A DNA stretch of 64,000 nt from an uncultured Candidatus Saccharibacteria bacterium. Lineage in GTDB: Bacteria; Patescibacteriota; Minisyncoccia; Phycocordibacterales; UBA2100. A program made the position numbers and the translations under genes. The notes beneath the pieces were generated by a model. It saw nothing but the letters and a program-made list of their open reading frames with translations, was not told where the DNA came from and did not search any database. Location of the stretch: the NCBI GenBank assembly GCA_964398775.1, contig CAYNND010000003.1, positions 3,879 to 67,878 of the forward strand, read 5' to 3'. Within the stretch, counting starts at the first letter, position 1. Every line of letters starts with the position of its first letter. Shown here one piece after another: positions 1 to 64,000 of this stretch.

Positions 1-664
1 GTGCCGCGCGCTTCATTAAAGCGCCTACTTGCGAAGTTCCGTGCTGCTTTGTAAATGCACGGGCAAAATCTTGAGTGGTGCCACAATACGGAGTAATCGC
101 ACCCGCACCTCCTGGATGCCATGGGATAATCGATGTAATGTCATATATAACACCTTGGTACACGACCCAACAATCTGTTGCACTCGCGTGTTTCTGCACT
201 ACAGATACAGGCAACATCTGTAAGGATGTGGCTGTGGGAAGTAATTGTTGTTTCGTTGCGGGTGTTACGACGGCTGTATTATTACTGCGATGCTCCCGTC
301 CTCTTCGTTCCTCGCGCTCATCACCTTCTTCATCCTCGTCGTCTTCCCATTCATCTCGCTCATCTTCAACTTCCCATTCATCTTCATCATCATCTTCATT
401 ATTTCGTGAGCGAATATTTTGCAGTTCTGTCGCACTATCATCAAACGCTATATCGTCAACATCGAAAAATCTTGGCTCCCGCTCTATGTCTCTCATAATA
501 TCTTCAATATCATCTGGTCTGTCGGTATGATCATCGAAGCGAACATCACCATCTTCATGGCGAGTATCTTGTACGCGCTGTGATGGTGGGGCTTGTTGTA
601 TTCCAACTAAGGTCGCCGTCGTCCCGAGTAATGCAGCGATTATACTGTATAGGTAGTCAAACAT
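1..664 (-). CDS. Cytochrome b5-like heme-binding domain protein with N-terminal TM anchor and acidic disordered linker (partial; C-terminus runs off window start)
   Basis: Manual translation of the minus strand from ATG at 664 is open to position 1. N-terminal hydrophobic stretch MFDYLYSIIAALLGTTATLVGI, then an E/D-rich low-complexity region. The C-terminal region carries the cytochrome b5 signature DCWVVYQGVIYDITSIIPWHPGG. This ORF is absent from the track because it has no stop inside the window. Confidence 0.6.
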   Translation of the reverse strand, partial: MFDYLYSIIAALLGTTATLVGIQQAPPSQRVQDTRHEDGDVRFDDHTDRPDDIEDIMRDIEREPRFFDVDDIAFDDSATELQNIRSRNNEDDDEDEWEVEDERDEWEDDEDEEGDEREERRGREHRSNNTAVVTPATKQQLLPTATSLQMLPVSVVQKHASATDCWVVYQGVIYDITSIIPWHPGGAGAITPYCGTTQDFARAFTKQHGTSQVGALMKRAA

Positions 665-781
665 GAGTTGGTGTTTTATCGTCAATATGATGTGATGGTA
701 TCACGTTTCTGTAATGACGTTCTGAAGCAGGTATTCTTACTAGATTGACAAAACACCACTTTCCCCTGAATATACGGCCTT

Positions 782-869
782 GGAGGAGTCGCATAGTGGT
801 TTAGTGCACCTGTCTTGAAAACAGGAGACTCGCAAGGGTCCGCGAGTTCGAATCTCGCCTCCTCCGCCA
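782..869 (+). tRNA. tRNA-Ser (anticodon TGA), 3' CCA encoded
   Basis: Cloverleaf by eye. Acceptor stem GGAGGAG/CTCCTCC. Anticodon stem CCTGT/ACAGG with loop CTTGAAA, giving anticodon UGA. Long variable arm. T-arm GAGTTCGAATCTC. Discriminator G followed by CCA. Confidence 0.85.
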
Positions 870-877
870 GTACAAAA

Positions 878-902
878 TACCGCCGCAAGGCGGATATTTT
901 TT
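878..902 (+). terminator. Rho-independent terminator downstream of tRNA-Ser
   Basis: Hairpin CCGCC-GCAA-GGCGG followed by ATATTTTTT. Confidence 0.45.
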
Positions 903-1002
903 GACTGAAAAGAGCACGACACCTGCGTGTCGTGTGTGCGAGATTCAAACGGCGAAAGGCTGCGAAGTAGACTGTAATCAGCCGAGCACTTCGCACCCAA
1001 TA

Positions 1003-1557
1003 CTACACTCGAACATTATTACGCTCATGAATTATTTGCCGTAACTCTCCTTCATATGAGCGCAACAAATCCATTCTCCGGCGAAACACAACGCTGTATT
1101 CTGGTTCAAAGAGTTGCAATGCGACTCCGACATATGCTGCTCCTGCAGCCATGGTACCCCCAAGGAGCATGAGCGCTCCAGGTGTATTTTTCTCCACAAA
1201 GAAAAGAGCGGCCGCACCAAGATAGCTTGCGGCAGTTACCCCTAGCCATTTTTTTATAAAGGCTTCTTTGTGCTCTGCACGTGTGACCTCTCCTACTTCT
1301 GGGTGCTGTCTTGCCTCATCTTCCCATGCGAGATAGTCGGCCGCAGAATTATTCATCGCTTTCAAAAATGAGTCGAGCGCTTCTTGATATTGTTCAATTT
1401 CACTAAGAGACATCGCGTCAATATGCTTCATGCGTTCGGCGTACATGCGGTCAAATTCTTTTTCAGCCGAAAGGAGTGTGTCACGTATATCAATACTGAC
1501 AAAAGGTAGTCCCTGTTCTGCGCTTGCAGCTTTATAGTGCTCGATGCCGTTTGTCAT
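1003..1557 (-). CDS. Hypothetical membrane protein (soluble N-terminal half, C-terminal hydrophobic helices)
   Basis: 184-aa ORF. C-terminal segments LGAAALFFV and LLGGTMAAGAAYVGVAL are hydrophobic. Last gene of the co-directional aromatic operon. No recognisable family. Confidence 0.45.
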   Translation of the reverse strand: MTNGIEHYKAASAEQGLPFVSIDIRDTLLSAEKEFDRMYAERMKHIDAMSLSEIEQYQEALDSFLKAMNNSAADYLAWEDEARQHPEVGEVTRAEHKEAFIKKWLGVTAASYLGAAALFFVEKNTPGALMLLGGTMAAGAAYVGVALQLFEPEYSVVFRRRMDLLRSYEGELRQIIHERNNVRV

Positions 1558-1562
1558 ATATT

Positions 1563-2702
1563 TTAAAAATAAGAATTAATCGCGTCAATGTTCACACATA
1601 TACTCACGCGCACATATCGCTCACCCCCAGAACCAAATGCAGAACCTGGGGTTATAAGTATCTGTCGCTCTTCAAGGAGCTTCATGCAAAAGTCTTCTGA
1701 AGAAACAGCGCTTTCAGGTATTTTTGCCCAAATGTAGAGTCCTGCGCGAGGAAGGTCGAAGGTGAGTCCGAGTGTTTTCAGTTTTTCAGCAATGATGTCA
1801 CGACGTCGTGTGTACTCGCGTATCATTGACTGCTGCCATGCCATGTCTGTTTCTGTAAGCGCGGCAACGGCGAGCGCCTGTAGTGGCAAGGACATCCCAG
1901 AATCAACCTGAGATTTCACCTGCAGTAACGCCTTGCAAACATCAGCGTTCCCCACCATCCACCCCATACGATACCCAGCAAAGGAATACGTTTTTGAAAA
2001 TGAACCGAACTCAACTGCAACGTCTTTTGCTCCAGGAATTTCTAAAATGCTTGGGGCGACGTATCCATCGAAAGCAATCTCAGCGTATGCATTGTCATAC
2101 ACAAGTACAATATTGTGTTTTTTTGCAAGAGCAACAACAGCAGTCAGCTCCTCGCGAGTTGCAACCTGCCCTGTTGGGTTTGAAGGAAAATTGACGATGA
2201 TAGCCTTTGTGCGTTCTGTAACGAGCGGTTCAATAGCAGCAACATCAAGTCTGCACTCAGCTGTCAGTGGGTAGTACACTGGTTTCATACCATACATGAC
2301 AAGTGGACCAGAGAAGCCAGGATAGCCAGGGTTTGGGATAAGCATCTCATCACCATCATCAAGGAGTGCGAGCGGCAGATGACTTGTTCCATCTTTTGCA
2401 CCAAGTAACGGCACTATTTCAGTACGTTCGAGAGTTACGCCAAAACGTTTTGAATACCACCCAATCAGAGCATCAGCAAAAGCGGGCGTTGCTCCATACC
2501 CTGGATACAGGTGCGCTTTCTCATCCTGGATTGCAGCCGCAAATGCTGCAAGGTATTTTTCGCTCGGTCGTATATCTGGCGAACCAGCACCAAAACCGAG
2601 CACTTTTCTTCCTGTCTTCCGTTCCACTTCTGCTACGCGTTTCGCGAGCCGAGCAAATACATACTCTGAAAATCGATTCAAGCGTTCTGCTGGTTTAGGC
2701 AT
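1563..2702 (-). CDS. Class I/II (fold-type I) PLP aminotransferase, probably aromatic/prephenate or aspartate aminotransferase
   Basis: 379-aa ORF with the aminotransferase class-I signature around the PLP lysine, SFSKTYSFAGYRMGW. Sits immediately downstream of chorismate mutase in the same operon. Confidence 0.8.
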   Translation of the reverse strand: MPKPAERLNRFSEYVFARLAKRVAEVERKTGRKVLGFGAGSPDIRPSEKYLAAFAAAIQDEKAHLYPGYGATPAFADALIGWYSKRFGVTLERTEIVPLLGAKDGTSHLPLALLDDGDEMLIPNPGYPGFSGPLVMYGMKPVYYPLTAECRLDVAAIEPLVTERTKAIIVNFPSNPTGQVATREELTAVVALAKKHNIVLVYDNAYAEIAFDGYVAPSILEIPGAKDVAVEFGSFSKTYSFAGYRMGWMVGNADVCKALLQVKSQVDSGMSLPLQALAVAALTETDMAWQQSMIREYTRRRDIIAEKLKTLGLTFDLPRAGLYIWAKIPESAVSSEDFCMKLLEERQILITPGSAFGSGGERYVRVSICVNIDAINSYF

Positions 2703-2967
2703 GTCGTGTTTCTTCTATGTGTAATGCATACTCATGAATGAGGTGATAGAGCTTTTCGATATACTCAGGAGAAAGCCCGAGTGCGCTCCCAATTGCAGTA
2801 CGTGTCTCAACGATTTTCTTAAAACGACTTGGGTCAAATGATTCAATGTGTTGCGCACGCTTTAATTCACCAATCTCCTCGACAACGCGCATACGCTCCG
2901 CAAGCGCCTCCAAAAGCTTCATATCTGCCTTATCAATTGCCTCACGTAAGTGTTCAAGTGTATGCAT
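2695..2967 (-). CDS. Chorismate mutase, AroQ class (monofunctional)
   Basis: 90-aa ORF. LREAIDKADMKLLEALAERMRVVEEIGELK fits the AroQ helical chorismate-mutase pattern. Overlaps the downstream aminotransferase by 8 nt. Confidence 0.75.
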   Translation of the reverse strand: MHTLEHLREAIDKADMKLLEALAERMRVVEEIGELKRAQHIESFDPSRFKKIVETRTAIGSALGLSPEYIEKLYHLIHEYALHIEETRHA

Positions 2968-2969
2968 AG

Positions 2970-4052
2970 TTACGAAAGTGATTGTTGTCTAAGTAGATGG
3001 TCCATAAGCACGAGCGCAGTCATCGCATCGACGATTGGGACCGCTCGCGGCAATACACAAGGGTCATGTCTCCCTGTGCCTTCAATTGTCACGACACTTC
3101 CATCCTCATGAACAGTTTCTTGTGACTTTCGGATTGTAGAAACTGGCTTAAACGCAGTCCTAAACATGAGCGGTGCCCCTGTTGAAATACCTCCGAGAAC
3201 ACCTCCCGCGTGGTTTGTCGCAAGGTGTACAGTACCATCTGAATGTGTAACAAATAGATCATTATGAGTACTCCCACGCAAAGAGACACCAGCAAACCCA
3301 GAACCAATTTCAAAGCCTTTCACGGCGTTAATTGAGAGCATACCTTTTCCCAAATCTGCATGAAGTTTATCGAACACAGGCTCACCAAGACCCGCAGGAA
3401 CATTGCGGACAACGGTACGTATAACTCCACCAACTGAATCACCAGCATCTCGGACAGACTCTACAAGTTCAATCATCTTTTGTGCCGTAGCACCATCAGG
3501 GCAGCGAATATCATTCACCTCACAGGCGTCTCGACTCACCGCATCAAGGTCGACGGTCGCACTAATGTCCCCAACAGTTTCTACAAAACTAACAATCTCA
3601 ATGTTGTACTTCTCACGAAGATACTTTTGTGCAATTGCACCTGCTGCAACACGCGCAAGCGTCTCGCGCGCTGATGCACGTCCACTTCCCCGCCAATCTC
3701 GAAACCCGTACTTTTGTATGTACGTATAGTCTGCATGTCCTGGTCGAAATGCATGATTCATATGATGATAGTCCTCTGAGCGTGTGTCTGTGTTGTACGC
3801 GCACATCATAAGTGGCGTTCCGGTCGTCTTGCCTTCAAAATATCCAGACAGTATATGTATTTCGTCTGCTTCTTTGCGCGGTGTTGTAATCGCGCTCTGC
3901 CCAGGGCGGCGTCTATCGAGCTCCTTTTGAATTTCCGCTTGAGTAATCGAGATACCAGGAGGGCATCCGTCCACAACAACACCGACAGCACCGCCATGTG
4001 ACTCTCCGAAGGTAGTTATACGAAATAATTGTCCAAATGAGTTTCCTGCCAT
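2970..4052 (-). CDS. aroC: Chorismate synthase
   Basis: 360-aa ORF. N-terminus FGESHGGAVGVVVDGCPPG plus conserved RRPGQS and GRHDPCV segments typical of AroC. Confidence 0.9.
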   Translation of the reverse strand: MAGNSFGQLFRITTFGESHGGAVGVVVDGCPPGISITQAEIQKELDRRRPGQSAITTPRKEADEIHILSGYFEGKTTGTPLMMCAYNTDTRSEDYHHMNHAFRPGHADYTYIQKYGFRDWRGSGRASARETLARVAAGAIAQKYLREKYNIEIVSFVETVGDISATVDLDAVSRDACEVNDIRCPDGATAQKMIELVESVRDAGDSVGGVIRTVVRNVPAGLGEPVFDKLHADLGKGMLSINAVKGFEIGSGFAGVSLRGSTHNDLFVTHSDGTVHLATNHAGGVLGGISTGAPLMFRTAFKPVSTIRKSQETVHEDGSVVTIEGTGRHDPCVLPRAVPIVDAMTALVLMDHLLRQQSLS

Positions 4053-4061
4053 AGGGGTAGA

Positions 4062-5858
4062 TTAGGTGATTTTTGAAAATAATCCAGTATTGAGCACTGC
4101 GTCAACAACCTCTTCGACGCTCATAGTGTGGGTCTCAAAGCGCATATCAGCGAGTGCGGTATAAAATTCACCACGCTCGTCGCGGACACGATCGAGCTCC
4201 TGCTCAAGTGACTGTTCAGTGGTCAGACGAGGGCGATTCGTGTCGTGTCTGATGCGCGCCGCAAGCTGTTCCGTAGGAGCATCGAGGAGCACTACGATGC
4301 CTTTTTGCAAAAGATTTCTATTCTCTTCTTTTAAAACCACGCCGCCGCCAGTTGCGATAATCGACGCATCCTTCGCAACAGCTGAACGCAGCGCATCGTG
4401 TTCGAGTCGCCGAAAATGTTCCCAGCCATGAGCAGAGACAATCTCAGGAATACTCTTGCCTTCATTCCACACTATCAACTCATCTGTTTCAATGAAAGGT
4501 CGGTTTAAGCGCTGTGCGAGCACTTTCCCTATTGTTGACTTACCAGAGCCACGCATCCCAATCAGGAAAATATGCTTCTCAATTGCGTTTGTATGTGTGA
4601 GTCCGATCTGAGTTGCCGCTGTAAAAAATGTTGGGAATGTTTTATCAACAACTTCAGGATGTTCAATTTCAAGTCCGCGCAGAAGTGCTCCAGCTACCGC
4701 AAACGACATCGCCATTCGGTGGTCACCATATGTTGAAATACGTGCTGGTCGAGGATTGCCACCGTATATTGTGAGGGTATCTTGAGTGCTTTCAGTTCGG
4801 ATACCCATCTTCAGCAGCTCTGCTTCAAGTGCTTTTACTCGCTCTGTCTCTTTCACGCGCAGTGACTGAACATTGCGAAGCACTGTCTTCCCGTGGGCAA
4901 ACGCGGCAACGACTGCGAGTGTCTGCGCCTGGTCAGGGAACTCAAGCATATCGATTTCCATGGGGACGATCCCGGCACCCTGTATTGTGACAGAGCGCTC
5001 ACCGAATGTTACTTGTGCGCCCATCGCTGTACAGACATCGAGTATCTTTTTATCAGGCTGCAATGAAGTCTCTGTCAGGTTATGTAACACGAGCTCTGAA
5101 CGTGTCAGTGCAGCAAGCGCAAAAAAATAGCCAGCACTTGAGTAGTCCCCTTCAACCTGATATGCAGTCGCAGTATATGCGCCCTGTGCTGTATATGTTG
5201 CCGCAACGGCATCATATGTGGTAGTGACGCCGAAGTGCTTCATTGTATCTATCGTCATATCAACATATGGCTTTGAAACCAGATTTCCCTCGATGTGGAT
5301 GCCGTATCCACCACAAACAGGTGCTGACATGAGCAGTGCTGAAAGGTACTGACTGCTTGTATCCCCTTTCACACTACATATATTTTTCTTAAGTGTTGTA
5401 GTGCCCTGTATCCGTAGTGGTGGATACCCTTCGATACCAGAGTACGAGATATCTGCACCCAACTCTCTGAGTGCATCGACGAGATCTTTGATGGGGCGCT
5501 TATTAAGACCCGCCTCACCAGTTACATGTTTTACACCTGGAGTAAATGCAAGAAGTGGCAGAATGAACCTAATTGTTGTTCCTGAAAGCCGCGCATTGAG
5601 GGTGTATTCTTTGTCTACGATGTCTGCGTATGAGCCCTGTATGATGATTGCGCCATCTTCAGAGGTGACTTGTATGCCGAGTGCTCGGAGACAGTCTATC
5701 ATCGCCTCAATGTCGTCACTCATGAGAGGCGACTCGACGCGGACAAACCCTTTCGTGAGTGCTGCGAGCAGAAGTGCACGATTCGTATAGCTCTTTGAGC
5801 CGGGAATAGTGACTGCACCTTGTATAGTGCCGCCGTGTATTTCAATTGAGTTATTCAT
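4062..5858 (-). CDS. aroA-aroK: Bifunctional 3-phosphoshikimate 1-carboxyvinyltransferase (EPSP synthase) / shikimate kinase fusion
   Basis: 598 aa. N-terminal ~430 aa carry AroA motifs (PGSKSYTNRALLLAAL, RVKETERV, GDHRMAMSFAVAG). C-terminal ~165 aa carry a shikimate kinase P-loop (IFLIGMRGSGKSTIGKVLAQRL), plus GGGVV and a LID region. Confidence 0.85.
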   Translation of the reverse strand: MNNSIEIHGGTIQGAVTIPGSKSYTNRALLLAALTKGFVRVESPLMSDDIEAMIDCLRALGIQVTSEDGAIIIQGSYADIVDKEYTLNARLSGTTIRFILPLLAFTPGVKHVTGEAGLNKRPIKDLVDALRELGADISYSGIEGYPPLRIQGTTTLKKNICSVKGDTSSQYLSALLMSAPVCGGYGIHIEGNLVSKPYVDMTIDTMKHFGVTTTYDAVAATYTAQGAYTATAYQVEGDYSSAGYFFALAALTRSELVLHNLTETSLQPDKKILDVCTAMGAQVTFGERSVTIQGAGIVPMEIDMLEFPDQAQTLAVVAAFAHGKTVLRNVQSLRVKETERVKALEAELLKMGIRTESTQDTLTIYGGNPRPARISTYGDHRMAMSFAVAGALLRGLEIEHPEVVDKTFPTFFTAATQIGLTHTNAIEKHIFLIGMRGSGKSTIGKVLAQRLNRPFIETDELIVWNEGKSIPEIVSAHGWEHFRRLEHDALRSAVAKDASIIATGGGVVLKEENRNLLQKGIVVLLDAPTEQLAARIRHDTNRPRLTTEQSLEQELDRVRDERGEFYTALADMRFETHTMSVEEVVDAVLNTGLFSKIT

Positions 5859-5885
5859 TGTGTATGCAGTGTATCAAAAAGGCTC

Positions 5886-5923
5886 GGGAAACCCAGCAGT
5901 GCGCGTGCACGGCTGGGTTTCCC
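5886..5923. terminator. Perfect 12-bp GC-rich hairpin with flanking T-run (terminator/attenuator) between small gene B and aroA-aroK
   Basis: GGGAAACCCAGC-(14 nt)-GCTGGGTTTCCC. On the minus strand it is followed by GAGCCTTTTT and ends about 25 nt before the aroA-aroK ATG. Confidence 0.55.
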
Positions 5924-5931
5924 AGAGGAAG

Positions 5932-6129
5932 TCATTGTTGCTGTGCAGCAGCGTACTCAGCGCGTACTTCAAGCCAGAACCTGCACGACTCAAGTTCACT
6001 CATTTCCAAGTCTTCAAACATGCCTGGATAGAGCTTCCCTGATTCCCGCGCGAACTTTCGTTCGGCATCTGTGACTGGGTTTGCATTGATTTCCGCGATT
6101 GCGTCCACTTCTACATCGGAAGCAGCCAT
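5932..6129 (-). CDS. Small acidic hypothetical protein (65 aa), paralog B of a tandem pair
   Basis: Internal ATG at 6129 is preceded by a strong SD (GGAGAGGAGAG). Shares the core ...PVTDAERKF...YPGMFEDLE...ELE... with the 6261..6449 product. The longer ORF-track version (to 6495) reads through the structured leader and is unlikely. Confidence 0.5.
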   Translation of the reverse strand: MAASDVEVDAIAEINANPVTDAERKFARESGKLYPGMFEDLEMSELESCRFWLEVRAEYAAAQQQ

Positions 6130-6260
6130 GATTCTCTCCTCTCCGGTCCCTTGGTGGCCGGTGTATATATTTTTTTGAATACATACATCGAACACAAAGA
6201 TAAAATGGGCTGAGCGCTCCGCCGAAGCGAAGCGCCAGCCAAGTCGAAGGAGTCGCTGCG

Positions 6261-6449
6261 TCACTTTGTCGCGTCGGATTGCCAATCCTTGCGTGCCAAA
6301 CGAATCATCTCGTCGAGCTCCCCGGGCTCGAGGTCGGGGAAACGTTCCCCCCGTGCGTGCGCTTCGTCGCGGAATCGCTCCCGCTCCTTGTCGCTCACTG
6401 GGGTATCGTCCACAACGGCAGTGACTGCAGTTTCTGTAGTAGTGGCCAT
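6261..6449 (-). CDS. Small acidic hypothetical protein (62 aa), paralog A of a tandem pair
   Basis: ATG at 6449 preceded by SD GGAGAAGGAGG. Product MATTTETAVTAVVDDTPVSDKERERFRDEAHARGERFPDLEPGELDEMIRLARKDWQSDATK aligns with paralog B. Local GC content is clearly above the window average. Confidence 0.5.
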   Translation of the reverse strand: MATTTETAVTAVVDDTPVSDKERERFRDEAHARGERFPDLEPGELDEMIRLARKDWQSDATK

Positions 6450-6660
6450 AGGCCCTCCTTCTCCGGTCCATGAGCGGCCGGAGTAAAATGACCATATCAT
6501 CTTACTCCGACAACCCACGACCCATACCGCCGGTATGCCCCCAGAGGAGGAAACTGAACTCTCGTGAATACAGTTTCCTACGCTGGACCCTACTCTTTTA
6601 CGCTCATAAGTAAAGTGGCCGTGGGCGTCTCGCACGAGACGCCCTTGGCCAAACCCTCGT
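6450..6660 (-). promoter_or_regulatory. Highly structured GC-rich 5' leader of small gene A (three hairpins plus a 15-bp perfect palindrome)
   Basis: Hairpin GGGCGTCTCG-CAC-CGAGACGCCC (6611-6635). Hairpin AGGAAACTG..CAGTTTCCT (6551-6596). Palindrome CATACCGGCGGTATG (6523-6537). Hairpin CGGAGTAAG..TTACTCCG (6483-6515) lies immediately 5' of the SD. Confidence 0.4.
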
Positions 6661-6904
6661 CAGCCGAAGACGCTTCCATCCGTTGGGCGTGGAATCTTGT
6701 CGATATCCACTGCCCCGTCGGTAAATCGTTCATCTGCTGTTTTGGGCTGCGCACTCACAGCGGGTCTCTCATCCTTGCTGACGCCAGGCTTTGAGACGAA
6801 TGATGCGTTCCCACCATCCATAGTGCGACGTTTTTTCTTGGTCATGAGCGCCCTCGTAGACCTTGAAAGGTTCCCATCTATTACATTCCTGCTGGTCTGT
6901 AACT

Positions 6905-6940
6905 GAAAACCCCCTCCGGACGGAGGGGGTTGGGTTTTAG
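6905..6940. terminator. Bidirectional rho-independent terminator (downstream of rpsT)
   Basis: AAAA-CCCCCTCC-GGAC-GGAGGGGG-TTGGGTTTT. The 8-bp GC stem has a T-run on both strands. Confidence 0.7.
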
Positions 6941-7022
6941 AATTTTTACTCTACAACACAATCCTCTCCGTCTTCGGGGTTGTAAAATAAAAGAAGAAGT
7001 ATGTGTGTCCGCCTGTCATGGT

Positions 7023-7271
7023 CTATTTCTTAGACTTACCTGCAAGGAGCTTCGCAACTTGTGATTTCTTGCGAGCACCAGCATTTGCCTTAATGACACC
7101 GCGTTTAACGGCCTTATCAATAGCTTGGTATGCTTTATTGAGGTTTTCTTGAGTTGGCTGTGCTTTAGCCTCCTTAGTGAGGTCCTTCATTGCCTTGCGG
7201 CGGCGGTCATTAAAGACGCGCTTGCGAGACGAGTTTCGAATAGCTTCTTTTGCTGAACGTGTGATTGGCAT
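7023..7271 (-). CDS. rpsT: 30S ribosomal protein S20
   Basis: Internal start MPITRSAKEAIRNSSRKRVF... (82 aa). Basic, and it matches the S20 pattern (SAKKRxxxSxKRRxxN...AxxAIDKAxxKGxIHxNKAARxKS). The ORF-track N-terminal extension is unlikely. Confidence 0.8.
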   Translation of the reverse strand: MPITRSAKEAIRNSSRKRVFNDRRRKAMKDLTKEAKAQPTQENLNKAYQAIDKAVKRGVIKANAGARKKSQVAKLLAGKSKK

Positions 7272-7465
7272 AAAGAGGGATATTACCAAAGAAATCCAAA
7301 ACTGCAACTATCGCCCACTACTTCTGCCGAGATGGAGGTCAATCATGTCTTTTATAAAAGGTCTGAGCTTCTGCTCAAGGGTACTGTCGGTCTGCTCTGG
7401 TGAACTCATAGCGACTCGTTCCATTACTACATACTACCACAGACCCCTCATGCTACAATGCATAT

Positions 7466-8035
7466 ATGATTGCGCATATTGCAGGCACTGTCACTTCAGT
7501 CTCACTCACACACACCGTTCTTGATGTTCACGGTGTCGGTTATCTCATTGCCGCACCTCAATCAACACTCGCAACGCTCATCGTAGGAAAAAATGCATCA
7601 CTCAAGACATACCTAGTTGTTCGCGAGGATGCACTCGACTTATATGGGTTCGGGGAAGAACGTGAGCGTGATTTTTTCATACTCTTGCAGACTGTTTCAG
7701 GTGTTGGCCCAAAGTCAGCTCTTGGCATTATGGACAAAGGACACTTCGCACGAACACGAAGTGCCATCGCCCAAGGAGATGTCACCTATCTTGTCAAAGT
7801 ACTTGGCATTGGTAATAAAACAGCACAGAAACTCATTGTTGAGCTGCGTGACAAACTTGGTGCAGAAGTACTCGACGCAACTGCTCCAACTGACGCAGAT
7901 GCGCTTGAAGCACTGACTGTCCTCGGGTATTCACTTGATGAAGCACGAGCGGCACTCAACGCAGTTGAATCAAATATAGAAGGCACCGAGTCACGCATAA
8001 AAGCAGCATTGAAAAATTTAAATAGACGAATATGA
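7466..8035 (+). CDS. ruvA: Holliday junction DNA helicase RuvA
   Basis: 189 aa. N-terminus MIAHIAGTVTSVSLTHTVLDVHGVGYLIAAP (OB fold). Tandem HhH region (GVGPKSALGIM, GIGNKTAQKLIVEL) and a C-terminal RuvB-binding domain. Confidence 0.85.
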   Translation: MIAHIAGTVTSVSLTHTVLDVHGVGYLIAAPQSTLATLIVGKNASLKTYLVVREDALDLYGFGEERERDFFILLQTVSGVGPKSALGIMDKGHFARTRSAIAQGDVTYLVKVLGIGNKTAQKLIVELRDKLGAEVLDATAPTDADALEALTVLGYSLDEARAALNAVESNIEGTESRIKAALKNLNRRI

Positions 8036-9282
8036 AGCAGCATATAAAAAAAGCACTGAAGCCATTCCTCCCGTGGTACCACTGGGCGCTCCCGCGCATC
8101 GGTGCCCTGCGCTACGGGTTCCCGGCACGCAACATACACATCATTGCGGTGACAGGTACTAAAGGTAAATCGACAACCACAGAACTCATCGCAGCAATCC
8201 TCCGTGCAAGCGGTGCAAGGGTTGCTGTTTCAAACTCGGTTCGCTTTTCGATTGCAGATACTACCGTCAGCAATACCATGCGCATGTCCACACCCGGCAG
8301 ATTCTTTCTTCAGAAATTTCTCCGTGACGCACACTGCGCGGGATGTACCTATGCGGTCATTGAAACAACATCAGAAGGTGCTCGGTTTTTCAGACACCAT
8401 GCTCTCTCGATGAATGCGCTTGTTTTCACAAACCTTGCCCCAGAACACATCGAATCCCACGGCTCATTTGAGCACTACAAGCAGGCAAAACTCTCAATTG
8501 TCCGCGAGCTTGCTCGTTCTGCTGAGCGTCCTCGTATACTTGTCGTAAACGGTGATGACCCACACGCTTCAGATTTTTTGAACTTTCCAGTTGATATAAA
8601 GAAAACATATTCCCTGCGCGATGTACCTGGATATGAAGCTGATGATTGCCATATACGTTTTGCATGGGGAGACGCAACCATCGAGAGTATCCTTCCCGGT
8701 GAATTTAATCTGTATAACATGCTCGCAGCAGCAACACTCGCGCGCGAACTACACATTCCCGATGAAACAATCGCAAAAGGTATATCTTCAGTGGAAGAGA
8801 TACCCGGACGTTCACAGTTTGTGAGAGAAGGACAAGCATTTGATGTTGTAGTTGATTATGCGCATACAGTTGAATCACTTGATGCGCTTTACCGCGCATT
8901 TGGTACTCGTCGAAAGATTGCGGTGCTCGGTAAGTGTGGCGGTCACCGCGATAAAGCGACTCGCCCACTCATGGCCGCTAAAGCAGAAGAGTATTGTGAC
9001 GTAGTCATTCTGACTGATGAAGACCCTTATGATGAAGACCCGCGTACAATCGTCGACGATATGGCTGCGGGGATGAAATCGAAGCCAGTTATTATCATGA
9101 ACCGCCGCGAAGCAATTGCCCATGCGATTTCAATTGCACAACCAGGAGATGCGATACTCCTCACCGGAAAAGGAACGGACCCTTCAATCTGCCGTGCAAA
9201 TGGTACAGAAGAGCCATGGAATGAATTTGCAATTGCCCGCGAGCTGGTCAGTGCACATCTCAAACAGCATCCCCGTGCATAG
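8032..9282 (+). CDS. Mur ligase family protein (MurE/MurF-like) lacking the usual N-terminal domain
   Basis: 416 aa. P-loop IAVTGTKGKSTTTELIAAIL only ~40 aa from the N-terminus. Mur-ligase middle-domain region VIETTSEGARFFRHHALSMNALVFTNLAPEHIESHGSFEHY resembles MurE. Start ATGA overlaps the ruvA stop. Confidence 0.65.
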   Translation: MKQHIKKALKPFLPWYHWALPRIGALRYGFPARNIHIIAVTGTKGKSTTTELIAAILRASGARVAVSNSVRFSIADTTVSNTMRMSTPGRFFLQKFLRDAHCAGCTYAVIETTSEGARFFRHHALSMNALVFTNLAPEHIESHGSFEHYKQAKLSIVRELARSAERPRILVVNGDDPHASDFLNFPVDIKKTYSLRDVPGYEADDCHIRFAWGDATIESILPGEFNLYNMLAAATLARELHIPDETIAKGISSVEEIPGRSQFVREGQAFDVVVDYAHTVESLDALYRAFGTRRKIAVLGKCGGHRDKATRPLMAAKAEEYCDVVILTDEDPYDEDPRTIVDDMAAGMKSKPVIIMNRREAIAHAISIAQPGDAILLTGKGTDPSICRANGTEEPWNEFAIARELVSAHLKQHPRA

Positions 9283-9322
9283 TGCGCTTTTCCTTGATGC
9301 TTTTGCACCGTATACTGCATAG

Positions 9323-10225
9323 GTGAAAGACTTTCTCGCCGCAGTCTTTGTAGTCATAGTACTAATAGTTATTTTCATTGTGCTTGGCGGTGCCATGAGC
9401 TCGCTTGGATCTACATTTTCTCTTGGTGGCTGGTACCACAAATGGTCAGTCTCCCAGCCAGGAGGTGGAACACATCTAACTATCAGCGTCTCAGAAGAAG
9501 AGCTGTGGACTCCAGCTACAAAAGGAATTACGGGTATATCACCGTTCAAAAACAAAGTCGCTTTTGACACGATTGATCATGACCCGCAGCATGAAAACCC
9601 TCATGAGGAATACCTCACCATTCGTGCAAGCGTGCAAAATGAAGGGACTATTTCGTTACGTGGCTGGTCTATTGAAAGTTATGTATCACGGACGCGCATA
9701 CCACTCCCGAAAGGAGTCCTACTCTTTGCACTTGGTAGAACAAATGCAGTCGTGCATCCGGTACTTGCACCAGGTGAGTTTGCATACATAGTAACTGGCA
9801 ACTCGCCACTTGGGGACTCATTTCATACAAACTCGTGTACTGGGCAACTTGCTACATATGCGCCATTTACTCCCCCACTTTCACAAGTGTGCCCCGCGGT
9901 CGGAGATGTTGTACCACCTACTGTCGAAAATTTGCGCGTCTATGGCGAGCAGTGTATTGAGTACCTCCAGTCGCTGAGTTCTTGTGAAATCCCTGGGAAG
10001 AATGTGCCGAAGGATTTACTCCCACTCTGCCGTGCGCTTATTGAAAAAGAGATTACTTATAATCGCTGCATTGAACGAGAATACAAAAAGTATGGTTTTA
10101 AAGTGTTTAACCTCGGTGGATGGTATCTCTATCTAGAAAGCCCTGCGGAAGTGTGGAGGAATAAGTACGATGTGATTCGACTACTTGACGCTGATGGTCG
10201 CGTCGTCGACGTACTATCGTATTAG
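9323..10225 (+). CDS. Hypothetical membrane-anchored extracytoplasmic protein (possible lamin-tail-like beta-sandwich segment)
   Basis: 300 aa. N-terminal TM helix AAVFVVIVLIVIFIVLGGA. The segment ISLRGWSIESY...LAPGEFAYIVTGNSP loosely resembles lamin-tail domains. No firm family assignment. Confidence 0.4.
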   Translation: MKDFLAAVFVVIVLIVIFIVLGGAMSSLGSTFSLGGWYHKWSVSQPGGGTHLTISVSEEELWTPATKGITGISPFKNKVAFDTIDHDPQHENPHEEYLTIRASVQNEGTISLRGWSIESYVSRTRIPLPKGVLLFALGRTNAVVHPVLAPGEFAYIVTGNSPLGDSFHTNSCTGQLATYAPFTPPLSQVCPAVGDVVPPTVENLRVYGEQCIEYLQSLSSCEIPGKNVPKDLLPLCRALIEKEITYNRCIEREYKKYGFKVFNLGGWYLYLESPAEVWRNKYDVIRLLDADGRVVDVLSY

Positions 10226-10238
10226 TTCGATTTCTGTA

Positions 10239-10706
10239 TTATATTTTCGCAAGTGCGAACAAGCCAATCCCAAATGCAGTTGCTACATTGAGTGACTCTT
10301 TTACCCCCCTGAGCGGAATCTCGACGATACAATCGGCCTTTTTGAGAATTGGAGCATCGACTCCAGTAACCTCATTCCCAACAATCAATGCAAACTTTTT
10401 CCCAACTTTTGCTTTTCTGTAGTGCACCGATGTTGCATGCTGCTCGAGAGCTACAATCGTATACCCTTCACGCTTAAGCCGAGCAATGAGTGTGTGCACG
10501 GAACGAGGATGCTCCCAAGCAATACTTGCTTCTGCACCGAGCGCAGCTTTAGCAATCTCTTTTTGGGGGAAACCGAAGCGATTGACTGGGTCAGGAGTAT
10601 AGCCAGTCAAAAACATTTTTGTAACACCTGCTCCATCTGCGGTGCGAAACATAGCCCCGACATTGTGGGTACTCCGAATATTATGCAAGATACAGACAAC
10701 GTCCAT
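10239..10706 (-). CDS. trmL: SpoU/TrmH-family RNA 2'-O-methyltransferase (TrmL-like)
   Basis: 155 aa. SPOUT motifs IVGNEVTGV and LNVATAFGIGLFAL. Size typical of TrmL/CspR. Confidence 0.7.
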   Translation of the reverse strand: MDVVCILHNIRSTHNVGAMFRTADGAGVTKMFLTGYTPDPVNRFGFPQKEIAKAALGAEASIAWEHPRSVHTLIARLKREGYTIVALEQHATSVHYRKAKVGKKFALIVGNEVTGVDAPILKKADCIVEIPLRGVKESLNVATAFGIGLFALAKI

Positions 10707-10764
10707 GGGTCGAGCCTATCATATCCTTGGTGTTTTGTAATTCTGTGGTATATTCTTGACGTTT

Positions 10765-10837
10765 CCCTCTATAGCTCAGTTGGTAGAGCAGCTGCCTTTT
10801 AAGCAGTTGGTCGTAGGTTCGATCCCTACTGGAGGGA
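10765..10837 (+). tRNA. tRNA-Lys (anticodon TTT), no encoded CCA
   Basis: Acceptor CCCTCTA/TGGAGGG. D-arm GCTC-AGTTGGTA-GAGC. Anticodon stem GCTGC/GCAGT with loop CTTTTAA. T-arm GTAGG-TTCGATC-CCTAC. Discriminator A. Confidence 0.85.
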
Positions 10838-10844
10838 CATGAGG

Positions 10845-10870
10845 AAAGAGTCGCGTGAGCGACTCTTTTA
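10845..10870. terminator. Rho-independent terminator between tRNA-Lys and the guaA 3' end
   Basis: AAAGAGTCGC-GTGA-GCGACTCTTT followed by TA. A-rich/T-rich flanks make it usable on both strands. Confidence 0.6.
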
Positions 10871-10885
10871 GTATAACGGAACATC

Positions 10886-12460
10886 TTACTCTGGCTCAGT
10901 TGTTGCAGGCGGCTTATCTGTTTCATTAAAGAGCACGGTACCAATTTTTTTATGCCGACAAAGCTGCTGTGTAATCTCTTTTCTGACCAGCGCAGGAAAT
11001 TGGACTCCTTCTGCTGTCATAAAATCTATTGTTTTTACAGCGCGTACAACAACTGGTGCCAAATACACACGCTCATCTCCTTTTACTCCAACATGCATAA
11101 CTCCAGCGGCAAGGCTAACAACAAGTTGTGACACGACCACACCTTCTTGTTTCAGAAGTGCATCGTGATGTTTCAGTACGTCGCGAACGACTGTATCCGC
11201 GTGTCGTACTATGTCGAGTCGTTCTTTTGTGACTGGCGCTCCATTGACTCGAAGGAGCAACCCAGGACCTGGAAACGGTTCGCGAGCTGCAATTGCTGCT
11301 GGGAGTCCAAGGCTTTCGGCAAGTGCACGTACTTCATATTTGAACAAATCTCTGAGTGGATGAATTTGCTCGACAGAAAAACGGAGTCCAACATTGTGAT
11401 GTGTTTTGATTTTCACACTTTCACCTCCCGCACCAGACTCAATAAGGTCAGTCGCGAGTGTCCCTTGTGCAATGCAGAGCGCTGACTTTTTCCCGCCAAT
11501 TTTTTGTACCGCACGGGCAAAGGAGCGCTTATATACTTCACGGAAAGCCGCTCGCTTCGCCTCTGCGTCAGTAGTCTTTTTGAGGGTATTGAGCATTTCT
11601 TTTTCAACATTCATGATAGTCAACGTGACGCCCGCAGCTTTTGCTGCTGCCTTCACGTGCGCTATCTCTCCCTCGCGAAACTGTCCTGCATCAATACATA
11701 CAGGAAATACTCGTTTCGGCCCAACCGCGCGTCGAATAAGCGCCGTTAACGTAGTCGAGTCGACACCACCACTAAACCCTATGATGACGCGCTTATCTGC
11801 AGTATCTGCTGCGATTCCTTTGATTATCCCTTCTTTAAATGCGTCAGCATCCCAATCTCGCGCACAACCTGCAATATTTTTCAGGAAATTACTGAGTATG
11901 GTTTTCCCCTCCGGGGTATGTGTTACTTCAGGATGAAATTGCACTGCGTACAATTTTTTATCAGCGTTTTGAATAGCCGCACATGAGTACGTATCAGCAG
12001 CAGCAATTGCCTCAAAACCTTTTGGAAGTTTTTGAGGCGTATCGCCGTGACTCGCCCAGACACTTTGTTCTGCGGCAGTATTCTTAAAAAGTTCTACGTC
12101 TTTTGTGATTTTGATTTTCGCTGGACCATATTCTGCATGCTCACGAACATGTGCGACAACACCCCCAAAATACTTAACCATGTATTGCATGCCATAGCAG
12201 ATACCAAGCACTGGGACCCCCTTCTTCCATAGTGATGCTGGTGGTTGCGGTGCTTGCGGGTCGTTAACACTTGCATCACCTCCCGAAAGGATGATTGCAT
12301 CTACTGCATATGTTTTAAGCCAGCGTTCAGCTTGGTGTGGATTGAGTACTGCTGAACGAAAGCCAAGCTCACGGAGGGTACGGGCAATGACGAGTGTGTA
12401 CTGCGAACCGAGGTCGATAATAAGAATGCGGGGATGTACTCCCTGTGTATGACCCTTCAT
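10886..12460 (-). CDS. guaA: GMP synthase (glutamine-hydrolysing)
   Basis: 524 aa. N-terminal class-I glutamine amidotransferase domain (GICYGMQ catalytic Cys region, HPEV). Followed by an ATP pyrophosphatase domain (SGGVDSTT P-loop) and a C-terminal dimerisation domain. Confidence 0.9.
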   Translation of the reverse strand: MKGHTQGVHPRILIIDLGSQYTLVIARTLRELGFRSAVLNPHQAERWLKTYAVDAIILSGGDASVNDPQAPQPPASLWKKGVPVLGICYGMQYMVKYFGGVVAHVREHAEYGPAKIKITKDVELFKNTAAEQSVWASHGDTPQKLPKGFEAIAAADTYSCAAIQNADKKLYAVQFHPEVTHTPEGKTILSNFLKNIAGCARDWDADAFKEGIIKGIAADTADKRVIIGFSGGVDSTTLTALIRRAVGPKRVFPVCIDAGQFREGEIAHVKAAAKAAGVTLTIMNVEKEMLNTLKKTTDAEAKRAAFREVYKRSFARAVQKIGGKKSALCIAQGTLATDLIESGAGGESVKIKTHHNVGLRFSVEQIHPLRDLFKYEVRALAESLGLPAAIAAREPFPGPGLLLRVNGAPVTKERLDIVRHADTVVRDVLKHHDALLKQEGVVVSQLVVSLAAGVMHVGVKGDERVYLAPVVVRAVKTIDFMTAEGVQFPALVRKEITQQLCRHKKIGTVLFNETDKPPATTEPE

Positions 12461-12469
12461 CGGTCTATA

Positions 12470-13720
12470 CTACCACAGGCACGTTTTGAAAATACAGAGC
12501 GATGTACCTGTCTCATCAGCTTGGTTTGTGATGCGAAAGCCGTCTGTATCAGGAGTTTTTTTCGGCTTAAATATACAACTTGCACGCGCAACGACTTTGC
12601 GACTTGCATAACAGTCAATAGCAAAGACCGTCGAACGGAGTGGTAGTTTCACCTCCACAGTTCCAAGTGGCAGCTTTCGAGAATTAAACCCCCTCCCTTC
12701 TGTGGTCATTTTACCGCTGTACATATTTCCACATGACCACTCGATGGTAACCGTATGTGCGTCACTACGCTGCACGCAGCGCATCATTGGTTTTTTTCGC
12801 TCTGGTTCCTCTTCCTCAGTAAGAGTATCATCTACATACAAATCGGCCGCGGTCTTGGCATTTGATACTCCTGACTGCACCCCAGTATTCATCCCAGTAG
12901 CGCTCGTACTTATGCTATTTGTAGTTGGATATTGTTGTTGTGTGTACGGGTTTTGCTGTGGCTGTGTTTGATACTGTGGTGATTGTTGCATCTGCTGTTG
13001 CGTTTGGGGTTGCTGATACTGTTGCGCTGGTGTAGTCGCCCATTGTCCATCTTCTTGTGCGCCTGTCGGCATGATGTTTTGGACAACACCTTCAAGTGGT
13101 GTCCCACGAGCTGCTTCTTGAAGTATTTGACCTGTCGCAGTATGCAAAACTCCTCCAGGTGTTTGTATATTGGCGCCATTCTTGAGGAACGTCTGCAACA
13201 TGGTACGGACGCCAGGGTCAGTAATCTGCGCAATACCTGAACTTGAGTAGCCAGGACCCCATGCTGCGACTGCTTGTCGATTATCGACATGAAACTTATT
13301 TCCATTGTAGTATCCGAGTCCACCAATGCAGCGATTCTTGCAGCAGAGCCCTGCAAGCAGTAGCTGCCCAAAACGTTGTGCATTTCCTTTGACGACAACA
13401 TCAACTGCCCGCCCCTGCATGTGCTGGCTTTGTGATGCACCTCCAACTGAGGCGTTGTGCTGCGGTGAACGATATCCTGAGGTTACAGTGCATGCAGTAT
13501 TTTGGTTTGTGCGAATAAGCTGCTGAACATCTCCTCCCATCGCTGCGCATGCATTTATAACAATATCTGACGTGTACGTGTCGGCACCTAGCAACTTAGC
13601 TCCGTGCGTACCAGAAACTTCTTGCGGGCATGCAGGATTTTGAGCAGACCCAGCAGCATAGGCAACAGAAGTTGAGTTGAGCGCGAAAAATACTAGTACA
13701 AATATTGATTTCATATGCAA
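12470..13720 (-). CDS. Secreted Peptidase_M15_3 (MepK/YcbK-like LAS metallopeptidase) with Q-rich linker and one copy of shared C-terminal domain A
   Basis: 416 aa. Signal peptide MHMKSIFVLVFFALNSTSVAYA. LAS motifs SGYRSPQHNASVGGASQSQHMQGRAVDVVV and GLGYYNGNKFHVDNR. Linker QQYQQPQTQQQMQQSPQYQTQPQQ. C-terminal MMRCVQRSDAHTVTIEWSCG...FAIDCY...ASC is domain A of the paralog family. Confidence 0.75.
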   Translation of the reverse strand: MHMKSIFVLVFFALNSTSVAYAAGSAQNPACPQEVSGTHGAKLLGADTYTSDIVINACAAMGGDVQQLIRTNQNTACTVTSGYRSPQHNASVGGASQSQHMQGRAVDVVVKGNAQRFGQLLLAGLCCKNRCIGGLGYYNGNKFHVDNRQAVAAWGPGYSSSGIAQITDPGVRTMLQTFLKNGANIQTPGGVLHTATGQILQEAARGTPLEGVVQNIMPTGAQEDGQWATTPAQQYQQPQTQQQMQQSPQYQTQPQQNPYTQQQYPTTNSISTSATGMNTGVQSGVSNAKTAADLYVDDTLTEEEEPERKKPMMRCVQRSDAHTVTIEWSCGNMYSGKMTTEGRGFNSRKLPLGTVEVKLPLRSTVFAIDCYASRKVVARASCIFKPKKTPDTDGFRITNQADETGTSLCIFKTCLW

Positions 13721-15246
13721 AAGTTAAATACGCACAGTTTTCGCGGCGCTTCAGTGGCGCCTGTTTTTTGCGCCCCGGTGACAAATGACTCATCTGCTGG
13801 TTTTTCTGCAGAGACAGTTATCGTGCACTGCGCTCTCCCGATGAGCGTTTCACCATCATAGCAGTTAATACCGAGCATCGTTGTTTTTGCAGGACGGACG
13901 CGAATTGAGCCCAGAGTATTACCTTTCGAAGAGAACCCTATACCTTCACTTCGGGTTGCCGTTCGGCCGCACGACCATGCAAGTGTTGGGGCCGCACCTC
14001 GCAGTATCTTCAGCGGAACACAGCGGATTTTTGCATCACCAAATGTTTTTATCGTACTTTTTTTCTTTTCAGTCGACGTTTCGTCATCTTTTACTCCAGA
14101 AACACTCCCCCCAAGAGGATCATAAAATGTAGTGTCTTTATTCTCTCCCGTTGCGCCTATTACTTTCTGCTCAGCTTTCTTTTGTGCCGTCACTTGTTTC
14201 TTTTTTTCTTCTTCCTTCCACGCATCATCCTTGGCGAATGGATTCTTCCCGCCATCTTTTGGAAGTGGCTTGTTTGGGTCTAGAAATGAAGGTTTTGCAT
14301 CTTTTTGGAGCCGGTCAAAATCTGATTGCTTCCATTGACTTGCTCCTGGGTTGTAATTGCTACTTTGTACGCCGGTCGGACTTCCTGATTGACCACTGCT
14401 TGGTTGTTGCGATTGACCGCTTTGCTGATAGGGCTGCTGCCCTTGCCCGAGAGCTGCAATTTGCTCTGCTGTTGGGCCTTGACCAGGGGCTAAGTTGCTC
14501 CCATCAACACAAATTGAACCGACTTGGGTAGCAGCACGAACAGCTCGCCTGTTTGGAATGAGCATCCCAGCTCCTTTCAACTGCTGAGCAGCTTGTGCCA
14601 TCTTGGCAGCACTCACAGAATCTTGATACTCTGCAGCAACGACAGGAATACCCTGCTGCACAAAATAATTATACTTACCGCAATCTCCATTTTTTGCGCA
14701 ATCTTCTTCGAGAACCATTGCTATATTTTGTCTGTACTGCGGATACTGTTGCAATAATTTTACCCATGCACCTTCATCGTTTTTTATGACAACCTTGAGG
14801 CCATATTTCTGCCCCATATCGACCATGAAGCGTAAATCTTCGGGGGTTACTTTCTCTGCAGTATTGTCCGGTTCAAATGCTTTAAATCCTCTTTGTGCAG
14901 CTTGTTGCAATAATCGCTCAGTTCGAGCTCTGCCAGCAGGATGCCGCGCGAAATCTACCCATGGCTCGTTCCAGCCACCTTCACTTGCAGAACCACGATT
15001 TCCAGTCGCTCCTGCAGGACAATCACCCTGACATCGACCAATGTTTGTATACGCGACAGGGAAGACTCCTGACGGTGCATTACACTTCGATGAGTCGACA
15101 CTGCATGCCGCAGTTGCACCCGCACAGTCGCACCCACCAAGGTTCCACCCAAATGAGCCACATTTATTTCCTGCAGGAGTATTTGCTGCATATGCAGGCA
15201 GTATGATGCATATGCTGAGCAGACATGCACTGACAAGCAATTTCAT
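13711..15246 (-). CDS. Secreted protein with TIM-barrel glycoside-hydrolase-like domain (tentatively GH114-like), S/Q/G-rich linker and shared C-terminal domain A
   Basis: 511 aa. Signal peptide MKLLVSACLLSICIILPAYA. Central region with FEPDN, KVVIKNDEG and VVAAEY segments, tentatively hydrolase-like. Low-complexity linker QGQQPYQQSGQSQQPSSGQSGSP. C-terminal KIRCVPLKILRGAAPTLAWSCG...GINCY...AQC is domain A. Confidence 0.55.
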   Translation of the reverse strand: MKLLVSACLLSICIILPAYAANTPAGNKCGSFGWNLGGCDCAGATAACSVDSSKCNAPSGVFPVAYTNIGRCQGDCPAGATGNRGSASEGGWNEPWVDFARHPAGRARTERLLQQAAQRGFKAFEPDNTAEKVTPEDLRFMVDMGQKYGLKVVIKNDEGAWVKLLQQYPQYRQNIAMVLEEDCAKNGDCGKYNYFVQQGIPVVAAEYQDSVSAAKMAQAAQQLKGAGMLIPNRRAVRAATQVGSICVDGSNLAPGQGPTAEQIAALGQGQQPYQQSGQSQQPSSGQSGSPTGVQSSNYNPGASQWKQSDFDRLQKDAKPSFLDPNKPLPKDGGKNPFAKDDAWKEEEKKKQVTAQKKAEQKVIGATGENKDTTFYDPLGGSVSGVKDDETSTEKKKSTIKTFGDAKIRCVPLKILRGAAPTLAWSCGRTATRSEGIGFSSKGNTLGSIRVRPAKTTMLGINCYDGETLIGRAQCTITVSAEKPADESFVTGAQKTGATEAPRKLCVFNFCI

Positions 15247-15301
15247 TACTCTATTCTATCGTGTTTTTTACTCTAGCTGACCATCCGTCCACATCCAACA
15301 C

Positions 15302-16735
15302 TTATATTTCATCAAGAGGATCTTCGAAGATTGTCTGTACTTGGTTTGTTTGTCCTGTATTATTTTTTTGTTTTGCTTCATCATACAATACATCCTCTTC
15401 GATAAGTGTTACCGTCTCTGTTTTTGTGAAAACGTCAGTACCAGTTTTTGCTTTACACTTTATCGTAAATGTTTCTTCATTATCAATGGACGCAGATGAT
15501 ACTCGCCCACTCTTATCCGAAGAAGCGACTCCAGGACCTGTCACTGTACAGGAGCGCGCGTTTTGTGATGACCATACAACCTCTACAGTCTCTCCTGGAT
15601 ATACCTCTTGTGGCTCTACACTGAAACGCACAGATAACTTGGCGGTTGGTTTTGCTACTTGTATTTCGCAGGATTGCTTACCGACGACAACCGCACCTTT
15701 TTTACACTGGACGGTGTAGCGAGTTTTTTGTTGCGGTTTTACAACTGAAGAACCACTTGCTTCACCCTTTGTGTTAAGCGGCGCAAATGAGTTTGAAGAA
15801 CTCCCTACTGAGCGTGTCCCTGCAGGACACTCCCATTCAATACTTACTGATTCTCCTTTCGTAACTGACTCGGGATCACAAGTAAGCGTTATGCCACCTT
15901 CTGCTCCAGGGTCAGTAATTGCTGACTCCTCAGGTTTTTTTTGAAATGGATCTTGTTGCTTCATCTCAGGTGGCATACCTTGTTCCCCAGAGCCAGCCCC
16001 AGGCTGTCCTCCTCCGCTTGGTTGTTGTCCCGTCTGTGGACTGCCTTGCTGGTCTTGACCGCCTGGTGGTTGCTGCCCACCTCCTGGTGGTTGCTGCCCG
16101 CCCTGTCCTGGGTCTGCAATCGGACCACCACCTTTACACGGTGGAGTAGAAGGACTGCATGCCGCCTGACGATGTTCAATACACTGAATATGAGGACCCC
16201 AGTACGGGAAATGGAGCTGGTATTGCCCGGCAAGTCGCTTCAACACATCAACGCAGTTAACGTCAACTGCAAGTCCGTACTGATGGCAGGACTTCCCCGC
16301 AGGAGCACAACCACTCCTTCCACCACCACACATAGATGCCTGTTTTGCAGCACTTCGATAGGCACTGTTTATGCGAGGCGAGCAGCCAGAACGTGCTGCT
16401 GCATCGAAAAGCTTTGAAAGTCTGCACGCCAGACCTGAGTTGATTCCCCCTTGCCCATTCGGACCTGAAGGTACGCATTCGTTTTGTCGAGTGCATCCAT
16501 ATTTTGCGAGTGCTTGGAAGGGGTCTGTATCGCAACCACCATTTAAAATTCCCTTGTCTGAGGCTGTCGCATTGCTCATATCAATTCCCATTGAATTTAC
16601 TTGCGCGGTCTGCATTGATTCATCAGAAAACTCTTGAGTGAGGGTCACCAAAGATACGTCACCTCGAAGTGAGGCCGCGCCAACGACAAGCACTATTGCG
16701 AGCGTCGAAAAAAACCATGCGGTTTTATGCATCAC
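15302..16735 (-). CDS. Secreted VanY/M15B-like D,D-peptidase domain protein with G/Q/P linker and C-terminal A+B module
   Basis: 477 aa. Signal peptide MMHKTAWFFSTLAIVLVVGAASL. Motifs SAYRSAAKQ, SCHQYGLAVDV and LHFPYWGPH. Linker GGQQPPGGGQQPPGGQDQQGSP. C-terminal LTCDPESVTKGESVSIEWECP...YTVQCKK...QSC plus LSVRFSVEPQEVYPGETVEVVWSSQNARSCTV...FTIKC. Confidence 0.7.
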   Translation of the reverse strand: MMHKTAWFFSTLAIVLVVGAASLRGDVSLVTLTQEFSDESMQTAQVNSMGIDMSNATASDKGILNGGCDTDPFQALAKYGCTRQNECVPSGPNGQGGINSGLACRLSKLFDAAARSGCSPRINSAYRSAAKQASMCGGGRSGCAPAGKSCHQYGLAVDVNCVDVLKRLAGQYQLHFPYWGPHIQCIEHRQAACSPSTPPCKGGGPIADPGQGGQQPPGGGQQPPGGQDQQGSPQTGQQPSGGGQPGAGSGEQGMPPEMKQQDPFQKKPEESAITDPGAEGGITLTCDPESVTKGESVSIEWECPAGTRSVGSSSNSFAPLNTKGEASGSSVVKPQQKTRYTVQCKKGAVVVGKQSCEIQVAKPTAKLSVRFSVEPQEVYPGETVEVVWSSQNARSCTVTGPGVASSDKSGRVSSASIDNEETFTIKCKAKTGTDVFTKTETVTLIEEDVLYDEAKQKNNTGQTNQVQTIFEDPLDEI

Positions 16736-16780
16736 TCTATTCTACCAAGTATTTATCGTCCTGCGTCGACATACCCACAG

Positions 16781-18082
16781 CTACAATGCATCTGCAGGGT
16801 ATTCACTGTCTTGCGTATCTGTGTAAAAACGAACTGTCGCTGTCCGTGTAATCTTCTGTTGTTTTTGCTGACCAATACAAGTCAGTGTATATGTGACGTC
16901 GCGAGTAATCTCTTCCGTCGTGACACGACCTGACATGTCTTGCGAAGACACATCAGGGCCAGACAATGTACAGCTTTTTGCGTTAGCACTACTCCATGTT
17001 AGCTCAACGCGCTCTCCCGGACGAACCTCACTTGGGCGGGCCGATAGTCTGACACTCAGTGTTTGTTTTTGAGCGATGACCGGTATCGTACATGAACCTG
17101 TCGCTACTACTTTATTTGCCTTCACACAGGAAATGGTAAATGTTGTTTTTGATTTTGGCGCAACCTTCAAAACACCTTCCATTTTATTTTTTGTGTTGAA
17201 TGATGCCAGGTTCGGCTGAGCATGACTTCGTGATTGAGAAGCAGCGGGACACTTCCATGAAATTGAGGCTGAACTCCCCGGTGTAATTGTTGCAGGGGTG
17301 CACTCTATTTCAATATCGCCGCTCTCCTCTACAGGCGCTTTTGATTCAGCAACATCAGAGGCTTTCCCGTTTTGAGACGCAAGGAAATTATTTGGATTCT
17401 GACCAAATGATGTGCCCTGGCCTTGTTGAGTACCAGTTTGCTGTTGCGGCGTTTGCCCTGAAGCGGGAGGCTGCCCTTGCTGGCCTGTCGCATCCTGACC
17501 TTGTCCAAAGGATGCAGTATCTTGACCAGATGGAGGTGTCTGTGCCTGACATGCTGCATCGCAGCTACCCATTTGAAAATGCACTGGATCTCTCCCTCGA
17601 ATAGTAGGTGGATTAAAAATGCCGTACTGCGAACTAATTTGGTGTAGTTTTGTATAAATAGCAGCAGGACCTACATCTACTGCGAGACCTCTTCCATGAT
17701 ATGAACGGCCAGGTGGGGCTGCCAAACCACCACCGTTTTGATACCGCGCATACGCAGCGGCTTGTTCTTGAACACTTCGAAACGAATCATTTATGCGCGC
17801 ACGCACTCCTGTTTGCTGTTCTGCTGCTTGAATAGCTTGCATGACACGTTGACCAAACTGAGGGTTAAGTTGACGCATACGTCCGCATGAGCGACCACCG
17901 CATCGCGATTCAAGAAATTGAATCCAGTCTCCGTTTTGCGCGCCGAGCAGGTTCGTATCGCCTTGCATGAGAATTGTATCTTTGGGCAAGTTCAATGATT
18001 TAATTATTTCTGCGTGCGCAAAAGAAGAGGATATACACGCAATGCAAACAAATATTGATATATACGCAGTGGTGTATTTCAT
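16781..18082 (-). CDS. Secreted VanY/M15B-like D,D-peptidase domain protein with Q/G/T linker and C-terminal A+B module
   Basis: 433 aa. Signal peptide MKYTTAYISIFVCIACISSSFAHA. Motifs NDSFRSVQEQ, SYHGRGLAVDV and DPVHFQMG. Linker QGQDATGQQGQPPASGQTPQQQTGTQQGQG. C-terminal IECTPATITPGSSASISWKCP...FTISCVK...GSC plus LSVRLSARPSEVRPGERVELTWSSANAKSCTL...YTLTC. Confidence 0.7.
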   Translation of the reverse strand: MKYTTAYISIFVCIACISSSFAHAEIIKSLNLPKDTILMQGDTNLLGAQNGDWIQFLESRCGGRSCGRMRQLNPQFGQRVMQAIQAAEQQTGVRARINDSFRSVQEQAAAYARYQNGGGLAAPPGRSYHGRGLAVDVGPAAIYTKLHQISSQYGIFNPPTIRGRDPVHFQMGSCDAACQAQTPPSGQDTASFGQGQDATGQQGQPPASGQTPQQQTGTQQGQGTSFGQNPNNFLASQNGKASDVAESKAPVEESGDIEIECTPATITPGSSASISWKCPAASQSRSHAQPNLASFNTKNKMEGVLKVAPKSKTTFTISCVKANKVVATGSCTIPVIAQKQTLSVRLSARPSEVRPGERVELTWSSANAKSCTLSGPDVSSQDMSGRVTTEEITRDVTYTLTCIGQQKQQKITRTATVRFYTDTQDSEYPADAL

Positions 18083-18085
18083 AAG

Positions 18086-19630
18086 TTATTCGACAGTTAG
18101 TTCTGCTTCTTGTATAGCACGCGCACCGGAATCAGTTATGCACGAAAGTGTAAACGTGTGTGTGCCGCGCAGCGCAAGTGGTGGCGTCTCAATACTTCCC
18201 TCTATTCCTTCTTCTTTAAAACCTCGTGCGCGAAGCTCGCACGATTCGACCCTAACAGCACTCCATTCAATGAACGCAGTTTCTCCTCGGCTCACAACAC
18301 TCGGTTCAATGCGCAGAGATAACACTGGAGCTGCAGTGTTTTTTTGTTGCTTTTTCCCGGGGATGCGCGGCACATACTCGCATGTCGCCTGGTCAATGAT
18401 ACGTTGATTACGAAGACATTGTACAGTGTAGACAGTTTTCTTTTTTGCACTGACAAGCGATGTACCTACAAGCGAGCCGCGTGTTGAGAACTTACTGTCA
18501 TGCGGTGCTGAAAGTGCACGCGAAGTTGAACTGCCTGTACACGACCAGGATACAGAAGTTTCTCCGCATTCGATAGTTGCGTATGATTCCTCTTCAGCAA
18601 CAGCTCTATCTGTGACATTAAAGAAGCCATTTTGAGTGTTATATGCTTGCGCGGCTGGTTGGTCTTGATACTGAGGAAATCCCGATGTCTGCTGAGGAGA
18701 TTGCTGCTGTGATGGCGTTTGCTGTTGTGATGTCTGTTGTGATGATGGTGACTGCTGCCCACCCCAAGAACCTGGCTGCGCAGTATCCCAAGAACCTGGC
18801 TGTGATGCGTATTGGTTTAAAGTACTTTGGTATGCCTGCTGGTTGAGCGAACCATCAGGGTTAAATACATTTGTTGCAAGCGTCCCAAAGCCTGATGTTG
18901 CAAAAGAGGAAGTCAGCGAACCAGGAAGTGGCGGGCGTGTCCCGAGAGCAACAGCAACCCCGCGCTGTAGTGCAGGATATCCACGCACCATGAGGTTTAC
19001 TGCATCGGCACCTGTTGAGCCGCACTGAACCGGAACTTTGTTTACCGAAAGCGCCCAAACTGCACCACGACCAGCACATGAAAGTTGCATGCTAAACACA
19101 GACGAAGGATCCGCCGAGAGCAGAGCTCTGTGTGTTTGCGATGGCATGAGTTGTAACAACATCCCAATCGCAGCCTGTCTATATGAATCTGAAGTTGCAC
19201 GTTCAATTGGGTTTAAAAAACGAGCATTGTTTCCATACCATGCTGCAGCGCTCAACATATGACTTCCTCTTCCAAGTGAACCGGGTAATCGCCTGGTTTC
19301 TGCTTGGAGCACCTCAAAGAGGACCGGGTCATGCTGGCGGGCAATAGGAAGATACGCAGCAATACCGCGGTTAAATTGTTCTTCACTCAGCGCATATGAA
19401 CCTTTATATGCTGCGGCGTGGCCATTACAATTTGGTCGTGCTCCGCACTCTTGATGGAATACAGCGATTCCGACCAAACTTGCTGTGCGTTGCTGACAGT
19501 TGTATTGCTTACATGCCACACCGCCCACATACTGGATTTGCTGAATAGGGTCTTGCGAGAGTGTATTTGCCGAGAGCTGTCCGATACTCAAAAAAAAGTA
19601 CGCCACACAGATAGAAACGAGTAGTCTCAT
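18086..19630 (-). CDS. Secreted protein with unknown N-terminal domain, S/Q-rich linker and C-terminal A+B module
   Basis: 514 aa. Signal peptide MRLLVSICVAYFFLSIGQLSA. N-terminal domain of ~300 aa with no recognised motif. Linker SQQTSQQQTPSQQQSPQQTSG. C-terminal TIECGETSVSWSCTG...YTVQCLRNQRIIDQATC plus LSLRIEPSVVSRGETAFIEWSAVRVESCEL...FTLSC. Confidence 0.6.
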   Translation of the reverse strand: MRLLVSICVAYFFLSIGQLSANTLSQDPIQQIQYVGGVACKQYNCQQRTASLVGIAVFHQECGARPNCNGHAAAYKGSYALSEEQFNRGIAAYLPIARQHDPVLFEVLQAETRRLPGSLGRGSHMLSAAAWYGNNARFLNPIERATSDSYRQAAIGMLLQLMPSQTHRALLSADPSSVFSMQLSCAGRGAVWALSVNKVPVQCGSTGADAVNLMVRGYPALQRGVAVALGTRPPLPGSLTSSFATSGFGTLATNVFNPDGSLNQQAYQSTLNQYASQPGSWDTAQPGSWGGQQSPSSQQTSQQQTPSQQQSPQQTSGFPQYQDQPAAQAYNTQNGFFNVTDRAVAEEESYATIECGETSVSWSCTGSSTSRALSAPHDSKFSTRGSLVGTSLVSAKKKTVYTVQCLRNQRIIDQATCEYVPRIPGKKQQKNTAAPVLSLRIEPSVVSRGETAFIEWSAVRVESCELRARGFKEEGIEGSIETPPLALRGTHTFTLSCITDSGARAIQEAELTVE

Positions 19631-19655
19631 TCGAAAAGTATACCATCCAAAAGTA

Positions 19656-20912
19656 TCACTCGACGTATATCTCCTTCTCTATATGCACTTCTGAATCATC
19701 CAGCGCTTTGCAACGTAGCTGTATGCGCGAACGTCCTCGTATCAATAGTGACTCAGTGTCAACAGAACCCACAGGGCCTTTTTCTGAAATACCTTGTCCA
19801 CTGACGACACACTGCTTCACCTTGTATGCTGACCATGTCACATGCACATGCCCCCCACGTCGCACGCTCTCTGTGCTTATTTCAAGCTTAAGCTGCGGTC
19901 TGTTGATTGTGCTTTGTATTGCGCCAGGAATAACACATGATGCAAATGCCACCTTTTTATTTTGTGTGTAGCACTCGATTGTGTACATAGTCTTTACTCG
20001 AGGAGTCACTTGAATCTCACCGCGTACCGCAACTGCACCTCTGAGCGCTCTGCTGAGTGGTTTCGAACGCCCTCGCGCTGATGTAGTTCCTGTACCACAT
20101 GACCACTGGATAGATGTTTTAGTACAGATAAGCGATAGTTTTTCTGGCGCATCATCCTCACCTGTTGAGTCCTCGGGGACAAAAGGTCCTTTAGGATTTT
20201 TTGTGTCAGTTACACCGGTCGGTCGAGTTTCGCCTGGCTGTTTTTCTTTTCCTGGCTGCTGCGTATTTTGCAGTGGTGTACTGCCCGTTGAACCAGCACT
20301 TCCGCTTTGCACACCAGTTGCAGCAGTACCTGCCCCATCTTGAGCATTCCCCGTGAGCACATTGCCATACCCTGTATTTCCATTTCCTGCAGGATCAACA
20401 AGACCTTGATTTGACGGCGTAAAGCTTACATTTTTCCCTGAAGCGAGTGCACTCGCTTGGGCGTCAGTGCAGCTACTGCAGATCGTTGTATTTACATCAA
20501 GTTTTTGAGGCCTCCCTCGAAATGCCCCGCCCGTGTCATGCACATATCCAATCACATTTTGTACTGTATGTTTTTGCCTATCGAGCGCTGAAGTATATGT
20601 AATTGTACCGAGATTGAAATACTTACCATAGTTACTTGAGTCAGATGCGAGCGTCACATATTTTGAACGACCTGAACGCACATCATCGAGCGAACGCGGA
20701 ACTCGCTGCCCATCAAGTCCTGGGCGAGATGTTTCAACACAGCCTTCCATAGAGGTGCGGCACCCCGGAGCGTTGTGGGGTACATAAAAAGTTATGATTC
20801 TATCTGATGCTGTACAGGGCGCCGCTTGTGTACAAGCGTGTACAGACTGCGGAAGCAGTACTGCAAGAATGAGAGCAGAAAGGACGGCGCTCATGCGTAC
20901 AGTATACTTCAT
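19656..20912 (-). CDS. Secreted 3D-domain (MltA/Rpf-like lytic-transglycosylase-associated) protein with G/T-rich linker and C-terminal A+B module
   Basis: 418 aa. Signal peptide MKYTVRMSAVLSALILAVLLPQSVHA. 3D-domain signature GYVHDTGGAFRGRPQKLDV preceded by Asp-containing strands. Linker GNGNTGYGNVLTGNAQDGAGTAATGVQSGSAGSTGS. C-terminal LICTKTSIQWSCG...YTIECYTQNKKVAFASC plus LKLEISTESVRRGGHVHVTWSAYKVKQCVV...IQLRC. Confidence 0.7.
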   Translation of the reverse strand: MKYTVRMSAVLSALILAVLLPQSVHACTQAAPCTASDRIITFYVPHNAPGCRTSMEGCVETSRPGLDGQRVPRSLDDVRSGRSKYVTLASDSSNYGKYFNLGTITYTSALDRQKHTVQNVIGYVHDTGGAFRGRPQKLDVNTTICSSCTDAQASALASGKNVSFTPSNQGLVDPAGNGNTGYGNVLTGNAQDGAGTAATGVQSGSAGSTGSTPLQNTQQPGKEKQPGETRPTGVTDTKNPKGPFVPEDSTGEDDAPEKLSLICTKTSIQWSCGTGTTSARGRSKPLSRALRGAVAVRGEIQVTPRVKTMYTIECYTQNKKVAFASCVIPGAIQSTINRPQLKLEISTESVRRGGHVHVTWSAYKVKQCVVSGQGISEKGPVGSVDTESLLIRGRSRIQLRCKALDDSEVHIEKEIYVE

Positions 20913-20916
20913 ATGT

Positions 20917-22398
20917 TTATCGTACTTCTACTTGGACAGATTTTGAAATCGTATCTCCGTCTGTGGTTCTGCACTCGAGCACATACTCTGCTGTTCCTCG
21001 TGTATAGAGTTCATCAGTACTCGCAGAACCTTCGGTCCCCTCTTCAGAAAGGCCTTCGCCGAACACGACACATGAGTCAACACGGACAGCGGCCCAAGAA
21101 ATCATCGCCGACTTCCCCCTTCGAACCTCTGTGGTATCGGCATTTATTGTCAAAACTGGTTTTATTGTTGTTCCAGCGCTCGGTGCAGTTTTTTGAGGAG
21201 TAAAAACACACGATGCTTCACTAATAATGGATTGTCTTTTTAAACACTGTACGGTGTATGTTGTTTTTCGTGAAGGTGCAACTGCAAGTGATCCGATGAG
21301 TGCACCACGTGTTTTAAATTGTGCATCTACAGGCTTTGAAATACCTCGAGAAAGTGTTGCGTCACTCGGGCAACTCCATTCAACAAGCTTGTCTTCACAC
21401 GTAAGCAAATCATCGTCAGAGACTGTTTCATCTTCTGAAACTACTTCAGTATTCTGAAACGGAGTTTGCTGAGAAGGGTTTGTTGGTTGAAATGGGTTCT
21501 GGTACGGATTTTGCATAAATGGCTGGCTTGGTTGTTGCTGCCCTGCTTGTTGCGTACCGCTTTGTTGTGACCCTGTCTGGGGTGACGGTTGTGCCCACTG
21601 GCCTTGTGATGCAAATGGATTTTGCCCTTGATTGTCCTGTGGGTTACCTCCCATACCTTGGATTAGGCCGCCGAGTGGGCTATTGTTCCCCTCTATTGCT
21701 GTGCCGAGACTTTTCAATTGTCCCACATCGGCTGGAACTGAGCCTGGAGGGATTTGCCCATACGCCATGGCTGTTCCCTGGGCGAGTTGTTCGCATGTGT
21801 AGTTTACGAAGCCAACTTCAATACGTGCAGAAGAGAGCGCGATCTTCGCCATCATATCCTTATCATTTGGGTTAAATACCTGATTGGGCTGAATTCCGAC
21901 CCAGCTCGCTACGGTGTTTGCATAACTTGTCGGATTATTTCCACCATGACATGAAGGTGCCCACACTTGTTTTAATTCAATTAGCGTACACCGCGGTCGG
22001 GAACCGCCACCCCTATTGCATGCATCTGGTCTTCCTCGAGTACACATATCTCGAATGAGTGCGACATGCGCTGCAATTCCGTGCACAACAGAGGGAAAAA
22101 TTGCTGTACGATTGTTATTACTAAAACCTTGGCTTCCGAATTGCCGTGCAATAGGATTGTATACTTGCGCACCTGGGTTACGCGTCTCACATGCAAGCTT
22201 GCATTGCCCATTTCCTCTTTTTGTTGCCATGAATTGCTGACACCACTGCATGAACGCAGGAGACAACCCTGCGACATCTTGATTTGCTGCATGTACTGGC
22301 GTCACATAAAACGCACCAAAAAACAGACATGCGACAAAAATAGAACATGCGATCGCAGTTCGCTGCACTACGACGTATTGTGTGCGCAGCGTGTTCAT
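20917..22398 (-). CDS. Secreted protein with unknown Cys-containing N-terminal domain, Q/P-rich linker and C-terminal A+B module
   Basis: 493 aa. Signal peptide ...AIACSIFVACLFFGAFYVTPVHA. N domain of ~230 aa with no recognised motif. Linker QGQWAQPSPQTGSQQSGTQQAGQQQPSQPFMQNPYQNPFQP. C-terminal LLTCEDKLVEWSCPS...YTVQCLKRQSIISEASC plus LTINADTTEVRRGKSAMISWAAVRVDSCVV...YVLEC. Confidence 0.6.
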   Translation of the reverse strand: MNTLRTQYVVVQRTAIACSIFVACLFFGAFYVTPVHAANQDVAGLSPAFMQWCQQFMATKRGNGQCKLACETRNPGAQVYNPIARQFGSQGFSNNNRTAIFPSVVHGIAAHVALIRDMCTRGRPDACNRGGGSRPRCTLIELKQVWAPSCHGGNNPTSYANTVASWVGIQPNQVFNPNDKDMMAKIALSSARIEVGFVNYTCEQLAQGTAMAYGQIPPGSVPADVGQLKSLGTAIEGNNSPLGGLIQGMGGNPQDNQGQNPFASQGQWAQPSPQTGSQQSGTQQAGQQQPSQPFMQNPYQNPFQPTNPSQQTPFQNTEVVSEDETVSDDDLLTCEDKLVEWSCPSDATLSRGISKPVDAQFKTRGALIGSLAVAPSRKTTYTVQCLKRQSIISEASCVFTPQKTAPSAGTTIKPVLTINADTTEVRRGKSAMISWAAVRVDSCVVFGEGLSEEGTEGSASTDELYTRGTAEYVLECRTTDGDTISKSVQVEVR

Positions 22399-22401
22399 AT
22401 A

Positions 22402-25400
22402 TTACTCACCTACGTATTCTTCTCCTGGAGCCTCCTCCGTGCCATCACTTGACACTTCGATAGTAACAGAGTCTGACGCGCGAGTTTTTCTATCTGGTGC
22501 AATACACTCAACGCGGAACTGACTAGTCTCGTATAGATTACCAGTGACATAGCCTGAGCGTCCGACCTCTTTGAAACATTTCGGACTGTCTTTACCAAAC
22601 GTGTCACATCCCGGTCCGTAGACTACACATGATGCAGTGTTTTGACTTCTCCATGTAACTTTTACTGAAGTACCTTTCGGTGCTGCAGGCGGTTCGGCGG
22701 AAATTGATACAGTTGGACGAGCTCCTGAGGTCGTTGTTGTCGTAGTACTAACACCGTTCACCTCAACTCGGCACGAGCTTCGTGCAATTTCTTTGTTGAA
22801 CTTGTCTCGGCAGCGAACGACATAGGTAGCATCACGGATTGGCTTAACATTTGCAGACCCCTCGGCATCTCCACCCGTTCCAAACTCACCATCTTCAGTA
22901 CTTGTTCCAACAGACTTTTCTGTTTTCGCTGGGCATGACCAAACGACAGCTGCTTCTTCACCAGCTTTAATGGTCTCTGGATCACACGACATATCAGCCT
23001 CACCAACTTCTGTCGTATCATCTTCCTCTTCCTCGTCCTCTTCATCAGCAGGTTTTACGAAAACTTTTACAGGCGGCGTACAGACATTTGTTCCAATTTC
23101 ATTCGCCACCTTTATCGTATACGTAGTTGTACGCTCAGGAGACACATCAACAGAGCCCCCATCGACGACCCCGAGACTTCCTTTTTCGGGCGCGCCTTTT
23201 TCATCGGTCGTTGTAAAGTTGATGATAGTTTTTAGTGTTCCCTTACCAGTGACGTCCCATGTAATTGTCGCACTCTCTCCAGACTTGATCGTCTTTGGAG
23301 TGATAGATACAGAATCTTCAGTACACTTTGGTGCTTCAGTCGGCGTGTTCTTTCCATAGAGATCATCCCACCACCATGGCTTCTGGTTTTGGTTGTTATT
23401 ATTATTTTGCGGTTGCTGTTGCTGCTGAGCAAGTGCTTTAGCAATTTCTCCAAGCGCTTTACTTGGGTCTCCACCGCCGCCACCAGGTGGGCTGCCACCG
23501 CCTGGAGGATTACCCCCTCCTGGAGGGTTCCCGCCACCTGGTGGTTGGTTTCCAGGAGGAGTGTTCCCTGGAGGAGTTGCTGGTGCTGCCTTACAATTAC
23601 CTTGTCCAGGGGTATCACATGGGTTCCCCTTATCATCAACACCTTTCTCTTTTGCTTTTTCTTGATCTTCTTTTCGGCAGACCATGACCGATTGTCTACC
23701 CTCACCAGATTCAACCGCACAGACTGTATAACCTTTTGTCTTTATAGCACTGATATCTTCCTGGTTCATCACAGGAACAGTACTGTATCCCATACGCTTA
23801 CACATATCGTGGCATTTTTTTCTGGCTTCAAGTGCCTTATCCTTACTCTGGCATTCACCATTGGTTTTATCGGCTTTAGTCTTGTCTTCACCAGTAACTT
23901 TTGGGGTATACACACCCCACTCTACTGGCATAACAGAATCTTTGTGTGTTCTGTCTTCAAACTGCTTTACACATTTTGGATCAAGTTTTGGTTTTGCGAC
24001 AGCACCACCAGAAGTTGTCTTGCACTTTTCTTCCATGATTTTCTTGTTCTCTTGATCACAACGGCCTGTCAAAGTATCTGCCGTTTTTGTGACAGGAGTT
24101 TTAGTTTTGTCTGGCGCTGGTTTTGGGCACTCTTTTGGTTGACCCGGAAGACCTGCAACACATACTGCTGCAACTTGTCTACTGCCAATTGAAACCCTGT
24201 CAACAGCACACCAGAAACAGAATGTGTTTCTGAGCCAAGAACCAAAACGATTGAAAAATCCTTGTCGCTCTTTCGGAACACGCTCACTGCCGCCAATTAT
24301 ATCTTCTGTAAGACCTCCAGTGACGGACTCACGAGGTCGATTCCAGAGATTTCGGACCTCATCAGGTGTCAGGTCATTCATATTCTCGATTCGATACCCG
24401 CGCTTTATATTTGCACGCGCCTCTGCTTCTCGCGCTGCGCGCTCCAGAGTCTCCATATCTTCCTTTGAATAGACTCCGTCTTTGCCGAGTTCATCTGCAA
24501 GCTGGTCAAACGCTTCATCGACCTCAAGATCTTCCACACCAAATGCATTTGGGTCTGCTTTCAGAGCATTTGGGTCATTTTGAAATGCGTCTGGATCACT
24601 TTCCAAATCTTCTTTCTCACCGTATTTTCCGATAAAGCCATCGTAGTTCAAAGCTCCGGTACCCGTTGCAGTCTTTGATCCTCTCTTTAAATCAGTATTT
24701 GTGTTCGTGTCTGTCGTCTTGCCGCTTCCATCACCGAGTGGATTCTCGAGTGACTCATCGTTACCTCCTTCATCTGAAGTTGTATCACTGTCATCAGTCT
24801 CTCCATCGTCTTCACCATTAGATACATCTGAATAATCACCATTTACATTTACAAAAACTTTTGTTTTACATGTACTAAATCCACTTCTATTTTCGACTTT
24901 CAACGTATAGGTAGTCGTCTTCGTGGGAGAAACGGTTGCTGTACTGCCCGTTGCCTCACCTACTCCAGGACTAATAGTCACGCCACCTGGGGCACCCTGC
25001 CCACCTGAGGCTTCTGGTGTTCCTTCTGAGACAAGCCAAGAAAGTGTTGTTGATTCGCCACTTTTTACTGGCTTTGTGCCTGACGCTGCAGAAAAGTCAC
25101 TGCACTTCGGCACCTTTGTGTATCGAGGGTCCACGTACGGAGGAGTATCCCCACTGCCACCCTGATCACCACCACCTCCTCCGCCACCACCAAGTGCCTT
25201 AAGCATCTGACCAATCGCATCCATAAGTCCACCGGCACCACCTGCGAGACCCTGTGCTGCAGGTTTAATCATACAAGTCTGTCCACCTTCTGCATTCGCG
25301 AAGCATGATATTGGTGTACACGTTTTCTTTTGTTCTTTTGTTGCTTCGGTTTCAACACCAATAGAACCACCAGTTGAGAATGAGTTTTTATCACATGCCG

Positions 25401-25578
25401 CACCAGTTACTGATTGCGCAACTTGTCGCGTCATAGACCGAGGCATCCCTGCTGTCTGGTCTATTGCTCCGATAATGAGTACGAGAAGTACCATGAGACC
25501 GCCGAGCTGCGCGCCATGTCTGAGCGCAGCGCTCGTTTGGCTCTGTGATGAGTCTGACATAATGTAATAGTAACGCAC
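22402..25578 (-). CDS. Giant membrane-anchored surface protein with Gly-rich segments, two PKD/Big-like beta-sandwich repeats, Cys-rich central region, PPGx repeats and C-terminal A+B module
   Basis: 1058 aa. N-terminal TM LGGLMVLLVLIIGAI with no cleavable signal. Two repeats of the type SGES.T.SW.V....TTTY(T/I)(L/I)KV.N..G...C...V.V. Cys-rich block CHDMCKRMGY...VCAVESGEG...VCRKED. Repeats PPGNTPPGNQPPGGGNPPGGGNPPGGGSPPGGGGG. C-terminal DMSCDPETIKAGEEAAVVWSCP...YVVRC...SSC plus VSISAEPPAAPKGTSVKVTWRSQNTASCVV...FRVEC. Confidence 0.65.
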   Translation of the reverse strand: MRYYYIMSDSSQSQTSAALRHGAQLGGLMVLLVLIIGAIDQTAGMPRSMTRQVAQSVTGAACDKNSFSTGGSIGVETEATKEQKKTCTPISCFANAEGGQTCMIKPAAQGLAGGAGGLMDAIGQMLKALGGGGGGGGDQGGSGDTPPYVDPRYTKVPKCSDFSAASGTKPVKSGESTTLSWLVSEGTPEASGGQGAPGGVTISPGVGEATGSTATVSPTKTTTYTLKVENRSGFSTCKTKVFVNVNGDYSDVSNGEDDGETDDSDTTSDEGGNDESLENPLGDGSGKTTDTNTNTDLKRGSKTATGTGALNYDGFIGKYGEKEDLESDPDAFQNDPNALKADPNAFGVEDLEVDEAFDQLADELGKDGVYSKEDMETLERAAREAEARANIKRGYRIENMNDLTPDEVRNLWNRPRESVTGGLTEDIIGGSERVPKERQGFFNRFGSWLRNTFCFWCAVDRVSIGSRQVAAVCVAGLPGQPKECPKPAPDKTKTPVTKTADTLTGRCDQENKKIMEEKCKTTSGGAVAKPKLDPKCVKQFEDRTHKDSVMPVEWGVYTPKVTGEDKTKADKTNGECQSKDKALEARKKCHDMCKRMGYSTVPVMNQEDISAIKTKGYTVCAVESGEGRQSVMVCRKEDQEKAKEKGVDDKGNPCDTPGQGNCKAAPATPPGNTPPGNQPPGGGNPPGGGNPPGGGSPPGGGGGDPSKALGEIAKALAQQQQQPQNNNNNQNQKPWWWDDLYGKNTPTEAPKCTEDSVSITPKTIKSGESATITWDVTGKGTLKTIINFTTTDEKGAPEKGSLGVVDGGSVDVSPERTTTYTIKVANEIGTNVCTPPVKVFVKPADEEDEEEEDDTTEVGEADMSCDPETIKAGEEAAVVWSCPAKTEKSVGTSTEDGEFGTGGDAEGSANVKPIRDATYVVRCRDKFNKEIARSSCRVEVNGVSTTTTTTSGARPTVSISAEPPAAPKGTSVKVTWRSQNTASCVVYGPGCDTFGKDSPKCFKEVGRSGYVTGNLYETSQFRVECIAPDRKTRASDSVTIEVSSDGTEEAPGEEYVGE

Positions 25579-25621
25579 GCTCTAAAAAAAGCACGCGATT
25601 ATGCACCAATACTGTGTAGAA

Positions 25622-28012
25622 TTATTGAACGTCTACCTTTACAGAACGGGTGCGTGTCTCAGAACCTTTTTTACACGTGAGCGTGAATACAAGCGGCCCA
25701 GGTTTATCAGAAGTACCGGACACTTTTCCTTCATTTGTATCCTGTTTAAATCCGTTTGGACCAACCACCGAGCATGAGTCAACGTTTGCCGTCCTCCAGT
25801 TAATGGTCACTTCCTGCGTCCCGACGGCAATTTTTGCTGGTTCTGCAACAATTGAAAGTTTCATGTCTGTGCTTGTCGCAGCAGTGGGTGCGCGTTTTAC
25901 AGCAGTGGGACGCTGTGTTTGAGTGCTCCTCGGGACAACACGAACACTGCAAGAGCTCGTAGCTGAACGCTTTGCCTTTGTGCTAATGCAGCGTACTGCA
26001 TAGACCGTAGATGATTGCGGAGTTACCTTTAAACTCCCCGATGTTTTCCCTTCAACATAGAACGATTCCATCTCAGAGAGTGGCGTCCCGTTCAGATGCT
26101 TAGCAAGTGACGTGGCACGACGTGAGTTATCAGGGCATGACCACACGATAGTCGCACTCTTCCCATCTTCGACATCTTTGGGTGAGCATCGTATTTCTGG
26201 CTCAAGTGTCGTATAGTCCTCCTCTGCCTCTTCCTCCTCTTCCTCAGCAACGACGACATCTCGCTGGATTATCTTTCTTGGTTTTACAGAGATGGTTATC
26301 GGGCCGCAACATGCAGCGCCCGGGATCCCACAACTTTGCTGTTGTGGTTGTGTGTACTGAGGGTAGCTCTGTTGCGCGTAGGCATTTCCATTTATTGGCG
26401 AGCCGTCGAGTGCGGTTCCTGTGTCGTACTGTCCCATTGTTTGCTGCCCGTACGAGCCGTACCCACCCATCGTTTGCCCAGCTCCAGGAATACCGTAACC
26501 CACAACACTATATGCTGTCGTTTCTTTTGGACGAACTGTCACACTACTACCATTAATATTCCCAGAACCACCACGAAGTTCATACCGAATAGCATATGGG
26601 ATATTCCATTGAATCGTCACCTGCTCTCCCTCGGTTATTTCGCGTTTGTTAGCGTTAATACCGGCACAGTACGGAGCTGGCATATTTGGCTGCTGCAGTT
26701 GTTGATTTTGCTGAGGCTGCTGATTTTGCTGAGGCTGTGAGCCCTGTTTTGGCTGCTCTTTTGGATTACTACTTGAAGATGTTGGTCTAAATCCGCTACC
26801 ATCGTTGGTCGGTTGCTGTGGAGGCCTCTCGGGGCCTGGTGCTGGTGTAGGGTTTTTGTTTTTATCTTTTTCGGAATCAGGGGGTGTATTCCCAGATCCT
26901 CGGTGTGGGTTTGTCTGAGCAACTCGGTCAAAAGCCTCTGCAGAATTAATTTTTTTCAATTCATCGTCTAGCTTGTCTTTTTCAACACTCACAGGATTTG
27001 ACTTCGGCACCCACTCACCCTGCTCATTTTTTACAAACGTTTGATACTGACATTTACCTTGGGCATCACACGTCGCAACAATCCGTCGATTATCATCGAT
27101 ATCATGTCGAAATTCTTTTCCTGGTTCTGACTGCGCCTTTTTTGCTAACTCTGCTTGGCTTCCGGTGGCCGTTGCCGTATTTGGATTTAAGTCAGGCTTC
27201 GGACGAAGCTCTTCCTGAAGCTTTTCTGCATCAGCCTTTGTGCAAGCAACATGCCACCTCCCTTTAAACATTGGTAAGTCTTCGCGAGTTTTTCCTGTTT
27301 TCTTTTCAGCCTCAGTAAGCACGCGAGGGCGAGACTGGTCGTACCAAAATACAACTGCTGTGTTACCGCTCTTTAGTTCAGTTATCGGGCATTCTTTACG
27401 CTCAGCAACAACAGCATTCTTGAATCGAAGTTGTACGTTCAGACTCGTATTCTGATGGCATACTGCATTCATTGAAAAGCGTTGTGTCTCACCTTGAGGC
27501 TGCTGATACCCAAGTGTCATGAATGGGACAGTAATGCTCGCACCACCGCATGAGACCGCTTGCCCATCATTTGCGCTGCCATTCGTACAATTTAGTGTTG
27601 TTTGGGTACCATCTGGACAGGTTTTCTTTCCAAATATGCCCTCGCCTGTTTGGAGTGCTGTTTGACACGCATGACTCTGGGCACCACCTCCCATCTGCTG
27701 ACAAGTCGCCTGGACACTTTGGCATTGCTTCTGCGCATCTCCGAGTTTGTAACATGCTTGCGTAGCTCCATTTTCGCGAGAAGTTGTTATGTCTGCACAT
27801 TTTGGTGTACTCGAATCTGTCTGCTGTCGCTCACATGCTTGCATGACCGTCCTCCCGTTACGCTGCACCATTTTGTATTCAACTGCAGCTTCCGCAAAAC
27901 TGAGTGCGCTGAGTAAAAAAAGTGAGCAGATGAATAGAGTACGCATAGTGAGCCGCTGTATCATGGGGTAAGTGTACCACTTGGATAGACACGAGTACCA
28001 AGCATTATGCAC
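25622..28012 (-). CDS. Large secreted protein with Cys-rich N-terminal region, Q/P-rich linker and C-terminal A+B module (true start probably an internal Met near 27964/27946)
   Basis: 796 aa ORF. Signal-like MRTLFICSLFLLSALSFAEA after an internal Met. Cys-rich N region with no recognised motif. Linker QGSQPQQNQQPQQNQQLQQP. Acidic stretch VVVAEEEEEEAEEDY. C-terminal EIRCSPKDVEDGKSATIVWSCP...YAVRC...SSC plus LSIVAEPAKIAVGTQEVTINWRTANVDSCSV...FTLTC. Confidence 0.6.
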   Translation of the reverse strand: MHNAWYSCLSKWYTYPMIQRLTMRTLFICSLFLLSALSFAEAAVEYKMVQRNGRTVMQACERQQTDSSTPKCADITTSRENGATQACYKLGDAQKQCQSVQATCQQMGGGAQSHACQTALQTGEGIFGKKTCPDGTQTTLNCTNGSANDGQAVSCGGASITVPFMTLGYQQPQGETQRFSMNAVCHQNTSLNVQLRFKNAVVAERKECPITELKSGNTAVVFWYDQSRPRVLTEAEKKTGKTREDLPMFKGRWHVACTKADAEKLQEELRPKPDLNPNTATATGSQAELAKKAQSEPGKEFRHDIDDNRRIVATCDAQGKCQYQTFVKNEQGEWVPKSNPVSVEKDKLDDELKKINSAEAFDRVAQTNPHRGSGNTPPDSEKDKNKNPTPAPGPERPPQQPTNDGSGFRPTSSSSNPKEQPKQGSQPQQNQQPQQNQQLQQPNMPAPYCAGINANKREITEGEQVTIQWNIPYAIRYELRGGSGNINGSSVTVRPKETTAYSVVGYGIPGAGQTMGGYGSYGQQTMGQYDTGTALDGSPINGNAYAQQSYPQYTQPQQQSCGIPGAACCGPITISVKPRKIIQRDVVVAEEEEEEAEEDYTTLEPEIRCSPKDVEDGKSATIVWSCPDNSRRATSLAKHLNGTPLSEMESFYVEGKTSGSLKVTPQSSTVYAVRCISTKAKRSATSSCSVRVVPRSTQTQRPTAVKRAPTAATSTDMKLSIVAEPAKIAVGTQEVTINWRTANVDSCSVVGPNGFKQDTNEGKVSGTSDKPGPLVFTLTCKKGSETRTRSVKVDVQ

Positions 28013-28718
28013 AGAGTCGCATCATACTCCGCTCAAGCTCATCGTACCCATCGCGCCCCCGTGTTCGCGCTCGGTGGAGTAGATATGCAGACTCACGCAC
28101 AAGTTCTGCAAGCGCAACACCCCACTGCTTTGCACCAGTGCGTGCTTTATTGTATACAAACGGCTTCAAGCCTGAAGATGCAGGACTCTCGCTGTGAGCT
28201 GCAATATACATTGCTTTTGCTGCCCACAATAACAAACCCACTATCGACTCAACTTCATCGCCACGCAGTCGCGCTTCTTCTATTCGAATAAAGAGCTGCT
28301 TTGCATCTCTTGCGTAGAGTGCATCTGCAAGTGCGAATGGATTGTATGCTTGACTTGAGACCTCTTTCAAAGAAGATTCTACAATAGTGTGTGCATACTT
28401 TTTCAGTATATTTTTTTCTGCTGCCTTTAGTTCTCCATCAATGACAATCACGATGTGCTCGCTTTCAGCAAAGTGTTGTGTGTGCTCACTATATTCTTGT
28501 GCCTCTGGAGATGAAAAAATGCCATTGAGCGTAATAATCATCTTGTCTTTAAATAAACCCTGTGTTGCGAGAATATCACCAATGTGTGCCCCTGCGATTG
28601 TTTCGCTGTTTAAGGAAACTCGCGTTGCAAATGGCTCTCTCTCAAGAAGCCGATTTACACATACACGTGCTTTTTCTGCGCTTGTTTTCTGATCTGATCC
28701 GATAAAGACGTACAGCAT
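28005..28718 (-). CDS. DNA polymerase III delta subunit-like protein (HolA-like, short)
   Basis: 237 aa. N-terminus MLYVFIGSDQKTSAEKARVCV... resembles the HolA N-terminal domain. Sits immediately downstream of polA. Short for HolA, so the assignment is tentative. Confidence 0.4.
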   Translation of the reverse strand: MLYVFIGSDQKTSAEKARVCVNRLLEREPFATRVSLNSETIAGAHIGDILATQGLFKDKMIITLNGIFSSPEAQEYSEHTQHFAESEHIVIVIDGELKAAEKNILKKYAHTIVESSLKEVSSQAYNPFALADALYARDAKQLFIRIEEARLRGDEVESIVGLLLWAAKAMYIAAHSESPASSGLKPFVYNKARTGAKQWGVALAELVRESAYLLHRARTRGRDGYDELERSMMRLCA

Positions 28719-28723
28719 AGTAT

Positions 28724-31102
28724 TTATTTAAGCGCCCCCCAGTGTGGGCCAATTGCATATGCTGCGATAAGTGGGATACCCGCAGTCTCAGACGGTGGCA
28801 GTACATCTTCCATGATTTTTTGTATATGCTTTGCAAATGTTTCCGCGTGCGCTTCATCCACCTCATACACCAACTCATCATGAACCTGCAACACAAGGTC
28901 AACATGCTTTCTGAGTTTCTGCGCTTCAATGTATTCATCAGCTTCGACCATCGCACGTTTAATGAGGTCAGCCTGTGTGCCCTGTATCGGCGCGTTTACT
29001 GCCATGCGTTCTGCAGCAGCGCGAATAAAAGGGAGTGGTGACGCAAAACCCTCAAAATATCTTCTTCTTCCAAAGAGTGTTGTAGTGTACCCAAGTCGCT
29101 TTGCCTCTGACTTTGTTGTATCTATCCAGGACGCGAGCGTGCTGTATGTAGCAAAATAAGCGTCAAGATATGAACGCGCTTCTTTTTGAGATACATTTTC
29201 TCCGAGCGTTTGCCTCAGGGCATTTACACCCATGCCATAGAGAATGCCGAAATTTATTACTTTGGCTTTCCGCCGCATGTCTGAGGTGACAGCGGTACGC
29301 TCAACTTGAAAAACATCAGCTGCAACTGCAGTATGCACATCAACTCCATCGACAAATGCTTTGGTGAGGAGCGGGTCTTTTGATAAGAGTGCGGCAATGC
29401 GGAGCTCAACCTGCGCATAATCGAGCGCAATGAGCAAGCGCCCTTTTCGAGCAACAAATGCATTTCTGATCCGCTTACCGAGCTCAGTCTTGATTGGGAT
29501 ATTTTGCAGATTCGGGTTGATTGAAGACAGTCTTCCAGTCGTTGTTCCTGTCTGCTGAAACGTTGTGTGGAGTCTCCCTTGTCTGTCGATTTGTGTTGGG
29601 AGGGTATCAATATATGTAGAGAGCAGCTTTTGCAACTCACGATACTCAAGAATCAGTTTGATGATTGGGTGCGCGTCAAATATTTTTTGCAAGTCTGACT
29701 CCTTTGTAGAGCGAGCACCTGTTGGTGTTTTTGCCCGCCCGATAGGTTTAATCTGCAAGGTATCATACAGAATATCTCCGAGCTGTTTTGGTGAATTAAT
29801 ATTGAATGTTGTGCCAGCGCATGCATATATTTTCTCTGAAAGCGCATCAAGCTCAGTATGGTATTCAGTTGAAAGTTTTGCGAGATACTCTGTGTCGAGC
29901 TGTACCCCTACTGCATTCATCCGTTCAACAACTGGCGTCAGTGGTTCCTCAATTTCAGTGAACACCCGCTGCAAACCACGCGACTCAATAAGCCCTTTGA
30001 GGATGGGGTACGCAGCTTCAGTATCATGTGTCTTTGTTATGGTGAAAATATCTTCTACCGTTGGCTCAGTCACCTCTGAACGGAGCAGCCACACCATGAG
30101 TAACATTTGTTTTATGTGTGGACTCGTGTGCATCTTTTTTTCGCTTGTACCTTTCTCGATCGTTTCTACACTACTGTTGTTTGGTGATGCCTGAGTTCGA
30201 TTTCTAAGGCGCTGTGTGAGCGAGCGAAACTCATAGTGTTCACAGAGGGCAAGGACGCCTGGTAATGCTTGTTCAAATACAAAGGGGCGATGTGTATCTA
30301 TTACAACGGGAGCATCAGTGCGAATAGTAGCGAGCATTTTTGAAAACTGCGCCTCTTCTTCTCCGTGTGAAATTAATTCACAGGCACGCGGCTTGAAACC
30401 AGCCTTTTTAAGTACTTCGCTATCTTTTTTAAGAGCTGCGTATACACCATCAACCCCACCAAATTGCTTAATAAGCTCAGTAGCTGTTTTTTCTCCTATA
30501 CCCTTAATGCCGGGGATATTGTCAGAACTGTCCCCCGCAAAACCCTTATAATCAGGTATCTGCTTTGGGGTAAACCCGAAACGCGCCTCAACAGCGGCGG
30601 CATCGTACATAACGGTGTCTTGTATCCCCTTTCGTAAGGTAAACACTTTTACGCGCGTACCATCGATGAGCTGCATCGTGTCCATATCCCCTGACGCAAT
30701 AATCACTTCAATATCTTTTTCTTTTTTTGTGTGTTCTACGATTGTCCCCAAGATATCGTCCGCCTCAAACCCCGGACAATCAAGTATGGGAATTTGAAAT
30801 GCGGCAAACACATTGCGTGAAGTGGCGAGTTGCATAACGAGTGCATCGTCTCCTTTTTTTCTTGTACCTTTGTATGCCTCGTAGATGTCGTGGCGGTGCG
30901 TTTTGTGTGGTAAGTCATAACAGGCAATAAGCACATCTGGAGATAGCTCATCGATTATTCGGACAAGCATATTACAGAGTCCATAAAGAGCTCCCGTGGG
31001 CTCGCCCTTGCTTGAAGAAAACTCTGGGAGCGCGTGATATGCGCGGTGTATGATGGCATGCGCATCAAGCAAAACTATCCTTCGGTGCTGACCTTTTTTC
31101 AT
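28724..31102 (-). CDS. polA: DNA polymerase I
   Basis: 792 aa. N-terminal 5'-3' exonuclease domain (VLLDAHAIIHRAYHAL, GIPGIKGIGEKTA). C-terminal family-A polymerase motifs (DYSQIELRI-like DYAQVELRIAA, RRKAKVINFGILYG, QVHDELV). Confidence 0.9.
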   Translation of the reverse strand: MKKGQHRRIVLLDAHAIIHRAYHALPEFSSSKGEPTGALYGLCNMLVRIIDELSPDVLIACYDLPHKTHRHDIYEAYKGTRKKGDDALVMQLATSRNVFAAFQIPILDCPGFEADDILGTIVEHTKKEKDIEVIIASGDMDTMQLIDGTRVKVFTLRKGIQDTVMYDAAAVEARFGFTPKQIPDYKGFAGDSSDNIPGIKGIGEKTATELIKQFGGVDGVYAALKKDSEVLKKAGFKPRACELISHGEEEAQFSKMLATIRTDAPVVIDTHRPFVFEQALPGVLALCEHYEFRSLTQRLRNRTQASPNNSSVETIEKGTSEKKMHTSPHIKQMLLMVWLLRSEVTEPTVEDIFTITKTHDTEAAYPILKGLIESRGLQRVFTEIEEPLTPVVERMNAVGVQLDTEYLAKLSTEYHTELDALSEKIYACAGTTFNINSPKQLGDILYDTLQIKPIGRAKTPTGARSTKESDLQKIFDAHPIIKLILEYRELQKLLSTYIDTLPTQIDRQGRLHTTFQQTGTTTGRLSSINPNLQNIPIKTELGKRIRNAFVARKGRLLIALDYAQVELRIAALLSKDPLLTKAFVDGVDVHTAVAADVFQVERTAVTSDMRRKAKVINFGILYGMGVNALRQTLGENVSQKEARSYLDAYFATYSTLASWIDTTKSEAKRLGYTTTLFGRRRYFEGFASPLPFIRAAAERMAVNAPIQGTQADLIKRAMVEADEYIEAQKLRKHVDLVLQVHDELVYEVDEAHAETFAKHIQKIMEDVLPPSETAGIPLIAAYAIGPHWGALK

Positions 31103-31518
31103 AGGCCAATGATACCGCGTTTGTCCTCACTCACATAGGAAAGCTCGATTCTGACGAGTTCCTGTGGTAATGCGCCCTGCAAACGCTCCGGCCATTCGAT
31201 ACACATGAAGCAATCTGTATTTCGCTCAAGTTGGAGCCCTCGAGCCTCTGCCTCACTCTCGATGCGATACGCATCACAGTGCACGAACGTCTGCCATTCA
31301 ACGTCACGCGTCTGATACACCTTCATAAGAATGAACGTAGGAGAAATCATCTGGTCAGTCACCCCCAATGCTTTACCGAGCGCTTGCGCAAGCGTTGTTT
31401 TGCCCGCACCCAAGTTTCCTGAAAGTGCAACGCCGCGTGCATGCAGCTCACGTACCCGGTCAATAATACGCGCGGCTATAGAATCGATTGCATCGATAGA
31501 AAAAACCTCCATGTGCAT
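31099..31518 (-). CDS. tsaE: tRNA threonylcarbamoyladenosine biosynthesis ATPase TsaE (YjeE)
   Basis: 139 aa. P-loop GNLGAGKTTLAQALGKALGV. SPTF and HCDAYRI motifs of the YjeE family. Overlaps the polA start by 4 nt. Confidence 0.8.
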   Translation of the reverse strand: MHMEVFSIDAIDSIAARIIDRVRELHARGVALSGNLGAGKTTLAQALGKALGVTDQMISPTFILMKVYQTRDVEWQTFVHCDAYRIESEAEARGLQLERNTDCFMCIEWPERLQGALPQELVRIELSYVSEDKRGIIGL

Positions 31519-31558
31519 AGTCTACCAAACATTCACGAAGAGGCGCTATACTGGCACT

Positions 31559-33259
31559 ATGACTGTGCAATTCAACGACGCAAAACCTGCCGAACGCCTT
31601 GAGGAGTTGCGCCTGATTGAAGAAGAGGAGCTCGCAAAAGTACTCGCAAAACGCTACGCCGCAAAGTATGTTGACCTGACCCGTATCGGAGTCGAGACCG
31701 ATGCACTTGCACTTGTACCTGAGGCAGAGGCAAAAGCTTCTGAAATCGCTGCGTTTAAAAAGATGGGTAAACGCTTGCTTGTTGCTATGCGCGCACCGTC
31801 CCGCCCGGACTCGCTTGAATCACTGAAGAAACTTGAGCGACTCGGATACACAACTGAGACATACATGGTCTCTCGCGCAAGCTTGAAGCATGCATGGGAG
31901 CGATATGCAGATATTTCATTCGCTACAGCAAGTGAAGGTGGTGTGCTCAATCTCTCAAACGAAACCATCGCAAAGATGAAGGATGAATTGAAAACAATAA
32001 ATGATGTACGCATTGCGATAGATACCGCAATGCAAGGAAACAAAATACACCACGTATCGCGCGTGCTTGAGATTTTAGTAGGTGGAGCACTCGCTCTCGA
32101 TGCATCTGATATACACATTGAGCCAGAGGATACATATGTGCATGTACGCTTTCGTATTGATGGTGTATTGACCGAAGCTGCTACAACTGATGGTGCCACA
32201 TACCACCTCCTTCGTTCACGCATAAAATTGCTCTCAGGTATGAAGTTAAACGTCTCGAGTGCGGCTCAAGATGGACGTTTTAGTATAAAAGTCGGAGATA
32301 AGGAGATTGAAATTCGTACTTCGCTTATTCCGGGCTCATACGGTGAATCTATCGTAACTCGTATTCTTGACCCGCACACTATCGGACTTCCTCTTGAGGC
32401 GCTTGGTATGGATAAGTACCTGATGGAAATCTTCAAAAATGAAATCAGTAAACCAAATGGAATGTTGCTGAACACCGGGCCGACAGGTTCTGGAAAAACT
32501 ACAACACTGTATGCCTTTCTAAAAGCAGTACACACTCCTGATGTGAAGATAATCACTCTTGAAAACCCGGTTGAATATCACCTTGATGGAATCGTGCAAA
32601 CGCAAATCACCAGAGACTATACTTTTGCCCAAGGATTGCGTGCGATTCTCCGACAAGACCCTGATGTAATCATGGTGGGAGAGATTCGAGACCCAGAAGT
32701 TGCTTCAACTGCCGTGAACGCCGCCCTGACTGGTCACTTAGTGTTTTCAACACTACACACAAACAACGCTGCAGGTACCTTCCCTCGTATTATTGACCTT
32801 GGTATTTCTCCTGAGATTATCGGGGCATCACTGACTGTATCTATGGCACAGCGCCTCACACGAAAACTTTGTGGGTACTGCAAAAAAGAGGTTGAATGTG
32901 CTGGAGCAGATAAAGAAATCATAGATAAGTATTTGAAGTACATGCCACACCAAGAAGACCTTCCTGAAAACCGCACCAAAATGTGGCTCGCGCAAGGTTG
33001 TGAAAAATGTGCCAATACAGGATACAAAGGGCGAATCGCGGTGCTTGAGGCTGTGCTCGTTGACCACTTTATTGAAGAAGTGGTTCGACAAAACCCTACA
33101 GAAGCAGATATCTGGCGCGCATCTGCGCAGCAGAATATTCGACGCATGGCTGAAGATGGAATTTGTAAAATACTAAAAGGTGTCACATCATTGGATGAGC
33201 TTGGACGTGTGGTTGACCTAAAGGATGAGATGTTTCGTGACCCCACTCGAGCAGCGTAG
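31559..33259 (+). CDS. pilB: Type II/IV secretion / type IV pilus assembly ATPase (GspE/PilB family)
   Basis: Start at ATG 31559 (MTVQFNDAKPAERLEELRLIEEEELAK, a T2SSE_N-like N-terminus). The upstream part of the track ORF overlaps tsaE. Walker A LLNTGPTGSGKTT. Also VGEIRD, the Asp box and a tetracysteine CGYC...CEKC. Confidence 0.85.
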   Translation: MTVQFNDAKPAERLEELRLIEEEELAKVLAKRYAAKYVDLTRIGVETDALALVPEAEAKASEIAAFKKMGKRLLVAMRAPSRPDSLESLKKLERLGYTTETYMVSRASLKHAWERYADISFATASEGGVLNLSNETIAKMKDELKTINDVRIAIDTAMQGNKIHHVSRVLEILVGGALALDASDIHIEPEDTYVHVRFRIDGVLTEAATTDGATYHLLRSRIKLLSGMKLNVSSAAQDGRFSIKVGDKEIEIRTSLIPGSYGESIVTRILDPHTIGLPLEALGMDKYLMEIFKNEISKPNGMLLNTGPTGSGKTTTLYAFLKAVHTPDVKIITLENPVEYHLDGIVQTQITRDYTFAQGLRAILRQDPDVIMVGEIRDPEVASTAVNAALTGHLVFSTLHTNNAAGTFPRIIDLGISPEIIGASLTVSMAQRLTRKLCGYCKKEVECAGADKEIIDKYLKYMPHQEDLPENRTKMWLAQGCEKCANTGYKGRIAVLEAVLVDHFIEEVVRQNPTEADIWRASAQQNIRRMAEDGICKILKGVTSLDELGRVVDLKDEMFRDPTRAA

Positions 33260-33303
33260 ATATGCTACTATGCGCTAAGCACCAATGGTGGTGCAGTGGT
33301 ATG

Positions 33304-33430
33304 CAAAATCCTCCAAACAAGCCTTTCTGAACCCCGCAAGGTAATGAAAGTCGTAGGAACACTGTGGTGTTGTCTAGCCTAAACCGGACAATCCATGTGG
33401 GACTACACTGATCTCGTTTAGAGGATTTTG
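33304..33430 (+). ncRNA. Candidate structured RNA / long imperfect inverted repeat in the pilB-ruvB intergenic region
   Basis: CAAAATCCTCCAAAC (33304-33318) pairs with GTTTAGAGGATTTTG (33416-33430), 14 of 15 bp, enclosing ~97 nt. No cloverleaf. The class cannot be assigned by eye, and strand is unknown. Confidence 0.2.
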
Positions 33431-33480
33431 ACCCCGAGCTGTTTCTCAGGATTTATATATACTAGCATACTTATTTACAA

Positions 33481-34524
33481 ATGTCAATACCTCATGCAAA
33501 AGGCACCGGACAAAAAAGCGCTGAGGGCGGAAGTGGGCATGATGCTGCATTTCTGGATAAAACACTCCGACCGCAACAATGGGATGAGTACATAGGGCAG
33601 GAACGTGTAAAAGAGAACCTCCGCATTCTCCTCTCAGCTGCAAAAAAAAGAGGACAGCCACCGGAGCATATGCTGTTTTATGGGCCACCAGGGGTTGGAA
33701 AGACTACCCTCTGCTACCTCATCGCGAAAGAGCTTGGCACAAACATGAAAGTCACCTCAGGCCCCGCTATAGAGCGTGTCGGTGACCTCGCTTCACTCAT
33801 CACAAACCTCGAGAAGGGTGACGTACTTTTTATAGATGAAATCCATCGCCTCAACAAGAGCATAGAGGAAGTTCTCTACCCTGCCATGGAGTCTGGCGTG
33901 CTTGATATCATCATTGGGAAAGGTCCTTCTGCGCGCTCAATTCAACTTGAACTCCCACCGTTTACACTCGTCGCAGCAACTACGCTATATGCTGAAATAT
34001 CTGCTCCATTACGTTCACGTTTTTCAGGCGGCACATATCACCTCGCTCACTATAGTGAAACTGAAATCGAAACAATCATCGCGCGCTCTGCTCATATCCT
34101 CGGTGTGTCTGTAGATGCATCTGGAGTCAGGGAAATCGCACGACGGAGTCGCTACACCCCCCGAACAGCAAATAGACTTTTGAAACGTTGCCGTGATTTC
34201 GCTGAGGTACATGAGCGCCAACTTGATTCTACGGTAGTTGTTGAAGCGCTTGAATTACTTGGTATTGATGCCCTTGGCCTTGATGACAGAGACCGACAAA
34301 TCCTCACAACAATAATCGATACATTTAATGGAGGTCCGGTAGGGCTGAAGACTATTGCGGCTGCACTCTCTGAAGAGGAGCGAACGATAGAAGATGTGCA
34401 TGAGCCATTTCTCATCCAGGCAGGACTTATTGAGCGTACTCCCCGCGGTCGCTCTGTGACTGTGCGTGGATATGAACATGTACAAAAGAGCCCTCGCGCA
34501 GGAAACACTCAGAGACTTATCTAG
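33481..34524 (+). CDS. ruvB: Holliday junction branch-migration ATPase RuvB
   Basis: 347 aa. AAA+ Walker [23 protein letters not shown] and Walker [11 protein letters not shown]. Sensor and winged-helix C-terminus typical of RuvB. Confidence 0.9.
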
Positions 34525-34532
34525 AGCACCCC

Positions 34533-37073
34533 TTACTGCGTCGGCACAGTGACCACGTCACTAAACACACCTCCCGAGAATTTTGCATGCCCGATTGCGC
34601 GTATTGTCACCTCAGGCCCTGAGTCAGGAACAACCGTGATCGAGAATGGCTCACTATTGGAAGCTCCCATAAACACACCATTTACATGGTACTCAACTTT
34701 TTCGAGTGGCTGTGGCCCTGTGTGGCGTACGGTGATTGTAAGGGGTTGTCCCACTTTTATACTTGCCCCTCGTGCCGGGTTTACAATCGCAAAGCTGTGC
34801 TGTTGTGTTGATTGTGAAGCGCCTGCACCAGTTGGTTGAATGATGAGCGCGGCCTGAGCAGCTTCTGAACCTGGCTCGGCACCATCTGGAGTTGCGAGTC
34901 CATTCTGTGCAACCCATGCCTGCACCCCGTATTCCCAATGTCCGAATTGCTGATCTGCATTTGGATTGGCTGGCGCTGGACCTCGTGGGTTATCCTTCGA
35001 TACGTACATCAAAATCGAATGCGCACCTTTATTTCCATTACTCCAGTCCCCATTCAAGACTGGCTGCAATGTGTCGTACGGTATAGGGTCAGGACGCTCA
35101 AACTTTTCATGTGCTACATACTTCAATGCTTCGTTCATATATGCGCGCCACATCGGAGCGATGACATACCCAGCAACCTTATGAACGATTGGAGTATTGT
35201 CATTGTTACCAGCCCATGTTCCAACAGCAATTGTTGGGGTATATCCCACGACCCAAACGTCACGATAATCGTTTGTTGTACCAGTTTTACCAGCAACATC
35301 TATGTCACCAAAATTAAGGAATGAGCGCACACCATATGAAGGAGCGCGTGCAGCGTTATCTGAAAGCACATCAGTCGTTAATCGGGCAGCTTGTGAATCA
35401 ACCGCACGAATTTCCTTTGGTTCAAACTTTGAAATTACAGTTCCTTGCGCATCTTTTATTTCAAGCACGCCCACAATTGGGTTTCGAACACCCTGGTTTG
35501 CAATGGTAGCGTACGCCCCAGTCAGCTCAAGCAATGATACTTCCCCACCACCAAGCACCAGTGAGAACCCGTAGTGATTTGCATTCTGTGTGAGCGTTGT
35601 GATACCAAGACTTTTTGCTGTATTAATAACATTCTGCAGTCCAGCAAGGTAAAGCACCTTAACAGCGGGTATGTTAATCGATTGGGCAAGTGCATTTCGC
35701 AATGTCATCGGACCTCTAAACTTGTCATCGTAGTTTTGTGGTGAATAGCAGTTTTCTTTTGTCTCAAACTCTTCTTTTGGGCAATTTACTGAAAATTGTG
35801 TTGGCACATCGAAGACAACAGTCTCAGGAGTGAAGCCCTTTTCAAAAGCTGCTGTATATGCAATCGGTTTGAATGTTGATCCAGGCTGTCTGAGTGCTGT
35901 TGCAATATTATACTTTCCATCAATTTTTTCATCGAAGTAGTCTCGGGAACCAACCATTGCAAGAATCTGACCTGTTTTTGGGTCTATCGCGACAAGTGCC
36001 GCGTTTTCAGCATTAAAGTCAGTCTCGTTTTTGAGCGCAAATTTCTTTATAATTTCTTCACCAGCTGATTGCAATCTCCAATCGATTGTTGTGATTACAC
36101 TGAGGCCGCCATTGTAGACTGCGTCTGTTCCGTATTTCTGTTCGAGAAACTCGCGAACATAAAATACAAAGTGAGGGGCTTTGATGTTTTTTTCAGAAAA
36201 AGGTAGAAATGCAACCACTTCTTCTTTTGCTGTAGCGTACTCTTCATCGGTAATAAATCCTTCTTCTCGCATTCGCTTCAAGACAAGGTTCTTTCTGTCC
36301 GCAAGCTCAGTGAGATGCTCACCAAATGGTGAGTAGTATGTCGGAGCCTGAGGTAAGGCAGCGATATATGCAGCCTCAGCAAGTGTCACCTCGGCTGATG
36401 TCTTGCCAAAAAAGCGCTTTGATGCCTCTTCTACGCCATATATATTCCCTCCATACGGCATTTCATTGAGATAGATTGAGAGGATCTCATCCTTAGTCAG
36501 CCTACGCTCAAGAGTGAGAGAGAGTATCCATTCTTTCAGTTTTCTTGAGATTGTTTTTTCACCAGTTAGGAGTGTGTTCTTCACCACCTGCTGAGTAATC
36601 GTAGATCCTCCTTGGCTATATGACCCAGAAATTATGTTTGCATAAACTGCACGGAGAATGGCTGTCGGCTTGATACCTTTATGTTGATAAAATTCTGTGT
36701 CTTCAATTGCGACTGTTGCGTTTTTCAGATGTCGAGAAATATCTTCGAAAGGTACGATTGTTCGCTGTACTTCATTATGGACATTAAAAAGGAGCACCTT
36801 ACCGGTGCGATCGAAGATTTTTGTTGACTGGGATACTGGCCTATCCTTAAAACCATCGACAGATGGCAACTCTACACGTGTCGCCCAAGCAAATACACCA
36901 ATAACAGCAAGTGATACACCGACACCTACAACAGCAAGAAAATACCATACATAGAGTGATGCTCGCTTGATGCGGTACATCATTTTCATAAACATATTCC
37001 AAAGGTTTTTTGACCTATCAGTGAGTGGTGTTCCCATGAAAACGCACAGTACCACAAAACCGAGTAAATTCAA
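34533..37073 (-). CDS. Class A penicillin-binding protein (bifunctional glycosyltransferase/transpeptidase, PBP1A-like)
   Basis: 846 aa. N-terminal TM helix. GT51 motifs (EDTEFYQHKGI, QGGSTITQQVVKN). Transpeptidase SxxK (PGSTFKP), SxN and KTGT motifs. C-terminal extension of ~150 aa. Confidence 0.85.
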   Translation of the reverse strand: MNLLGFVVLCVFMGTPLTDRSKNLWNMFMKMMYRIKRASLYVWYFLAVVGVGVSLAVIGVFAWATRVELPSVDGFKDRPVSQSTKIFDRTGKVLLFNVHNEVQRTIVPFEDISRHLKNATVAIEDTEFYQHKGIKPTAILRAVYANIISGSYSQGGSTITQQVVKNTLLTGEKTISRKLKEWILSLTLERRLTKDEILSIYLNEMPYGGNIYGVEEASKRFFGKTSAEVTLAEAAYIAALPQAPTYYSPFGEHLTELADRKNLVLKRMREEGFITDEEYATAKEEVVAFLPFSEKNIKAPHFVFYVREFLEQKYGTDAVYNGGLSVITTIDWRLQSAGEEIIKKFALKNETDFNAENAALVAIDPKTGQILAMVGSRDYFDEKIDGKYNIATALRQPGSTFKPIAYTAAFEKGFTPETVVFDVPTQFSVNCPKEEFETKENCYSPQNYDDKFRGPMTLRNALAQSINIPAVKVLYLAGLQNVINTAKSLGITTLTQNANHYGFSLVLGGGEVSLLELTGAYATIANQGVRNPIVGVLEIKDAQGTVISKFEPKEIRAVDSQAARLTTDVLSDNAARAPSYGVRSFLNFGDIDVAGKTGTTNDYRDVWVVGYTPTIAVGTWAGNNDNTPIVHKVAGYVIAPMWRAYMNEALKYVAHEKFERPDPIPYDTLQPVLNGDWSNGNKGAHSILMYVSKDNPRGPAPANPNADQQFGHWEYGVQAWVAQNGLATPDGAEPGSEAAQAALIIQPTGAGASQSTQQHSFAIVNPARGASIKVGQPLTITVRHTGPQPLEKVEYHVNGVFMGASNSEPFSITVVPDSGPEVTIRAIGHAKFSGGVFSDVVTVPTQ

Positions 37074-37079
37074 CCATTT

Positions 37080-37562
37080 CTAGTGCATTCCCCTCATACT
37101 CGCAAGATGGGTAAGCCCAATTGCAATCGCATCATATTCGTCATCATGGTGTGGTCGGTGCAGGATGGTGATAAGGAGTGGCAGCATTCTCTGGATATCG
37201 GACTTAGAAGCGCGGCCATTTCCTGCAACTGCGACTTTGATTTGGGATGGTGTGTACTCATGCACAGGAAGGTTATGACTGGTCGCAAGTTGTATGAGCA
37301 TCCCTCGAACCTCGGCGACGCGCATTGCAGTACGCTGGTTGTTTGTAAAAAAAAGGCGTTCAAGCGCTACAGACGCAGGTTTATACTTTTGGATTACCGT
37401 ATCACATTCTGTATAAATACAATTAAGCCGTGCCTCGAAAGAATCAGTCTTTTTTGTTGTAGCACAACCCGAGAAGAGTAAGGTGTGTTTTTGTCCTGAC
37501 CCTTTTTCAATAACTGCGATTCCGCATCTATCATATCCAGGGTCTATCGCGAAAATGTTCAT
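37080..37562 (-). CDS. ruvC: Crossover junction endodeoxyribonuclease RuvC
   Basis: 160 aa. MNIFAIDPGYDRCGIAVIE carries the catalytic Asp. RNase H-like fold length and acidic residues fit RuvC. Confidence 0.85.
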   Translation of the reverse strand: MNIFAIDPGYDRCGIAVIEKGSGQKHTLLFSGCATTKKTDSFEARLNCIYTECDTVIQKYKPASVALERLFFTNNQRTAMRVAEVRGMLIQLATSHNLPVHEYTPSQIKVAVAGNGRASKSDIQRMLPLLITILHRPHHDDEYDAIAIGLTHLASMRGMH

Positions 37563-38098
37563 ACTTCAAGTCGTGCTACGTACACAGAATCAATATCCTC
37601 GCGTTCATATAAATCTTCAAGGAGGGAATCGAGCGCTTCGGCAGCTTCACCCTCTACAAGTTGTGGAGCGAATGGATGATATGTGCCGTCATGTTTCTTC
37701 TCAAAAGCCCATAATGCAGATCCACTCAAACCTATGGAACACTCATATTCAGAGAGGAGGTGTTTCAACTCCTGTACAGTCCTATTTCTTGAGTCAGTGA
37801 TTGCACTAATAAGGCACGCAACTCCTCCAGGCGCAAAAAGTTCAAATAATAATGTTTCCATTTGAGCCGCACCAATTCCTTGCCCTTTCTCAATCGCACG
37901 CTCTATATTATCTTTCGGCATATCTGCAGCTCGTGCACGCTCAAGTACCCCCTGTACATTCGTTGCGTTTTCATCACCATGCGCTGCTCTTACCGCATTA
38001 GTGATTGCGCGCGCCATTTTCCCAAACAATGCTCCACGCTTAGCATCAGCTGCTGCTTTTTTATGTTTTATTTGTTTCCATTTACTATGTCCTGCCAT
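37559..38098 (-). CDS. yebC: YebC/PmpR-family probable transcriptional regulator (short)
   Basis: 179 aa. MAGHSKWKQIKHKKAAADAKRGALFGK is the hallmark YebC N-terminus. C-terminus is shorter than the typical ~240 aa. Confidence 0.7.
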   Translation of the reverse strand: MAGHSKWKQIKHKKAAADAKRGALFGKMARAITNAVRAAHGDENATNVQGVLERARAADMPKDNIERAIEKGQGIGAAQMETLLFELFAPGGVACLISAITDSRNRTVQELKHLLSEYECSIGLSGSALWAFEKKHDGTYHPFAPQLVEGEAAEALDSLLEDLYEREDIDSVYVARLEV

Positions 38099-38107
38099 AA
38101 AAAAATT

Positions 38108-38368
38108 TTATACAATATCAATGAGTATATTGTGCGGTCCCATTTCCATATTTATTTCAGAGAGAATTTCTTTTTTTTGTTCATGGAGTGCATACCGAGC
38201 TGCTGCTGGGAGGTGCACCCGCGCACGGTTCTCCTTTATGGTGATAGATGAGGTATGTATTGTGACACCAAATGTTTTTTGTAACACTTTCTGAATTATT
38301 TCTTTTCTGTATCTCTCAGAAACCCCTATATTAGTGTACCGACTTAGTAAAGCCTTTAAATCCTGCAT
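38108..38368 (-). CDS. DUF721-like small protein of the dnaA-dnaN locus
   Basis: 86 aa. Located directly downstream of dnaN, as is typical for DUF721 genes. Weak sequence-level support. Confidence 0.4.
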   Translation of the reverse strand: MQDLKALLSRYTNIGVSERYRKEIIQKVLQKTFGVTIHTSSITIKENRARVHLPAAARYALHEQKKEILSEINMEMGPHNILIDIV

Positions 38369-38369
38369 A

Positions 38370-39479
38370 CTATTTATTCATTGGCATGACTACATAGAGA
38401 AAGGAGCCGTCGGAAACACCTTGAATAATAAGTGGCTTACTTGGGCCAGCAAATGACAACTTGACACTATCAACTGGAATCGATTGAAAACAATCAATCA
38501 TATACTTTTGATTGAAGTTTAGAGAAAGTGACTGACCTTCAATTGTTGCTGTAATACCCTCACTCATCTCACCCGTTGTTGAGTTTTTTGATGTACATAC
38601 AACACTTTTTTCCTCAAGCTGCACAGCAATAGTGACTTGCTTTGAGGCATCTGAAACTACTGCAGCTTTTTTTAACACACCAACAACATCTTCTTTTAAG
38701 GCAATACATTCTGTGTGGAATTGCTTCGGAATAATTTTTCTATATTCAGGAAATGTACCTGATGTTAGACGTGAAGAAAGTGTTATTGTGCCGGTTGTGA
38801 ATACACACATATCCTCATCTACAATACACGAGATTGAATCATTTTTTGAATTCTGAAGAAAAGATATTATCTCTTGTGCATTTTTTACTGGTATAAGTGT
38901 GGTTGGGAATTCATCTTCAGATATAAATGGAATTTTTTTTTCAGCAAGACGGAAAGAGTCAGTAGCCACAAAGACTAACGAAGAACCTTCTGTATACACC
39001 AAAACACTTGCAAGTTCAGGTTTTATTGTTGAGTTTGATGCTGCATATACCACCGATTGAACCCCTTGTATAAACAACTCTTTCGGAAGAGAATATTGTA
39101 TCTTAGATTGAGCTTGTGGAAGTGGAGGGAAATCTTGCGTAGGAAGTAGTGTGAGTTGCACAGTACCTTTTTTTGTTTGAATTGAGCATGTGGTGTTTGT
39201 GAATGACAACACAACCTCACCAGTATGTAGTAGTTTTACTACATCATAAAAAACACGAGCTGGAATAACAAACGAAGTGTCCTGTTGTATATCTTCTGAT
39301 TCGCCTGGTGTACGAACTTCAACACTCATCTCTATGTTTGTTGCTTGAAATATAACTAAGTGTGGCTTTACAGAGACACGAACACCTTGCAAGGTTTGAT
39401 TTTGATGATTTGGTTGCGCAACTCTTGTTATATCTGAGAGTGCTTGTTCTAAGTGTTCTTTTTGAATATATATTTTCAT
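38370..39479 (-). CDS. dnaN: DNA polymerase III beta sliding clamp
   Basis: 369 aa. Three-domain clamp length. Position immediately downstream of dnaA. N-terminal MKIYIQKEHLEQALSDITRV resembles DnaN starts. Confidence 0.85.
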   Translation of the reverse strand: MKIYIQKEHLEQALSDITRVAQPNHQNQTLQGVRVSVKPHLVIFQATNIEMSVEVRTPGESEDIQQDTSFVIPARVFYDVVKLLHTGEVVLSFTNTTCSIQTKKGTVQLTLLPTQDFPPLPQAQSKIQYSLPKELFIQGVQSVVYAASNSTIKPELASVLVYTEGSSLVFVATDSFRLAEKKIPFISEDEFPTTLIPVKNAQEIISFLQNSKNDSISCIVDEDMCVFTTGTITLSSRLTSGTFPEYRKIIPKQFHTECIALKEDVVGVLKKAAVVSDASKQVTIAVQLEEKSVVCTSKNSTTGEMSEGITATIEGQSLSLNFNQKYMIDCFQSIPVDSVKLSFAGPSKPLIIQGVSDGSFLYVVMPMNK

Positions 39480-39645
39480 ATGTCTTATATTAAGGAGTTT
39501 TTATGTGGATATGTGATTATATGAATCTATACATAGTTTTTTTATACACACATTTTGATGAATATATATCTATATTCTTACTATATTTTCTAAGAAAGAA
39601 CAATCCAACAATCTACGCACACACTATACACATCTATCCCCACAC
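39480..39645. promoter_or_regulatory. AT-rich putative DNA-unwinding element plus DnaA-box-like motifs between dnaA and dnaN (part of oriC)
   Basis: The 166-bp intergenic region is strongly AT-rich (ATATATATCTATATTCTTACTATATTTTC). It carries ATGTGGATAT at 39503-39512 (8/9 to TGTGGATAA). Degenerate boxes CTATCCCCA and CTTATCCCC lie at 39634-39653. Confidence 0.5.
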
Positions 39646-40998
39646 TTATCCCCGTAGTAATACACGGATTTGATCAATCTCTTGTGCGAGGGTTTGGTCA
39701 CGCTCAATCATTTCTCGAATTTTCTCACATGAGTGAATAACAGTGGTATGGTCTCTTCCTCCTAATCTATCCCCTATACTTGGATATGAAACACCTAAAT
39801 CTTCACGCATAAGAAACATAGCTATTTGTCGTGGTTTTACTACATCTTTCTTTCGTGTTTTTTCATATATAGCAGATTCAGGTATCTCATAATATTGAGA
39901 TACAGAGCGTAGTACTTCTTCCGGAGACACACTCTTCGATGGTCGTGTGTTGTGTTGAATAATCGAACGAATCTCAGGAAGGGTTAAATCTCTTCCCTTA
40001 ATGTTTGTGTTACAAAAAACTGCGTTTAGAATACCCTCAAGTTCTCGGATATTTCCACGCACTTCTTTTGCAATATATTCAATCGTCTCATTTCCTATCA
40101 TAAATTGCTGTTGAGCCACCTTTTCTCGAATTATTGAGATACGAGAGTCCATATCTGGTTCTGGGATCTCTGCGGTGAGTCCAGCACTAAATCGTCCCTT
40201 AAGGCGATCCTCAAGCCCTTGCAAAGTTTGTGGATGTTTATCAGATGAGAAAATAATCTGCTTGTTATTATCAAAGAGATAATTAAAGAGGTGAAAAAGC
40301 TCTTCCTGTGTTCTTTCTTTATCTGCGATAAATTGTACGTCATCCATTATAAGAACGTCGTATTGGCGGTATTTATCCTTAAATTGATTGGCGCGACCTG
40401 CACGAACTGCGTTGTAGTAGTCAACAGCAAACTGCTCGGATGTGCAGTACAGCACTTTCTTATTTGGGTATACTTTCTTGAACTGATTACCAATTGCCTG
40501 CACGAGGTGTGTTTTTCCATGCCCTGTAGAGCCGTATACGAAGAGAGGGTTGTATGCAAGTGCTGGGTTTTGTAGTACTGCGAGCGCAGCAGCGTGTGCA
40601 AGTTGGTTGAATGGACCTACAACAAACGTGTCGAATGTATACCGCGGATTCAAGTTGTCTCGTTTATCAACATATAACTGATCAATCCCGAGTGAGCCGT
40701 TTGTACTCTGGGCTGGTTTTTCTGGGTTCAGTTTTTTCATCGCGGTGACTTTTGCGACTGTGTACTCCACGTTACGCACACTGTGGTCAACTTCCCGGAG
40801 TGTCTTTAAGATAATGGTGTGGTATTTCTCCGCGATCCAATCGCGCGCCATTCGATTTGGGGTACCTACGTAAATAATCCCCTCATCTCTACGTACAATA
40901 CCAGTATCTTTAAACCATGTTTTGTAGTTTGCTTCTGATATTGAGCGCTCGACTGTTGCAAGTACGGTATCCCATAGGCTTTTTTGTTCTCCAGTCAT
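39646..40998 (-). CDS. dnaA: Chromosomal replication initiator DnaA
   Basis: 450 aa. AAA+ Walker A VYGSTGHGKTHLVQAIGN and Walker B ILIMDDVQF. C-terminal DNA-binding domain with the DnaA signature (IGDRLGGRDHTTVIHSCEKI). Confidence 0.9.
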   Translation of the reverse strand: MTGEQKSLWDTVLATVERSISEANYKTWFKDTGIVRRDEGIIYVGTPNRMARDWIAEKYHTIILKTLREVDHSVRNVEYTVAKVTAMKKLNPEKPAQSTNGSLGIDQLYVDKRDNLNPRYTFDTFVVGPFNQLAHAAALAVLQNPALAYNPLFVYGSTGHGKTHLVQAIGNQFKKVYPNKKVLYCTSEQFAVDYYNAVRAGRANQFKDKYRQYDVLIMDDVQFIADKERTQEELFHLFNYLFDNNKQIIFSSDKHPQTLQGLEDRLKGRFSAGLTAEIPEPDMDSRISIIREKVAQQQFMIGNETIEYIAKEVRGNIRELEGILNAVFCNTNIKGRDLTLPEIRSIIQHNTRPSKSVSPEEVLRSVSQYYEIPESAIYEKTRKKDVVKPRQIAMFLMREDLGVSYPSIGDRLGGRDHTTVIHSCEKIREMIERDQTLAQEIDQIRVLLRG

Positions 40999-41150
40999 GC
41001 GAAAATGATTATCGGGTAAGTAGGTGCATTATACAGACGAGAATGGTTCCCGCATCTCTCCCCTACGTGGGGATTGAGTGTATAACATGTGGATATCCTA
41101 AGTTAAGCCATATCCGTTGATTTTTTATACATTCCATGCCATAGTACCGC
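40999..41150. promoter_or_regulatory. dnaA-rpmH divergent intergenic region with DnaA-box-like 10-mer (oriC/dnaA promoter region)
   Basis: ATGTGGATAT at 41087-41096 is identical to the 10-mer in the dnaA-dnaN spacer. The embedded palindrome GGATATCC is present. The region is flanked by divergent dnaA and rpmH. Confidence 0.45.
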
Positions 41151-41286
41151 CATGAAACGAACGTACCAGCCAAAAAAGCGCAAACGAGCGCGAACACACG
41201 GCTTTCTCAAGCGAACAAAAACAGCTTCAGGAAAGCGCGTCTTGAAGGCCCGACGCCGCAAGGGGCGAGCGAAGCTCTCAGCGTAA
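41151..41286 (+). CDS. rpmH: 50S ribosomal protein L34 with apparent +1 frameshift (extra A in the A6 run 41216-41221); effectively a pseudogene as written
   Basis: Frame 1 from ATG 41151 gives [23 protein letters not shown]. After the A6 run the L34 C-terminus [21 protein letters not shown]-stop continues in the +1 frame to TAA 41284-41286. An A5 run would restore a canonical 44-aa L34. Confidence 0.6.
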
Positions 41287-41290
41287 GTGA

Positions 41291-41605
41291 ATGCTTAAGA
41301 AACAAAACCGCCTCAGAAGGCTTGATGTTGAAAAAACGTTTAAGAACGGCTCTTTTTTCCGTGGAAAGGCCTGCATAATACGTGCCCTCCCTTCCCCAAT
41401 CACTCGTGCAGCGATAGCAGTTCCCAAAAAGGTCGCAAAAACTGCTGTAGTAAGAAATAAGCTCCGAAGATATATATATACTCTGTGCGAAAGAAATCCC
41501 AAATTTCCGCTCTTGCAAAAAGACATAGTTTTTGCAGTAACAGGAACTGACACTGCGACGATACAGAATGATATTGATTCGTATTTTGAACAGTTGACGA
41601 AGTAA
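41291..41605 (+). CDS. rnpA: Ribonuclease P protein component
   Basis: 104 aa. Basic, MLKKQNRLRRLDVEKTFKNG...RNKLRRYIY (RNR motif region). Canonical position after rpmH. Confidence 0.8.
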   Translation: MLKKQNRLRRLDVEKTFKNGSFFRGKACIIRALPSPITRAAIAVPKKVAKTAVVRNKLRRYIYTLCERNPKFPLLQKDIVFAVTGTDTATIQNDIDSYFEQLTK

Positions 41606-41627
41606 AGAGTCAGCGTATGATGCAGCG

Positions 41628-42332
41628 ATGTATTCACTATTCATACAAGCAGTTTATATCCCGATATATTCCGCCCTCGTCTTTGTAATTGATTTAGTTC
41701 CTGGCGGTGACGTTGGTATAGCATTGGTAATTGTTACGATTGTTGTACGCTCCCTGCTGCTCCCTCTCGCGCTTAAAACAAGTCGTGCTCAGAAGGTGCT
41801 CCGTGAGATACAGCCAAAACTCGACGAGATTAAGAAAAAATATACTGATCAAAGAGAGATGGCTGAGAAAACGATGGCTTTGTATCGAGAAAATAATGTC
41901 AGCCCGTTTTCCGCAATTCTTATACCACTGGTTCAAATACCAGTGATTATTGGGCTCTATGTCGTGTTTGCAAATGGCGGGCTCCCAACCATTACTCCTG
42001 AGTACCTGTATTCATTCGTTCCAATACCTGAAGCAGTTAACATGCACTTTCTCGGGATCATAGACATGGCTTCAAAGAGCCTTATTCTTGCAATTGTAGC
42101 GGGTATTACACAATACATATACGCACAAGCAATGCCGAAGCCTCAAGAGCAGGCAGAACCATCATTTGCCGGAGACTTCGCAAAAGGTATGCATGTACAA
42201 ATAACATACGTACTCCCTTTTATAATAGGCTTTGTTGCCTATTCAATCTCGGCCGCAGTAGCTCTTTACCTCATCGTTGGAAATGTGTTCTCGTTCTGCT
42301 CTGAGTTGTACACTCGCCGCTCTGTGAAGTAG
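41628..42332 (+). CDS. yidC: Membrane protein insertase YidC/Oxa1 (short form)
   Basis: 234 aa. Multiple TM segments and the conserved PLALKTSRAQKVLREIQPKLDEIKKKY region. Canonical rnpA-yidC-jag order. Confidence 0.8.
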   Translation: MYSLFIQAVYIPIYSALVFVIDLVPGGDVGIALVIVTIVVRSLLLPLALKTSRAQKVLREIQPKLDEIKKKYTDQREMAEKTMALYRENNVSPFSAILIPLVQIPVIIGLYVVFANGGLPTITPEYLYSFVPIPEAVNMHFLGIIDMASKSLILAIVAGITQYIYAQAMPKPQEQAEPSFAGDFAKGMHVQITYVLPFIIGFVAYSISAAVALYLIVGNVFSFCSELYTRRSVK

Positions 42333-42344
42333 TATTAGTCTACC

Positions 42345-42794
42345 ATGAACGAAGTACGTACTATTGTATCTGACATACTAAAAACATTCGGAGTCGAAGC
42401 TCAGTTTGAGGAGCGTTCGTTTGCGGAGCAGCCGGTGCTTGCGATTACAGTTGCAGATGGGCAACTACTTATCGGTTCACAAGGTGACCGTCTCCGTGCG
42501 CTCAACACCCTTGTTCGTATGATTGCTGAAAAAAGAGGTGTAACTGAAAGGTTTACTGTAGATATAAATAACTATCAACACGATGCTGTAGTGCAGTTAC
42601 AAAATACTGCTAAAACACTTGCTGAGCGCGCTCGCACACTAAAATATGATGTTGAGTTAAACCCAATGCGCCCATTCGAGCGCATGATTGTACATGCGGC
42701 GCTCTCCACAGAGCCTCACATCAAAACAGAGTCAATTGGCGAAGGTAGAGATCGCCGTATTGTAATCAAATACATAGAAGCACCAGCTGCTTAA
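42345..42794 (+). CDS. jag: Jag/KhpB-like RNA-binding protein (KH + R3H domains)
   Basis: 149 aa. C-terminal R3H motif ELNPMRPFERMIVHAAL...GEGRDRRIVI. Located after yidC. Confidence 0.7.
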   Translation: MNEVRTIVSDILKTFGVEAQFEERSFAEQPVLAITVADGQLLIGSQGDRLRALNTLVRMIAEKRGVTERFTVDINNYQHDAVVQLQNTAKTLAERARTLKYDVELNPMRPFERMIVHAALSTEPHIKTESIGEGRDRRIVIKYIEAPAA

Positions 42795-43231
42795 GGGCAA
42801 CCATTTGGGTCAGTGCAGGTGGTGCCGCCACCGGTAGTACCACCACCTCGTTGTGTCTGCGGGAGCTGCTCAAGGTTCACATTTAAGTTGAGCAAATCTG
42901 GGTTGATTTGATTAAATATAACGTATGTAGAGAGTAGCATAATGAGCCCAAGGAGTGCGTTCTGCATTCTATCTTTTGACTCACCCATCTGGACGGCACC
43001 TGACTCCGTCATCATGTACACTATTCCACCGTACACAAATTGCGCCACGGCAACAACAGCACCTATTGAGATGGTCATTTTAAATGCGGCATTCACAAAG
43101 GCGCCAAGGTTGTCATATGATTCATAGATTGATACACCACCAATCAATAGCGAATCACCAAGAAGTCCCTTAAAGCCCGCTGCTTGGGCTGCCTGGTGAG
43201 CTATGAAGCTTATGTCATTCAATAAATCCAT
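42791..43231 (-). CDS. Candidate VirB2/TrbC-like pilin (two-TM hairpin), first gene of the T4SS-like cluster
   Basis: Start taken at the internal ATG 43231 (MDLLND...). The track ORF extends to 43276 and overlaps its upstream neighbour. Two hydrophobic segments (ISIGAVVAVAQFVYGGIVYMM and ALLGLIMLLSTYVIF) separated by a short polar loop. Gly/Thr-rich tail. Confidence 0.3.
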   Translation of the reverse strand: MDLLNDISFIAHQAAQAAGFKGLLGDSLLIGGVSIYESYDNLGAFVNAAFKMTISIGAVVAVAQFVYGGIVYMMTESGAVQMGESKDRMQNALLGLIMLLSTYVIFNQINPDLLNLNVNLEQLPQTQRGGGTTGGGTTCTDPNGCP

Positions 43232-43232
43232 A

Positions 43233-44603
43233 TTATTCAAGAGATAGTCCCCACAGTGTAGCAGTTGTTTTATCAATGAATAGTAGTAGTTTTCCGTCAG
43301 CTGAATAGTATGCTGCTGTCACGTCGAGACCATCAGGGCTTCCCTTCACTGTTTCAATCACAACACTCTCTTCGCCGGTGCGAGGATTAATTTTTACAAT
43401 GGTATCAGCATATATACGTGCACCCTGCATCCACATATCTGGGTATGACAACCCAATGGTATCAACAGGAATTCCACAGTATAAGTATTCCTGTGTAGAC
43501 CACGTACATTTTTCTGGGAACACTGCTCGCTTCAGTCGTACTGGCTTACCATTCTTTTGGTAGATAAAGGATGTGTAACCTTCAGAAGAGCTCAGTGTCT
43601 TCAGAATGAATGCAGCAGTACCACTCTCGAGGCTTGTTATGCCAGGCTCGTCACCAAAGACTTTTTCCAAAGTGTTTTTTGTAAGTGATACTCTGTACAC
43701 ATAACCAGGCATTCCAAGTGATGGGCGCTGATTCACCAGTATGTGTGTAGTGCCCTCCCCGCTCCATGCGATGTTCCATCCATGAAGTGGTGATTTCCAT
43801 ACTCGCTTTGTCCGCTCACCCTTGAGGTTTGTTGTCGCCACACTCAGAGTACCATCCTCCTGTATTGTTGAAAAAAGAATAGTCTCCCCACGCACCAGCA
43901 TCGATTGAATGTTTACTGGAAGATATGATCCGATAGTGCTTGCCTGCTCACCTTCCTTTTTCTCACTAAGCTCAGAAACAGGAGTGCTGAGGGTTAGTAT
44001 AGAGTCATCGGTATCAAGGTGCTGGAGGACAACATGGGTGCCTTTCTCGGTAAAGAATGCTTTCTGTACCCCAAGAATAGTGCTATTTGTAACTCGCTCT
44101 ACTTTCAAAGTAGCAACAGGTATGTCTATGATATTACCGCGTTGACGTTCTGCGAGGCGAATAATTTGCTCTTTCTTTTCATTTTCAAACATCGTAAAGC
44201 CTGCCACTGGCCCCTCATACAGTTTATACAGCTGCACTCCTTTTTTTATGGCAGGGTTTTTTGTTGTGTCAGTTCCGTTTACTGGAGGCTCTCCAGTTGG
44301 GTTCTGTCCCGTGTCGCTACCCCCTGTTTTTGTCGCGTCCGTGCTTTGCTCATCGGTGTTGTTTTCTACAGTCTCCCCATCAGTTCCTGTCTTCTCTTTC
44401 AGTGTTTTTTCGGTAATTTCATCGTTGTTAAAAACCCCTAAGTCAGAACCACCAGCACCAGGTACTACCAATGGGTCAAATGTTTTAGTCCGTGAGCCTT
44501 CAACTGAACGCTTCGTTAAGTATGCATACCACACTGCAAGCGCAGTAGCCGCAAGGAGGATTATCAAGGCAAGTGATGCGTATAGTGTGTTCTTGTTGTT
44601 CAT
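43233..44603 (-). CDS. Hypothetical secreted/membrane-anchored protein (T4SS-like cluster)
   Basis: 456 aa. N-terminal anchor LYASLALIILLAATALAVWYAYL. T/G/E-rich low-complexity segment. No recognised family. Confidence 0.4.
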   Translation of the reverse strand: MNNKNTLYASLALIILLAATALAVWYAYLTKRSVEGSRTKTFDPLVVPGAGGSDLGVFNNDEITEKTLKEKTGTDGETVENNTDEQSTDATKTGGSDTGQNPTGEPPVNGTDTTKNPAIKKGVQLYKLYEGPVAGFTMFENEKKEQIIRLAERQRGNIIDIPVATLKVERVTNSTILGVQKAFFTEKGTHVVLQHLDTDDSILTLSTPVSELSEKKEGEQASTIGSYLPVNIQSMLVRGETILFSTIQEDGTLSVATTNLKGERTKRVWKSPLHGWNIAWSGEGTTHILVNQRPSLGMPGYVYRVSLTKNTLEKVFGDEPGITSLESGTAAFILKTLSSSEGYTSFIYQKNGKPVRLKRAVFPEKCTWSTQEYLYCGIPVDTIGLSYPDMWMQGARIYADTIVKINPRTGEESVVIETVKGSPDGLDVTAAYYSADGKLLLFIDKTTATLWGLSLE

Positions 44604-45562
44604 ATACCAAAGAGTGATGATTCGGTTGTCGTACCGATGCGTGTTTTGATTGTTGCGTCTTGCAGTAGCTTGCTTCCATGATTTACATCAACTGTGACAA
44701 TGCCTGCAGGCAGGCGAGGTGTGTATGTTGCTCTCCCTTGTGGCTCTACAGCAACCTCTCCGGTCGCACTCTTCCAATCGAACCGTACCTTGGAAAGGTT
44801 CGTGCCATCTATGTGGTACGGAATCAGCCGAAGTGTTGTGACACCATCAAGTCCTTTCATGAATCCAACAACTGTATTTGTCCAGAGTCCAACAAGTGTT
44901 TTTTGCTGGTACATACGCAAAACTATCGGAGTTGGGCGTATGCGAATACCATTTCCACCGACGTATTCATTATTTAGATTTTTTACTTCAACACTGATGA
45001 GTGTGTCATCTCCAAAAGCTGGCATCTGTATTTGCACTGTTTGTTTACCAAAGCCTGACTGTTTCCCAAGCAGTGTTCCGTTCTGGTACCATGAATATAT
45101 GAGCGTATCGCTCGAGCCTAGGTTAGTGTGAGGAACGGCTGAAACAGTCACTCGTCCACCAGCAGCAACGAGCGCACGGCCACTGTAAAAAGGAGGTGTA
45201 TATGAAGCTCCTTCCCAGAGTAAGTCAACATCTGAGGGTTGCAGTAGCTGTGAAAGCTTCATTTCCGTACCATCTCTTTCAACGACAGTTACGTCGAGTG
45301 TGCTTGTCGTGCGCTCCGTAAGGGTAATTTCTGTTTCAGTAACACCAATTCCCTGGCTCAACACAACACCATTCAGTTTCCATACAACAAGTGCGGTAGA
45401 TATATCAATCGCCGGACTTTTGAGTTCTGCGGCGATGCGAGTGTTGAGCTGTAATAGCGGCGGATTGAATGTAACACTAAGAGTTTTTTCTACCTGAGCA
45501 TATGCAGGACTACTTACCCCCATCAAGACTGCTATGAAAAGTATTGCGTACAATGCGCGCAT
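44600..45562 (-). CDS. Hypothetical secreted protein (T4SS-like cluster)
   Basis: 320 aa. Signal peptide MRALYAILFIAVLMGVSSPAYA. No recognised family. Confidence 0.4.
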   Translation of the reverse strand: MRALYAILFIAVLMGVSSPAYAQVEKTLSVTFNPPLLQLNTRIAAELKSPAIDISTALVVWKLNGVVLSQGIGVTETEITLTERTTSTLDVTVVERDGTEMKLSQLLQPSDVDLLWEGASYTPPFYSGRALVAAGGRVTVSAVPHTNLGSSDTLIYSWYQNGTLLGKQSGFGKQTVQIQMPAFGDDTLISVEVKNLNNEYVGGNGIRIRPTPIVLRMYQQKTLVGLWTNTVVGFMKGLDGVTTLRLIPYHIDGTNLSKVRFDWKSATGEVAVEPQGRATYTPRLPAGIVTVDVNHGSKLLQDATIKTRIGTTTESSLFGI

Positions 45563-45639
45563 CTGTCTATTGTAGCAGGTTTTTAGATTCGCGTAGCCGT
45601 GGATGTCAAAAACACATTCCCCACACTTTCTGCGTTGTG

Positions 45640-47487
45640 TTACTTCAATATGGCATCATCTCCCGATGCTGATTCTGCAGCCTCCAGGTCTTTTTTCGCT
45701 TTTCTGATAGCCAAGATTTGAGATGGGTCTGAGGTTATTATTTGGTCTTCAGTGTAGGAAGCGATAACTTTAATTGCAACGTGCTTCAAGCCGGCGAAGA
45801 AGATCCCCTCCCCCACATCTGATTCAAGGAGAAGATATTTCTCTTCATCTGAAAGCTTGAAGGTTTCTTGCACAAGGTCAATCGATGTTGGTGACTGTCG
45901 CAGCAAAATTTGAATTGAAGAGTTGGTGAGCATCGCTTTACCATAGGGTGATTGCAAAAAGTCACCAACGTCTTGAGTAATTGTCGCTAGTCCAAGATAA
46001 TATTTACGGCCACGTTTTGCGATTCCATACAAGAATGAAGCCGTATCTTCAGACTTCATCATCCACCAAGCCTCATCAATCACAAGGAGTCGTTTTCTGA
46101 GCTCTTTTCTGACCATGTTCCATATGTGGTGCGTCACAATATACATCGCGACCGGCTTAAGCTCGTCTTCCATGTCTCGGATTGAGAACACAACCAACCG
46201 CTTGTTCATATCAACGTTTGTTGGTTTGTTGATGAACCCAGACCAAGTTCCGTGAGTGTACTTAGAAAGTCTCTGCACAAGTGACTCAGAGCCTTCCATG
46301 CCGGAGAGTACGAGCTCAAAGTCTGACAGAAGCGGCGGCTCGATGTTGGCAAAGTCTGACTGTTCATTGATATCCTTAAGGGCGTACGTTTCTGTGATTG
46401 CCTTATCGATAATCGCGTCTTCTTCAGGGGTTAACCCACCCAACATGATGCGAAAGAGTCCAACAAGTGTGATGATGTTTGAACGGAGCACGTCGGCCGG
46501 GTTCTCGTCTTCTCGCGGCACTGGAAGATCAAAAGGATTGATGTGGTTTTCGGACGAGAGTGTGATGTTAAAGTAACGTCCACCAGTAGTTTCAGCCAAG
46601 TACTCATATTCACGTTCAGGGTCAATGACAATAACGTCCGCGTCAAACATCAATGAACGAAGAATCTCTAACTTCGTAAAGTATGATTTACCAGATCCCG
46701 ACTTGGCAAAGAGTACCGAGTTATAGTTTTCGAGAGAAAATCTATCAAAAAGCACAAGAGATGAGTTGTGTCTATTGATACCGTAGAGGATACCCCTGTC
46801 AGACGTAAGGTCGAACGATATAAATGGAAACGTAGAAGAGAGTGGCTCAGAATTGAGCTTCGAGTGAACAGCAAGTTGGTCATCAGCAATCGGCATCACA
46901 CTCTTAAATCCTTGTTCTTGTTGGAACAGTGTTGGCTTTATGTATACCAGTCGCGCCTCGAGAATTGAGCGTACTTCAGTCTCAGCCTTGTCGAGCTCTT
47001 CTTCAGTTTGCCCGTATATGGTGATATACAACCCAACCTCAAACATTTTTTCCTGTGCTTGCTGGAGTCGGTCACGGAGATACTCAAGATCAGAATAGGC
47101 TGTATCAAGCTGCGGGTCACGCACGAGCCCCTTCTCCTCTCTAATTTGTATCTGACTTTCTACCTCCGCAACTCTTTTTTGGAATTGACGAAGGATTGCA
47201 GTAGTGTCGACTGGGTGAATATGCATTGCAGCATCAAACATCTTGTCGAGGTTGATGATAGGCGCAAACCAACCAGTTGTAAGGAAGCGCGGGTATGAAA
47301 TGACAAAAAATGTTCGTGCTATCTTATCTCCAATGTTGAGTTGTTTCGGGGTAATCTGAAGAGCAGATGGTGCAAGGATATCTTGCAGTTCGAGTACGCC
47401 TCGTGCGTAAATTTCCTGAGGGAGTACCGGCACAACAGGTCGCTCTGCTGTTTCATTGCCCTTCGAGAAAAGTGAAAAAAGACCCAT
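45640..47487 (-). CDS. VirB4/TrbE/PrgJ-family conjugation ATPase, C-terminal ~615 aa (ATPase domain)
   Basis: Walker A LFAKSGSGKSYFTKLEI. DPEREY motif. Walker B LLVIDEAWWMM (the DEAW of VirB4). RGRKYYLGLATITQ motif. Confidence 0.7.
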   Translation of the reverse strand: MGLFSLFSKGNETAERPVVPVLPQEIYARGVLELQDILAPSALQITPKQLNIGDKIARTFFVISYPRFLTTGWFAPIINLDKMFDAAMHIHPVDTTAILRQFQKRVAEVESQIQIREEKGLVRDPQLDTAYSDLEYLRDRLQQAQEKMFEVGLYITIYGQTEEELDKAETEVRSILEARLVYIKPTLFQQEQGFKSVMPIADDQLAVHSKLNSEPLSSTFPFISFDLTSDRGILYGINRHNSSLVLFDRFSLENYNSVLFAKSGSGKSYFTKLEILRSLMFDADVIVIDPEREYEYLAETTGGRYFNITLSSENHINPFDLPVPREDENPADVLRSNIITLVGLFRIMLGGLTPEEDAIIDKAITETYALKDINEQSDFANIEPPLLSDFELVLSGMEGSESLVQRLSKYTHGTWSGFINKPTNVDMNKRLVVFSIRDMEDELKPVAMYIVTHHIWNMVRKELRKRLLVIDEAWWMMKSEDTASFLYGIAKRGRKYYLGLATITQDVGDFLQSPYGKAMLTNSSIQILLRQSPTSIDLVQETFKLSDEEKYLLLESDVGEGIFFAGLKHVAIKVIASYTEDQIITSDPSQILAIRKAKKDLEAAESASGDDAILK

Positions 47488-47491
47488 AGTA

Positions 47492-48160
47492 TTATTGGTT
47501 ATTTGCGCCCTTCATTGGGTTGTCCTGCTCGCCTGGATTAAAGATGCGATAGAGAAGCTCGATGACCTCTTCCGTGCCAAGTTGTACAGAGCGGATACCG
47601 GTGCGGACAAGTCCTTGTTGTACAATTGATATTCGCTGCTCTATCTGTGAAATGTTTTCTTCGAAAGCGCTTTTCCCTCCTTCCACTTTCTCACTCGCAC
47701 GTTGAGATTTTCCAAATGGTAAGGGTATTTTTGATAGTGGGCCACTTTCAAGTGCTGCATTTGGTGGCAAATATGGCACCACAACAAAGAAGTGTTTTGT
47801 CATAATATTTGCCGCCTCTGTAAAGCTTCTGATGAAGTTGATGTACTCTCGTATTTGAATACGCATGAGTTCATCAAGAGTATTTTTCTGCGCTTCTTCG
47901 AGTGTCATGAGGTATGGGCGAATATCGAGTTTACGAGATTGTATGAAAATTTGGATATGGAAGTCGAGCGAGTTGAGGAGGTTTTGAAATTGCATCAAGA
48001 ATGCGTTCTGCTCGTCATCAGACTTCAAAGCAAAGTTGAGTGATGAACACATAAGTACTGCTTTCATGCTGCCATCATTCATGATGATAACCCCATCACG
48101 AACTTCCTTAACTGGAACAAAGTCTTGTGAAGGTGTTGCGTTTCGTGCGTCTACTACCAT
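47492..48160 (-). CDS. VirB4/PrgJ N-terminal-domain-like protein (222 aa), likely the detached N-terminus of the downstream VirB4 ATPase
   Basis: FVPVKEVRDGVIIMNDGSMKAVLMCSSLNFALKSDDEQNAFLMQFQNLLNSLDFHIQIFIQSRKLDI matches the conserved N-terminal pattern of VirB4/TcpF/PrgJ proteins. Stop TAA, then 4 nt, then the ATG of the 615-aa ORF. 222+615 = 837 aa, about the size of a VirB4. Confidence 0.5.
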   Translation of the reverse strand: MVVDARNATPSQDFVPVKEVRDGVIIMNDGSMKAVLMCSSLNFALKSDDEQNAFLMQFQNLLNSLDFHIQIFIQSRKLDIRPYLMTLEEAQKNTLDELMRIQIREYINFIRSFTEAANIMTKHFFVVVPYLPPNAALESGPLSKIPLPFGKSQRASEKVEGGKSAFEENISQIEQRISIVQQGLVRTGIRSVQLGTEEVIELLYRIFNPGEQDNPMKGANNQ

Positions 48161-48163
48161 AGC

Positions 48164-48601
48164 TTATCGTCTTAGTTTTGTTACTCCTTTCCCTGCGTCA
48201 TCCACATACTCATTGATATCAAGCGACCATGATATGTCCTTCAATTTACTATCTGAAAGTGAGGGGAGTTCCGAATTCTTTTTTGCAGCCATATCGTCTT
48301 TTTTCTCAGATTCCTTCACTTTATCTACGTGCTTCCACAAAAACAGTTTACCACGAATTGAGTAGTAAAATGCACTTTCAAGTACAACCAAGAATGGTCG
48401 GTCATTGATTTTATAAAAAGCAAGGGCGAGCGAAAAGCCCATGACAGGGAGCATCGCAACGAGCGCAATCTTTTGCGGGAGCAGTGAGTACACAAAGTAG
48501 GAAAGACCAGCGCCACCAACAATAAAAATGAATTGTTTGAACGTGAATGGTCCAAAAATTTTATCTTCCACCTCGATGAATTGTGGAACAGAGAATTGCA
48601 T
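48164..48601 (-). CDS. VirB3/PrgI-like small membrane protein
   Basis: 145 aa. Two TM segments (FKQFIFIVGGAGLSYFVYSL and IALVAMLPVMGFSLALAF) near the N-terminus. Sits immediately upstream of VirB4, as VirB3/PrgI does. Confidence 0.4.
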   Translation of the reverse strand: MQFSVPQFIEVEDKIFGPFTFKQFIFIVGGAGLSYFVYSLLPQKIALVAMLPVMGFSLALAFYKINDRPFLVVLESAFYYSIRGKLFLWKHVDKVKESEKKDDMAAKKNSELPSLSDSKLKDISWSLDINEYVDDAGKGVTKLRR

Positions 48602-48653
48602 ATGCTCAGTATATCAGGTGAGGGTCATATTGCGTCTACTGTATACACAGAGC

Positions 48654-49220
48654 TTACAGTGCCGCTTCTCGGTACGGATCGTTCTGTATCGTGGTTCTCT
48701 GCGCCTCAGAATCGCCAGCTGTGTTTAGTGGTTTGTTTTGTGCAGTATCTGCTTGGCCATTGAGTCTCCGTTTGATTATGTCAGTGAGTGCCTTTGTTGA
48801 ACTTTCAGCAGCAGCTCCTGCTGGGGTTGCTACACCCATCTCGTCCATTACTTTCTGTTGTTCGATGGGTACCACTGGAACTTTTCTGCCCGCCTTTTCT
48901 GCTGCTATGGTGTCCTGAAGTTGTTTGTGTATCGGTTCAAAGATAATCTCAACAGCAGCGTTGTTGATCTGTACCGCTTCTTCTCTGCTGAGCCCTACGT
49001 GCTGCACTATGTTGTCGGGCAAATCTTCCGGTGCAGTGATACCAAATAGCGCATACGTAATTTCATTCTCAAGAAGTGTCCATTTATCAAGATGGATTTT
49101 ATGTTTTTCTGCGAGTGTGCGCATTTTCTGTTCGAGCTCAGATGATAGTATTGCACGCTGCACAACTGCGGGCAGTGCGTTAAATGCATCTATAAGGATT
49201 TGCTGGGTAGTTGATTCCAT
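48654..49220 (-). CDS. Hypothetical soluble protein (T4SS-like cluster)
   Basis: 188-aa ORF with no TM and no recognisable motifs. Confidence 0.4.
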   Translation of the reverse strand: MESTTQQILIDAFNALPAVVQRAILSSELEQKMRTLAEKHKIHLDKWTLLENEITYALFGITAPEDLPDNIVQHVGLSREEAVQINNAAVEIIFEPIHKQLQDTIAAEKAGRKVPVVPIEQQKVMDEMGVATPAGAAAESSTKALTDIIKRRLNGQADTAQNKPLNTAGDSEAQRTTIQNDPYREAAL

Positions 49221-49231
49221 AGTTTTAAATT

Positions 49232-51481
49232 TTAGTGCGCTGCGTGGTCATCAGCTTTTGCAGCAGGTGCTGCTGGTGCAGCAGGTGCTGCTGGTGCTGC
49301 TGGGATGTTCTGTGCAAGTGTCTGGCCAAGTTGTGCTGTTCGCTGACTTTCACGCTGCATTCTCGCAATTTCTTGTGGAGATAGCGCCGCTCGAGCCATT
49401 CCGGCCTTCATCGCATCATCAGATAATTTTAGTTTATTATCCGTAACAAATTGCTTAAATGCTGACACAGAAGCTGTTTTTGCCTGCTCTCTTTCTGTTG
49501 CAAGTCGAATTTCGCGCGCCTGCTTCTTATTTTTTTCAACGTCAATCTGAATTTCTCGGTGCTCCTTTTCTTTCTGCTCTCTTTTCGCAGATGCCTCAGA
49601 AAGCTCGTCTCTGATGCGTTTGATATTTGCGTTCGCCTGTCTCATAGTAGCATCTGCGTCAGCGAGACTCTTTTCAACAGCTTTTTGCTTTACACCACCA
49701 GGATCAGAATTTGGGTTTTTCTGCATCTCAGCTTTGTATTCTTCAAGGGCTTTTGCAGCCGCTGCGTGGTTTTCGGTTGCCTGGGTAACAAGAGTCTCAG
49801 CCTTAGATACTTCTGTAGTCTTTGCCTGCACTGTCTCTTTAAGCCCATCTATTGCTTGCTTAAGCTCAGTAGATTTGACCTCTTTTGCGTTATGTTCCTC
49901 GAGAAATGCCGCACCTTCTTTCTTTTGCTTCTCAGCAACTTGTGCTTTTTGGAAGTCAGCCATACGCTCTCCCGTAGCTTTGTCTGTAGCACGCTTCGTG
50001 TCGATTGTTTTTTTAAGTGTTTCCTTTCCAGCTTTTCCAGTTTGGATACCAAGCTTTTGCAAGGCTTTCATAACAGCCGCGTCTCGGAAGTCACCACTAG
50101 TGTTGAGACGAGATTTGTATTTCTCAAGTTTTTCTCGTGCTTTCTCTTTCGACTCCGGTGTGTCATGAGGGCCATCGTGTGCCGCTTCAAGATTTTTCAG
50201 TTGTCGCTCAGCAAATGCAAGTCTACCTTTTCGCACACTGGCGGCTGCGCTGCCAAATGCTGCACCGGTTACCATCCCAAAGCCTCCTGAGAGCTTTGAT
50301 TTAACATCCGTTCCAAACATTTGGTTGCCTTTTTTTGCAAGCATGTCAGCAACTTTTACAGCAACAACAAAGAGTGTAACCATCACTGCATAGCGACCAA
50401 GTGCCCCGCCTGCATTTGTGATTGTCGGGTCAAATATACCTTCGACGCGCAGCCCAGGCGCAGGGCTTTTTGCAATGGCGTCCATAATCTGAATCACCGT
50501 CCAGAGCATAAGGAGGAGTAGTGGAGCAAAAAAAGCGTTTGCGAGTAGCGACGTCCTCCATTCGTTAAAATATTTTGAGAATGATGGGATGATGAGTGCA
50601 GCAGTTGCAAGCGAAGATGTTACCATGACGAGAATAAGCATTACAGCACGGACTGTAAGTAGCCATGCACAATAGAAGAATACAAACGCAGAAATCAAAA
50701 ATATAATTGCGATACCAATCGATGTAACAAGAAGTAGCCCCGGGCTACCTGGTCGCTCAGATTTTAATTTATCAACCAACTTACTCCAATCATTCAATTC
50801 CGTTATACCGAAGGCAGTTGATATTCTTTGTGATATGTTCGCTTGTCCTGAAGTAATGCCCGTTGCATCGGTTATTGCTGAACCCCCTACCCCAGCTATC
50901 CCTCGGTAGAACTGATAGGCAACAAAGTTTGAAACATCAATCACTGCCATTGAGAAGAAGAGACTGAAGTTCATGAAGAGTGCCACGAGAATCGCACGCA
51001 CAGCATGCTGCTTTATGCTGTACTCATGGTTATTAAGGATTATATTTATTGCGATAAATATAAAGAAGCCTATGAGTACAATCTGCGACAAATCGCGAAA
51101 TACTACCCAGATCCTTTGTATTGCCTCTATAACACCCCAAAACTGAAGTGTTCCAGTAAAGTTTGCCGCAAACGCCCAAATAGTATAGTCAAAAAGTACA
51201 CCTGCAAGTGCTAGAAACGTTGCTGCGAGTGTGATAAGTGCTGCCCCTATCCATGCTGCAACAGTCTCAATACCACTTTTTATCCAACTCCCACCTCCGT
51301 ACCAAGCAGCAATAGAGCCGAGAACTAGCCCACCTAAAATAAGCGGTGGCGCAGCCTCAGCTTTTTCTACGCTGATTGCTAGCGGGCTTGAGAGGGATGT
51401 CGTATCAATTGTGACTGAAAGTGGCGCGAGCATGACGCATAGCGATATCACAACCGAAATAGCTCGTCTCCACATACCCAC
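49232..51481 (-). CDS. VirB6/TrbL-like polytopic membrane protein with long C-terminal coiled-coil and PAA repeats
   Basis: 749 aa. At least 7 hydrophobic helices in the first ~420 aa. C-terminal K/E/A-rich coiled-coil. Tail PAAPAAPAAPAAPAAKADDHAAH is encoded by an 18-bp tandem DNA repeat at 49261-49304. Confidence 0.45.
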   Translation of the reverse strand: MGMWRRAISVVISLCVMLAPLSVTIDTTSLSSPLAISVEKAEAAPPLILGGLVLGSIAAWYGGGSWIKSGIETVAAWIGAALITLAATFLALAGVLFDYTIWAFAANFTGTLQFWGVIEAIQRIWVVFRDLSQIVLIGFFIFIAINIILNNHEYSIKQHAVRAILVALFMNFSLFFSMAVIDVSNFVAYQFYRGIAGVGGSAITDATGITSGQANISQRISTAFGITELNDWSKLVDKLKSERPGSPGLLLVTSIGIAIIFLISAFVFFYCAWLLTVRAVMLILVMVTSSLATAALIIPSFSKYFNEWRTSLLANAFFAPLLLLMLWTVIQIMDAIAKSPAPGLRVEGIFDPTITNAGGALGRYAVMVTLFVVAVKVADMLAKKGNQMFGTDVKSKLSGGFGMVTGAAFGSAAASVRKGRLAFAERQLKNLEAAHDGPHDTPESKEKAREKLEKYKSRLNTSGDFRDAAVMKALQKLGIQTGKAGKETLKKTIDTKRATDKATGERMADFQKAQVAEKQKKEGAAFLEEHNAKEVKSTELKQAIDGLKETVQAKTTEVSKAETLVTQATENHAAAAKALEEYKAEMQKNPNSDPGGVKQKAVEKSLADADATMRQANANIKRIRDELSEASAKREQKEKEHREIQIDVEKNKKQAREIRLATEREQAKTASVSAFKQFVTDNKLKLSDDAMKAGMARAALSPQEIARMQRESQRTAQLGQTLAQNIPAAPAAPAAPAAPAAKADDHAAH

Positions 51482-51539
51482 AGTATATATGAAAAAACTA
51501 CTTTATCTTAGGCTCAAGAAAGTGAATGTGTATTGCCAG

Positions 51540-53321
51540 CTACAGCTTTAAATCTTGCCACTTTTCTGCCTTGCACCAGCTCGCAGTCCATGAATTTTGT
51601 GTTCGCTCGACAAGGTTCTGCAATATGTCCTTCAATTGGCTTTGTTTATCGCGTGCATTCGATACATGTGATGAATTGTGGAGCTTGCCTGCGTTAACAA
51701 GTTTTTCAAGCTGACCAATTACAAACTGTGCTGTTGCGGGGCTGCTGTCATTTTTCAACATATTCTCGAGTCCCTTGAGTACAGAAAGGGCACTATCCGA
51801 TGACTTGAGGTTTTCTGCGAATACTCTGCGAATCGGCTCTATGTCGTCCTTTATCACCTTGATTGAACGCTCGTTGGTCTTAAGCAAGGTAACGCTCTTT
51901 GTTACACCGCTTAGCTTAGCCGTTATCTTATATCGCTTTTTTGGACTCGCCTCGGTGCTGCCGGGGTCATCAGAAATATCCACAGTCACATCTGCAGTAC
52001 ATGATCCCATGTTGCCATCACCGGAGCAGACCTCATCCTCCACTTGTTTTTTCAAATCTTTCTTCGCCTGGTCAAGCATGTCGTCAAAGCACTTGTCCTC
52101 TCTTTGGACTAGAGTTGCCATTGTCGTATCAATAAGAGAAAGAGTAGTTTTAATTACTGCATTGTAGTCACCTTCAGTTTGGAGAGCTTTTTGCAGGGCA
52201 TCTTTACCGACATTTGTCGTCTCTCCTCGTGCGCGACCAAAGGCATCATCGACTGCACGGTCAAGGTATGAAGCGCCACTAGCGTTGTTTGTAGTTGATT
52301 GTAAGCCGCCAAACCCAGAGAGTACTTCAGTTTGGAGGTTAGTGATGAATGAGCCAAGGAGTTCGTCGATACTATCTGCCTGTTCAGTTTGGCGATGTCC
52401 AGTCTGCACCAAGAAGCTTGTCATATCGGCTATCACCTTTCCTGGGGTAACGATCTGACAGTCTTCCTCGTATCGGCCATTACCGACGGGCACTTGCTTA
52501 CATTCACGGTCAGAAAGGAAACCATTGCCCCAATCAAGCTCCTTTGCGAGCCTTCGTTGCTCCTCATCGATTGTCACTGTCGCTGTATCACGCAGATTCA
52601 TAAAAGCAGAGAGTTCATTGTTCCCTTCTTCAAATGACGATATAAAATTTCCCCACCCACTGTTTTCAAGGTCACCTCTCATCAGTGATGTATATTGCTG
52701 CTCAGTACCATTAAAACTACACGCATATGCAAGTTCTGGTTTTCTGGTTTTATTTACATAGTCTTGCACCAAATTTCGCTTCACACGTTCTCGGTACGGC
52801 GCACACATTTTTTGCAGTGATTCATGTTCCATGAATTTCTCCATAACTTCATCACGGAGTTGGGCTTGAAGCGCGCGCGGGTTCTGTGCATACTTTGCCT
52901 GGCCTTGTCTCCCTTCGTTTATTTGGCGAAGCGCTGCACGGGTGATTCCTGAAACTATGGCTTCACGCTGACGTATATTGAGTCCATCAAGTACACAAAA
53001 CTTGTTGACTAAAATGAATGTATTGAGTGCAATTGCCTCTTCAGAGACTGGGACAAATGTTCCCTGTGCGTGCTGCATTCCCACTGGACCCACTTCGCCA
53101 ATACCCTTACATCCATAGATGCCGTTGCGTACAAACTCATATGCGCTGGAGGTATTTCCTTCAGAATCTTTTACATTCAAGTTTTTCAAATCATTTTGGT
53201 ACTCCTTCAAAAAGTTTTCTATATCCTCGCTCGATTTTGTTTTTGTTTGACCATATGCAAATACACCCATAAACATGATTATGATTCCTAGAATCGACGC
53301 GATGTATCTGTGTCTTCTCAT
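51540..53321 (-). CDS. Hypothetical secreted protein, 593 aa (T4SS-like cluster)
   Basis: Signal/anchor IASILGIIIMFMGVFAYG. Several Cys. No recognised family. Confidence 0.4.
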   Translation of the reverse strand: MRRHRYIASILGIIIMFMGVFAYGQTKTKSSEDIENFLKEYQNDLKNLNVKDSEGNTSSAYEFVRNGIYGCKGIGEVGPVGMQHAQGTFVPVSEEAIALNTFILVNKFCVLDGLNIRQREAIVSGITRAALRQINEGRQGQAKYAQNPRALQAQLRDEVMEKFMEHESLQKMCAPYRERVKRNLVQDYVNKTRKPELAYACSFNGTEQQYTSLMRGDLENSGWGNFISSFEEGNNELSAFMNLRDTATVTIDEEQRRLAKELDWGNGFLSDRECKQVPVGNGRYEEDCQIVTPGKVIADMTSFLVQTGHRQTEQADSIDELLGSFITNLQTEVLSGFGGLQSTTNNASGASYLDRAVDDAFGRARGETTNVGKDALQKALQTEGDYNAVIKTTLSLIDTTMATLVQREDKCFDDMLDQAKKDLKKQVEDEVCSGDGNMGSCTADVTVDISDDPGSTEASPKKRYKITAKLSGVTKSVTLLKTNERSIKVIKDDIEPIRRVFAENLKSSDSALSVLKGLENMLKNDSSPATAQFVIGQLEKLVNAGKLHNSSHVSNARDKQSQLKDILQNLVERTQNSWTASWCKAEKWQDLKL

Positions 53322-53324
53322 AAA

Positions 53325-54275
53325 TTAAATAGTGTCAATATCATTAACTGCAAAATAGACACGAAGTGCCTCTTGTGCCATTTTAAGCTGTCGTTCAGCT
53401 TTTCCAAAATGTCCAAGTGCGCGGTAGCTGCCGATAATATCGTCGTACCCCTTGCTCATTCCCTCGAGTGCTGCACTTGTGTACATGAGGCCATTTATGA
53501 AATTGACATGATTTTCAACTGCATCGGTCGGCGTTTCAACATCAAGTAGCTTTTTTGCAACTACGACATATATTTTTGAGGCTTTGTTTAAGGCATCGAA
53601 GTCTTTTGGCTCATTTTTATCAACAGCACGAGCATATGTTTGCAGTTCATACTCAGGAATTTCCTTCAGCGGCTCAAGTGCTTTCTGAACTTGTGCACGA
53701 TATGTGAGTATGTGTTGTTTGGTTGAGTTAGTTTGACTGGCTATCTCTGCTGCTGTGTGTTGTGTGTACTTAAGCTCGCTCAGTGTTTTGATTGTGCTTT
53801 TGATGATAGCTTCCTTCTCTTTCTGCGTTACTTCACCGCTATTTGCTTGTTCCTGAAGGACATATGCCCCCACAAGTCTGTCAGCGGTTATTTCTGTAGT
53901 TGTTGTGCCAGCGGGGACGTTTCCATTTACTGCTTCAATAAAGCCTTTTTGGCGCTCCTTCTTCATTTCCTCAATCTCTGCTTTATCGTCAACTCCGTCG
54001 CCATCCGTATCTTTTTCCGATACGCTAGTCCCGTATAAGATTTCTTGCCAGTCCGGAGCTCCATCATTGTCAGCATCACCAGAGTCAGTTGGTGCAGGTT
54101 GCATATTTTTTGCCACTTCTGTTTGCGCCGCGACATCTTTCTTTTGAAAGTATGCAAAGATGCTACTCATGCTGATGACGGTGACTCCAGCTATAAGCGC
54201 GAGGACTACTTTTTGATGTTCTGACGCAAAGTGCATGGAGATAGTATAGCAGCCAATGCGCATTTCTTCGCACAA
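53325..54275 (-). CDS. Hypothetical membrane-anchored protein with acidic Ca-binding-like DxDxDG repeats
   Basis: 316 aa. TM VVLALIAGVTVISMSSIFAYF. DADNDGAPDWQE and DTDGDGVDDKAE segments resemble thrombospondin type-3 / calcium-binding loops. Confidence 0.4.
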   Translation of the reverse strand: MCEEMRIGCYTISMHFASEHQKVVLALIAGVTVISMSSIFAYFQKKDVAAQTEVAKNMQPAPTDSGDADNDGAPDWQEILYGTSVSEKDTDGDGVDDKAEIEEMKKERQKGFIEAVNGNVPAGTTTTEITADRLVGAYVLQEQANSGEVTQKEKEAIIKSTIKTLSELKYTQHTAAEIASQTNSTKQHILTYRAQVQKALEPLKEIPEYELQTYARAVDKNEPKDFDALNKASKIYVVVAKKLLDVETPTDAVENHVNFINGLMYTSAALEGMSKGYDDIIGSYRALGHFGKAERQLKMAQEALRVYFAVNDIDTI

Positions 54276-54299
54276 TAATGTGAGTAATTCTAGATGTGC

Positions 54300-55172
54300 C
54301 TACTGCCCAGTAACTGGTGGAGTAAATATCCCGCCCGGTTCATTTTCAGAAAATACAACGCCCTGGTCTTTAAACAAAAGAGCAAAAGTAATGAAGCTTG
54401 TTGCAAAGCCCTCTACGTTTGTATTGTAGGTGAGCATATTTTCATATGTACTCGAGTCGTCCGTCGAACGTTTCAAGACGCGTAAACCATCAGCAACACC
54501 TCTATACCCCGCGCTCAATGCATTTTTCTCCACTGAAAACACGTCAGGTCCATCAATCGCGTCAATATTTTTAGCAAGAATGTCGTAATCACTCGCAAGC
54601 TCATCTATATATGCTTTTCCTTCTGAGTCACGTGTCTGTGTAAACGCTCCAAGTTTGTCCGCTTGTTTGCTGTGAGCTAGTGTCAGCATCTGAATTTTCG
54701 TGCCTACAGCATTGCCAAATGCTCGGATTGCTTTCTTCGTCGCATCCTCCTCCTTGGGGGTATCCCAGGGGGTGAGCGTAATCTTTGTATTTGATTTCCA
54801 CATTTCACCAACGTTTACATACTCCGGTGTCGCAGTTGTCGTTTTTCCTGGCTGTTTTTTCGGAGTTTTTTCGTCTTCAGGCACTGTCTTAGGCTTGTAT
54901 TTTTCTGCCACTCCTTTGTCTTTTATAATTCCGTTCTCCCATGTATCACCAAATGCTTCCCTCTCAGATAATGAGCTGTCTTCGGGTCTCCATGGTGTGT
55001 ATTCACTTGTCGGAGTGTTTCCACCTACAATACCTCCGTCTTCGAATGTAAGTTCAGTATTCTTCTGTTCACTGAATTGCAATACTGCATATACAGTGAC
55101 CACTAGTATGGATGTCGCTGCTATACCTAAGTATCCAACCCATGTTCTCATAGTGGATAGTATATCTGACAA
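54300..55172 (-). CDS. Hypothetical membrane-anchored protein (last gene of T4SS-like cluster)
   Basis: 290 aa. N-terminal TM GYLGIAATSILVVTVYAVLQF. No recognised family. Confidence 0.4.
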   Translation of the reverse strand: MSDILSTMRTWVGYLGIAATSILVVTVYAVLQFSEQKNTELTFEDGGIVGGNTPTSEYTPWRPEDSSLSEREAFGDTWENGIIKDKGVAEKYKPKTVPEDEKTPKKQPGKTTTATPEYVNVGEMWKSNTKITLTPWDTPKEEDATKKAIRAFGNAVGTKIQMLTLAHSKQADKLGAFTQTRDSEGKAYIDELASDYDILAKNIDAIDGPDVFSVEKNALSAGYRGVADGLRVLKRSTDDSSTYENMLTYNTNVEGFATSFITFALLFKDQGVVFSENEPGGIFTPPVTGQ

Positions 55173-55195
55173 TTATCTATGCATGGTACACTATA

Positions 55196-55540
55196 TTGAT
55201 GAAGCAGTGCATATCTCGCCTTCTCGTTACTCTGTGCGTAGTCTCTACTTGCGTGACGGCAATGCCGCAGAAAACTGAGGCAGTTGTCTACTTTGGCGGG
55301 TCAATCGGTAGAATTATTTTTTGCATTAACAACGTTGTGTATGCAAACCTCGGAGCACCTCGTGGCGGTCCCTACCTCTGGTCACCAAAAGTAACAAAGA
55401 CATACCAATTTGGTCCACCGCGACGTTCTGGTCAGTGGCTCCTTGGTGCTGCGGGGCCAACATATTTCTGCATTGAATCAGTGCTTCCACTCATTGTGCA
55501 TCCCGGACTCCTCATTCTATTTATGGGCAGTAGCCAGTAA
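55196..55540 (+). CDS. Small secreted hydrophobic protein (114 aa), divergent from the T4SS-like cluster; second pilin-like candidate
   Basis: Signal peptide MMKQCISRLLVTLCVVSTCVTAMP. Two further hydrophobic stretches, the second C-terminal (VLPLIVHPGLLILFMG). Confidence 0.3.
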   Translation: MMKQCISRLLVTLCVVSTCVTAMPQKTEAVVYFGGSIGRIIFCINNVVYANLGAPRGGPYLWSPKVTKTYQFGPPRRSGQWLLGAAGPTYFCIESVLPLIVHPGLLILFMGSSQ

Positions 55541-55658
55541 TGAAAAGGCGCGAAGGCGCTTTCATACTAGACATTGAGTCGGAGCGTTATACGAACTTTG
55601 TGAGCGTAGTGAGGCGGGATTGCGACCGAGACGTTCGCGGGCGAATGCCAGTACTTTT

Positions 55659-56474
55659 CTATTTTCTCTTGAGTATCTGTGCAATACGAACCCACTGTTC
55701 ACAAGAAACATCTTCGCCGCGAATTGTATCAGTGAGGTCGCATGATTGTAGTGCGCTATCTATAGATGTTTGCGTGTATAGAGCTCGCAGGTTTCCTTTT
55801 AGTTGTTTTCTACGTGCAGCAAACCCAGCCTTTACTGCTGTAAAAAAATCTAATTCATCAAGTTCTTGAAATGCATTTTTGTGTATTGATCCAATATGTA
55901 GTATTGCTGAATCTACTGAAGGGGGTGGACTAAATGCACCAGCAGGAACGGTATCTATATATTGAGGTGTTCCGTATACTTTCACAGATAAAGAAAGAAT
56001 ACTTTCCTTTGGATCTCTCGCAATACGCTCTGCAACTTCTCGCTGCACAAGGAGTGTCATGCTGAGTGGCTGTGGTTCAATTGTAAGAAATTGTCTGATG
56101 ATTTCACCGGTAATGTAGTATGGAATATTTGCAATAACTTTGTATCGCTCACCAGCGCACAACGCCTCAAGCGTATCAGAGTCAAGTGCCCGAACATCGC
56201 CTGTAATCAGCACTAAACGTCCAGAACTAATCTCTGCACTGAAGCGCTCCGTTAGTACTGCTACCATATCCGCATCTTTTTCTATTGCAAGAACTCGAGC
56301 GCCTGTTGCAAGTAGTGGAGCAGTGAGTGCACCTCTTCCTGGGCCAATCTCGAGAACTGTGTCTTTTGTGTTTAACGAACCTGCAGTAACGATTTGTTTC
56401 AGTGCTTTTTCTGAAGTAAGGAAATGCTGCCCAAGACTTTTCTTTGCGTATACCATACTTATAGTATGTACCAC
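55659..56474 (-). CDS. rsmA: 16S rRNA (adenine1518/1519-N6)-dimethyltransferase
   Basis: 271 aa. KSLGQHFLTSEKALKQIV N-terminus. SAM-binding VLEIGPGRGALT. NIPYYIT motif of the KsgA/Dim1 family. Confidence 0.85.
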   Translation of the reverse strand: MVHTISMVYAKKSLGQHFLTSEKALKQIVTAGSLNTKDTVLEIGPGRGALTAPLLATGARVLAIEKDADMVAVLTERFSAEISSGRLVLITGDVRALDSDTLEALCAGERYKVIANIPYYITGEIIRQFLTIEPQPLSMTLLVQREVAERIARDPKESILSLSVKVYGTPQYIDTVPAGAFSPPPSVDSAILHIGSIHKNAFQELDELDFFTAVKAGFAARRKQLKGNLRALYTQTSIDSALQSCDLTDTIRGEDVSCEQWVRIAQILKRK

Positions 56475-56513
56475 TGAGCAAGTACATCCAAATACATTCC
56501 CAAATCTCTGGGC

Positions 56514-58454
56514 TTAGAAATCGATAAGGTCCATAGGCCCTCGCTCTCTTGAGCCAGAGCTGCGCTCGTCACTATAGATATGCTCCTCTGGGATATCGGA
56601 TATAAATTCAGAAGGAACAGTTACATGAGTTTGTCCATAGATGGTACGCATCATCGCATAAGATAGGTGGAGAACCTTTCTCGCGCGTGTTATTGCAACA
56701 TACATGAGTCTCCGCTCCTCTTCCTCGTCCCTATGCTCGTCACCGTGGTCGCTCGGAAACACTCCCTGCTCAAGCCCCACCAAAAAAACATGTTCAAACT
56801 CAAGTCCTTTTGCGGCATGTATGGTCATCAATTTTACAGTTGACTGCGTTGCTTCAAGGGAGTCTTGATCTGCGGCGAGCGCAGCGTCATCGAGAAAATG
56901 CATAATTCCTTCGGGGAGTGACTCGTTGTCATATTTTGTTGCGAGTGTAACCAATTCGCGCATGTTCTGTATGCGCTCTTCTCCATCCGTATCTTTCTTA
57001 TAGTGCATATCAAGACCACTTTCTTGAATTACAAAAGTAATCACATCAGAGGGTTTAAGTGTTGTGCACGCATGTCTGATACGACCAAGCAATGATTCAA
57101 ATCCTTCAACTTTCATGCGTAGTGCGGGAGTGAGTGATGCATGATCAGCCATCAACACTTTTGCGAGAGTTGTTTTTCCGATACCCCTCGGTGGTGTACT
57201 CGCTGCACGAGAATAGTCTCCTGGCGCAATTGTGTTTTGTGCTGCACGCACATACGAGATAACATCCTTTACTTCTTGTCGTTCAAAAAATCTTGTCCCA
57301 AGCACTTGATACGGAACGTCATGTCGCAAGCATGCGTCTTCAAGAGCGCGTGATAAAAAGTTCGCACGGTACAGTACTGCAATCTCAGATGCTGCTGTCC
57401 CTTCTTCAATTAATGTGCGCATTGATTCTGCAACGTAGCGCGCTTCATCGTCCCCTGTGTATGACTGGTGCAGTGTTATGTGCGCACCTTCAACATTTTT
57501 AGTAAATAATTGTTTTTCTTTTCGTTTTGCGTTTTTTGCAATTACTGCATTTGCAGCGTCGAGGATGCGTTGTGTTGAACGGTAGTTTTCTTCAAGGACT
57601 ATAACAGTTGTGTTCGGGAATTCTTTTTCAAATGACAGCAAATTTTCAAGCTGCGCCCCGCGCCATGAATAGATAAGCTGATCTGTATCGCCCACCGCAC
57701 AGATGTTATTACCAGGCCCAGTCAGCAATTGCGCAATTTGGAATTGTATTGCATTTGTATCTTGGTACTCATCAATATGTATGTAGCGCCATCTGCGGTG
57801 CAGAATCTCGCGCACTTCAGGATGTGTGAGTAACAAGTGTGCGGTTTTGGAAAGTAAATCATCAAAATCGAGCGCGTGCTCTTTTGAAAGTTTTAGGTCA
57901 TAGAGTCTCATGACTGCGCCTGCGAGTGTTTTCCATGGGTTGTGTGGATCGCGAACAAGGTGTTCATACGAGTGACCGTCACCTTTTGTGCGTGAAATGA
58001 TACTCAATATCTGCCGGGGCTCGTATGTTTTTGGATCATATCCAAGCTCAATGATTATTTCCTTTACCGCCCGCATACTCTCTGTTCGGTCATAGATTGT
58101 GAAGTGTCGGTGCAAACCAATAACATGTGAAAACTCTCTGAGTAGTGATACTCCCAATGAGTGAAAAGTCGACATAAACGGTCGTGTCATACCTGTTGCG
58201 AGCGCATCTACTGGGCGGTTGATGCTTGGGTCTTTTGCCAGTAGGTCCAGCACTCGTTCGCGCATCTCTTTTGCGGCTTTATTGGTAAACGTAATAGCAA
58301 GTATTTCATCTGGGGCGACCCCAGTGCGTATAAGTTGGACAATCCGTTCAGTGATTGTTCGTGTTTTGCCTGTCCCCGCCCCAGCAATAATAAGGAGTGG
58401 ACCATCTACATGTGTGACTGCGAGTTTCTGTGCATCGTTGAGTCCGTGAAGCAT
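56514..58454 (-). CDS. ATP-dependent DNA helicase, UvrD/PcrA/Rep superfamily 1
   Basis: 646 aa. Helicase motif I LLIIAGAGTGKTRTITERI. DEYQDTN. TFTNKAAKEM. TIHAAKGLEFEHVF. VAITRARK. Confidence 0.9.
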   Translation of the reverse strand: MLHGLNDAQKLAVTHVDGPLLIIAGAGTGKTRTITERIVQLIRTGVAPDEILAITFTNKAAKEMRERVLDLLAKDPSINRPVDALATGMTRPFMSTFHSLGVSLLREFSHVIGLHRHFTIYDRTESMRAVKEIIIELGYDPKTYEPRQILSIISRTKGDGHSYEHLVRDPHNPWKTLAGAVMRLYDLKLSKEHALDFDDLLSKTAHLLLTHPEVREILHRRWRYIHIDEYQDTNAIQFQIAQLLTGPGNNICAVGDTDQLIYSWRGAQLENLLSFEKEFPNTTVIVLEENYRSTQRILDAANAVIAKNAKRKEKQLFTKNVEGAHITLHQSYTGDDEARYVAESMRTLIEEGTAASEIAVLYRANFLSRALEDACLRHDVPYQVLGTRFFERQEVKDVISYVRAAQNTIAPGDYSRAASTPPRGIGKTTLAKVLMADHASLTPALRMKVEGFESLLGRIRHACTTLKPSDVITFVIQESGLDMHYKKDTDGEERIQNMRELVTLATKYDNESLPEGIMHFLDDAALAADQDSLEATQSTVKLMTIHAAKGLEFEHVFLVGLEQGVFPSDHGDEHRDEEEERRLMYVAITRARKVLHLSYAMMRTIYGQTHVTVPSEFISDIPEEHIYSDERSSGSRERGPMDLIDF

Positions 58455-58525
58455 CGCGGTACTGTACCACGCACCGCTCCCCCAAGGAATAAATCACTGG
58501 GGAACTCCACAGGGTATCTCATGTA

Positions 58526-58534
58526 TGATATAAT
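58526..58534 (+). promoter_or_regulatory. Extended -10 promoter (TGATATAAT) positioned for a leaderless HTH-murA transcript
   Basis: TGnTATAAT ends 6 nt before the ATG at 58541. The predicted TSS therefore coincides with or lies within 1-2 nt of the start codon. There is no SD. Confidence 0.45.
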
Positions 58535-58540
58535 GAGAAA

Positions 58541-60058
58541 ATGTCAAAACACAATCCTCATGAGCAAATCGCATTGCTTATTCGCGAGTTGCGACAAAAA
58601 AAAGGTTTAACCCAAAAAGAGTTTGCTGATAAGCTCAATACAAGTCAAAGCGCAGTCGCGCGCATCGAAAAAGGTGAGCAAAATTTATCTACAGCGCAGA
58701 TTGTGAAAATTAGTGATGTTTTGAATCATAAGATACTCTCCATCTCAAGAAGTACTGACTTTCGTATTGAGGGGGGGCACCAGCTCAAAGGTTCTGTGGC
58801 TACTAATACCTCAAAAAATGGTGCGCTCGGGCTACTCGCTGCATCACTGCTCAACAAGGGCACAACAATCCTTCATGGAATCCCTCGGATTGAAGAAGTT
58901 GCGCGCATGCTTGAAGTCCTCAAGAGTATCGGGGTTACGATAGAGCATCATGGTGAGCAGACAATCAAAATCATTCCGCCAAAAAAGTTTGCTCTCGAGT
59001 CAATTCTTGCCGAGTCTGCTAAACGCATGCGCTCAGTACTCATGCTTATCGGGCCCTTACTGCATCATGAGAAGAAGTTCGGTCTCCCACATGCAGGGGG
59101 GTGCAATATGGGAGAAAGAACAATCTCTGCGCACGAACATGGGCTGCAAGCGCTCGGGGTTACGATAGAGACCGCTGCGCATGAGTACGTCATAAGCCAT
59201 AAAAAGCTTGCCCCCGCTGAAATTATTATGTATGAAGCTAGTGACACCGCTGCAATTAATGTGTTACTTGCGGCAGCTCTCATACCCGGAACAACGGTCA
59301 TTAAGTATGCGCCACCAAACTATCAAGTGCAGGACGTATGCTTTTTCCTTGAACGCGCTGGTGTACGCATTGAGGGCATAGGTACAACCACGCTTACTGT
59401 GCACGGGGTATCCGAGATTGACGCTCACCTTGAGCACTATAATAGTGAAGACCCAATTGAATCCATGATGTTTATCGCGGCGGCCGCAACTACTCATTCG
59501 ACGCTCACCATCACCCGTGCTCCAATCGACTTTCTTGAGACTGAGCTATTGAAGCTTCAGTATATGGGCTTACAGACAACACTAGGTGCACCATACCTAT
59601 CAAAAAACGGTAGAACTAAGCTTGTTGATATTACAGTACATCCATCACACCTCGTGGCTTCTCCTGTAAAGATTCACCCGCTTCCATACCCAGGCTTAAA
59701 TATAGACAATCTCCCTTTCTTTGTGCCCATTGCCTCTCAGGCTGAAGGGACGACACTTATTCATGACTGGACGTGGGAAAATAGAGCTATATATTTCACT
59801 GAATTAAACCGATTGGGTGCGGACGTAAAGCTTGCCGACCCACACCGAGTATTCGTAACAGGACCAACCCCCCTCCGAGCTGCCCAGGTGGTTGCCCCCC
59901 CAGCACTTCGCCCCGCGATGATAGTTCTGATTGCCATGCTTGCCGCAAAAGGGACCTCAGTACTCCGAAATGTGTACTCGATTGAGCGCGGTTATGAACG
60001 CATCGCCGAGCGTCTCTCGGAGATAGGGGCAAAAGTTGACACATTGACGGATATATAG
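58541..60058 (+). CDS. murA: Fusion of an XRE-family helix-turn-helix domain with UDP-N-acetylglucosamine 1-carboxyvinyltransferase (MurA)
   Basis: 505 aa. Residues ~5-70 are a Cro/C1-type HTH (LTQKEFADKLNTSQSAVARIEKGEQNLSTAQIVKISDVL). The rest is MurA: GGHQLKGSVATNTSKNGALGLLAASLL, catalytic-Cys loop HAGGCNMGERT, and the two-domain inside-out alpha/beta fold length. Confidence 0.8.
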   Translation: MSKHNPHEQIALLIRELRQKKGLTQKEFADKLNTSQSAVARIEKGEQNLSTAQIVKISDVLNHKILSISRSTDFRIEGGHQLKGSVATNTSKNGALGLLAASLLNKGTTILHGIPRIEEVARMLEVLKSIGVTIEHHGEQTIKIIPPKKFALESILAESAKRMRSVLMLIGPLLHHEKKFGLPHAGGCNMGERTISAHEHGLQALGVTIETAAHEYVISHKKLAPAEIIMYEASDTAAINVLLAAALIPGTTVIKYAPPNYQVQDVCFFLERAGVRIEGIGTTTLTVHGVSEIDAHLEHYNSEDPIESMMFIAAAATTHSTLTITRAPIDFLETELLKLQYMGLQTTLGAPYLSKNGRTKLVDITVHPSHLVASPVKIHPLPYPGLNIDNLPFFVPIASQAEGTTLIHDWTWENRAIYFTELNRLGADVKLADPHRVFVTGPTPLRAAQVVAPPALRPAMIVLIAMLAAKGTSVLRNVYSIERGYERIAERLSEIGAKVDTLTDI

Positions 60059-60082
60059 TCGTGCATTTTTTCAGCAAAAACA

Positions 60083-60109
60083 AAAATGGCTTATAATAAA
60101 GCCATTTTT
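60083..60109 (+). terminator. Rho-independent terminator after HTH-murA
   Basis: AAAATGGCTT-ATAATA-AAGCCATTTT followed by TA. 10-bp AT-rich stem. Confidence 0.5.
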
Positions 60110-60375
60110 AGTAAAAAAAGTTGACAAATTGTTTTTTTATGTTTTTTGGTTGACAGTGTACCCTATCCACAGTACTCTTCCACACGCCCACTAATTGACC
60201 CTAAAGCAGGATACAATTGCGGGACGCGGGACCATTCCCGATAGAACCACCGAACGACACCCTGACAGAACGAGAGTTTACCCCTTAACACATACGTATA
60301 GAAACGAATAAAGTACATGGTAACGCTCAGCGGATACGCCGAAACGCGCTTATCCGATCGACTTGCATATCACTA
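60110..60375 (+). promoter_or_regulatory. Long non-coding 5' leader (~265 nt) upstream of the LysM-M23 peptidase gene; candidate riboswitch/attenuator
   Basis: No ORF over 60 aa in any frame. Two TTGACA hexamers (60121, 60150). Hairpin CGGATACGC-CGAAAC-GCGCTTATCCG (60331-60358) lies immediately 5' of the start. Upstream in-frame stop at 60286 and the first possible start is TTG 60376. Confidence 0.35.
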
Positions 60376-61359
60376 TTGTGTTTTGTAGTCGCAGCGCTTC
60401 CCCAACGCTCAGATGCTGCGATACTCAGTAAGATTTTGAGTGTTTTTAATGACGAGCCTATTGTGTATGAATCAGGTGAGGAGTATACATCTCAAACCAT
60501 CCCACTCCCTAAATCTAATAGAAATATTGACCCAAGTGGTGTCGGCGGAGGAGATATAACAGTCATGGGCTCAGCCCTTGTCTCGGATATGGGGCCTGCA
60601 GGTATCATCACTGACCTCACTGAGGGTACAAAGAACGGTGAAATTACCGTATATGTCGTACAAAAAGGTGATACTATCGAAGGAATTGCGAAGCAGTTCA
60701 ATGTCTCTAAAAATACAATTCGTTGGGCAAACGACCTGAAGAGTAATACTATAAAAATAGGTCAAAAGCTCGTCATTCTCCCAGTCTCTGGTATACGTTA
60801 TACAGTTAAACGAGGAGGTACTGTTCGAGATATCGTTAAGAAGTACGGTGGAGATATCGAAGAAGTTGCTTCATATAACGGAGTTGATGCTGATGAGGAG
60901 CTTGCGGCAGGCACTGAGGTTATCGTTCCACACGGTGAAATACCTGATGAACCAAAGAAATCAATAGCACGCAAGCCCGGAAAAGTTGTCGGTAAGGATG
61001 CACCTCGATACGCTGGCTTCTACACTCACCCTCTTGCGGGTCTCGGTGTCCGTACGCAAGGTCTTCATGGATATAATGCTGTAGATATCGGTGTGCCCGT
61101 TGGAACCCCAGTTGTTGCTGCGGCGGGAGGTGAAGTAATTCTTTCAAAGCCGCTTGCGTGGAATGGAGGCTATGGGTCATATATTGCGGTCAGACACAGC
61201 AATGGAACACAGACGCTCTATGCGCACCTCTCTCAAACATCAGTCCGTGTAGGCGACACTGTAGAACAGGGTGATCTGCTCGGCTACTCAGGAAACTCAG
61301 GGAAATCATCAGGTCCGCATCTGCACTTTGAGGTTCGTGGAGCGCAAAACCCATTCTAA
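60376..61359 (+). CDS. LysM-LysM-M23 (lysostaphin-like) peptidoglycan endopeptidase
   Basis: Two LysM repeats (VYVVQKGDTIEGIAKQFNVSKNTIRWANDL and YTVKRGGTVRDIVKKYGGDIEEVASYNGV). M23 motifs HxxxD region (GYNAVDIGVPVGTPV) and HLHFEV. The start codon is uncertain (TTG at 60376 is the first in-frame candidate). Confidence 0.8.
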   Translation: MCFVVAALPQRSDAAILSKILSVFNDEPIVYESGEEYTSQTIPLPKSNRNIDPSGVGGGDITVMGSALVSDMGPAGIITDLTEGTKNGEITVYVVQKGDTIEGIAKQFNVSKNTIRWANDLKSNTIKIGQKLVILPVSGIRYTVKRGGTVRDIVKKYGGDIEEVASYNGVDADEELAAGTEVIVPHGEIPDEPKKSIARKPGKVVGKDAPRYAGFYTHPLAGLGVRTQGLHGYNAVDIGVPVGTPVVAAAGGEVILSKPLAWNGGYGSYIAVRHSNGTQTLYAHLSQTSVRVGDTVEQGDLLGYSGNSGKSSGPHLHFEVRGAQNPF

Positions 61360-62912
61360 GTTTGCAGTTGAGCTCGGTACTGCAATGCTTCAAGTATGTG
61401 GGCATCGGTAATTTTGCTGCTCCCCTCTAAGTCTGCAATTGTGCGAGATACGCGCATAACTCGGTGTATTCCTCTCGGAGAAAGGTGGAGCCGGTCAGCA
61501 GCCTTTTTTAAAATACTTTTCTGATGCTCAGTAAGAGCTATGTGATTACTAAGCGTACGAGCACTCAGTTCACTATTTAAGAAAAACGTTTCTTGAGCAT
61601 ATCGCTGTTTCTGCAGTGCGCGTGCATGTTGTACATGTGTTCGAGCTTGTTCAGTCTCAATGCTCTCGTTTCGTCTGGTATCCATGAGAGCATCATGCGA
61701 AACAGGAAGAACTTCCACCCACATATCGATTCTATCCATAATTGGACCAGAGATTTTTCTTTGGTACTTTTGGATTGCATGTGCGCTACAGGTGCACCGA
61801 GGTCCTTCTCCGTGTCCACATGGGCAAGGGTTGAGTGCTGCAACTAAAATGAAGCGCGAAGGAAAGCGAACTGAGCCACGAGCGCGAGAAATCGTTACAA
61901 GCCCATCCTCAAGTGGCTGCCGCAATGAATTTATTACTTTCGGCTCAAATTCGGCAAACTCGTCAAGAAAAAGAACGCCCCGATGAGCGAGTGTTACCTC
62001 TCCTGGTTTTGGTATTGCACCACCACCGACGATTGAGACATACGAGCCGGTATGGTGAGGGGTCCGAAACGGTGGAGTGAGGTCGCCTGAGTCTCGGGCT
62101 ATTCCCGCGACTGAGTGTATGCTATGAACTGCGATTGCTTCTTCATCAGTAAGATCAGGAAGTATTGATGCAAGTGCTCGTGCGAGCATCGTCTTCCCTG
62201 TTCCTGGAGGGCCAAAGAATGCGATATTATGCCCACCAGCAGCAGCAATCATGAGCCCGCGCTTTGCATGATGTTGCCCGAGTATCTCATCAAGTGTATT
62301 ACCGGGCAGCACATCTTTCCTCTTGTTGCTTTTTTGTGTTGCTTTCTGTAAAACGGCCCCAGTTTGTATGTCTGAATCCTCTCGAGGTTTTGTATTTATG
62401 TGAGCTATGAGTTGCGCAAGTGACTCATATCCATAGACCGCAACTCCTGCAATACGAGCAGCCTCAGACACATTCTGCATGGGTACATATACCTCGTGTA
62501 TCCCAGCTTCTTGAGCTGAACGTGTTATTGGTAGTGCACCGTGGATTGCCCGAGCTGAGCCATCAAGGCCAAGCTCTCCAACAAAAAGCCGACTGCTTGC
62601 ATCAAACTCTATTTCCTCTGAAGCAAGTAGATACGAGAGTGCGATTGGTACATCAAATAGAGCTCCTTCTTTTTTGACCGATGCAGGTGCGAGTGAAATA
62701 ACAACCTTTTTGTTTGAATGCTTGGGTGATGAAAAACCTGAGTTCTTGAGTGCGGCCCCGACTCTGTCGCGAGCCTCCTCAACGGCCTTATCCGGTAAGC
62801 CAACAATTGAAAACGCATGTATTCCATGCGTGTAATCAGCTTCTACAGTAATAATATGTGCATCAAGTAGGTTTGGCTGCGCACTGAGCACTTTACCAAA
62901 GTGACGTATCAT
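61356..62912 (-). CDS. comM: YifB/ComM-family Mg-chelatase-like AAA+ ATPase
   Basis: 518 aa. N-terminal Lon-protease-like ChlI domain. Walker A IAFFGPPGTGKTMLARAL and Walker B VLFLDEFAEF. C-terminal Mg_chelatase_C. Confidence 0.85.
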   Translation of the reverse strand: MIRHFGKVLSAQPNLLDAHIITVEADYTHGIHAFSIVGLPDKAVEEARDRVGAALKNSGFSSPKHSNKKVVISLAPASVKKEGALFDVPIALSYLLASEEIEFDASSRLFVGELGLDGSARAIHGALPITRSAQEAGIHEVYVPMQNVSEAARIAGVAVYGYESLAQLIAHINTKPREDSDIQTGAVLQKATQKSNKRKDVLPGNTLDEILGQHHAKRGLMIAAAGGHNIAFFGPPGTGKTMLARALASILPDLTDEEAIAVHSIHSVAGIARDSGDLTPPFRTPHHTGSYVSIVGGGAIPKPGEVTLAHRGVLFLDEFAEFEPKVINSLRQPLEDGLVTISRARGSVRFPSRFILVAALNPCPCGHGEGPRCTCSAHAIQKYQRKISGPIMDRIDMWVEVLPVSHDALMDTRRNESIETEQARTHVQHARALQKQRYAQETFFLNSELSARTLSNHIALTEHQKSILKKAADRLHLSPRGIHRVMRVSRTIADLEGSSKITDAHILEALQYRAQLQT

Positions 62913-62956
62913 ACAATGAAGAGTATACCGTAGAGTTGTGTATCCTCATGACGACA

Positions 62957-63313
62957 CTATGCACAGTCCATGCACGTCTCGGCGCTCAAATACACAGCAA
63001 GTCGCTCCTTTTCTATATCTGCTCCACAAATTGAGCAGATGCCATAGGTTCCTTTTGCCACACGCTCAAGAGCACGTTCAATAGACTTCATTTGTGTTAC
63101 AAGCTCTATCGCCACTGCCTTGTTTGTTTCTTGCGCACTATCGAAATCACCCATCTCATTTAAATCTCCAGGTTCAGGATGTATATCAAGTGGTGCTCCT
63201 ACAAAACCTGTGCCGTCATGTGCATGAAGATATCCAATGTCAGTCAGTTCAAGCTCGATACGTGCAAGCTCGCGCTGGAGTAATTCTTGGATACTTCCCT
63301 GTTGATGCTTCAT
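62957..63313 (-). CDS. DksA/TraR-family C4 zinc-finger protein
   Basis: 118 aa. Coiled-coil N-terminus. C-terminal CSICGADIEKERLAVYLSAETCMDC (CxxC-x17-CxxC). Confidence 0.7.
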   Translation of the reverse strand: MKHQQGSIQELLQRELARIELELTDIGYLHAHDGTGFVGAPLDIHPEPGDLNEMGDFDSAQETNKAVAIELVTQMKSIERALERVAKGTYGICSICGADIEKERLAVYLSAETCMDCA

Positions 63314-63347
63314 AGTATTCTCAGTGTACCAGAATATATGCGCTTCA

Positions 63348-63881
63348 CTATATTCCTGTACCTCTCATGTTACTCGTGCGTGCATGAAGTCTTGCCGCCG
63401 CCTCTTTCAATGTGTAAATATTATTTGTGATGACAATTACGTTTTTTTCGAGAACGGCGTATAAAACACGGACTTTTTTGTTTGGAGCACGCAAGACACG
63501 CGCGTCGATGTTGTCCACTGCCATATCCTCAAACTTCGCACTTCCAGCGTTTAAGGCCGTTGCGCCTCTGCTCGGGAAAAACGGAGTTATATCTTGAGCT
63601 AAAGTTGGTTCCCATGCGAGCATTCCAGCAAATGCAGTATCATATGAATCAGCAACTAAAAATATCACAGGCGTGTTTTCTTCTGTCGTGTGTACTGCAA
63701 ACATGTATTCTTGATACAGTATTGTTGCAAGTTGTTTCGGGATACGTGGCTTCATTGTGTTCACGATATCTTGCAGTGTTGCATACCGTGTAAAATACTG
63801 TCCAGATGCCGCATCGTACGGTCTCAGTGTCATCTGGATGAGTGTAAATGAGCCTAGCGTAGCTGCAAGTTTTTCTCGCAA
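63348..63881 (-). CDS. Hypothetical protein
   Basis: 177-aa ORF with no recognised motif. Co-directional with the dksA-like gene. Confidence 0.4.
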   Translation of the reverse strand: MREKLAATLGSFTLIQMTLRPYDAASGQYFTRYATLQDIVNTMKPRIPKQLATILYQEYMFAVHTTEENTPVIFLVADSYDTAFAGMLAWEPTLAQDITPFFPSRGATALNAGSAKFEDMAVDNIDARVLRAPNKKVRVLYAVLEKNVIVITNNIYTLKEAAARLHARTSNMRGTGI

Positions 63882-64000
63882 CTGCGCAAGCCCACCTTTA
63901 AGCTCATATGGTTGTAAATCTGTTATGTCAAATTGCTGTTGATGTTCGTAGAAGACGATTGTGTTCTGACTTAAGAGTTGCTCACTTTCTACTTGCTCTT

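Follow-up and report, generated by a model that had tools for sequence, protein, structure and literature searches.

The locus described here raises the question of what the largest gene in an array of secreted, tail-bearing proteins does for an ultra-small CPR bacterium, when at least five of its eight neighbours carry a wall- or polysaccharide-hydrolase domain (VanY twice, M15_3, GH114 and endolysin-like). The evidence points to a candidate host- or phage-contact protein, and not to an enzyme or a scaffold. The array and its assigned neighbours are positioned as follows in the window, by which is meant the whole 64-kb stretch of DNA that was analysed.

12470..28012, minus strand: array of nine co-directional genes for secreted proteins with the tail, among them the target
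12470-13720, minus strand: neighbour with an assigned M15_3 domain
13711-15246, minus strand: neighbour with an assigned GH114 domain
15302-16735 and 16781-18082, minus strand: two neighbours with assigned VanY domains
20917-22398, minus strand: neighbour assigned as endolysin-like

Direct domain searches of the remaining three genes (18086-19630, 19656-20912 and 25622-28012, all minus strand) matched no domain, and the first of these may be a paralogue of the gene at 20917, judging by the best orthologue in locus L001, which is the same for both. PDB sequence searches of four neighbours returned nothing informative, and no choline-binding, CWB2, SLH or LysM repeats were found by Pfam in the nine proteins. 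All cluster proteins contain conserved Cys pairs. The number of hydrolase genes at related loci varies from 5 to 9, while the target is a core gene.

The ORF at 22402-25578 on the minus strand, 1058 aa from a GTG with the stop counted, is a real gene, exactly as the initial annotation had called it, and is the largest of the nine adjoining genes that share the tail. Its true start is probably the ATG at 25558-25560, which gives 1052 aa, because the orthologues P0001-P0003 and that of L008 begin with MSDSS and a hairpin overlaps the GTG. A promoter and terminator scan gave a signal no higher than the shuffled expectation. Both the gene and its surroundings are conserved in related Minisyncoccia/Kaiserbacteria genomes, and the order polA, a holA-like gene, a gene for a protein of ~750 aa, the target and then the tail-bearing hydrolases is kept in L001, L004, L005, L007 and L008. 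This is a chromosomal housekeeping neighbourhood (polA...guaA), without phage genes around the target. Five full-length orthologues and about 10 more distant members have the same architecture; the family amounts to 17 matches among 1.84 billion representative proteins, and locus scans recovered four loci in genomes and three in metagenomes. The target belongs to a new, lineage-restricted family of probable surface proteins, and an exact look-up of the protein in assemblies found no record of it. Searches of its sequence against Pfam, NCBIfam, PADLOC and PDB gave nothing significant, the sole PHROG match being that of a segment containing Ig-like module 2 (Ig2) to phrog_2155, a group of Ig-bearing virion proteins (E 2.5e-8). 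The AF2 model of the whole protein was poor (mean pLDDT 43). The features of the target are listed below.

22402..25578, minus strand: whole ORF, 1058 aa from GTG, 1052 aa from the probable ATG start
25462..25506, minus strand: N-terminal hydrophobic segment LGGLMVLLVLIIGAI, aa 25-39, candidate signal-anchor
25273..25395, minus strand: juxtamembrane Cys region, aa 62-102, with C62, C92 and C102 invariant across the family
25168..25236, minus strand: amphipathic helix GLMDAIGQMLKAL and Gly8 run, aa 115-137
24844..25110, minus strand: Ig-like module 1 (PKC...TTTYTL...C), aa 157-245
24538..24843, minus strand: acidic/Thr-rich low-complexity spacer, aa 246-328, then three DPxAF/DPNAL repeats, aa 329-347
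24208..24471, minus strand: family signature core, aa 370-457, with helices, LTPDEVRNLWNRPRESVTGGL, then RFGSWLRNTFCFWC
24208-24219, minus strand: invariant CxxC (CFWC) of the signature core
23671..24207, minus strand: cassette that varies between strains, aa 458-636, composed of a Pro/Lys linker and an 8-Cys alpha/beta domain
23671-24081, minus strand: the 8-Cys alpha/beta domain, ~140 aa, aa 500-636, predicted fold
23374..23670, minus strand: low-complexity linker, aa 637-735, with PPGx/PPGGGN block, helix ALGEIAKAL, Gln/Asn runs and KPWWW
23470-23574, minus strand: PPGx/PPGGGN block, aa 669-703
23050..23331, minus strand: Ig-like module 2, aa 750-843
22756..23049, minus strand: acidic linker, aa 844-860, and tail domain A, aa 861-941, with four conserved Cys
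22405..22716, minus strand: tail domain B, aa 955-1044, and acidic C-terminal peptide ...EEYVGE, aa 1045-1058

The N-terminus had been described as a TM anchor in place of a cleavable signal peptide. Its strongly hydrophobic core spans 15 aa (~23 aa with the flanks) and is preceded by an n-region of 18 aa, compared with 2-15 aa in the neighbours; across the target family this region measures 10-22 aa and is partly acidic. There is no AxA site after the hydrophobic segment, whereas AxA-type sites are present in 8/8 neighbours. Between orthologues of ~50% overall identity, the segment and the following DQTAGMPR are identical at 22 of 23 positions, while for the eight neighbours, at equal evolutionary distance, signal-peptide identity reaches only 11-39%. 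Such conservation favours a retained anchor, since a discarded signal peptide would not stay so constant, and membrane retention of the target via this segment is plausible from its sequence. Cleavage is nevertheless possible, as SPase I could accept either IGA|I or TAG|M as its site. The long n-region and the missing AxA site also speak for the anchor, which would make the target a candidate type II (signal-anchor) membrane protein. A bacterial lipoprotein was also considered and rejected: there is no lipobox, and the first Cys, C62 (...TGAAC), lies 23 residues past the hydrophobic segment with Gly at -3.

Beyond the N-terminus, the protein contains beta-sandwich modules. The segments aa 157-245 (Ig1) and aa 750-843 (Ig2) are 38% identical to each other (E 5e-14), the AF2 model is all-beta over aa 158-241, 758-842 and 862-941 (pLDDT 65-83), and Foldseek searches with the modules returned only Ig/FN3 adhesion-type proteins, including SiiE, with E values down to 2e-7. 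By BLAST, Ig1 and Ig2 showed 31-39% identity to the PF07679-annotated repeats of P0007. In both fold and sequence the modules belong to the Ig-like beta-sandwich superfamily (I-set-like bacterial repeats), although no Pfam Ig, PKD or Big threshold was reached. The target has 30 Cys, set in conserved pairs within the Ig modules, and these as well as the Foldseek matches speak for an extracytoplasmic protein. The amphipathic helix and glycine run at aa 115-137 open the first copy of a duplicated unit, consisting of a helix, a homopolymer, an aromatic stretch and an Ig module. The protein of 796 aa encoded upstream appears, by eye only, to have a similar extra module, yet carries a normal signal peptide, and short members of the target family have no Ig2 at all.

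The target ends in the A+B tail, as the initial annotation had stated: aa 861-1044 matched a profile built from the tails of the target and six neighbours with an E value of 1.4e-60, and BLAST against individual neighbours gave 7e-19 to 9e-6. In the MAFFT alignment the tail pattern is C...WxC...C...C for domain A, then W...C...C for domain B, and the target displays both, with a 2-Cys insertion in domain B that is peculiar to it. Within the 64-kb window the profile matched the nine cluster genes and no others, in related loci it matched all cluster genes, and a search with the tail alignment recovered 8 fragments only; the tail is a new two-domain Ig-like module. Ig1 and Ig2 are distant relatives of its two domains, as they matched tail domain A by HMM (E 6.6e-7), and hhalign gave 94% for A with B, 95.5% for Ig1/2 with A and 70% for Ig1/2 with B. 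Hence the two additional beta-sandwiches seen originally are real but not of a different type, and the PKD/Big-like label they were given finds no support in Pfam, as neither PKD nor any of Big_1-Big_9 was listed by hmmscan against Pfam-A at E<=1.

The low-complexity features attributed to the target were largely corroborated. Runs of glycine occur at aa 130-137 (G8) and aa 699-703 (G5), and the proline-glycine repeat block lies at aa 669-703 (PPGN-TPPGN-QPPGGGN-PPGGGN-PPGGGS-PPGGGGG). The corresponding DNA repeat exists, but is weak: TRF detected an 18-bp unit at 23501-23541 (x2.3, 82% matches, score 54), and synonymous codons differ between units. The block is a fast-evolving linker.

A new result concerns the Cys-dense region, whose 14 Cys fall within aa 454-662, eight of them being conserved across cassette alleles. 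Over 19 kb, identity is 97.6-98.4% between loci L001 and L007 and 95.9-98.8% between L004 and L008, but each of these two independent pairs shows a single unalignable break of ~600 bp, in both cases inside the target gene. Mismatch inside the break is 51-55%, against 1.6-1.9% over the rest of the gene, and the break begins 6-8 codons past FCFWC in both pairs. The Cys-rich core is, then, an allelic cassette that is replaced between strains by recombination within conserved flanks. Its alleles keep the eight Cys, a P-x-E and a VCR motif at an identity of only 18-41%, and in the wider family the same site is occupied by unrelated inserts or is empty. The comparison covered two strain pairs and ~10 cassette sequences, few because the lineage is rarely sampled, and dN/dS between alleles was saturated. 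A foreign origin of the cassette was considered and rejected, there being no GC or GC3 anomaly. The cassette was modelled as an alpha/beta fold (pLDDT 68, pTM 0.51) that had no PDB or BFVD match (best E 0.26 and 0.02, TM ~0.2). An enzyme domain in this region, the finding that the initial annotation had named as counting against it, was not detected by Pfam, NCBIfam, PDB sequence or fold search.

These data bear directly on the proposal that the target is the surface-tethered scaffold of the system, on which the tail-bearing hydrolases would dock in cellulosome style, their A+B tails serving as 'dockerin-like' partners of cohesin-like receptors formed by Ig1 and Ig2. The target alone in the cluster lacks an AxA signal peptide, it has two extra Ig-like modules, and it is core to a locus in which the hydrolase genes vary in number. 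However, the target bears the very tail of its supposed clients and would offer two modules to eight partners, Pfam found no cohesin or dockerin in it or its neighbours, Ig2 is missing from short family members, and the upstream 796-aa protein seems to have such a module despite its normal signal peptide. Nor is a hypervariable head expected on a scaffold; cassette swapping argues instead for a role in recognition or contact, and the scaffold is improbable. A secreted structural protein associated with the wall or S-layer, its signal peptide cleaved and its cassette an epitope under escape from phages or predators rather than a host-binding domain, is unlikely but fits several observations. 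The short h-region core and the small residues at its end permit SPase I cleavage, the A+B tail alone could keep the protein attached to the envelope, as in the neighbours, cassette replacement is just as characteristic of a phage receptor, and the Ig2-containing segment resembles the virion proteins of phrog_2155. This account is harder to reconcile with a hydrophobic and juxtamembrane stretch far more conserved than genuine signal peptides at equal distance, or with the long, partly acidic n-region found throughout the family.

The invariant C454-x-x-C457 (13/13 aligned family members) raises another possibility, that of an extracytoplasmic thiol-disulfide oxidoreductase or folding factor, acting via CFWC on the Cys-rich cluster proteins, all of which have conserved Cys pairs in need of oxidation, and the apparent membrane anchoring of the target would suit such a role. 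Yet no thioredoxin, DsbA, VKOR or DsbB was matched by Pfam, NCBIfam or PDB sequence searches, CFWC ends a low-confidence helix in a model without a Trx-like beta-alpha-beta unit, and FCFWC is altered in P0026 and P0029 (FCVWC and LCPWC), albeit with the CxxC spacing intact. As the Ig modules, tail and variable cassette would also be left unexplained, this function is very unlikely. A sharply delimited hypervariable block in a conserved surface-protein gene could also be the target of programmed variation, by a diversity-generating retroelement (DGR), an invertible shufflon or silent cassettes of the pilE/pilS type, and DGRs are frequent in the genomes of CPR bacteria. Against this, a tblastn search of the 64-kb window turned up neither a template repeat nor a silent locus, the cassette being present just once, inverted repeats flanking the block were not found, and neither a recombinase nor a reverse transcriptase was annotated in the orthologous loci. 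Moreover, the alleles differ by indels and at ~50% of positions over ~600 bp, not by adenine-specific substitutions. All three mechanisms are largely refuted for the window by the missing second copy and inverted repeats, and programmed variation is barely credible.

The explanation that best accommodates the evidence, although its truth is judged to be evenly balanced, is that the target is a membrane-tethered, variable recognition or adhesion surface protein of a CPR (Minisyncoccia/Kaiserbacteria-like) bacterium; we infer its membrane retention, surface exposure, tail role and binding function. Its N-terminus would stay in the membrane as a signal-anchor, followed by a long extracytoplasmic chain of disulfide-bonded Ig-like modules with acidic, Gly, Pro-Gly and Gln/Asn spacers. 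The A+B tail, common to the neighbouring secreted wall hydrolases, presumably, and purely by analogy, directs all of these proteins to one envelope layer or contact site. A Lys-rich, 8-Cys alpha/beta 'head' would be placed between the FCFWC junction and Ig2, and strains do exchange this domain by recombination, with highly divergent alleles persisting in near-identical genomes. Such cassette replacement typifies molecules that meet other cells or viruses and are under diversifying or frequency-dependent selection, so that recognition or adhesion is the most likely job. The head may thus recognise or adhere to a variable partner surface, such as the host cell of an episymbiont, beside the co-encoded hydrolases, though its variability fits phage-receptor escape equally well.

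A more specific proposal, tentative and on the whole doubtful, is that the stretch from FCFWC to VCR is a dedicated display site on a tethered stalk, where swapped heads, unrelated or highly diverged, would set which host or phage is engaged and to which the tail would bring the hydrolases. If so, hydrolases of peptidoglycan and exopolysaccharide, in a set that varies, would be gathered at the contact zone by the A+B tail. To our knowledge, almost nothing is known about how CPR bacteria other than Saccharibacteria recognise and hold their hosts. A survey of type IV secretion systems in Patescibacteria did not find PrgB-type adhesins (PMC12102498). The locus provides a testable candidate, combining a conserved and probably membrane-tethered surface protein, a sharply bounded domain that is wholly different in strains otherwise 96-99% identical, and adjoining strain-variable wall hydrolases. 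Should the cassette set partner specificity, it would serve as a host-range marker in metagenomes and as a handle for co-culture work; should it have no such role, the locus remains a clear-cut case of a surface-protein family that is new and confined to one lineage.

Among known systems, the pneumococcal choline-binding family, with PspA and PspC/CbpA alongside LytA/B/C, is similar in that one C-terminal module is common to wall hydrolases and large surface proteins, and in that the latter are mosaics with a Pro-rich repeat linker and hypervariable regions exchanged between strains. It has no sequence or fold relationship to the target, however, whose tail consists of two disulfide-bonded Ig-like domains instead of choline-binding repeats, which varies in an 8-Cys alpha/beta domain instead of a coiled coil, and which differs in its N-terminal hydrophobic anchor and in the arrangement of the genes as one array, in a CPR bacterium. 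The Clostridioides difficile Cwp (CWB2) and Bacillus SLH families likewise comprise paralogous enzymes and adhesins with a common envelope-anchoring module, partly clustered in one locus, but neither domain was found by Pfam in the nine cluster proteins, and anchoring by A+B is putative. The likeness to a cellulosome scaffoldin is conceptual only, both being cell-attached multi-module proteins beside enzymes with a common terminal module; the target lacks cohesin/dockerin homology, has the same tail as the enzymes and carries too few receptor modules. Ig1 and Ig2 connect the target to tandem Ig-like repeat proteins, such as the Verrucomicrobiota giants (e.g. P0007, PF07679) and SiiE/invasin-type adhesins, from which it differs in that its Ig-like modules number only four, all contain a conserved Cys pair and are interspersed with unrelated modules. 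Finally, the target is a chromosomal cellular gene without phage genes around it, and its cassette has no BFVD fold match, but it resembles phage receptor-binding proteins in that its proximal part is conserved, recombination occurs at a sharp junction and the recognition domain, which is distal, is swapped between near-identical genomes. If the display-site proposal is true, the locus would be a cellular counterpart of the exchange of phage receptor-binding tips, achieved by homologous recombination.

The large, putative surface protein with a Cys-rich core is encoded by an open reading frame at 22402..25578 (-) that spans 1058 aa when counted from GTG (ORF scan), as the initial annotation had it. 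It is a real, lineage-restricted gene in a conserved gene order, and the biggest in an unbroken co-directional run from polA (28724-31102) to guaA (10886-12460). Translation probably starts at the ATG at 25560, for a length of 1052 aa, because the orthologues begin with MSDSS and a hairpin overlaps the GTG. The order polA, holA-like gene, protein of ~670-796 aa, large protein and tail-bearing hydrolases is kept even with an orthologue of 28% identity, and the number of hydrolase genes across related loci ranges from 5 to 9. The source is a member of the CPR class Minisyncoccia; its closest records are MAGs that carry the label Minisyncoccia or Kaiserbacteria, or the erroneous label Saccharibacteria. 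An exhaustive profile search of 1.84 billion representatives found the central region in only 17 proteins, with the common signature LTxxE..G.WxRP....TGxLG ... R.GxW.K..FCFWC, and no curated family covers the protein, its tail or its variable region. The long Gly runs, PPGx block, Cys-dense region and C-terminal family tail described earlier were all confirmed; 14 of the 30 cysteines lie between aa 454 and 662.

Features of the large protein
aa 25-39, hydrophobic segment
aa 130-137, Gly8 run
aa 669-703, PPGx block
aa 699-703, Gly5 run

The Cys-rich core is a cassette that is exchanged between otherwise near-identical genes. In short family members (~548 aa) the tail follows directly after FCFWC, while long members have the variable region and a second Ig-like module (Ig2) inserted there. 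Two pairs of related loci from other genomes were each colinear at high identity except at this point.

Alignment of paired loci
L001 vs L007, DNA identity 97.6-98.4% over 19 kb, one alignment break, inside the target gene; block at gene nt 1350-2002, starting 8 codons after FCFWC; mismatch 55% within the block vs 1.6% elsewhere in the gene
L004 vs L008, DNA identity 95.9-98.8% over 19 kb, one alignment break, inside the target gene; block at gene nt 1323-1926, starting 6 codons after FCFWC; mismatch 51% within the block vs 1.9% elsewhere in the gene

At the protein level, the family members P0004 and P0005 do not differ at all over aa 1-435 or from ~aa 680 onwards (100% identity), but share only 17-50% identity in between. 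The P0005 allele is present in several independent samples, so a single faulty assembly does not account for it. Ten cassette sequences fell into at least six allele classes (18-41% identity), which keep eight cysteines, a P-x-E motif and a terminal VCR; the allele of the window belongs to the P0001-P0003 class (78-80% identity).

Programmed variation is a less likely source of this diversity: tblastn detected no second cassette copy in the 64-kb window and no inverted repeats flank the cassette, which argues against a DGR, a shufflon or silent cassettes. A recent foreign origin is argued against by GC and GC3 values close to those of the rest of the gene. Taken together, these results favour old alleles that have passed from strain to strain through homologous recombination within the conserved flanks. 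The variable head is sharply bounded and has no known fold. Its AF2 model (8-sequence alignment) is an alpha/beta domain, H-H-E-E-H-E-H-E-E (pLDDT 68, pTM 0.51), for which neither PDB (best E 0.26) nor BFVD (best E 0.02) gave a significant match, and the core matched no known enzyme domain. A role of the protein as a CxxC oxidoreductase is considered less likely.

Two extra beta-sandwich repeats, initially thought to be PKD/Big-like and of a different type from the tail, are indeed present, Ig1 (aa 157-245) and Ig2 (aa 750-843) being 38% identical (E 5e-14), but Pfam called neither PKD nor Big for them. Profile comparison linked domain A to B of the tail at 94%, Ig1/2 to A at 95.5% and Ig1/2 to B at 70%, and the tail HMM also matched Ig2 (6.6e-7), so the extra repeats represent diverged copies of one module type common to A and B. 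The protein thus holds four related Ig-like modules, and the tail that it has in common with wall hydrolases. Ig1, Ig2 and domain A were modelled as beta-sandwiches by AF2 (pLDDT 65-83; whole-protein mean only 43), Foldseek against PDB returned only Ig/FN3-type proteins, and Ig1/Ig2 share 31-39% identity with Ig-like units, annotated PF07679, that are tandemly repeated in large proteins of Verrucomicrobiota. Ahead of both extra modules stands the same series, first an amphipathic helix (GLMDAIGQMLKAL / ALGEIAKAL), next a homopolymer (G8 / Q5..N5), then a patch of aromatic residues (PPY / WWW) and finally PKC, which indicates that a unit larger than the Ig module was duplicated.

The DNA-level repeat reported behind the PPG block exists, but is weak (18-bp unit x2.3, 82% matches by TRF, with synonymous codons differing among units). 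Among homologues both unit and copy number vary: at this site orthologues carry a 27-bp unit, x3.0 or x4.0, coding QPGGSPSGG, and a Gly/Asn tract replaces the block in P0004 and P0005. The block is therefore a fast-evolving Pro/Gly spacer. Ig1 and the PPG/Gln linker are two further mosaic parts among close relatives: Ig1 (24844-25110) is only 40-55% identical to P0003, with flanks at 80-97%, and shares the 9-aa insertion ASGGQGAPG with P0001, while the linker (23374-23670) shares 28-45% identity with P0001 and P0003.

The N-terminal hydrophobic segment is unusually constrained. Window proteins were compared with their L001 orthologues (overall identity 32-53%); over the first 45 residues the eight neighbours show 11-39% identity and their h-regions do not align, whereas the stretch LGGLMVLL[V/I]LIIGAIDQTAGMPR of the large protein is identical at 22 of 23 positions. 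Distant family members retain a similar segment, YRLFAPLLVVIVIIAGVDLSS. In each of the eight neighbours the n-region is short and an AxA cleavage motif is present. Given this conservation, a long, partly acidic n-region and the absence of AxA, the segment is reasonably likely, judged from sequence, to be retained in the mature protein. The proposed anchor is to that extent favoured, but the hydrophobic core is only 15 aa long and SPase I could accept either IGA|I or TAG|M as a site, which leaves a cleaved signal peptide as the less probable alternative.

Nine consecutive genes at 12470-28012 (-) carry the common C-terminal tail; tail HMM matches in the 64-kb window are confined to them, and in related loci every cluster gene is matched.

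Hydrolase-like genes of the array
12470-13720 (-), Peptidase_M15_3 (Pfam)
13711-15246 (-), GH114 (Pfam)
15302-16735 (-) and 16781-18082 (-), VanY, two genes (Pfam)
20917-22398 (-), endolysin-like (phrog_873, E 7.8e-11)

Seven of the nine tails are A+B; the other two, on the most downstream genes (M15_3 and GH114), have A only and then a short conserved Cys-containing end (…LCIFKTCLW, …LCVFNFCI) in place of domain B, recalling the aromatic FCFWC motif. The N-terminal domain of 20917-22398 also matches phrog_2276 (8.5e-10), these being phage endolysin and tape-measure lysin PHROGs; it has no Pfam family and may be an unclassified peptidoglycan hydrolase. The gene at 18086-19630 (-), which has no PHROG or Pfam match, may be its paralogue, since both have the same best L001 orthologue. 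No family matched the upstream 796-aa protein (25622-28012 (-)), whose gene, like that of the large protein, belongs to the core of the locus in every relative. Its N-terminal part is very rich in Cys, and by eye only a single additional Ig-like module (…PYCAGINANKREITEGEQVTIQW…) can be made out ahead of the A+B tail.

Both here and in L001 the locus is flanked by a gene for a secreted protein that weakly matches the Lamin-tail domain (LTD) (window 9323-10225 (+); L001 22395-23123). The replication origin probably lies within the window: dnaN and dnaA (38370-40998 (-)) adjoin a GC minimum of 0.365 vs ~0.47 elsewhere (dip 38001-40000), with YidC at 41628-42332. A fused EPSP synthase-shikimate kinase (aroA-aroK, 4062-5858 (-)) adjoins chorismate synthase; for a CPR genome, this pathway to aromatic amino acids is comparatively rich. 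A run of large ORFs without Pfam match (43233-58454 (-)), some 17 kb away from the array, includes a VirB4/TraC-like ATPase at 45640-47487 (-) (PF19044 P-loop_TraG, E 4e-27; also TraC_F_IV), and probably represents the type IV secretion cluster of monoderm type reported for Patescibacteria (PMC12102498).

The large protein would be tethered in the membrane and reach through the envelope by means of Ig modules set apart by spacers. It would expose a head, variable and rich in Lys and Cys, that could contact a partner which itself varies, be it a host surface or, as the alternative, a phage. Its A+B tail would co-localise it with the hydrolase set; that it is the scaffold of this tail-bearing system, as first suggested, ranks as less likely. 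The exchange of cassettes in the Cys-rich core is a new result, testable and of interest to CPR specialists, although the protein's function is inferred and the lineage has been sparsely sampled. Variable modular surface proteins and wall hydrolases with a targeting module in common are known from other bacteria. The best functional analogy, and an analogy only rather than membership, is the pneumococcal choline-binding family, in which mosaic, hypervariable PspA/PspC and the hydrolases LytA/B/C have an anchoring module in common.

Follow-up and report, generated by a model that had tools for sequence, protein, structure and literature searches.

The gene block described here occupies positions 42791-55540 of the window (the whole 64-kb stretch of DNA that was analysed) and comprises 11 closely packed genes on the minus strand together with one divergent small gene. 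Its conserved boundaries, recognised by domain content and synteny, are jag/KhpB (R3H) on the left (42345-42794, plus strand; PF01424, 5.6e-15) and ksgA/rsmA on the right (55659-56474, minus strand, co-oriented with the T4SS genes; PF00398, 2.4e-48). jag and the pilin-like gene (42791-43231 or 43276, minus strand) converge with a 4-nt overlap. A preliminary description of this DNA had the extent, content and overlap of the block right, as well as the presence of the divergent gene; it was also correct in placing the other genes on the minus strand, but gave their number as ten, whereas we count 11 ORFs, namely, from jag towards ksgA, those for the pilin-like protein, a 456-aa protein, a 320-aa protein, VirB4 (615 aa), a 222-aa protein, PrgI (145 aa), a 188-aa protein, a VirB6-like protein (749 aa), and proteins of 593, 316 and 290 aa. 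All are intact and tightly coupled, and since the spacing between them is only -4 to 77 nt, the 11 genes look like a single operon.

Components of the secretion machine

The motor is encoded by two adjacent genes. The 615-aa protein (45640-47487, minus strand) corresponds to the C-terminal two-thirds of a VirB4-type ATPase, with the Walker A (GSGKS) and Walker B (DEAW) motifs both present in its translation, as had been reported. It matches PF19044 at 4e-27 (Pfam) and the 'CD1110 family' profile NF045971 with 369 bits (cutoff 325), spanning profile positions 185-733 of 752, and is thus a VirB4 ATPase of MPF-FATA/CD1110 type. The VirB4 N-terminal domain is found as a separate gene for a TrsD-like protein of 222 aa (47492-48160, minus strand), whose best NCBIfam match is to VirB4_plasma (positions 102-233, 3e-13; 48 bits against a curated cutoff of 590), with further matches to CD1110 (positions 2-114, 3e-4) and TrsD (1e-3), and with PF26593 (TraC-like) on record. 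The TrsD-like gene is present in 79 of the 80 loci compared among relatives, in most of these 79 as an ORF of its own (about 210-222 aa). The split of VirB4, already noticed in the preliminary description, is thus conserved, one part being the TrsD-like N-domain protein and the other the CD1110-type ATPase; a TrsD-like gene adjoining virB4 is a mark of the Patescibacteria-clade T4SS. Next to it lies the gene for a small PrgI/VirB3-like membrane protein of 145 aa (48164-48601, minus strand), an assignment that holds, with PF12666 matched at 9.5e-11 and above the Pfam cutoff (42.5 bits against 27). This gene occurs near virB4 in 76 of the 80 loci.

The 749-aa protein (49232-51481, minus strand) appears to be a polytopic membrane protein of extended VirB6-like type, in which a long coiled-coil region occupies the C-terminal part, along with a (PAA)n tail. 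The coiled coil and the PAAPAAPAAPAAPAA tail pointed out earlier are both found in its translation, a 9-nt repeat at 49252-49303 being the coding sequence of the tail. Its match to TrbL/VirB6 (PF04610) is weak (3e-3, 17.7 bits, below the Pfam cutoff of 25.9), and five of 25 orthologues match TrbL at E <0.01 (best 8e-5). Its position and its hydrophobic profile, read by eye from the translation, fit VirB6, and a motif NFS...D..N is invariant.

The gene next to jag (42791-43276, minus strand) encodes a VirB2-like T4SS pilin, located near virB4, with a Gly/Thr-rich C tail and the two-TM hairpin previously seen, which is present in the 161-aa ORF as well as in the 146-aa gene call. The start is likely at 43231, giving 146 aa (MDLLND...). 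The window copy scores just under the cutoff of PF18895 (5.7e-5, 23.5 bits against 26.6), but this family is matched by 23 of 25 orthologues (best 2.4e-10) and TrbC/VirB2 by three; there is also a weak match to the Mbov_0395 pilin-like family (15.5 bits against a curated cutoff of 40). Comparison of N-termini indicates that the pilin of the window lineage has no signal peptide, while most orthologues have one. For both the VirB6-like protein and the pilin, the window proteins' own scores lie under the Pfam gathering thresholds, and the proposed identities are drawn from family-level matches and topology. The core set thus consists of the split VirB4/TrsD-like motor, PrgI/VirB3 and the probable extended VirB6-like channel protein, plus the VirB2-like pilin.

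Accessory and surface proteins

The core is accompanied by a lineage-specific set of extracytoplasmic, fast-evolving proteins. These had been listed as several secreted or anchored unknowns; secreted or anchored they are, but some of them can now be given provisional fold notes, which are the new element of this analysis (a TolB-like propeller, three Ig-like domains in one secreted protein, and paralogy between two anchored helical proteins). The 456-aa protein (43233-44603, minus strand), for which there is no published annotation, has an N-terminal TM segment, and its C-terminal domain, which follows a low-complexity linker, probably folds as a beta-propeller like TolB/PD40: the family profile matched only TolB in the PDB (best E 2e-3), and weak PD40 matches were found in three of 25 orthologues. 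Its gene is present in 71 of the 80 loci and overlaps the next gene by 4 nt. The latter (44600-45562, minus strand; 78 of 80 loci) encodes a 320-aa protein, one of two in the cluster that were modelled with AF2 (the other being the 593-aa protein), and the model (pLDDT 84) has three tandem Ig/FnIII-like beta-sandwich domains following a signal peptide, with Foldseek matches to Hoc, the S-layer protein SbsB, and SiiE and RTX adhesin repeats (4e-7 to 5e-6). We provisionally regard it as a secreted triple-Ig protein.

Between PrgI and the VirB6-like protein, a conserved soluble protein of 188 aa (48654-49220, minus strand) has a C-terminal DPYRE motif that is invariant in the alignment; it had no match in Pfam, NCBIfam or PDB, and its gene is at the same position in 44 of the 80 loci. 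The 593-aa protein (51540-53321, minus strand; 45 of 80 loci) is a secreted Cys-containing protein predicted to consist mostly of long helices with beta-hairpin inserts. It had no family match among Pfam, NCBIfam and PDB profiles, and its model (pLDDT 63 overall, about 88 at residues 370-593) had no significant Foldseek match in the PDB (best E 0.015). Two TM-anchored proteins follow, one with an ORF of 316 aa (303 aa gene call; 53325-54275, minus strand) that carries DxDxDG calcium-binding (TSP3-like) repeats and whose family profile matches the Ca-binding repeats of Bap at 3e-5, and one with an ORF of 290 aa (283 aa gene call; 54300-55172, minus strand), the first gene of the operon, which matched the PDB only in coiled-coil-type fashion and is recognisable by tblastn in 12 of the 80 loci. 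Both end in a C-terminal helical domain common to the two, and profile comparison of the families (hhalign probability 98.3%, E 2.5e-14) indicates that they are a paralogous pair. The divergent gene (55196-55540, plus strand) encodes a small secreted Gly/Pro-rich protein of 114 aa with two invariant Cys, about 50% identical across 18 loci and without a Pfam family match. In 17 of these loci its orientation is the reverse of that of the T4SS genes, and in one (L018) it is the same; it may or may not belong to the T4SS.

Several components of other T4SS were searched for. Relaxase, VirD4/T4CP and integrase domains were absent from the ORFs scanned with Pfam in the 64-kb window, in agreement with the preliminary description; the scan covered the T4SS-cluster ORFs and a greedy non-overlapping set of window ORFs of at least 300 aa except that at 60376-61359, and the domain content of a PBP (34533-37073), dnaA and dnaN was taken from Pfam hits on record. 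The relaxase and T4CP of a conjugative element are therefore both lacking within the window, although either may be encoded outside these 64 kb, VirD4 homologues lying far from virB4 in many genomes (PMC12102498). Among the cluster proteins, no VirB1-like hydrolase (lysozyme, CHAP, M23) and no VirB8-like (NTF2) protein was matched with Pfam, NCBIfam or PDB profiles.

A fixed chromosomal locus

The order uvrD-ksgA-[T4SS]-jag-yidC-rnpA-dnaA-dnaN, with the same orientations, was found in all 80 species-level Paceibacteria genomes anchored on VirB4. In an unbiased sample anchored on jag instead (metagenome contigs extending 5 kb or more downstream), VirB4 lies 2.8-5.0 kb beyond jag in 22 of 22 contigs. 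An empty jag-ksgA site was not seen among these 80 genomes and 22 contigs. The earlier suggestion that the block had been acquired, for which comparison of GC, codon usage and ksgA-jag synteny had been proposed as checks, is thereby left without support, since these genes occupy this very site in relatives too, where nothing points to an insertion. The cluster is not a compositional outlier either (GC 0.450 against 0.469 and GC3 0.413 against 0.384 for the rest of the window), and the codon-usage distances of its genes are inside the range of the other window genes. That the block is transcribed against the presumed direction of replication, from which acquisition had been argued, is a weak argument because the housekeeping genes ksgA and uvrD are co-oriented with it, the orientation is conserved across the class, and four-fold-site GC skew and gene-strand bias within the 64-kb window do not switch between leading and lagging strand at dnaA.

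Recent integration of a conjugative or mobilisable element (an ICE or its remnant) between jag and ksgA, beside the origin, would account for the homology of the core genes to monoderm conjugation genes and for a block running opposite to the rpmH-jag operon, and it has been suggested that the clade as a whole goes back to an ancient horizontal transfer from monoderms (PMC12102498). Nevertheless, we consider this very unlikely given the constancy of site, order and orientation and the absence of a compositional or codon anomaly. Moreover, neither flanking or att-like repeats nor a border tRNA were found around the cluster (the tRNAs of the window are at 782 and 10765 only), which, with the missing integrase, relaxase and T4CP and the lack of patchy presence, leaves no integration signature in the window. 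The divergence of VirB4 points the same way. The window VirB4 is 74-98% identical to the chromosomal VirB4s of the 80 Paceibacteria genomes but at most 37% identical to plasmid VirB4s (best of 3285 plasmid matches), and the nearest of these, with only 29-37% identity, are from Actinobacteria and Firmicutes plasmids and annotated as CD1110 family; these identity levels strongly suggest that it is a member of the Patescibacteria clade. In addition, VirB4 and DnaA have diverged in step (Spearman rho 0.65, p 3e-8).

Median identity to relatives is 77% for VirB4, 56% for TrsD and 49% for PrgI, compared with 52% for DnaA, 51% for UvrD and 47% for KsgA, and 24-36% for the extracellular proteins of the cluster. 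VirB4 is thus more conserved than DnaA, and by these values the motor appears to be under strong purifying selection and the surface parts to evolve fast. The block is a core locus carried by nearly all ultra-small CPR/Patescibacteria and not a recently acquired conjugative element; very probably, it is an inherited chromosomal Patescibacteria T4SS whose operon of 11 genes has a fixed place near dnaA, with jag and ksgA on either side.

Relation to known systems and presumable role

The system has already been described in papers from 2023-2025, and is also covered in a review (PMC12857230). Quinonero-Coronel et al. (2025, Microb Genom; PMC12102498) reported that the VirB4s of Patescibacteria form a monophyletic clade within MPF-FATA, with TrsD, VirB3/PrgI, VirB6 and VirB2-like pilins near virB4 and with relaxases rare, the commonest neighbours of virB4 in Paceibacteria being dnaA, dnaN, rnpA, ksgA and rpmH. 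The window locus has the same chromosomal context and the same arrangement, with an adjacent TrsD-like gene, PrgI/VirB3, a probable VirB6 and a VirB2-like pilin and no nearby relaxase or T4CP. Nothing essential differs. The window lineage has a single leaderless pilin rather than a pilin array; the other neighbours were left unannotated in that paper. The motor and inner-membrane core derive from monoderm conjugation systems of MPF-FATA/CD1110 type (pCF10 Prg/Pcf, pGO1 Trs, CTn2 CD1110-type, pIP501), with which they share a CD1110-family VirB4, PrgI, a pGO1-type TrsD, the VirB6-VirB3-VirB4 gene order and the lack of an outer-membrane core complex. Those systems, however, sit on mobile elements and have a relaxase, T4CP, VirB1 hydrolase and VirB8-like proteins, and adhesins instead of pili, whereas the window locus is chromosomally fixed, has a VirB2-like pilin and a VirB4 only 29-37% identical to theirs, and lacks relaxase and T4CP over 64 kb. 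The VirB4_plasma and Mbov_0395 matches recall the T4SS of Mycoplasma ICEs (Mbov_0397 VirB4, Mbov_0395 pilin-like), likewise from wall-reduced monoderms, but both scores are far under their curated cutoffs and those ICEs are mobile, with transposase/relaxase functions of their own.

In Southlakia epibionticum ML1, the T4SS genes SEML1_0006-0019 were found to be essential by Tn-seq (Wang et al. 2023, Cell; PMC10633639), and the Saccharibacteria T4SS to be essential for epibiotic growth, as shown only in Saccharimonadia (Southlakia); that system has pilins but no recognisable coupling protein or relaxase. The window locus resembles it in the core order (VirB6-like, PrgI, a protein in the TrsD position, VirB4), in PF18895 pilins, in the absence of a recognisable coupling protein or relaxase, in its location at the chromosome start and in an exported Ig-like protein downstream of VirB4. 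Southlakia differs in having two VirB6-like proteins, six divergent pilins encoded on the other strand, and an NTF2-like (VirB8-like) and a lysozyme-like protein next to VirB4, features not recognised in the window cluster; the latter encodes instead the probable propeller protein, the helical protein of 593 aa and the 316/290-aa pair. The undetected canonical subunits (VirB1, VirB8, T4CP), the occurrence of VirB4 in two ORFs and the leaderless pilin could be taken to mean that the locus is a degenerate, non-functional remnant. This is extremely unlikely, because the separate TrsD-like ORF keeps its length in nearly all loci, the TrsD+VirB4 split is a known arrangement (PMC12102498), VirB4 exceeds DnaA in conservation, the 11 ORFs are intact and tightly coupled, and the homologous genes are essential in Southlakia.

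Since the locus encodes neither a relaxase nor a coupling protein, the machine is presumably not used for conjugation. VirB4/TrsD would dock on PrgI and VirB6 in the single membrane and drive the extraction of pilin and the passage of substrates; the pilin and surface proteins would cross the wall and touch the host bacterium, and the machine would more likely move proteins or other material over the epibiont-host interface than conjugate. The most likely reading of the cluster is an apparatus for secretion or uptake, not a mobilisable element, as the preliminary description had proposed and in agreement with PMC12102498 and PMC10633639. CPR bacteria rely on their hosts for nucleotides, and a competence T4SS like Helicobacter ComB or archaeal Ced, importing host DNA or nucleotides, would suit this dependence as well as the missing relaxase and T4CP; CedB is matched weakly through a P-loop (4e-10), and the T4SS of class ABY1 is found together with comF, recG and radA (PMC12102498). 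We nevertheless find a role in DNA uptake improbable. The match to CedB is limited to about 70 residues, with 38.8 bits against a cutoff of 700, and no CedA-like component was matched in the cluster. In addition, Southlakia competence needs ComEC, whose gene can be deleted without loss of viability, whereas the T4SS is essential (PMC12857230), so the essentiality of the T4SS is not due to transformation. Competence genes are not adjacent to the cluster, the nearest pilus ATPase being PilB (31331-33259), 10 kb away. Among the other genes of the window, hydrolase-like genes are present away from the T4SS cluster, and the ORF at 60376-61359 (327 aa) looks LysM/M23-like by eye.

A type IV secretion gene block between jag and ksgA

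Eleven minus-strand ORFs and one divergent ORF (55196-55540, +) lie between jag (42345-42794, +) and ksgA (55659-56474, -). Since the spacers between the minus-strand genes measure only -4 to 77 nt, we read these genes as one operon, which starts with the gene at 54300-55172 and ends with the pilin gene, finishing 4 nt inside jag; scans for promoters and terminators returned counts no better than chance. The preliminary description had counted ten minus-strand genes rather than eleven, but all the features that it named were found in translation: GSGKS and DEAW motifs in a 615-aa protein, a small protein with two transmembrane segments, and a polytopic protein that combines a coiled-coil with a (PAA)n tail. 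Its identification of a type IV secretion system (T4SS) was likewise correct, with VirB4, PrgI and the pilin recovered by profile matches and VirB6 weakly so. The 615-aa VirB4-type ATPase matches PF19044 (4e-27) and the NCBIfam 'VirB4-like conjugal transfer ATPase, CD1110 family' (369 bits, cutoff 325), the latter over profile positions 185-733 only. The 222-aa TrsD-like protein encoded upstream of it matches VirB4_plasma at positions 102-233 (3e-13), the CD1110 profile at positions 2-114 and TrsD (1e-3), and has a Pfam TraC-like match on record. Judged by these profile positions, it is the N-terminal domain absent from the 615-aa VirB4, and the split is real. It does not reflect decay, because a separate TrsD-like ORF, mostly of 210-222 aa, is present in 79 of 80 related loci. 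The PrgI/VirB3 assignment is solid (PF12666, 42.5 bits, cutoff 27). For the pilin, the window copy scores slightly below threshold, and its orthologues match PF18895 in 23 and TrbC/VirB2 in 3 of 25 cases. The assignment of VirB6 is weak (TrbL, 3e-3; matched by 5/25 orthologues) and is backed by position and topology.

The VirB2-like pilin (42791-43276) of this lineage has neither a hydrophobic signal peptide nor a 'Y-PL-PLPG' motif (in the window and in the related loci L001, L003 and L014), both of which are carried by most orthologues; the C-terminal tail varies in length across the family, from about 20 to >400 residues. Ten kb from the T4SS, beside ruvB, a PilB/T2SSE-type ATPase with an MshEN domain is encoded at 31331-33259 (+). 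Type IV pilus components such as PilB have been implicated in host adhesion and competence in CPR bacteria.

The locus is no new kind of system. In a survey of 3,035 Patescibacteria genomes, Quinonero-Coronel et al. (2025; PMC12102498) found VirB4 in 2,417, almost always within a single clade inside MPF-FATA, with TrsD, VirB3/PrgI, VirB6 and VirB2-like pilins encoded near virB4, relaxases rare and the T4CP usually distant; in Paceibacteria, the commonest virB4 neighbours were dnaA, dnaN, rnpA, ksgA and rpmH. The window locus fits these main results, and is a typical Paceibacteria member of this published, phylum-wide T4SS at its published chromosomal position. It also resembles the Southlakia cluster SEML1_0006-0019, shown to be essential by Tn-seq (Wang et al. 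2023; PMC10633639), in core gene order, in the presence of pilins and in having no recognisable coupling protein or relaxase. In contrast to that cluster, the one in the window has a single pilin whose leader is missing, no recognisable lysozyme-like or NTF2-like protein, and an accessory set of its own.

An inherited locus rather than an acquired element

The preliminary description had taken the block to be probably acquired. Acquisition, like the reading as a mobile element, is refuted: relatives share the genes at the same site, the composition is normal and there are no traces of insertion. A VirB4-anchored scan with one genome per species yielded 80 loci (VirB4 74-98% identical) from Kaiser-, Nomura-, Taylor-, Campbell-, Wolfe- and Adlerbacteria and other Paceibacteria, and gene order and orientation are identical in all of them. 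Read in the direction of the operon, uvrD, ksgA and, where present, a small gene on the opposite strand are followed further on by VirB6, the 188-aa gene, PrgI, TrsD, VirB4, the triple-Ig gene, the propeller gene and the pilin gene, and then by jag, yidC and rnpA on the opposite strand and by dnaA and dnaN on the same strand as the operon. To escape the bias of anchoring on VirB4, we also sampled metagenome contigs anchored on jag and extending at least 5 kb beyond it. VirB4 lies 2.8-5.0 kb from jag in 22/22 of these contigs, in the same convergent arrangement as in the window, and no empty jag-ksgA site was found among them. The preliminary description had itself named this outcome, the presence of the genes at the same place in relatives, as one that would overturn its reading.

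The cluster is not set apart from its flanks by base composition either: its GC (0.450), GC3 (0.413) and per-gene codon-usage distances stay within what the other window genes show. Neither direct nor inverted repeats flank it, and the only tRNAs in the window are at 782 and 10765. Neither the ORFs of the T4SS cluster nor the other scanned window ORFs of at least 300 aa contain integrase, relaxase or VirD4 domains, so that the absence of these functions noted earlier holds among the scanned ORFs; the scan covered greedily chosen, non-overlapping ORFs of at least 300 aa apart from that at 60376-61359 (327 aa), and PBP, dnaA and dnaN were taken from Pfam matches on record. The best plasmid VirB4s, from plasmids of Actinobacteria and Firmicutes, are only 29-37% identical, and across loci VirB4 identity rises and falls with DnaA identity (rho 0.65).

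The orientation of the operon had been taken as a sign of acquisition. Since ksgA and uvrD are oriented likewise and the orientation is kept class-wide, it says nothing on this point. The preliminary description had also placed the block on the lagging strand, which depends on the position of the origin. A local oriC near dnaA is plausible from the strand layout, with rpmH (41152-41286), rnpA, yidC and jag on the plus and dnaA and dnaN on the minus strand, and from several DnaA-box-like motifs in the AT-rich dnaA-dnaN spacer (39480-39645), one more lying upstream of dnaA; in that case replication would meet the T4SS operon head-on. Window-wide, DnaA-box matches are not enriched (16 vs 15.6 expected). 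GC skew at four-fold sites does not switch at dnaA in the 64-kb window, being about -0.14 to -0.18 in plus-strand and about 0 in minus-strand genes on both sides, and cumulative GC skew is falling or flat across the window with no sustained rise after dnaA. Minus-strand genes also predominate on both sides of dnaA, which is evidence against a local leading/lagging switch. Skew pooled over relatives' loci containing both dnaA and yidC was uninformative. As a separate observation, dnaN (38370-39479) stands out in composition, with a GC of 0.367 against about 0.47 elsewhere, a GC3 of 0.243 and a high codon-usage distance, and deviates far more than any T4SS gene.

Accessory proteins, divergence and possible function

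None of the accessory genes of the cluster matches a Pfam or NCBIfam family. The 456-aa protein is probably a membrane-anchored propeller: the only PDB matches of its family profile are TolB beta-propellers (best E 2e-3), and PD40 is touched by a few orthologues. The 320-aa protein is modelled confidently (pLDDT 84) with a signal peptide and three Ig/FnIII-like domains, and the model is similar to Hoc of phage, to the S-layer protein SbsB and to repeats of the SiiE and RTX adhesins. A paralogous pair is formed by the 316-aa and 290-aa proteins (hhalign 98.3%, E 2.5e-14), both with an N-terminal anchor and a helical C-domain, and the 316-aa member has DxDxDG calcium-binding repeats. A VirB8-like or VirB5-like identity was considered for this pair and rejected, the PDB profile matches being to Ca-binding repeats and designed coiled coils only. 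The 593-aa protein, unrelated to the pair, is helical with beta-hairpin inserts; its model is of low quality, and no known structure matches it significantly. The 188-aa protein is soluble, with an invariant C-terminal DPYRE and no match in Pfam, NCBIfam or PDB, and the divergent 114-aa protein is small, secreted and conserved, with two invariant cysteines.

Compared with the window, median identity in the 80 loci is 77% for VirB4, 56% for TrsD and 49% for PrgI, and only 24-36% for the extracytoplasmic cluster proteins. The housekeeping medians are 52% (DnaA), 51% (UvrD), 47% (KsgA) and 35% (DnaN), VirB4 thus being better conserved than DnaA, UvrD or DnaN. A highly constrained cytoplasmic motor with quickly diverging surface parts would fit a machine engaging another cell.

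From established T4SS biology, VirB4 and the TrsD domain would dock on PrgI and VirB6 in a single membrane, VirB4 would power pilin extraction and substrate passage, and the pilin together with the Ig, propeller and helical proteins would cross the wall and touch the host. Conjugation by this machine seems unlikely because no relaxase or T4CP is found at the locus. Transformation does not account for the essentiality of the Southlakia T4SS, since a comEC deletion is viable there (2025 review; PMC12857230). The idea most favoured in the literature is that the T4SS exchanges protein or other cargo with the host. A more specific reading, which we regard as rather unlikely, is that the fast-evolving, Paceibacteria-specific extracytoplasmic set and the leaderless pilin form a wall-spanning, host-contact module, not characterised before, that replaces VirB1, VirB8 and adhesins and adapts a conjugation motor to essential protein or nutrient exchange with the host. 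Its members would be the anchored TolB-like propeller, the secreted triple-Ig protein, the 593-aa helical protein, the Ca-binding/helical pair and possibly the 114-aa protein.

The Patescibacteria T4SS is biologically important. To our knowledge, it is the one T4SS that has been found essential for the growth of the organism carrying it. What is gained here is a clear negative on the mobile element, the contrast in conservation between VirB4 and the surface proteins, and fold-level notes on conserved, unannotated accessory genes, in which some modest interest remains; these notes are provisional and could steer structural and interaction studies.

Other features of the window and its records

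At 12470-18082 (-), four cell-wall-hydrolase-like genes stand in a row (Peptidase_M15, GH114 and two VanY-like), followed at 18086-28718 (-) by six large ORFs of 237-1058 aa with no Pfam match; from their content, these minus-strand genes (12470-28718) could be a surface or host-attack block. The stretches 2970-5858 and 1563-2702 encode chorismate synthase, a 598-aa fusion of EPSP synthase with shikimate kinase, and an aminotransferase. Shikimate-pathway genes are unexpected here because CPR genomes are usually described as being without amino-acid biosynthesis. The 505-aa protein encoded at 58541-60058 (+) joins an N-terminal XRE-type HTH_3 to a full EPSP-synthase-fold (MurA-like) enzyme, an unusual regulator-enzyme fusion. 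Finally, the Paceibacteria-type locus occurs in many public records (L001 and many TPA loci) that bear the name 'uncultured Candidatus Saccharibacteria bacterium'; as the closest relatives with a name belong to Kaiserbacteria and other Parcubacteria, these records appear to be taxonomically mislabelled.

Follow-up and report, generated by a model that had tools for sequence, protein, structure and literature searches.

The HTH-MurA gene described here, found in a 64-kb window (the whole stretch of DNA that was analysed), probably specifies a bifunctional MurA that is at once an enzyme and a repressor: transcribed from a leaderless promoter with an extended -10 element, it would repress this same promoter through a palindrome. 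Behind this reading stand features computed from the DNA and its relatives, namely the fusion of a DNA-binding domain with MurA, the intact catalytic residues, the geometry of the promoter, a conserved operator and the co-variation of this operator with the recognition helix. What is new here is the palindrome overlapping the -10 element, with symmetric halves that track the recognition helix; the fusion itself, as sequence comparison indicates, is real, old, common and already annotated. The gene and the parts of its product are the following.

58541..60058, plus strand: HTH-MurA coding sequence, 505 aa plus stop, ATG start
58556..58726, plus strand: XRE/Cro-C1-type HTH domain, aa 6-62 (Pfam HTH_3 match and AF2 model)
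58646..58669, plus strand: recognition helix QSAVARIE, aa 36-43, with T34-S35 before it (conservation)
58727..58756, plus strand: short linker, aa 63-72, about 10 residues from the HTH to the first MurA strand (AF2 and alignments)
58757..60043, plus strand: MurA (UDP-GlcNAc 1-carboxyvinyltransferase, EC 2.5.1.7) domain, aa 73-501 (profiles, structure and residues)
59102..59104, plus strand: Cys188 codon, in the GGC loop, counterpart of E. coli Cys115, which is catalytic and the fosfomycin target (alignment with E. coli MurA)
60081..60110, listed on the minus strand: terminator-like hairpin, 12-pair stem, 23 nt past the stop codon

A DNA-binding domain fused to MurA

The in-frame fusion of an XRE-type HTH with MurA, put forward in the initial annotation, is borne out by domain annotation (Pfam HTH_3 and EPSP_synthase) and is conserved. 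The HTH_3 profile matches aa 14-62 with an E-value of 2.7e-15 (56.6 bits for a cutoff of 23) and HTH_31 reaches 39.5 bits (cutoff 27), while AF2 predicts four helices (6-20, 25-32, 36-43 and 51-61) with a pLDDT of 82-91 across aa 11-50, so that the curated score threshold and the helical-bundle fold both place the domain in the HTH_3 family. Weak sequence matches relate it to HipB-type antitoxins and to ImmR. In the linker region (aa 61-70) the pLDDT is about 63, and aa 70 aligns with residue 1 of E. coli MurA (SRSTDFRIEGG vs MDKFRVQGP).

The rest of the protein matches Pfam EPSP_synthase (PF00275) at aa 77-492 (E 1.3e-47) and the NCBIfam MurA subfamily PRK09369 (336.3 bits, above the cutoff of 297); the TIGR01072 equivalog stays under its cutoff (323.9 bits for 392.7), as does PRK12830 (242.7 bits for 552). 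The top PDB matches are MurA structures (E 5.5e-56), alignments and HMM matches starting at aa 71-77, and the AF2 model (pLDDT 88.6) has the two-domain enolpyruvyl transferase fold, with a target-normalised Foldseek TM-score of about 0.9 against the MurA entries 1uae, 5ujs and 6q03. Residues K92, N93, R164, C188, R193, D389, R457 and R483 correspond to E. coli K22, N23, R91, C115, R120, D305, R371 and R397. The Cys188 loop has a pLDDT below 50, as expected of a mobile catalytic loop, and Ala455 replaces E. coli D369, which holds true of the whole clade. All eight catalytic residues tested being intact, the best reading is that HTH-MurA is an active MurA enzyme.

The reading frame extends no further upstream because of an in-frame TGA at 58526-58528, and the same 505-aa product, identical, is present in the public gene calls of two other assemblies. 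The hairpin beyond the stop codon is palindromic and should therefore form on the plus strand too; the following gene begins at 60376, and HTH-MurA appears to be monocistronic. Its neighbours in the window encode a UvrD-type helicase and a LysM-M23 peptidase: neither murB nor another mur gene adjoins it here, and no second MurA and no second copy of the HTH were found within the 64 kb.

The architecture had initially been taken as non-standard, a view that its being widespread and annotated was to overturn, and this is what the databases show. Both domains are present in all 120 best matches (62-98% identity, about 500-512 aa), the HTH is carried by 75 of the best 80 loci of GTDB species genomes, and fusion clusters occur down to 31% identity, in Patescibacteria and in cultured Actinomycetota, under the names of MurA or "HTH domain-containing protein". 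In 13 orthologous loci the adjacent, divergent neighbour is murB, and in 8 others murB is found within 2.5 kb. A search of IMG/VR found no viral carriage, and searching the literature for HTH-MurA fusions, or for leaderless genes of the candidate phyla radiation (CPR), returned nothing relevant. A mobile-element origin of the actinobacterial copies was considered and set aside, with an integrase downstream in a single locus (L071). Streptomyces MurA2 (SCO5998/vnz_28735) is a target of BldM-WhiI and of SigB, next to aconitase (PMC4125116, PMC8346170, PMC12161575), and these three papers mention no HTH on it; identity of the fusion with MurA2 was not retained, as no link could be established and the Streptomyces locus examined had no aconitase-sized neighbour.

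Promoter and probable leaderless layout

The region upstream of the coding sequence comprises the following elements.

58506..58511, plus strand: candidate -35 hexamer TCCACA, weak, with a 17-nt spacer to the -10 (consensus scan)
58515..58532, no strand: 18-bp palindromic operator TATCTCATGTATGATATA, putative site of an HTH-MurA dimer, with its right half overlapping the -10
58526..58534, plus strand: extended -10 element TGATATAAT, with the hexamer TATAAT at 58529-58534
58541..58543, plus strand: ATG start codon, predicted transcription start of a leaderless mRNA (-10 geometry, no SD)

As was noticed at the outset, TGATATAAT is separated from the ATG by 6 nt (GAGAAA), and no SD-like motif lies upstream of this start. 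With the hexamer so close to the ATG the mRNA is most likely leaderless, as would be the case for many genes of this genome, and transcription of this kind from an extended -10 element remains the best reading of the geometry. In the best 80 orthologous loci TAnnnT ends 5-8 nt upstream in 51 cases, with a peak at 6-7 nt, and an SD-like 4-mer is found in none of the 80. The motif TGNTATAAT alone is not above chance (1 match in the window vs 2.0 expected); it is its position that is non-random, as in 16 of the 50 window genes exactly 6 nt separate the end of TAnnnT from the start codon, for 0.66 expected per position, and an SD-like 4-mer is present at 5-12 nt in 1 of these 50. The element is conserved at orthologous loci as well. 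The leaderless layout is thus a habit of the whole window and nothing particular to HTH-MurA, contrary to the impression first given. The hexamer TCCACA is not conserved in orthologous loci, and is probably dispensable because the -10 is extended. Folding of 58505-58560 was no better than that of shuffled sequences (z = 0.10) and gave no indication of an RNA hairpin or riboswitch-like 5' structure, and Rfam returned two tRNAs only in the window.

A conserved palindrome over the promoter

The -10 element sits within the palindrome, the right half of which provides TGnTATAAT. Positions 58515-58532 have 0 mismatches to TATMKCATNNATGMKATA and are the sole strong site of the window, with a PWM score of 25.2 bits vs 10.3 for the runner-up, so that the scan yielded no second site and no wider regulon there. 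A strict palindrome is found at most 150 nt upstream of the gene in 58 of the 75 HTH-bearing loci, for only 12 matches in 529 kb elsewhere in those loci, and it mostly ends 8-12 nt from the start codon. It has been conserved immediately ahead of orthologous genes from Patescibacteria and Actinomycetota alike, be the locus AT-rich, as in Patescibacteria, or 68-73% GC, as in Streptomyces, Nonomuraea and Knoellia. In the promoter alignment the invariant columns are concentrated here: palindrome and ATG are constant while the flanks have fully diverged.

The two halves change symmetrically (ATATCA/TGATAT, ATAGCA/TGCTAT, ATCTCA/TGAGAT), and they change with the protein. Operators with TATAGCA go exclusively with a recognition-helix start of the type T/S-T-Q-S (13 of 13 loci), substitution of S35 by T tracking that of TATATCA by TATAGCA, and in the operators of S35 proteins this position is T or C; the co-variation may rest on one or few evolutionary events. 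The operator is missing where the HTH has diverged or decayed (L004, L005, L090), and also in three HTH-less members of the clade (L051, L056, L091). The autoregulation suggested by the initial annotation thereby gains strong comparative support: as the promoter lies inside a palindrome conserved across two phyla, the enzyme most likely turns off the gene encoding it.

One might argue that the palindrome is mainly a promoter feature, recognised by RNA polymerase and perhaps driving divergent leaderless genes, while the HTH binds elsewhere on the chromosome or tethers MurA to the nucleoid. Its right half is indeed an extended -10, in many loci it lies between divergent murB and murA starts that are 11-80 nt apart, and two HTH-less relatives (L020, L036) have kept it; as it is AT-rich and contains -10-like sequence on either strand, it could owe some of its conservation in Patescibacteria to promoter function. 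We nevertheless consider this account unlikely. The dyad, centred on CA-N4-TG, is kept in GC-rich Actinomycetota, where it is distinct from its flanks, whereas the other 15 window genes with a -10 at 6 nt have no such dyad; symmetric changes of the halves, matched by the recognition helix, are what is predicted for a dimeric binding site, and decay of the HTH goes with loss of the site.

Two further motifs were examined and discarded. A second dyad, TCTCAT-N10-ATGAGA (58517-58538), is not conserved in orthologues and was treated as incidental, while a TTATCCACA-like motif upstream of the operator in many loci, suggestive of a DnaA box, is the reverse complement of the start of the divergent murB (ATG TGG ...).

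Catalytically dead paralogues

A set of HTH-MurA-like paralogues (P0129, P0130, P0138, P0139, P0145, P0253) have lost R91 and C115, mostly R120 and mostly R371 (E. coli numbering), and retain both the HTH, including its recognition-helix residues, and the same operator. Their genes are divergent to an HTH-less murA-murB pair, or lie beside Mur ligase and Ddl genes, an arrangement that, judged from gene order, is classic for a local regulator. Loss of catalytic residues, the hallmark of a pseudoenzyme regulator, is confined to these distant paralogues and is not seen in the window protein.

These paralogues, adjoining separate murA genes, might suggest that the window protein, too, is primarily a transcription factor with a MurA-fold sensor, the real MurA coming from a gene outside the window, and the missed TIGR01072 cutoff as well as the replacement of D369 would fit. 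This appears improbable to us: unlike the dead paralogues, the window protein has kept its Cys loop and every other catalytic residue that was checked, a crude tree places it with active-looking sequences, and its orthologues pair with murB, with no second murA in the flanks that were retrieved. That the HTH would be vestigial, or a protein-interaction module without a DNA-binding role, upstream conservation being a coincidence, is hardly credible: nothing specific speaks for it, apart from a cluster (P0125) in which the HTH has decayed but the enzyme has been kept, whereas across 86 orthologues the HTH is as conserved as the enzyme part, with T34, S35, Q36, S37, A38, A40, R41 and E43 near-invariant, the recognition-helix residues are kept even in paralogues devoid of catalysis, and the operator statistics speak against coincidence.

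Proposed mechanism

We can therefore come back to HTH-MurA as an enzyme that represses its own gene. Two features that define an enzyme-repressor, both domains in one polypeptide and an operator at its own or pathway promoters, are present as far as sequence can tell. The two HTH domains of a protein dimer would bind the palindrome at 58515-58532, and the bound dimer would occlude RNA polymerase, resulting in repression of the HTH-MurA gene; where murB is the divergent neighbour, it would be co-controlled by the same site. DNA binding may in turn depend on the ligand that occupies the MurA domain (UDP-GlcNAc, PEP or UDP-MurNAc, the product, which is bound tightly), and this would couple transcription to the precursor pool. 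PDB entries 3swd, 3su9 and 6q03 show MurA with UDP-MurNAc and a Cys-PEP adduct, and the fold can therefore report the level of the product. What we infer is that the protein binds DNA, that it does so as a dimer, that the effect is repression and not activation, and that ligands exert control; MurA enzymes are generally monomeric, so that dimerisation on DNA has to be assumed.

Relation to known systems

The closest parallel is BirA, biotin protein ligase and repressor of the bio operon, where an N-terminal HTH is joined to an enzyme and a palindromic operator overlaps the promoter. In both proteins a DNA-binding domain and an enzyme of the repressed pathway share one polypeptide, with a promoter-overlapping palindrome (inferred, here, as operator); in BirA, however, the HTH is winged and the catalytic fold unrelated, and dimerisation follows the binding of its reaction intermediate, biotinyl-AMP, while ligand control of HTH-MurA is a proposal, and the target of HTH-MurA would be the enzyme's own leaderless promoter. 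The "trigger enzymes" PutA and NadR are likewise metabolic enzymes with a DNA-binding domain that regulate genes of their own pathway, but they use other DNA-binding folds (ribbon-helix-helix in PutA) in other pathways, and PutA switches by membrane association and redox state.

Among XRE repressors, HipB, ImmR and 434 Cro/cI share with HTH-MurA the HTH_3 fold and a short palindrome over their own promoter. The HipB operator, TATCC-N8-GGATA, resembles the TATCA-N4-TGATA core found here, with a different spacing of the half-sites. These repressors are small and stand-alone, dimerising through the HTH domain or a partner, whereas the four predicted helices of HTH-MurA lead straight into a 430-aa enzyme. 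MocR/GabR regulators, in which an HTH is joined to an enzyme-derived and mostly inactive sensor fold, recall the dead paralogues beside murA-murB; the window protein, its catalytic residues being intact, falls outside this comparison, and the fold family is another one. Canonical MurA has the same fold and the same catalytic residues, but no DNA-binding domain. It is controlled by UDP-MurNAc feedback and, in Firmicutes, by ClpCP proteolysis through ReoM/ReoY, while HTH-MurA would itself exert the control, at the level of transcription.

Significance

MurA is the first committed enzyme of peptidoglycan synthesis, and its control sets the flux into this polymer. To our knowledge, the mechanisms described so far for this control are post-translational; a MurA binding its own promoter, if confirmed, would mean that this step is regulated by a new logic. 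In Patescibacteria (the CPR), a group very poor in regulators and difficult to study, few concrete cis-regulatory circuits have been predicted, and this would be one of them. The prediction lends itself to sharp testing: the operator is defined to the base, orthologues are present in cultured Streptomyces, Nonomuraea and Knoellia, and the dead paralogues offer a natural separation of sensing from catalysis. Because the cysteine targeted by fosfomycin is kept, occupancy by the drug might feed back on murA expression.

A broader reading, which we hold only tentatively, would make HTH-MurA the founding member of an undescribed system controlling wall genes by sensing wall precursors, repeatedly split and moved between phyla. 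MurA would read the precursor pool through its own open, closed and ligand-bound states, and the TATATCA-N4-TGATATA operator would set the transcription of murA, murB and other wall genes. The fusion would have been split repeatedly into an HTH-less enzyme and a catalytically dead, HTH-MurA-like sensor-repressor, and would have passed between Saccharibacteria and Actinomycetota, to which known hosts of Saccharibacteria belong. Additional operator sites occur in a few other loci only, one of them (L009) before a gene for an M15 D-Ala-D-Ala dipeptidase-like protein.

Gene, domains and active site

The argument rests on the following features of the window.

8032-9282: Mur ligase gene
56514-58454, minus strand: divergent helicase gene
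58515-58532: palindrome TATCTCATGTATGATATA, whose right half is the extended -10 of the initial annotation
58526-58534: extended -10 TGATATAAT, 6 bases before the HTH-murA ATG
58541-60058, plus strand: HTH-MurA reading frame, ATG start, 505 aa
HTH-MurA residues 14-62: HTH_3 domain (Pfam, E 2.7e-15)
HTH-MurA residues 77-492: EPSP_synthase domain (Pfam, E 1.3e-47)
60081-60110: hairpin after the HTH-MurA gene

The in-frame fusion of a Cro/C1-type DNA-binding domain to MurA, first noticed by eye, is confirmed by the reading frame, the domain matches, the structural model and the alignment of catalytic residues. An in-frame TGA at 58526-58528, upstream of the ATG, rules out a longer N-terminus, and gene prediction carried out independently on two other public assemblies yields the identical protein. 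The C-terminal part falls in the MurA subfamily PRK09369 (NCBIfam; 336 bits, cutoff 297), with a TIGR01072 equivalog score of 323.9, below the strict cutoff of 392.7. The closest solved structures, which align from about residue 71 on, are without exception MurA enzymes, and none of these matched relatives carries an HTH. An AlphaFold2 model built on an alignment of 86 orthologues is confident (pLDDT 88.6, pTM 0.82): it displays four helices at residues 6-61, a linker of about 10 residues modelled with low confidence, and a MurA fold in which the catalytic loop round Cys188 is disordered, as expected. Taking E. coli MurA (MG1655 record) as reference, K22, N23, R91, C115, R120, D305, R371 and R397 align with K92, N93, R164, C188, R193, D389, R457 and R483; the sole difference among the residues compared is D369, replaced by Ala455 here and by Ala throughout the clade. 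The hairpin that follows the gene suggests a monocistronic unit.

Distribution

The fusion had been taken for a non-standard architecture, a view refuted by the criterion proposed along with it: the fusion is real, but its distribution is unremarkable and databases have annotated it before. Both domains are present in all 120 best matches from a collection of 5.8 billion proteins (62-98% identity), where the named proteins, from Minisyncoccia, Kaiser-, Zambryski-, Magasanik-, Pace- and Parcubacteria, are called UDP-N-acetylglucosamine 1-carboxyvinyltransferase; among cluster representatives at 50% identity, fusions reach down to 31% identity. Clade-specific peptide patterns matched more than 597 loci in GTDB species genomes, and 75 of the best 80 encode the HTH, covering Paceibacteria, Saccharimonadia and Doudnabacteria. 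Cultured Actinomycetota (Streptomyces, Nonomuraea, Knoellia) also have it, labelled in RefSeq as MurA or "helix-turn-helix domain-containing protein". We found no paper discussing the fusion in the literature searched.

The actinobacterial loci (L059, L065, L067, L068, L071, L074, L077, L079-L081) have 68-73% GC; the Saccharimonadia-type loci L030, L032, L044, L046 and L052 have 44-50%. Because the actinobacterial proteins are 64-69% identical to the Saccharimonadia-type ones and only 52-55% to the window protein, the fusion may have passed between Saccharibacteria and the Actinomycetota, to which the known hosts of Saccharibacteria belong. A phage-type integrase lies just downstream of the fusion in one Streptomyces locus, and the other actinobacterial fusion loci have none.

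Promoter and probable leaderless layout

An extended -10 ending 6 nt before the ATG, and no Shine-Dalgarno (SD)-like motif upstream of it, are indeed what the sequence at 58526-58534 displays. Taken by itself, the TGATATAAT nonamer has no significance (1 match in the window, 2.0 expected). Its position is significant: in 16 of the 50 long window ORFs, exactly 6 nt separate the end of a TAnnnT from the start codon, the chance expectation at one position being 0.66. SD usage is not evident across the window, with an SD-like 4-mer at 5-12 nt from the start in 1 ORF of these 50. In the 80 orthologous loci compared, SD-like motifs are lacking altogether, and in 51 of them a TAnnnT ends 5-8 nt upstream of the gene. 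This geometry and the lack of SD, in the window and in the 80 loci, make a leaderless HTH-murA mRNA, as initially proposed, the best reading; the layout is, however, a genome-wide habit rather than a property of this gene. TGGTACAGT at 58461-58469 (minus strand) occupies the same 6-nt position before the divergent helicase gene.

A putative operator within the promoter

Lined-up upstream sequences (70 nt per orthologue) revealed an 18-bp palindrome that immediately precedes the start codon in almost every case (TATATCATATATGATATA; TATAGCATATATGCTATA; TATCTCATATATGAGATA; in Streptomyces, CATCTCATATCTGAGATA). In a strict scan, 58 of the 75 loci with an HTH had it upstream of the gene, at a distance of no more than 150 nt and mostly of 8-12 nt from the start, with just 12 matches in the 529 kb of remaining locus sequence; most HTH-bearing loci that the scan missed have degenerate copies. 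A matrix compiled from 53 sites gives the window copy 25.2 bits and the next-best window position 10.3, inside the shuffle range. When the window's control region is compared with those of four orthologues (60-89% protein identity), the flanks cannot be aligned, but palindrome and ATG do not vary; RNA structure found no support in this control region. We take this as evidence for a specific site, the putative operator of HTH-MurA; such an operator, precisely defined, embedded in a promoter and common to two phyla, would be new as far as we found.

That the palindrome is a promoter feature is possible in part. This explanation is weakened in that the palindrome is kept even in actinobacterial loci with a GC content of 68-73%, which argues against a mere AT-rich element, that its two halves always change symmetrically, that its variants match the recognition helix, and that it is lost when the HTH decays. 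Halves of the TATAGCA/TGCTATA type occur only with a helix starting T/S-T-Q-S, a match in 13 of 13 loci that, like the others, is supportive rather than statistical proof because few evolutionary events may underlie it. T-S-Q-S proteins have T or C at that same operator position, and TATACCA/TGGTATA halves accompany only the '...SA(I/V)NRIE' helix of Saccharimonadia-type proteins. Two Kaiserbacteria proteins with a rewritten helix, SSISEVTKIE, lack the palindrome, as does the cluster represented by P0125, where the HTH has decayed. Operator and recognition helix thus appear to change together, a co-variation that seems new as far as we found.

Within the MurA clade, HTH-less members at three loci (L051, L056 and L091:2940-3010) start directly after a tRNA gene, without operator. 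At L020:2945-2960 and L036, HTH-less murA genes keep the operator 9-11 nt before their start, which implies that the HTH was lost recently or that a regulator acts in trans. The L020 gene is divergent to murB. In 13 orthologous loci murB is the adjacent divergent gene, 11-166 nt (mostly at most 80 nt) from the HTH-murA start, so that the putative operator sits in a shared control region.

Catalytically dead paralogues

Six distant fusion clusters, at 31-40% identity, keep the HTH, and most of them the operator, while lacking R91, C115, mostly R120 and mostly R371. Paralogues of this kind, also present at L084 and L089, include the following.

L085:5211-6740: divergent to an HTH-less murA-murB pair, upstream of a Mur ligase gene
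L086:6001-7503: divergent to an HTH-less murA-murB pair, upstream of Ddl and Mur ligase genes
L088:3498-5003: adjoining Mur ligase and murA genes

They are placed as a dedicated local regulator would be, which shows that the function of the HTH is kept irrespective of catalysis. In a crude neighbour-joining tree they form one long-branched clade; active fusions and HTH-less relatives share another. They are probably pseudoenzyme repressors of peptidoglycan-precursor genes and, as such, appear new as far as we found.

An enzyme-repressor model

The best-supported model makes HTH-MurA a bifunctional enzyme-repressor like BirA, PutA and NadR. Bound as a dimer to the dyad over its own -10, the protein would block RNA polymerase, resulting in negative autoregulation of MurA, and murB would be co-regulated where the two genes are paired. 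Dimerisation is assumed; the AlphaFold2 model has no obvious element for it, only the four HTH helices. It is plausible, we infer, that UDP-GlcNAc, PEP or UDP-MurNAc controls DNA binding, since MurA switches between open and closed states and, in the matched PDB entries, binds UDP-MurNAc tightly; the dead paralogues look like sensors. A sensor-only HTH-MurA, with the true MurA encoded elsewhere, is unlikely in view of the intact active site, and a vestigial HTH is contradicted by near-invariant recognition-helix residues. Autoregulation, at first a speculation, has become a well-supported and easily testable model through the operator in the promoter, the co-variation of operator and HTH, and the dead regulator paralogues.

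Further operator-like sites and neighbouring genes

The window neighbours of HTH-murA are ksgA and genes for a UvrD-type helicase, a LysM-M23 peptidase, a ComM/YifB-like ATPase and a DksA-type zinc-finger protein. The 64-kb window holds no second operator, so that the circuit here appears purely autoregulatory. A cell-wall-hydrolase-like cluster at 12470-18082 (M15 peptidase, GH114 glycoside hydrolase, two VanY-like proteins) has no operator, nor has the Mur ligase gene. In L009 an extra perfect-type operator, TATCTCATATATGATATA (908-925), lies 2 kb from murA and precedes a gene whose product has an M15 D-Ala-D-Ala dipeptidase domain; the regulon may thus reach other cell-wall genes in some genomes.

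Six Saccharimonadia-type loci have an ATATCA-N4-TGAKAT core inside the HTH coding region, at +142.

L030:2842-2857: intragenic core
L032:2267-2282: intragenic core
L044:3122-3137: intragenic core
L046:3143-3158: intragenic core
L052:3119-3134: intragenic core
L069:3119-3134: intragenic core

The core, absent from the window, encodes N-I-S-L-E/D-M. In Streptomyces and Nonomuraea the DNA at this place is almost identical and has a CTT codon for Leu, which high-GC actinomycetes rarely use. The core may serve as an auxiliary operator. Upstream of the Streptomyces HTH-murA gene, about 430 nt from its start, there is a further palindrome of different sequence, TATCTCGATGTCGAGATA (L067:2554-2571, L071:2540-2557), whose outer TATCTC/GAGATA arms match those of the operator.

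Elsewhere in the window (49232-55172 and 48164-48601), five consecutive minus-strand ORFs of about 290-750 aa, without Pfam match, adjoin a PrgI-family (type IV secretion-like) gene in public gene calls.
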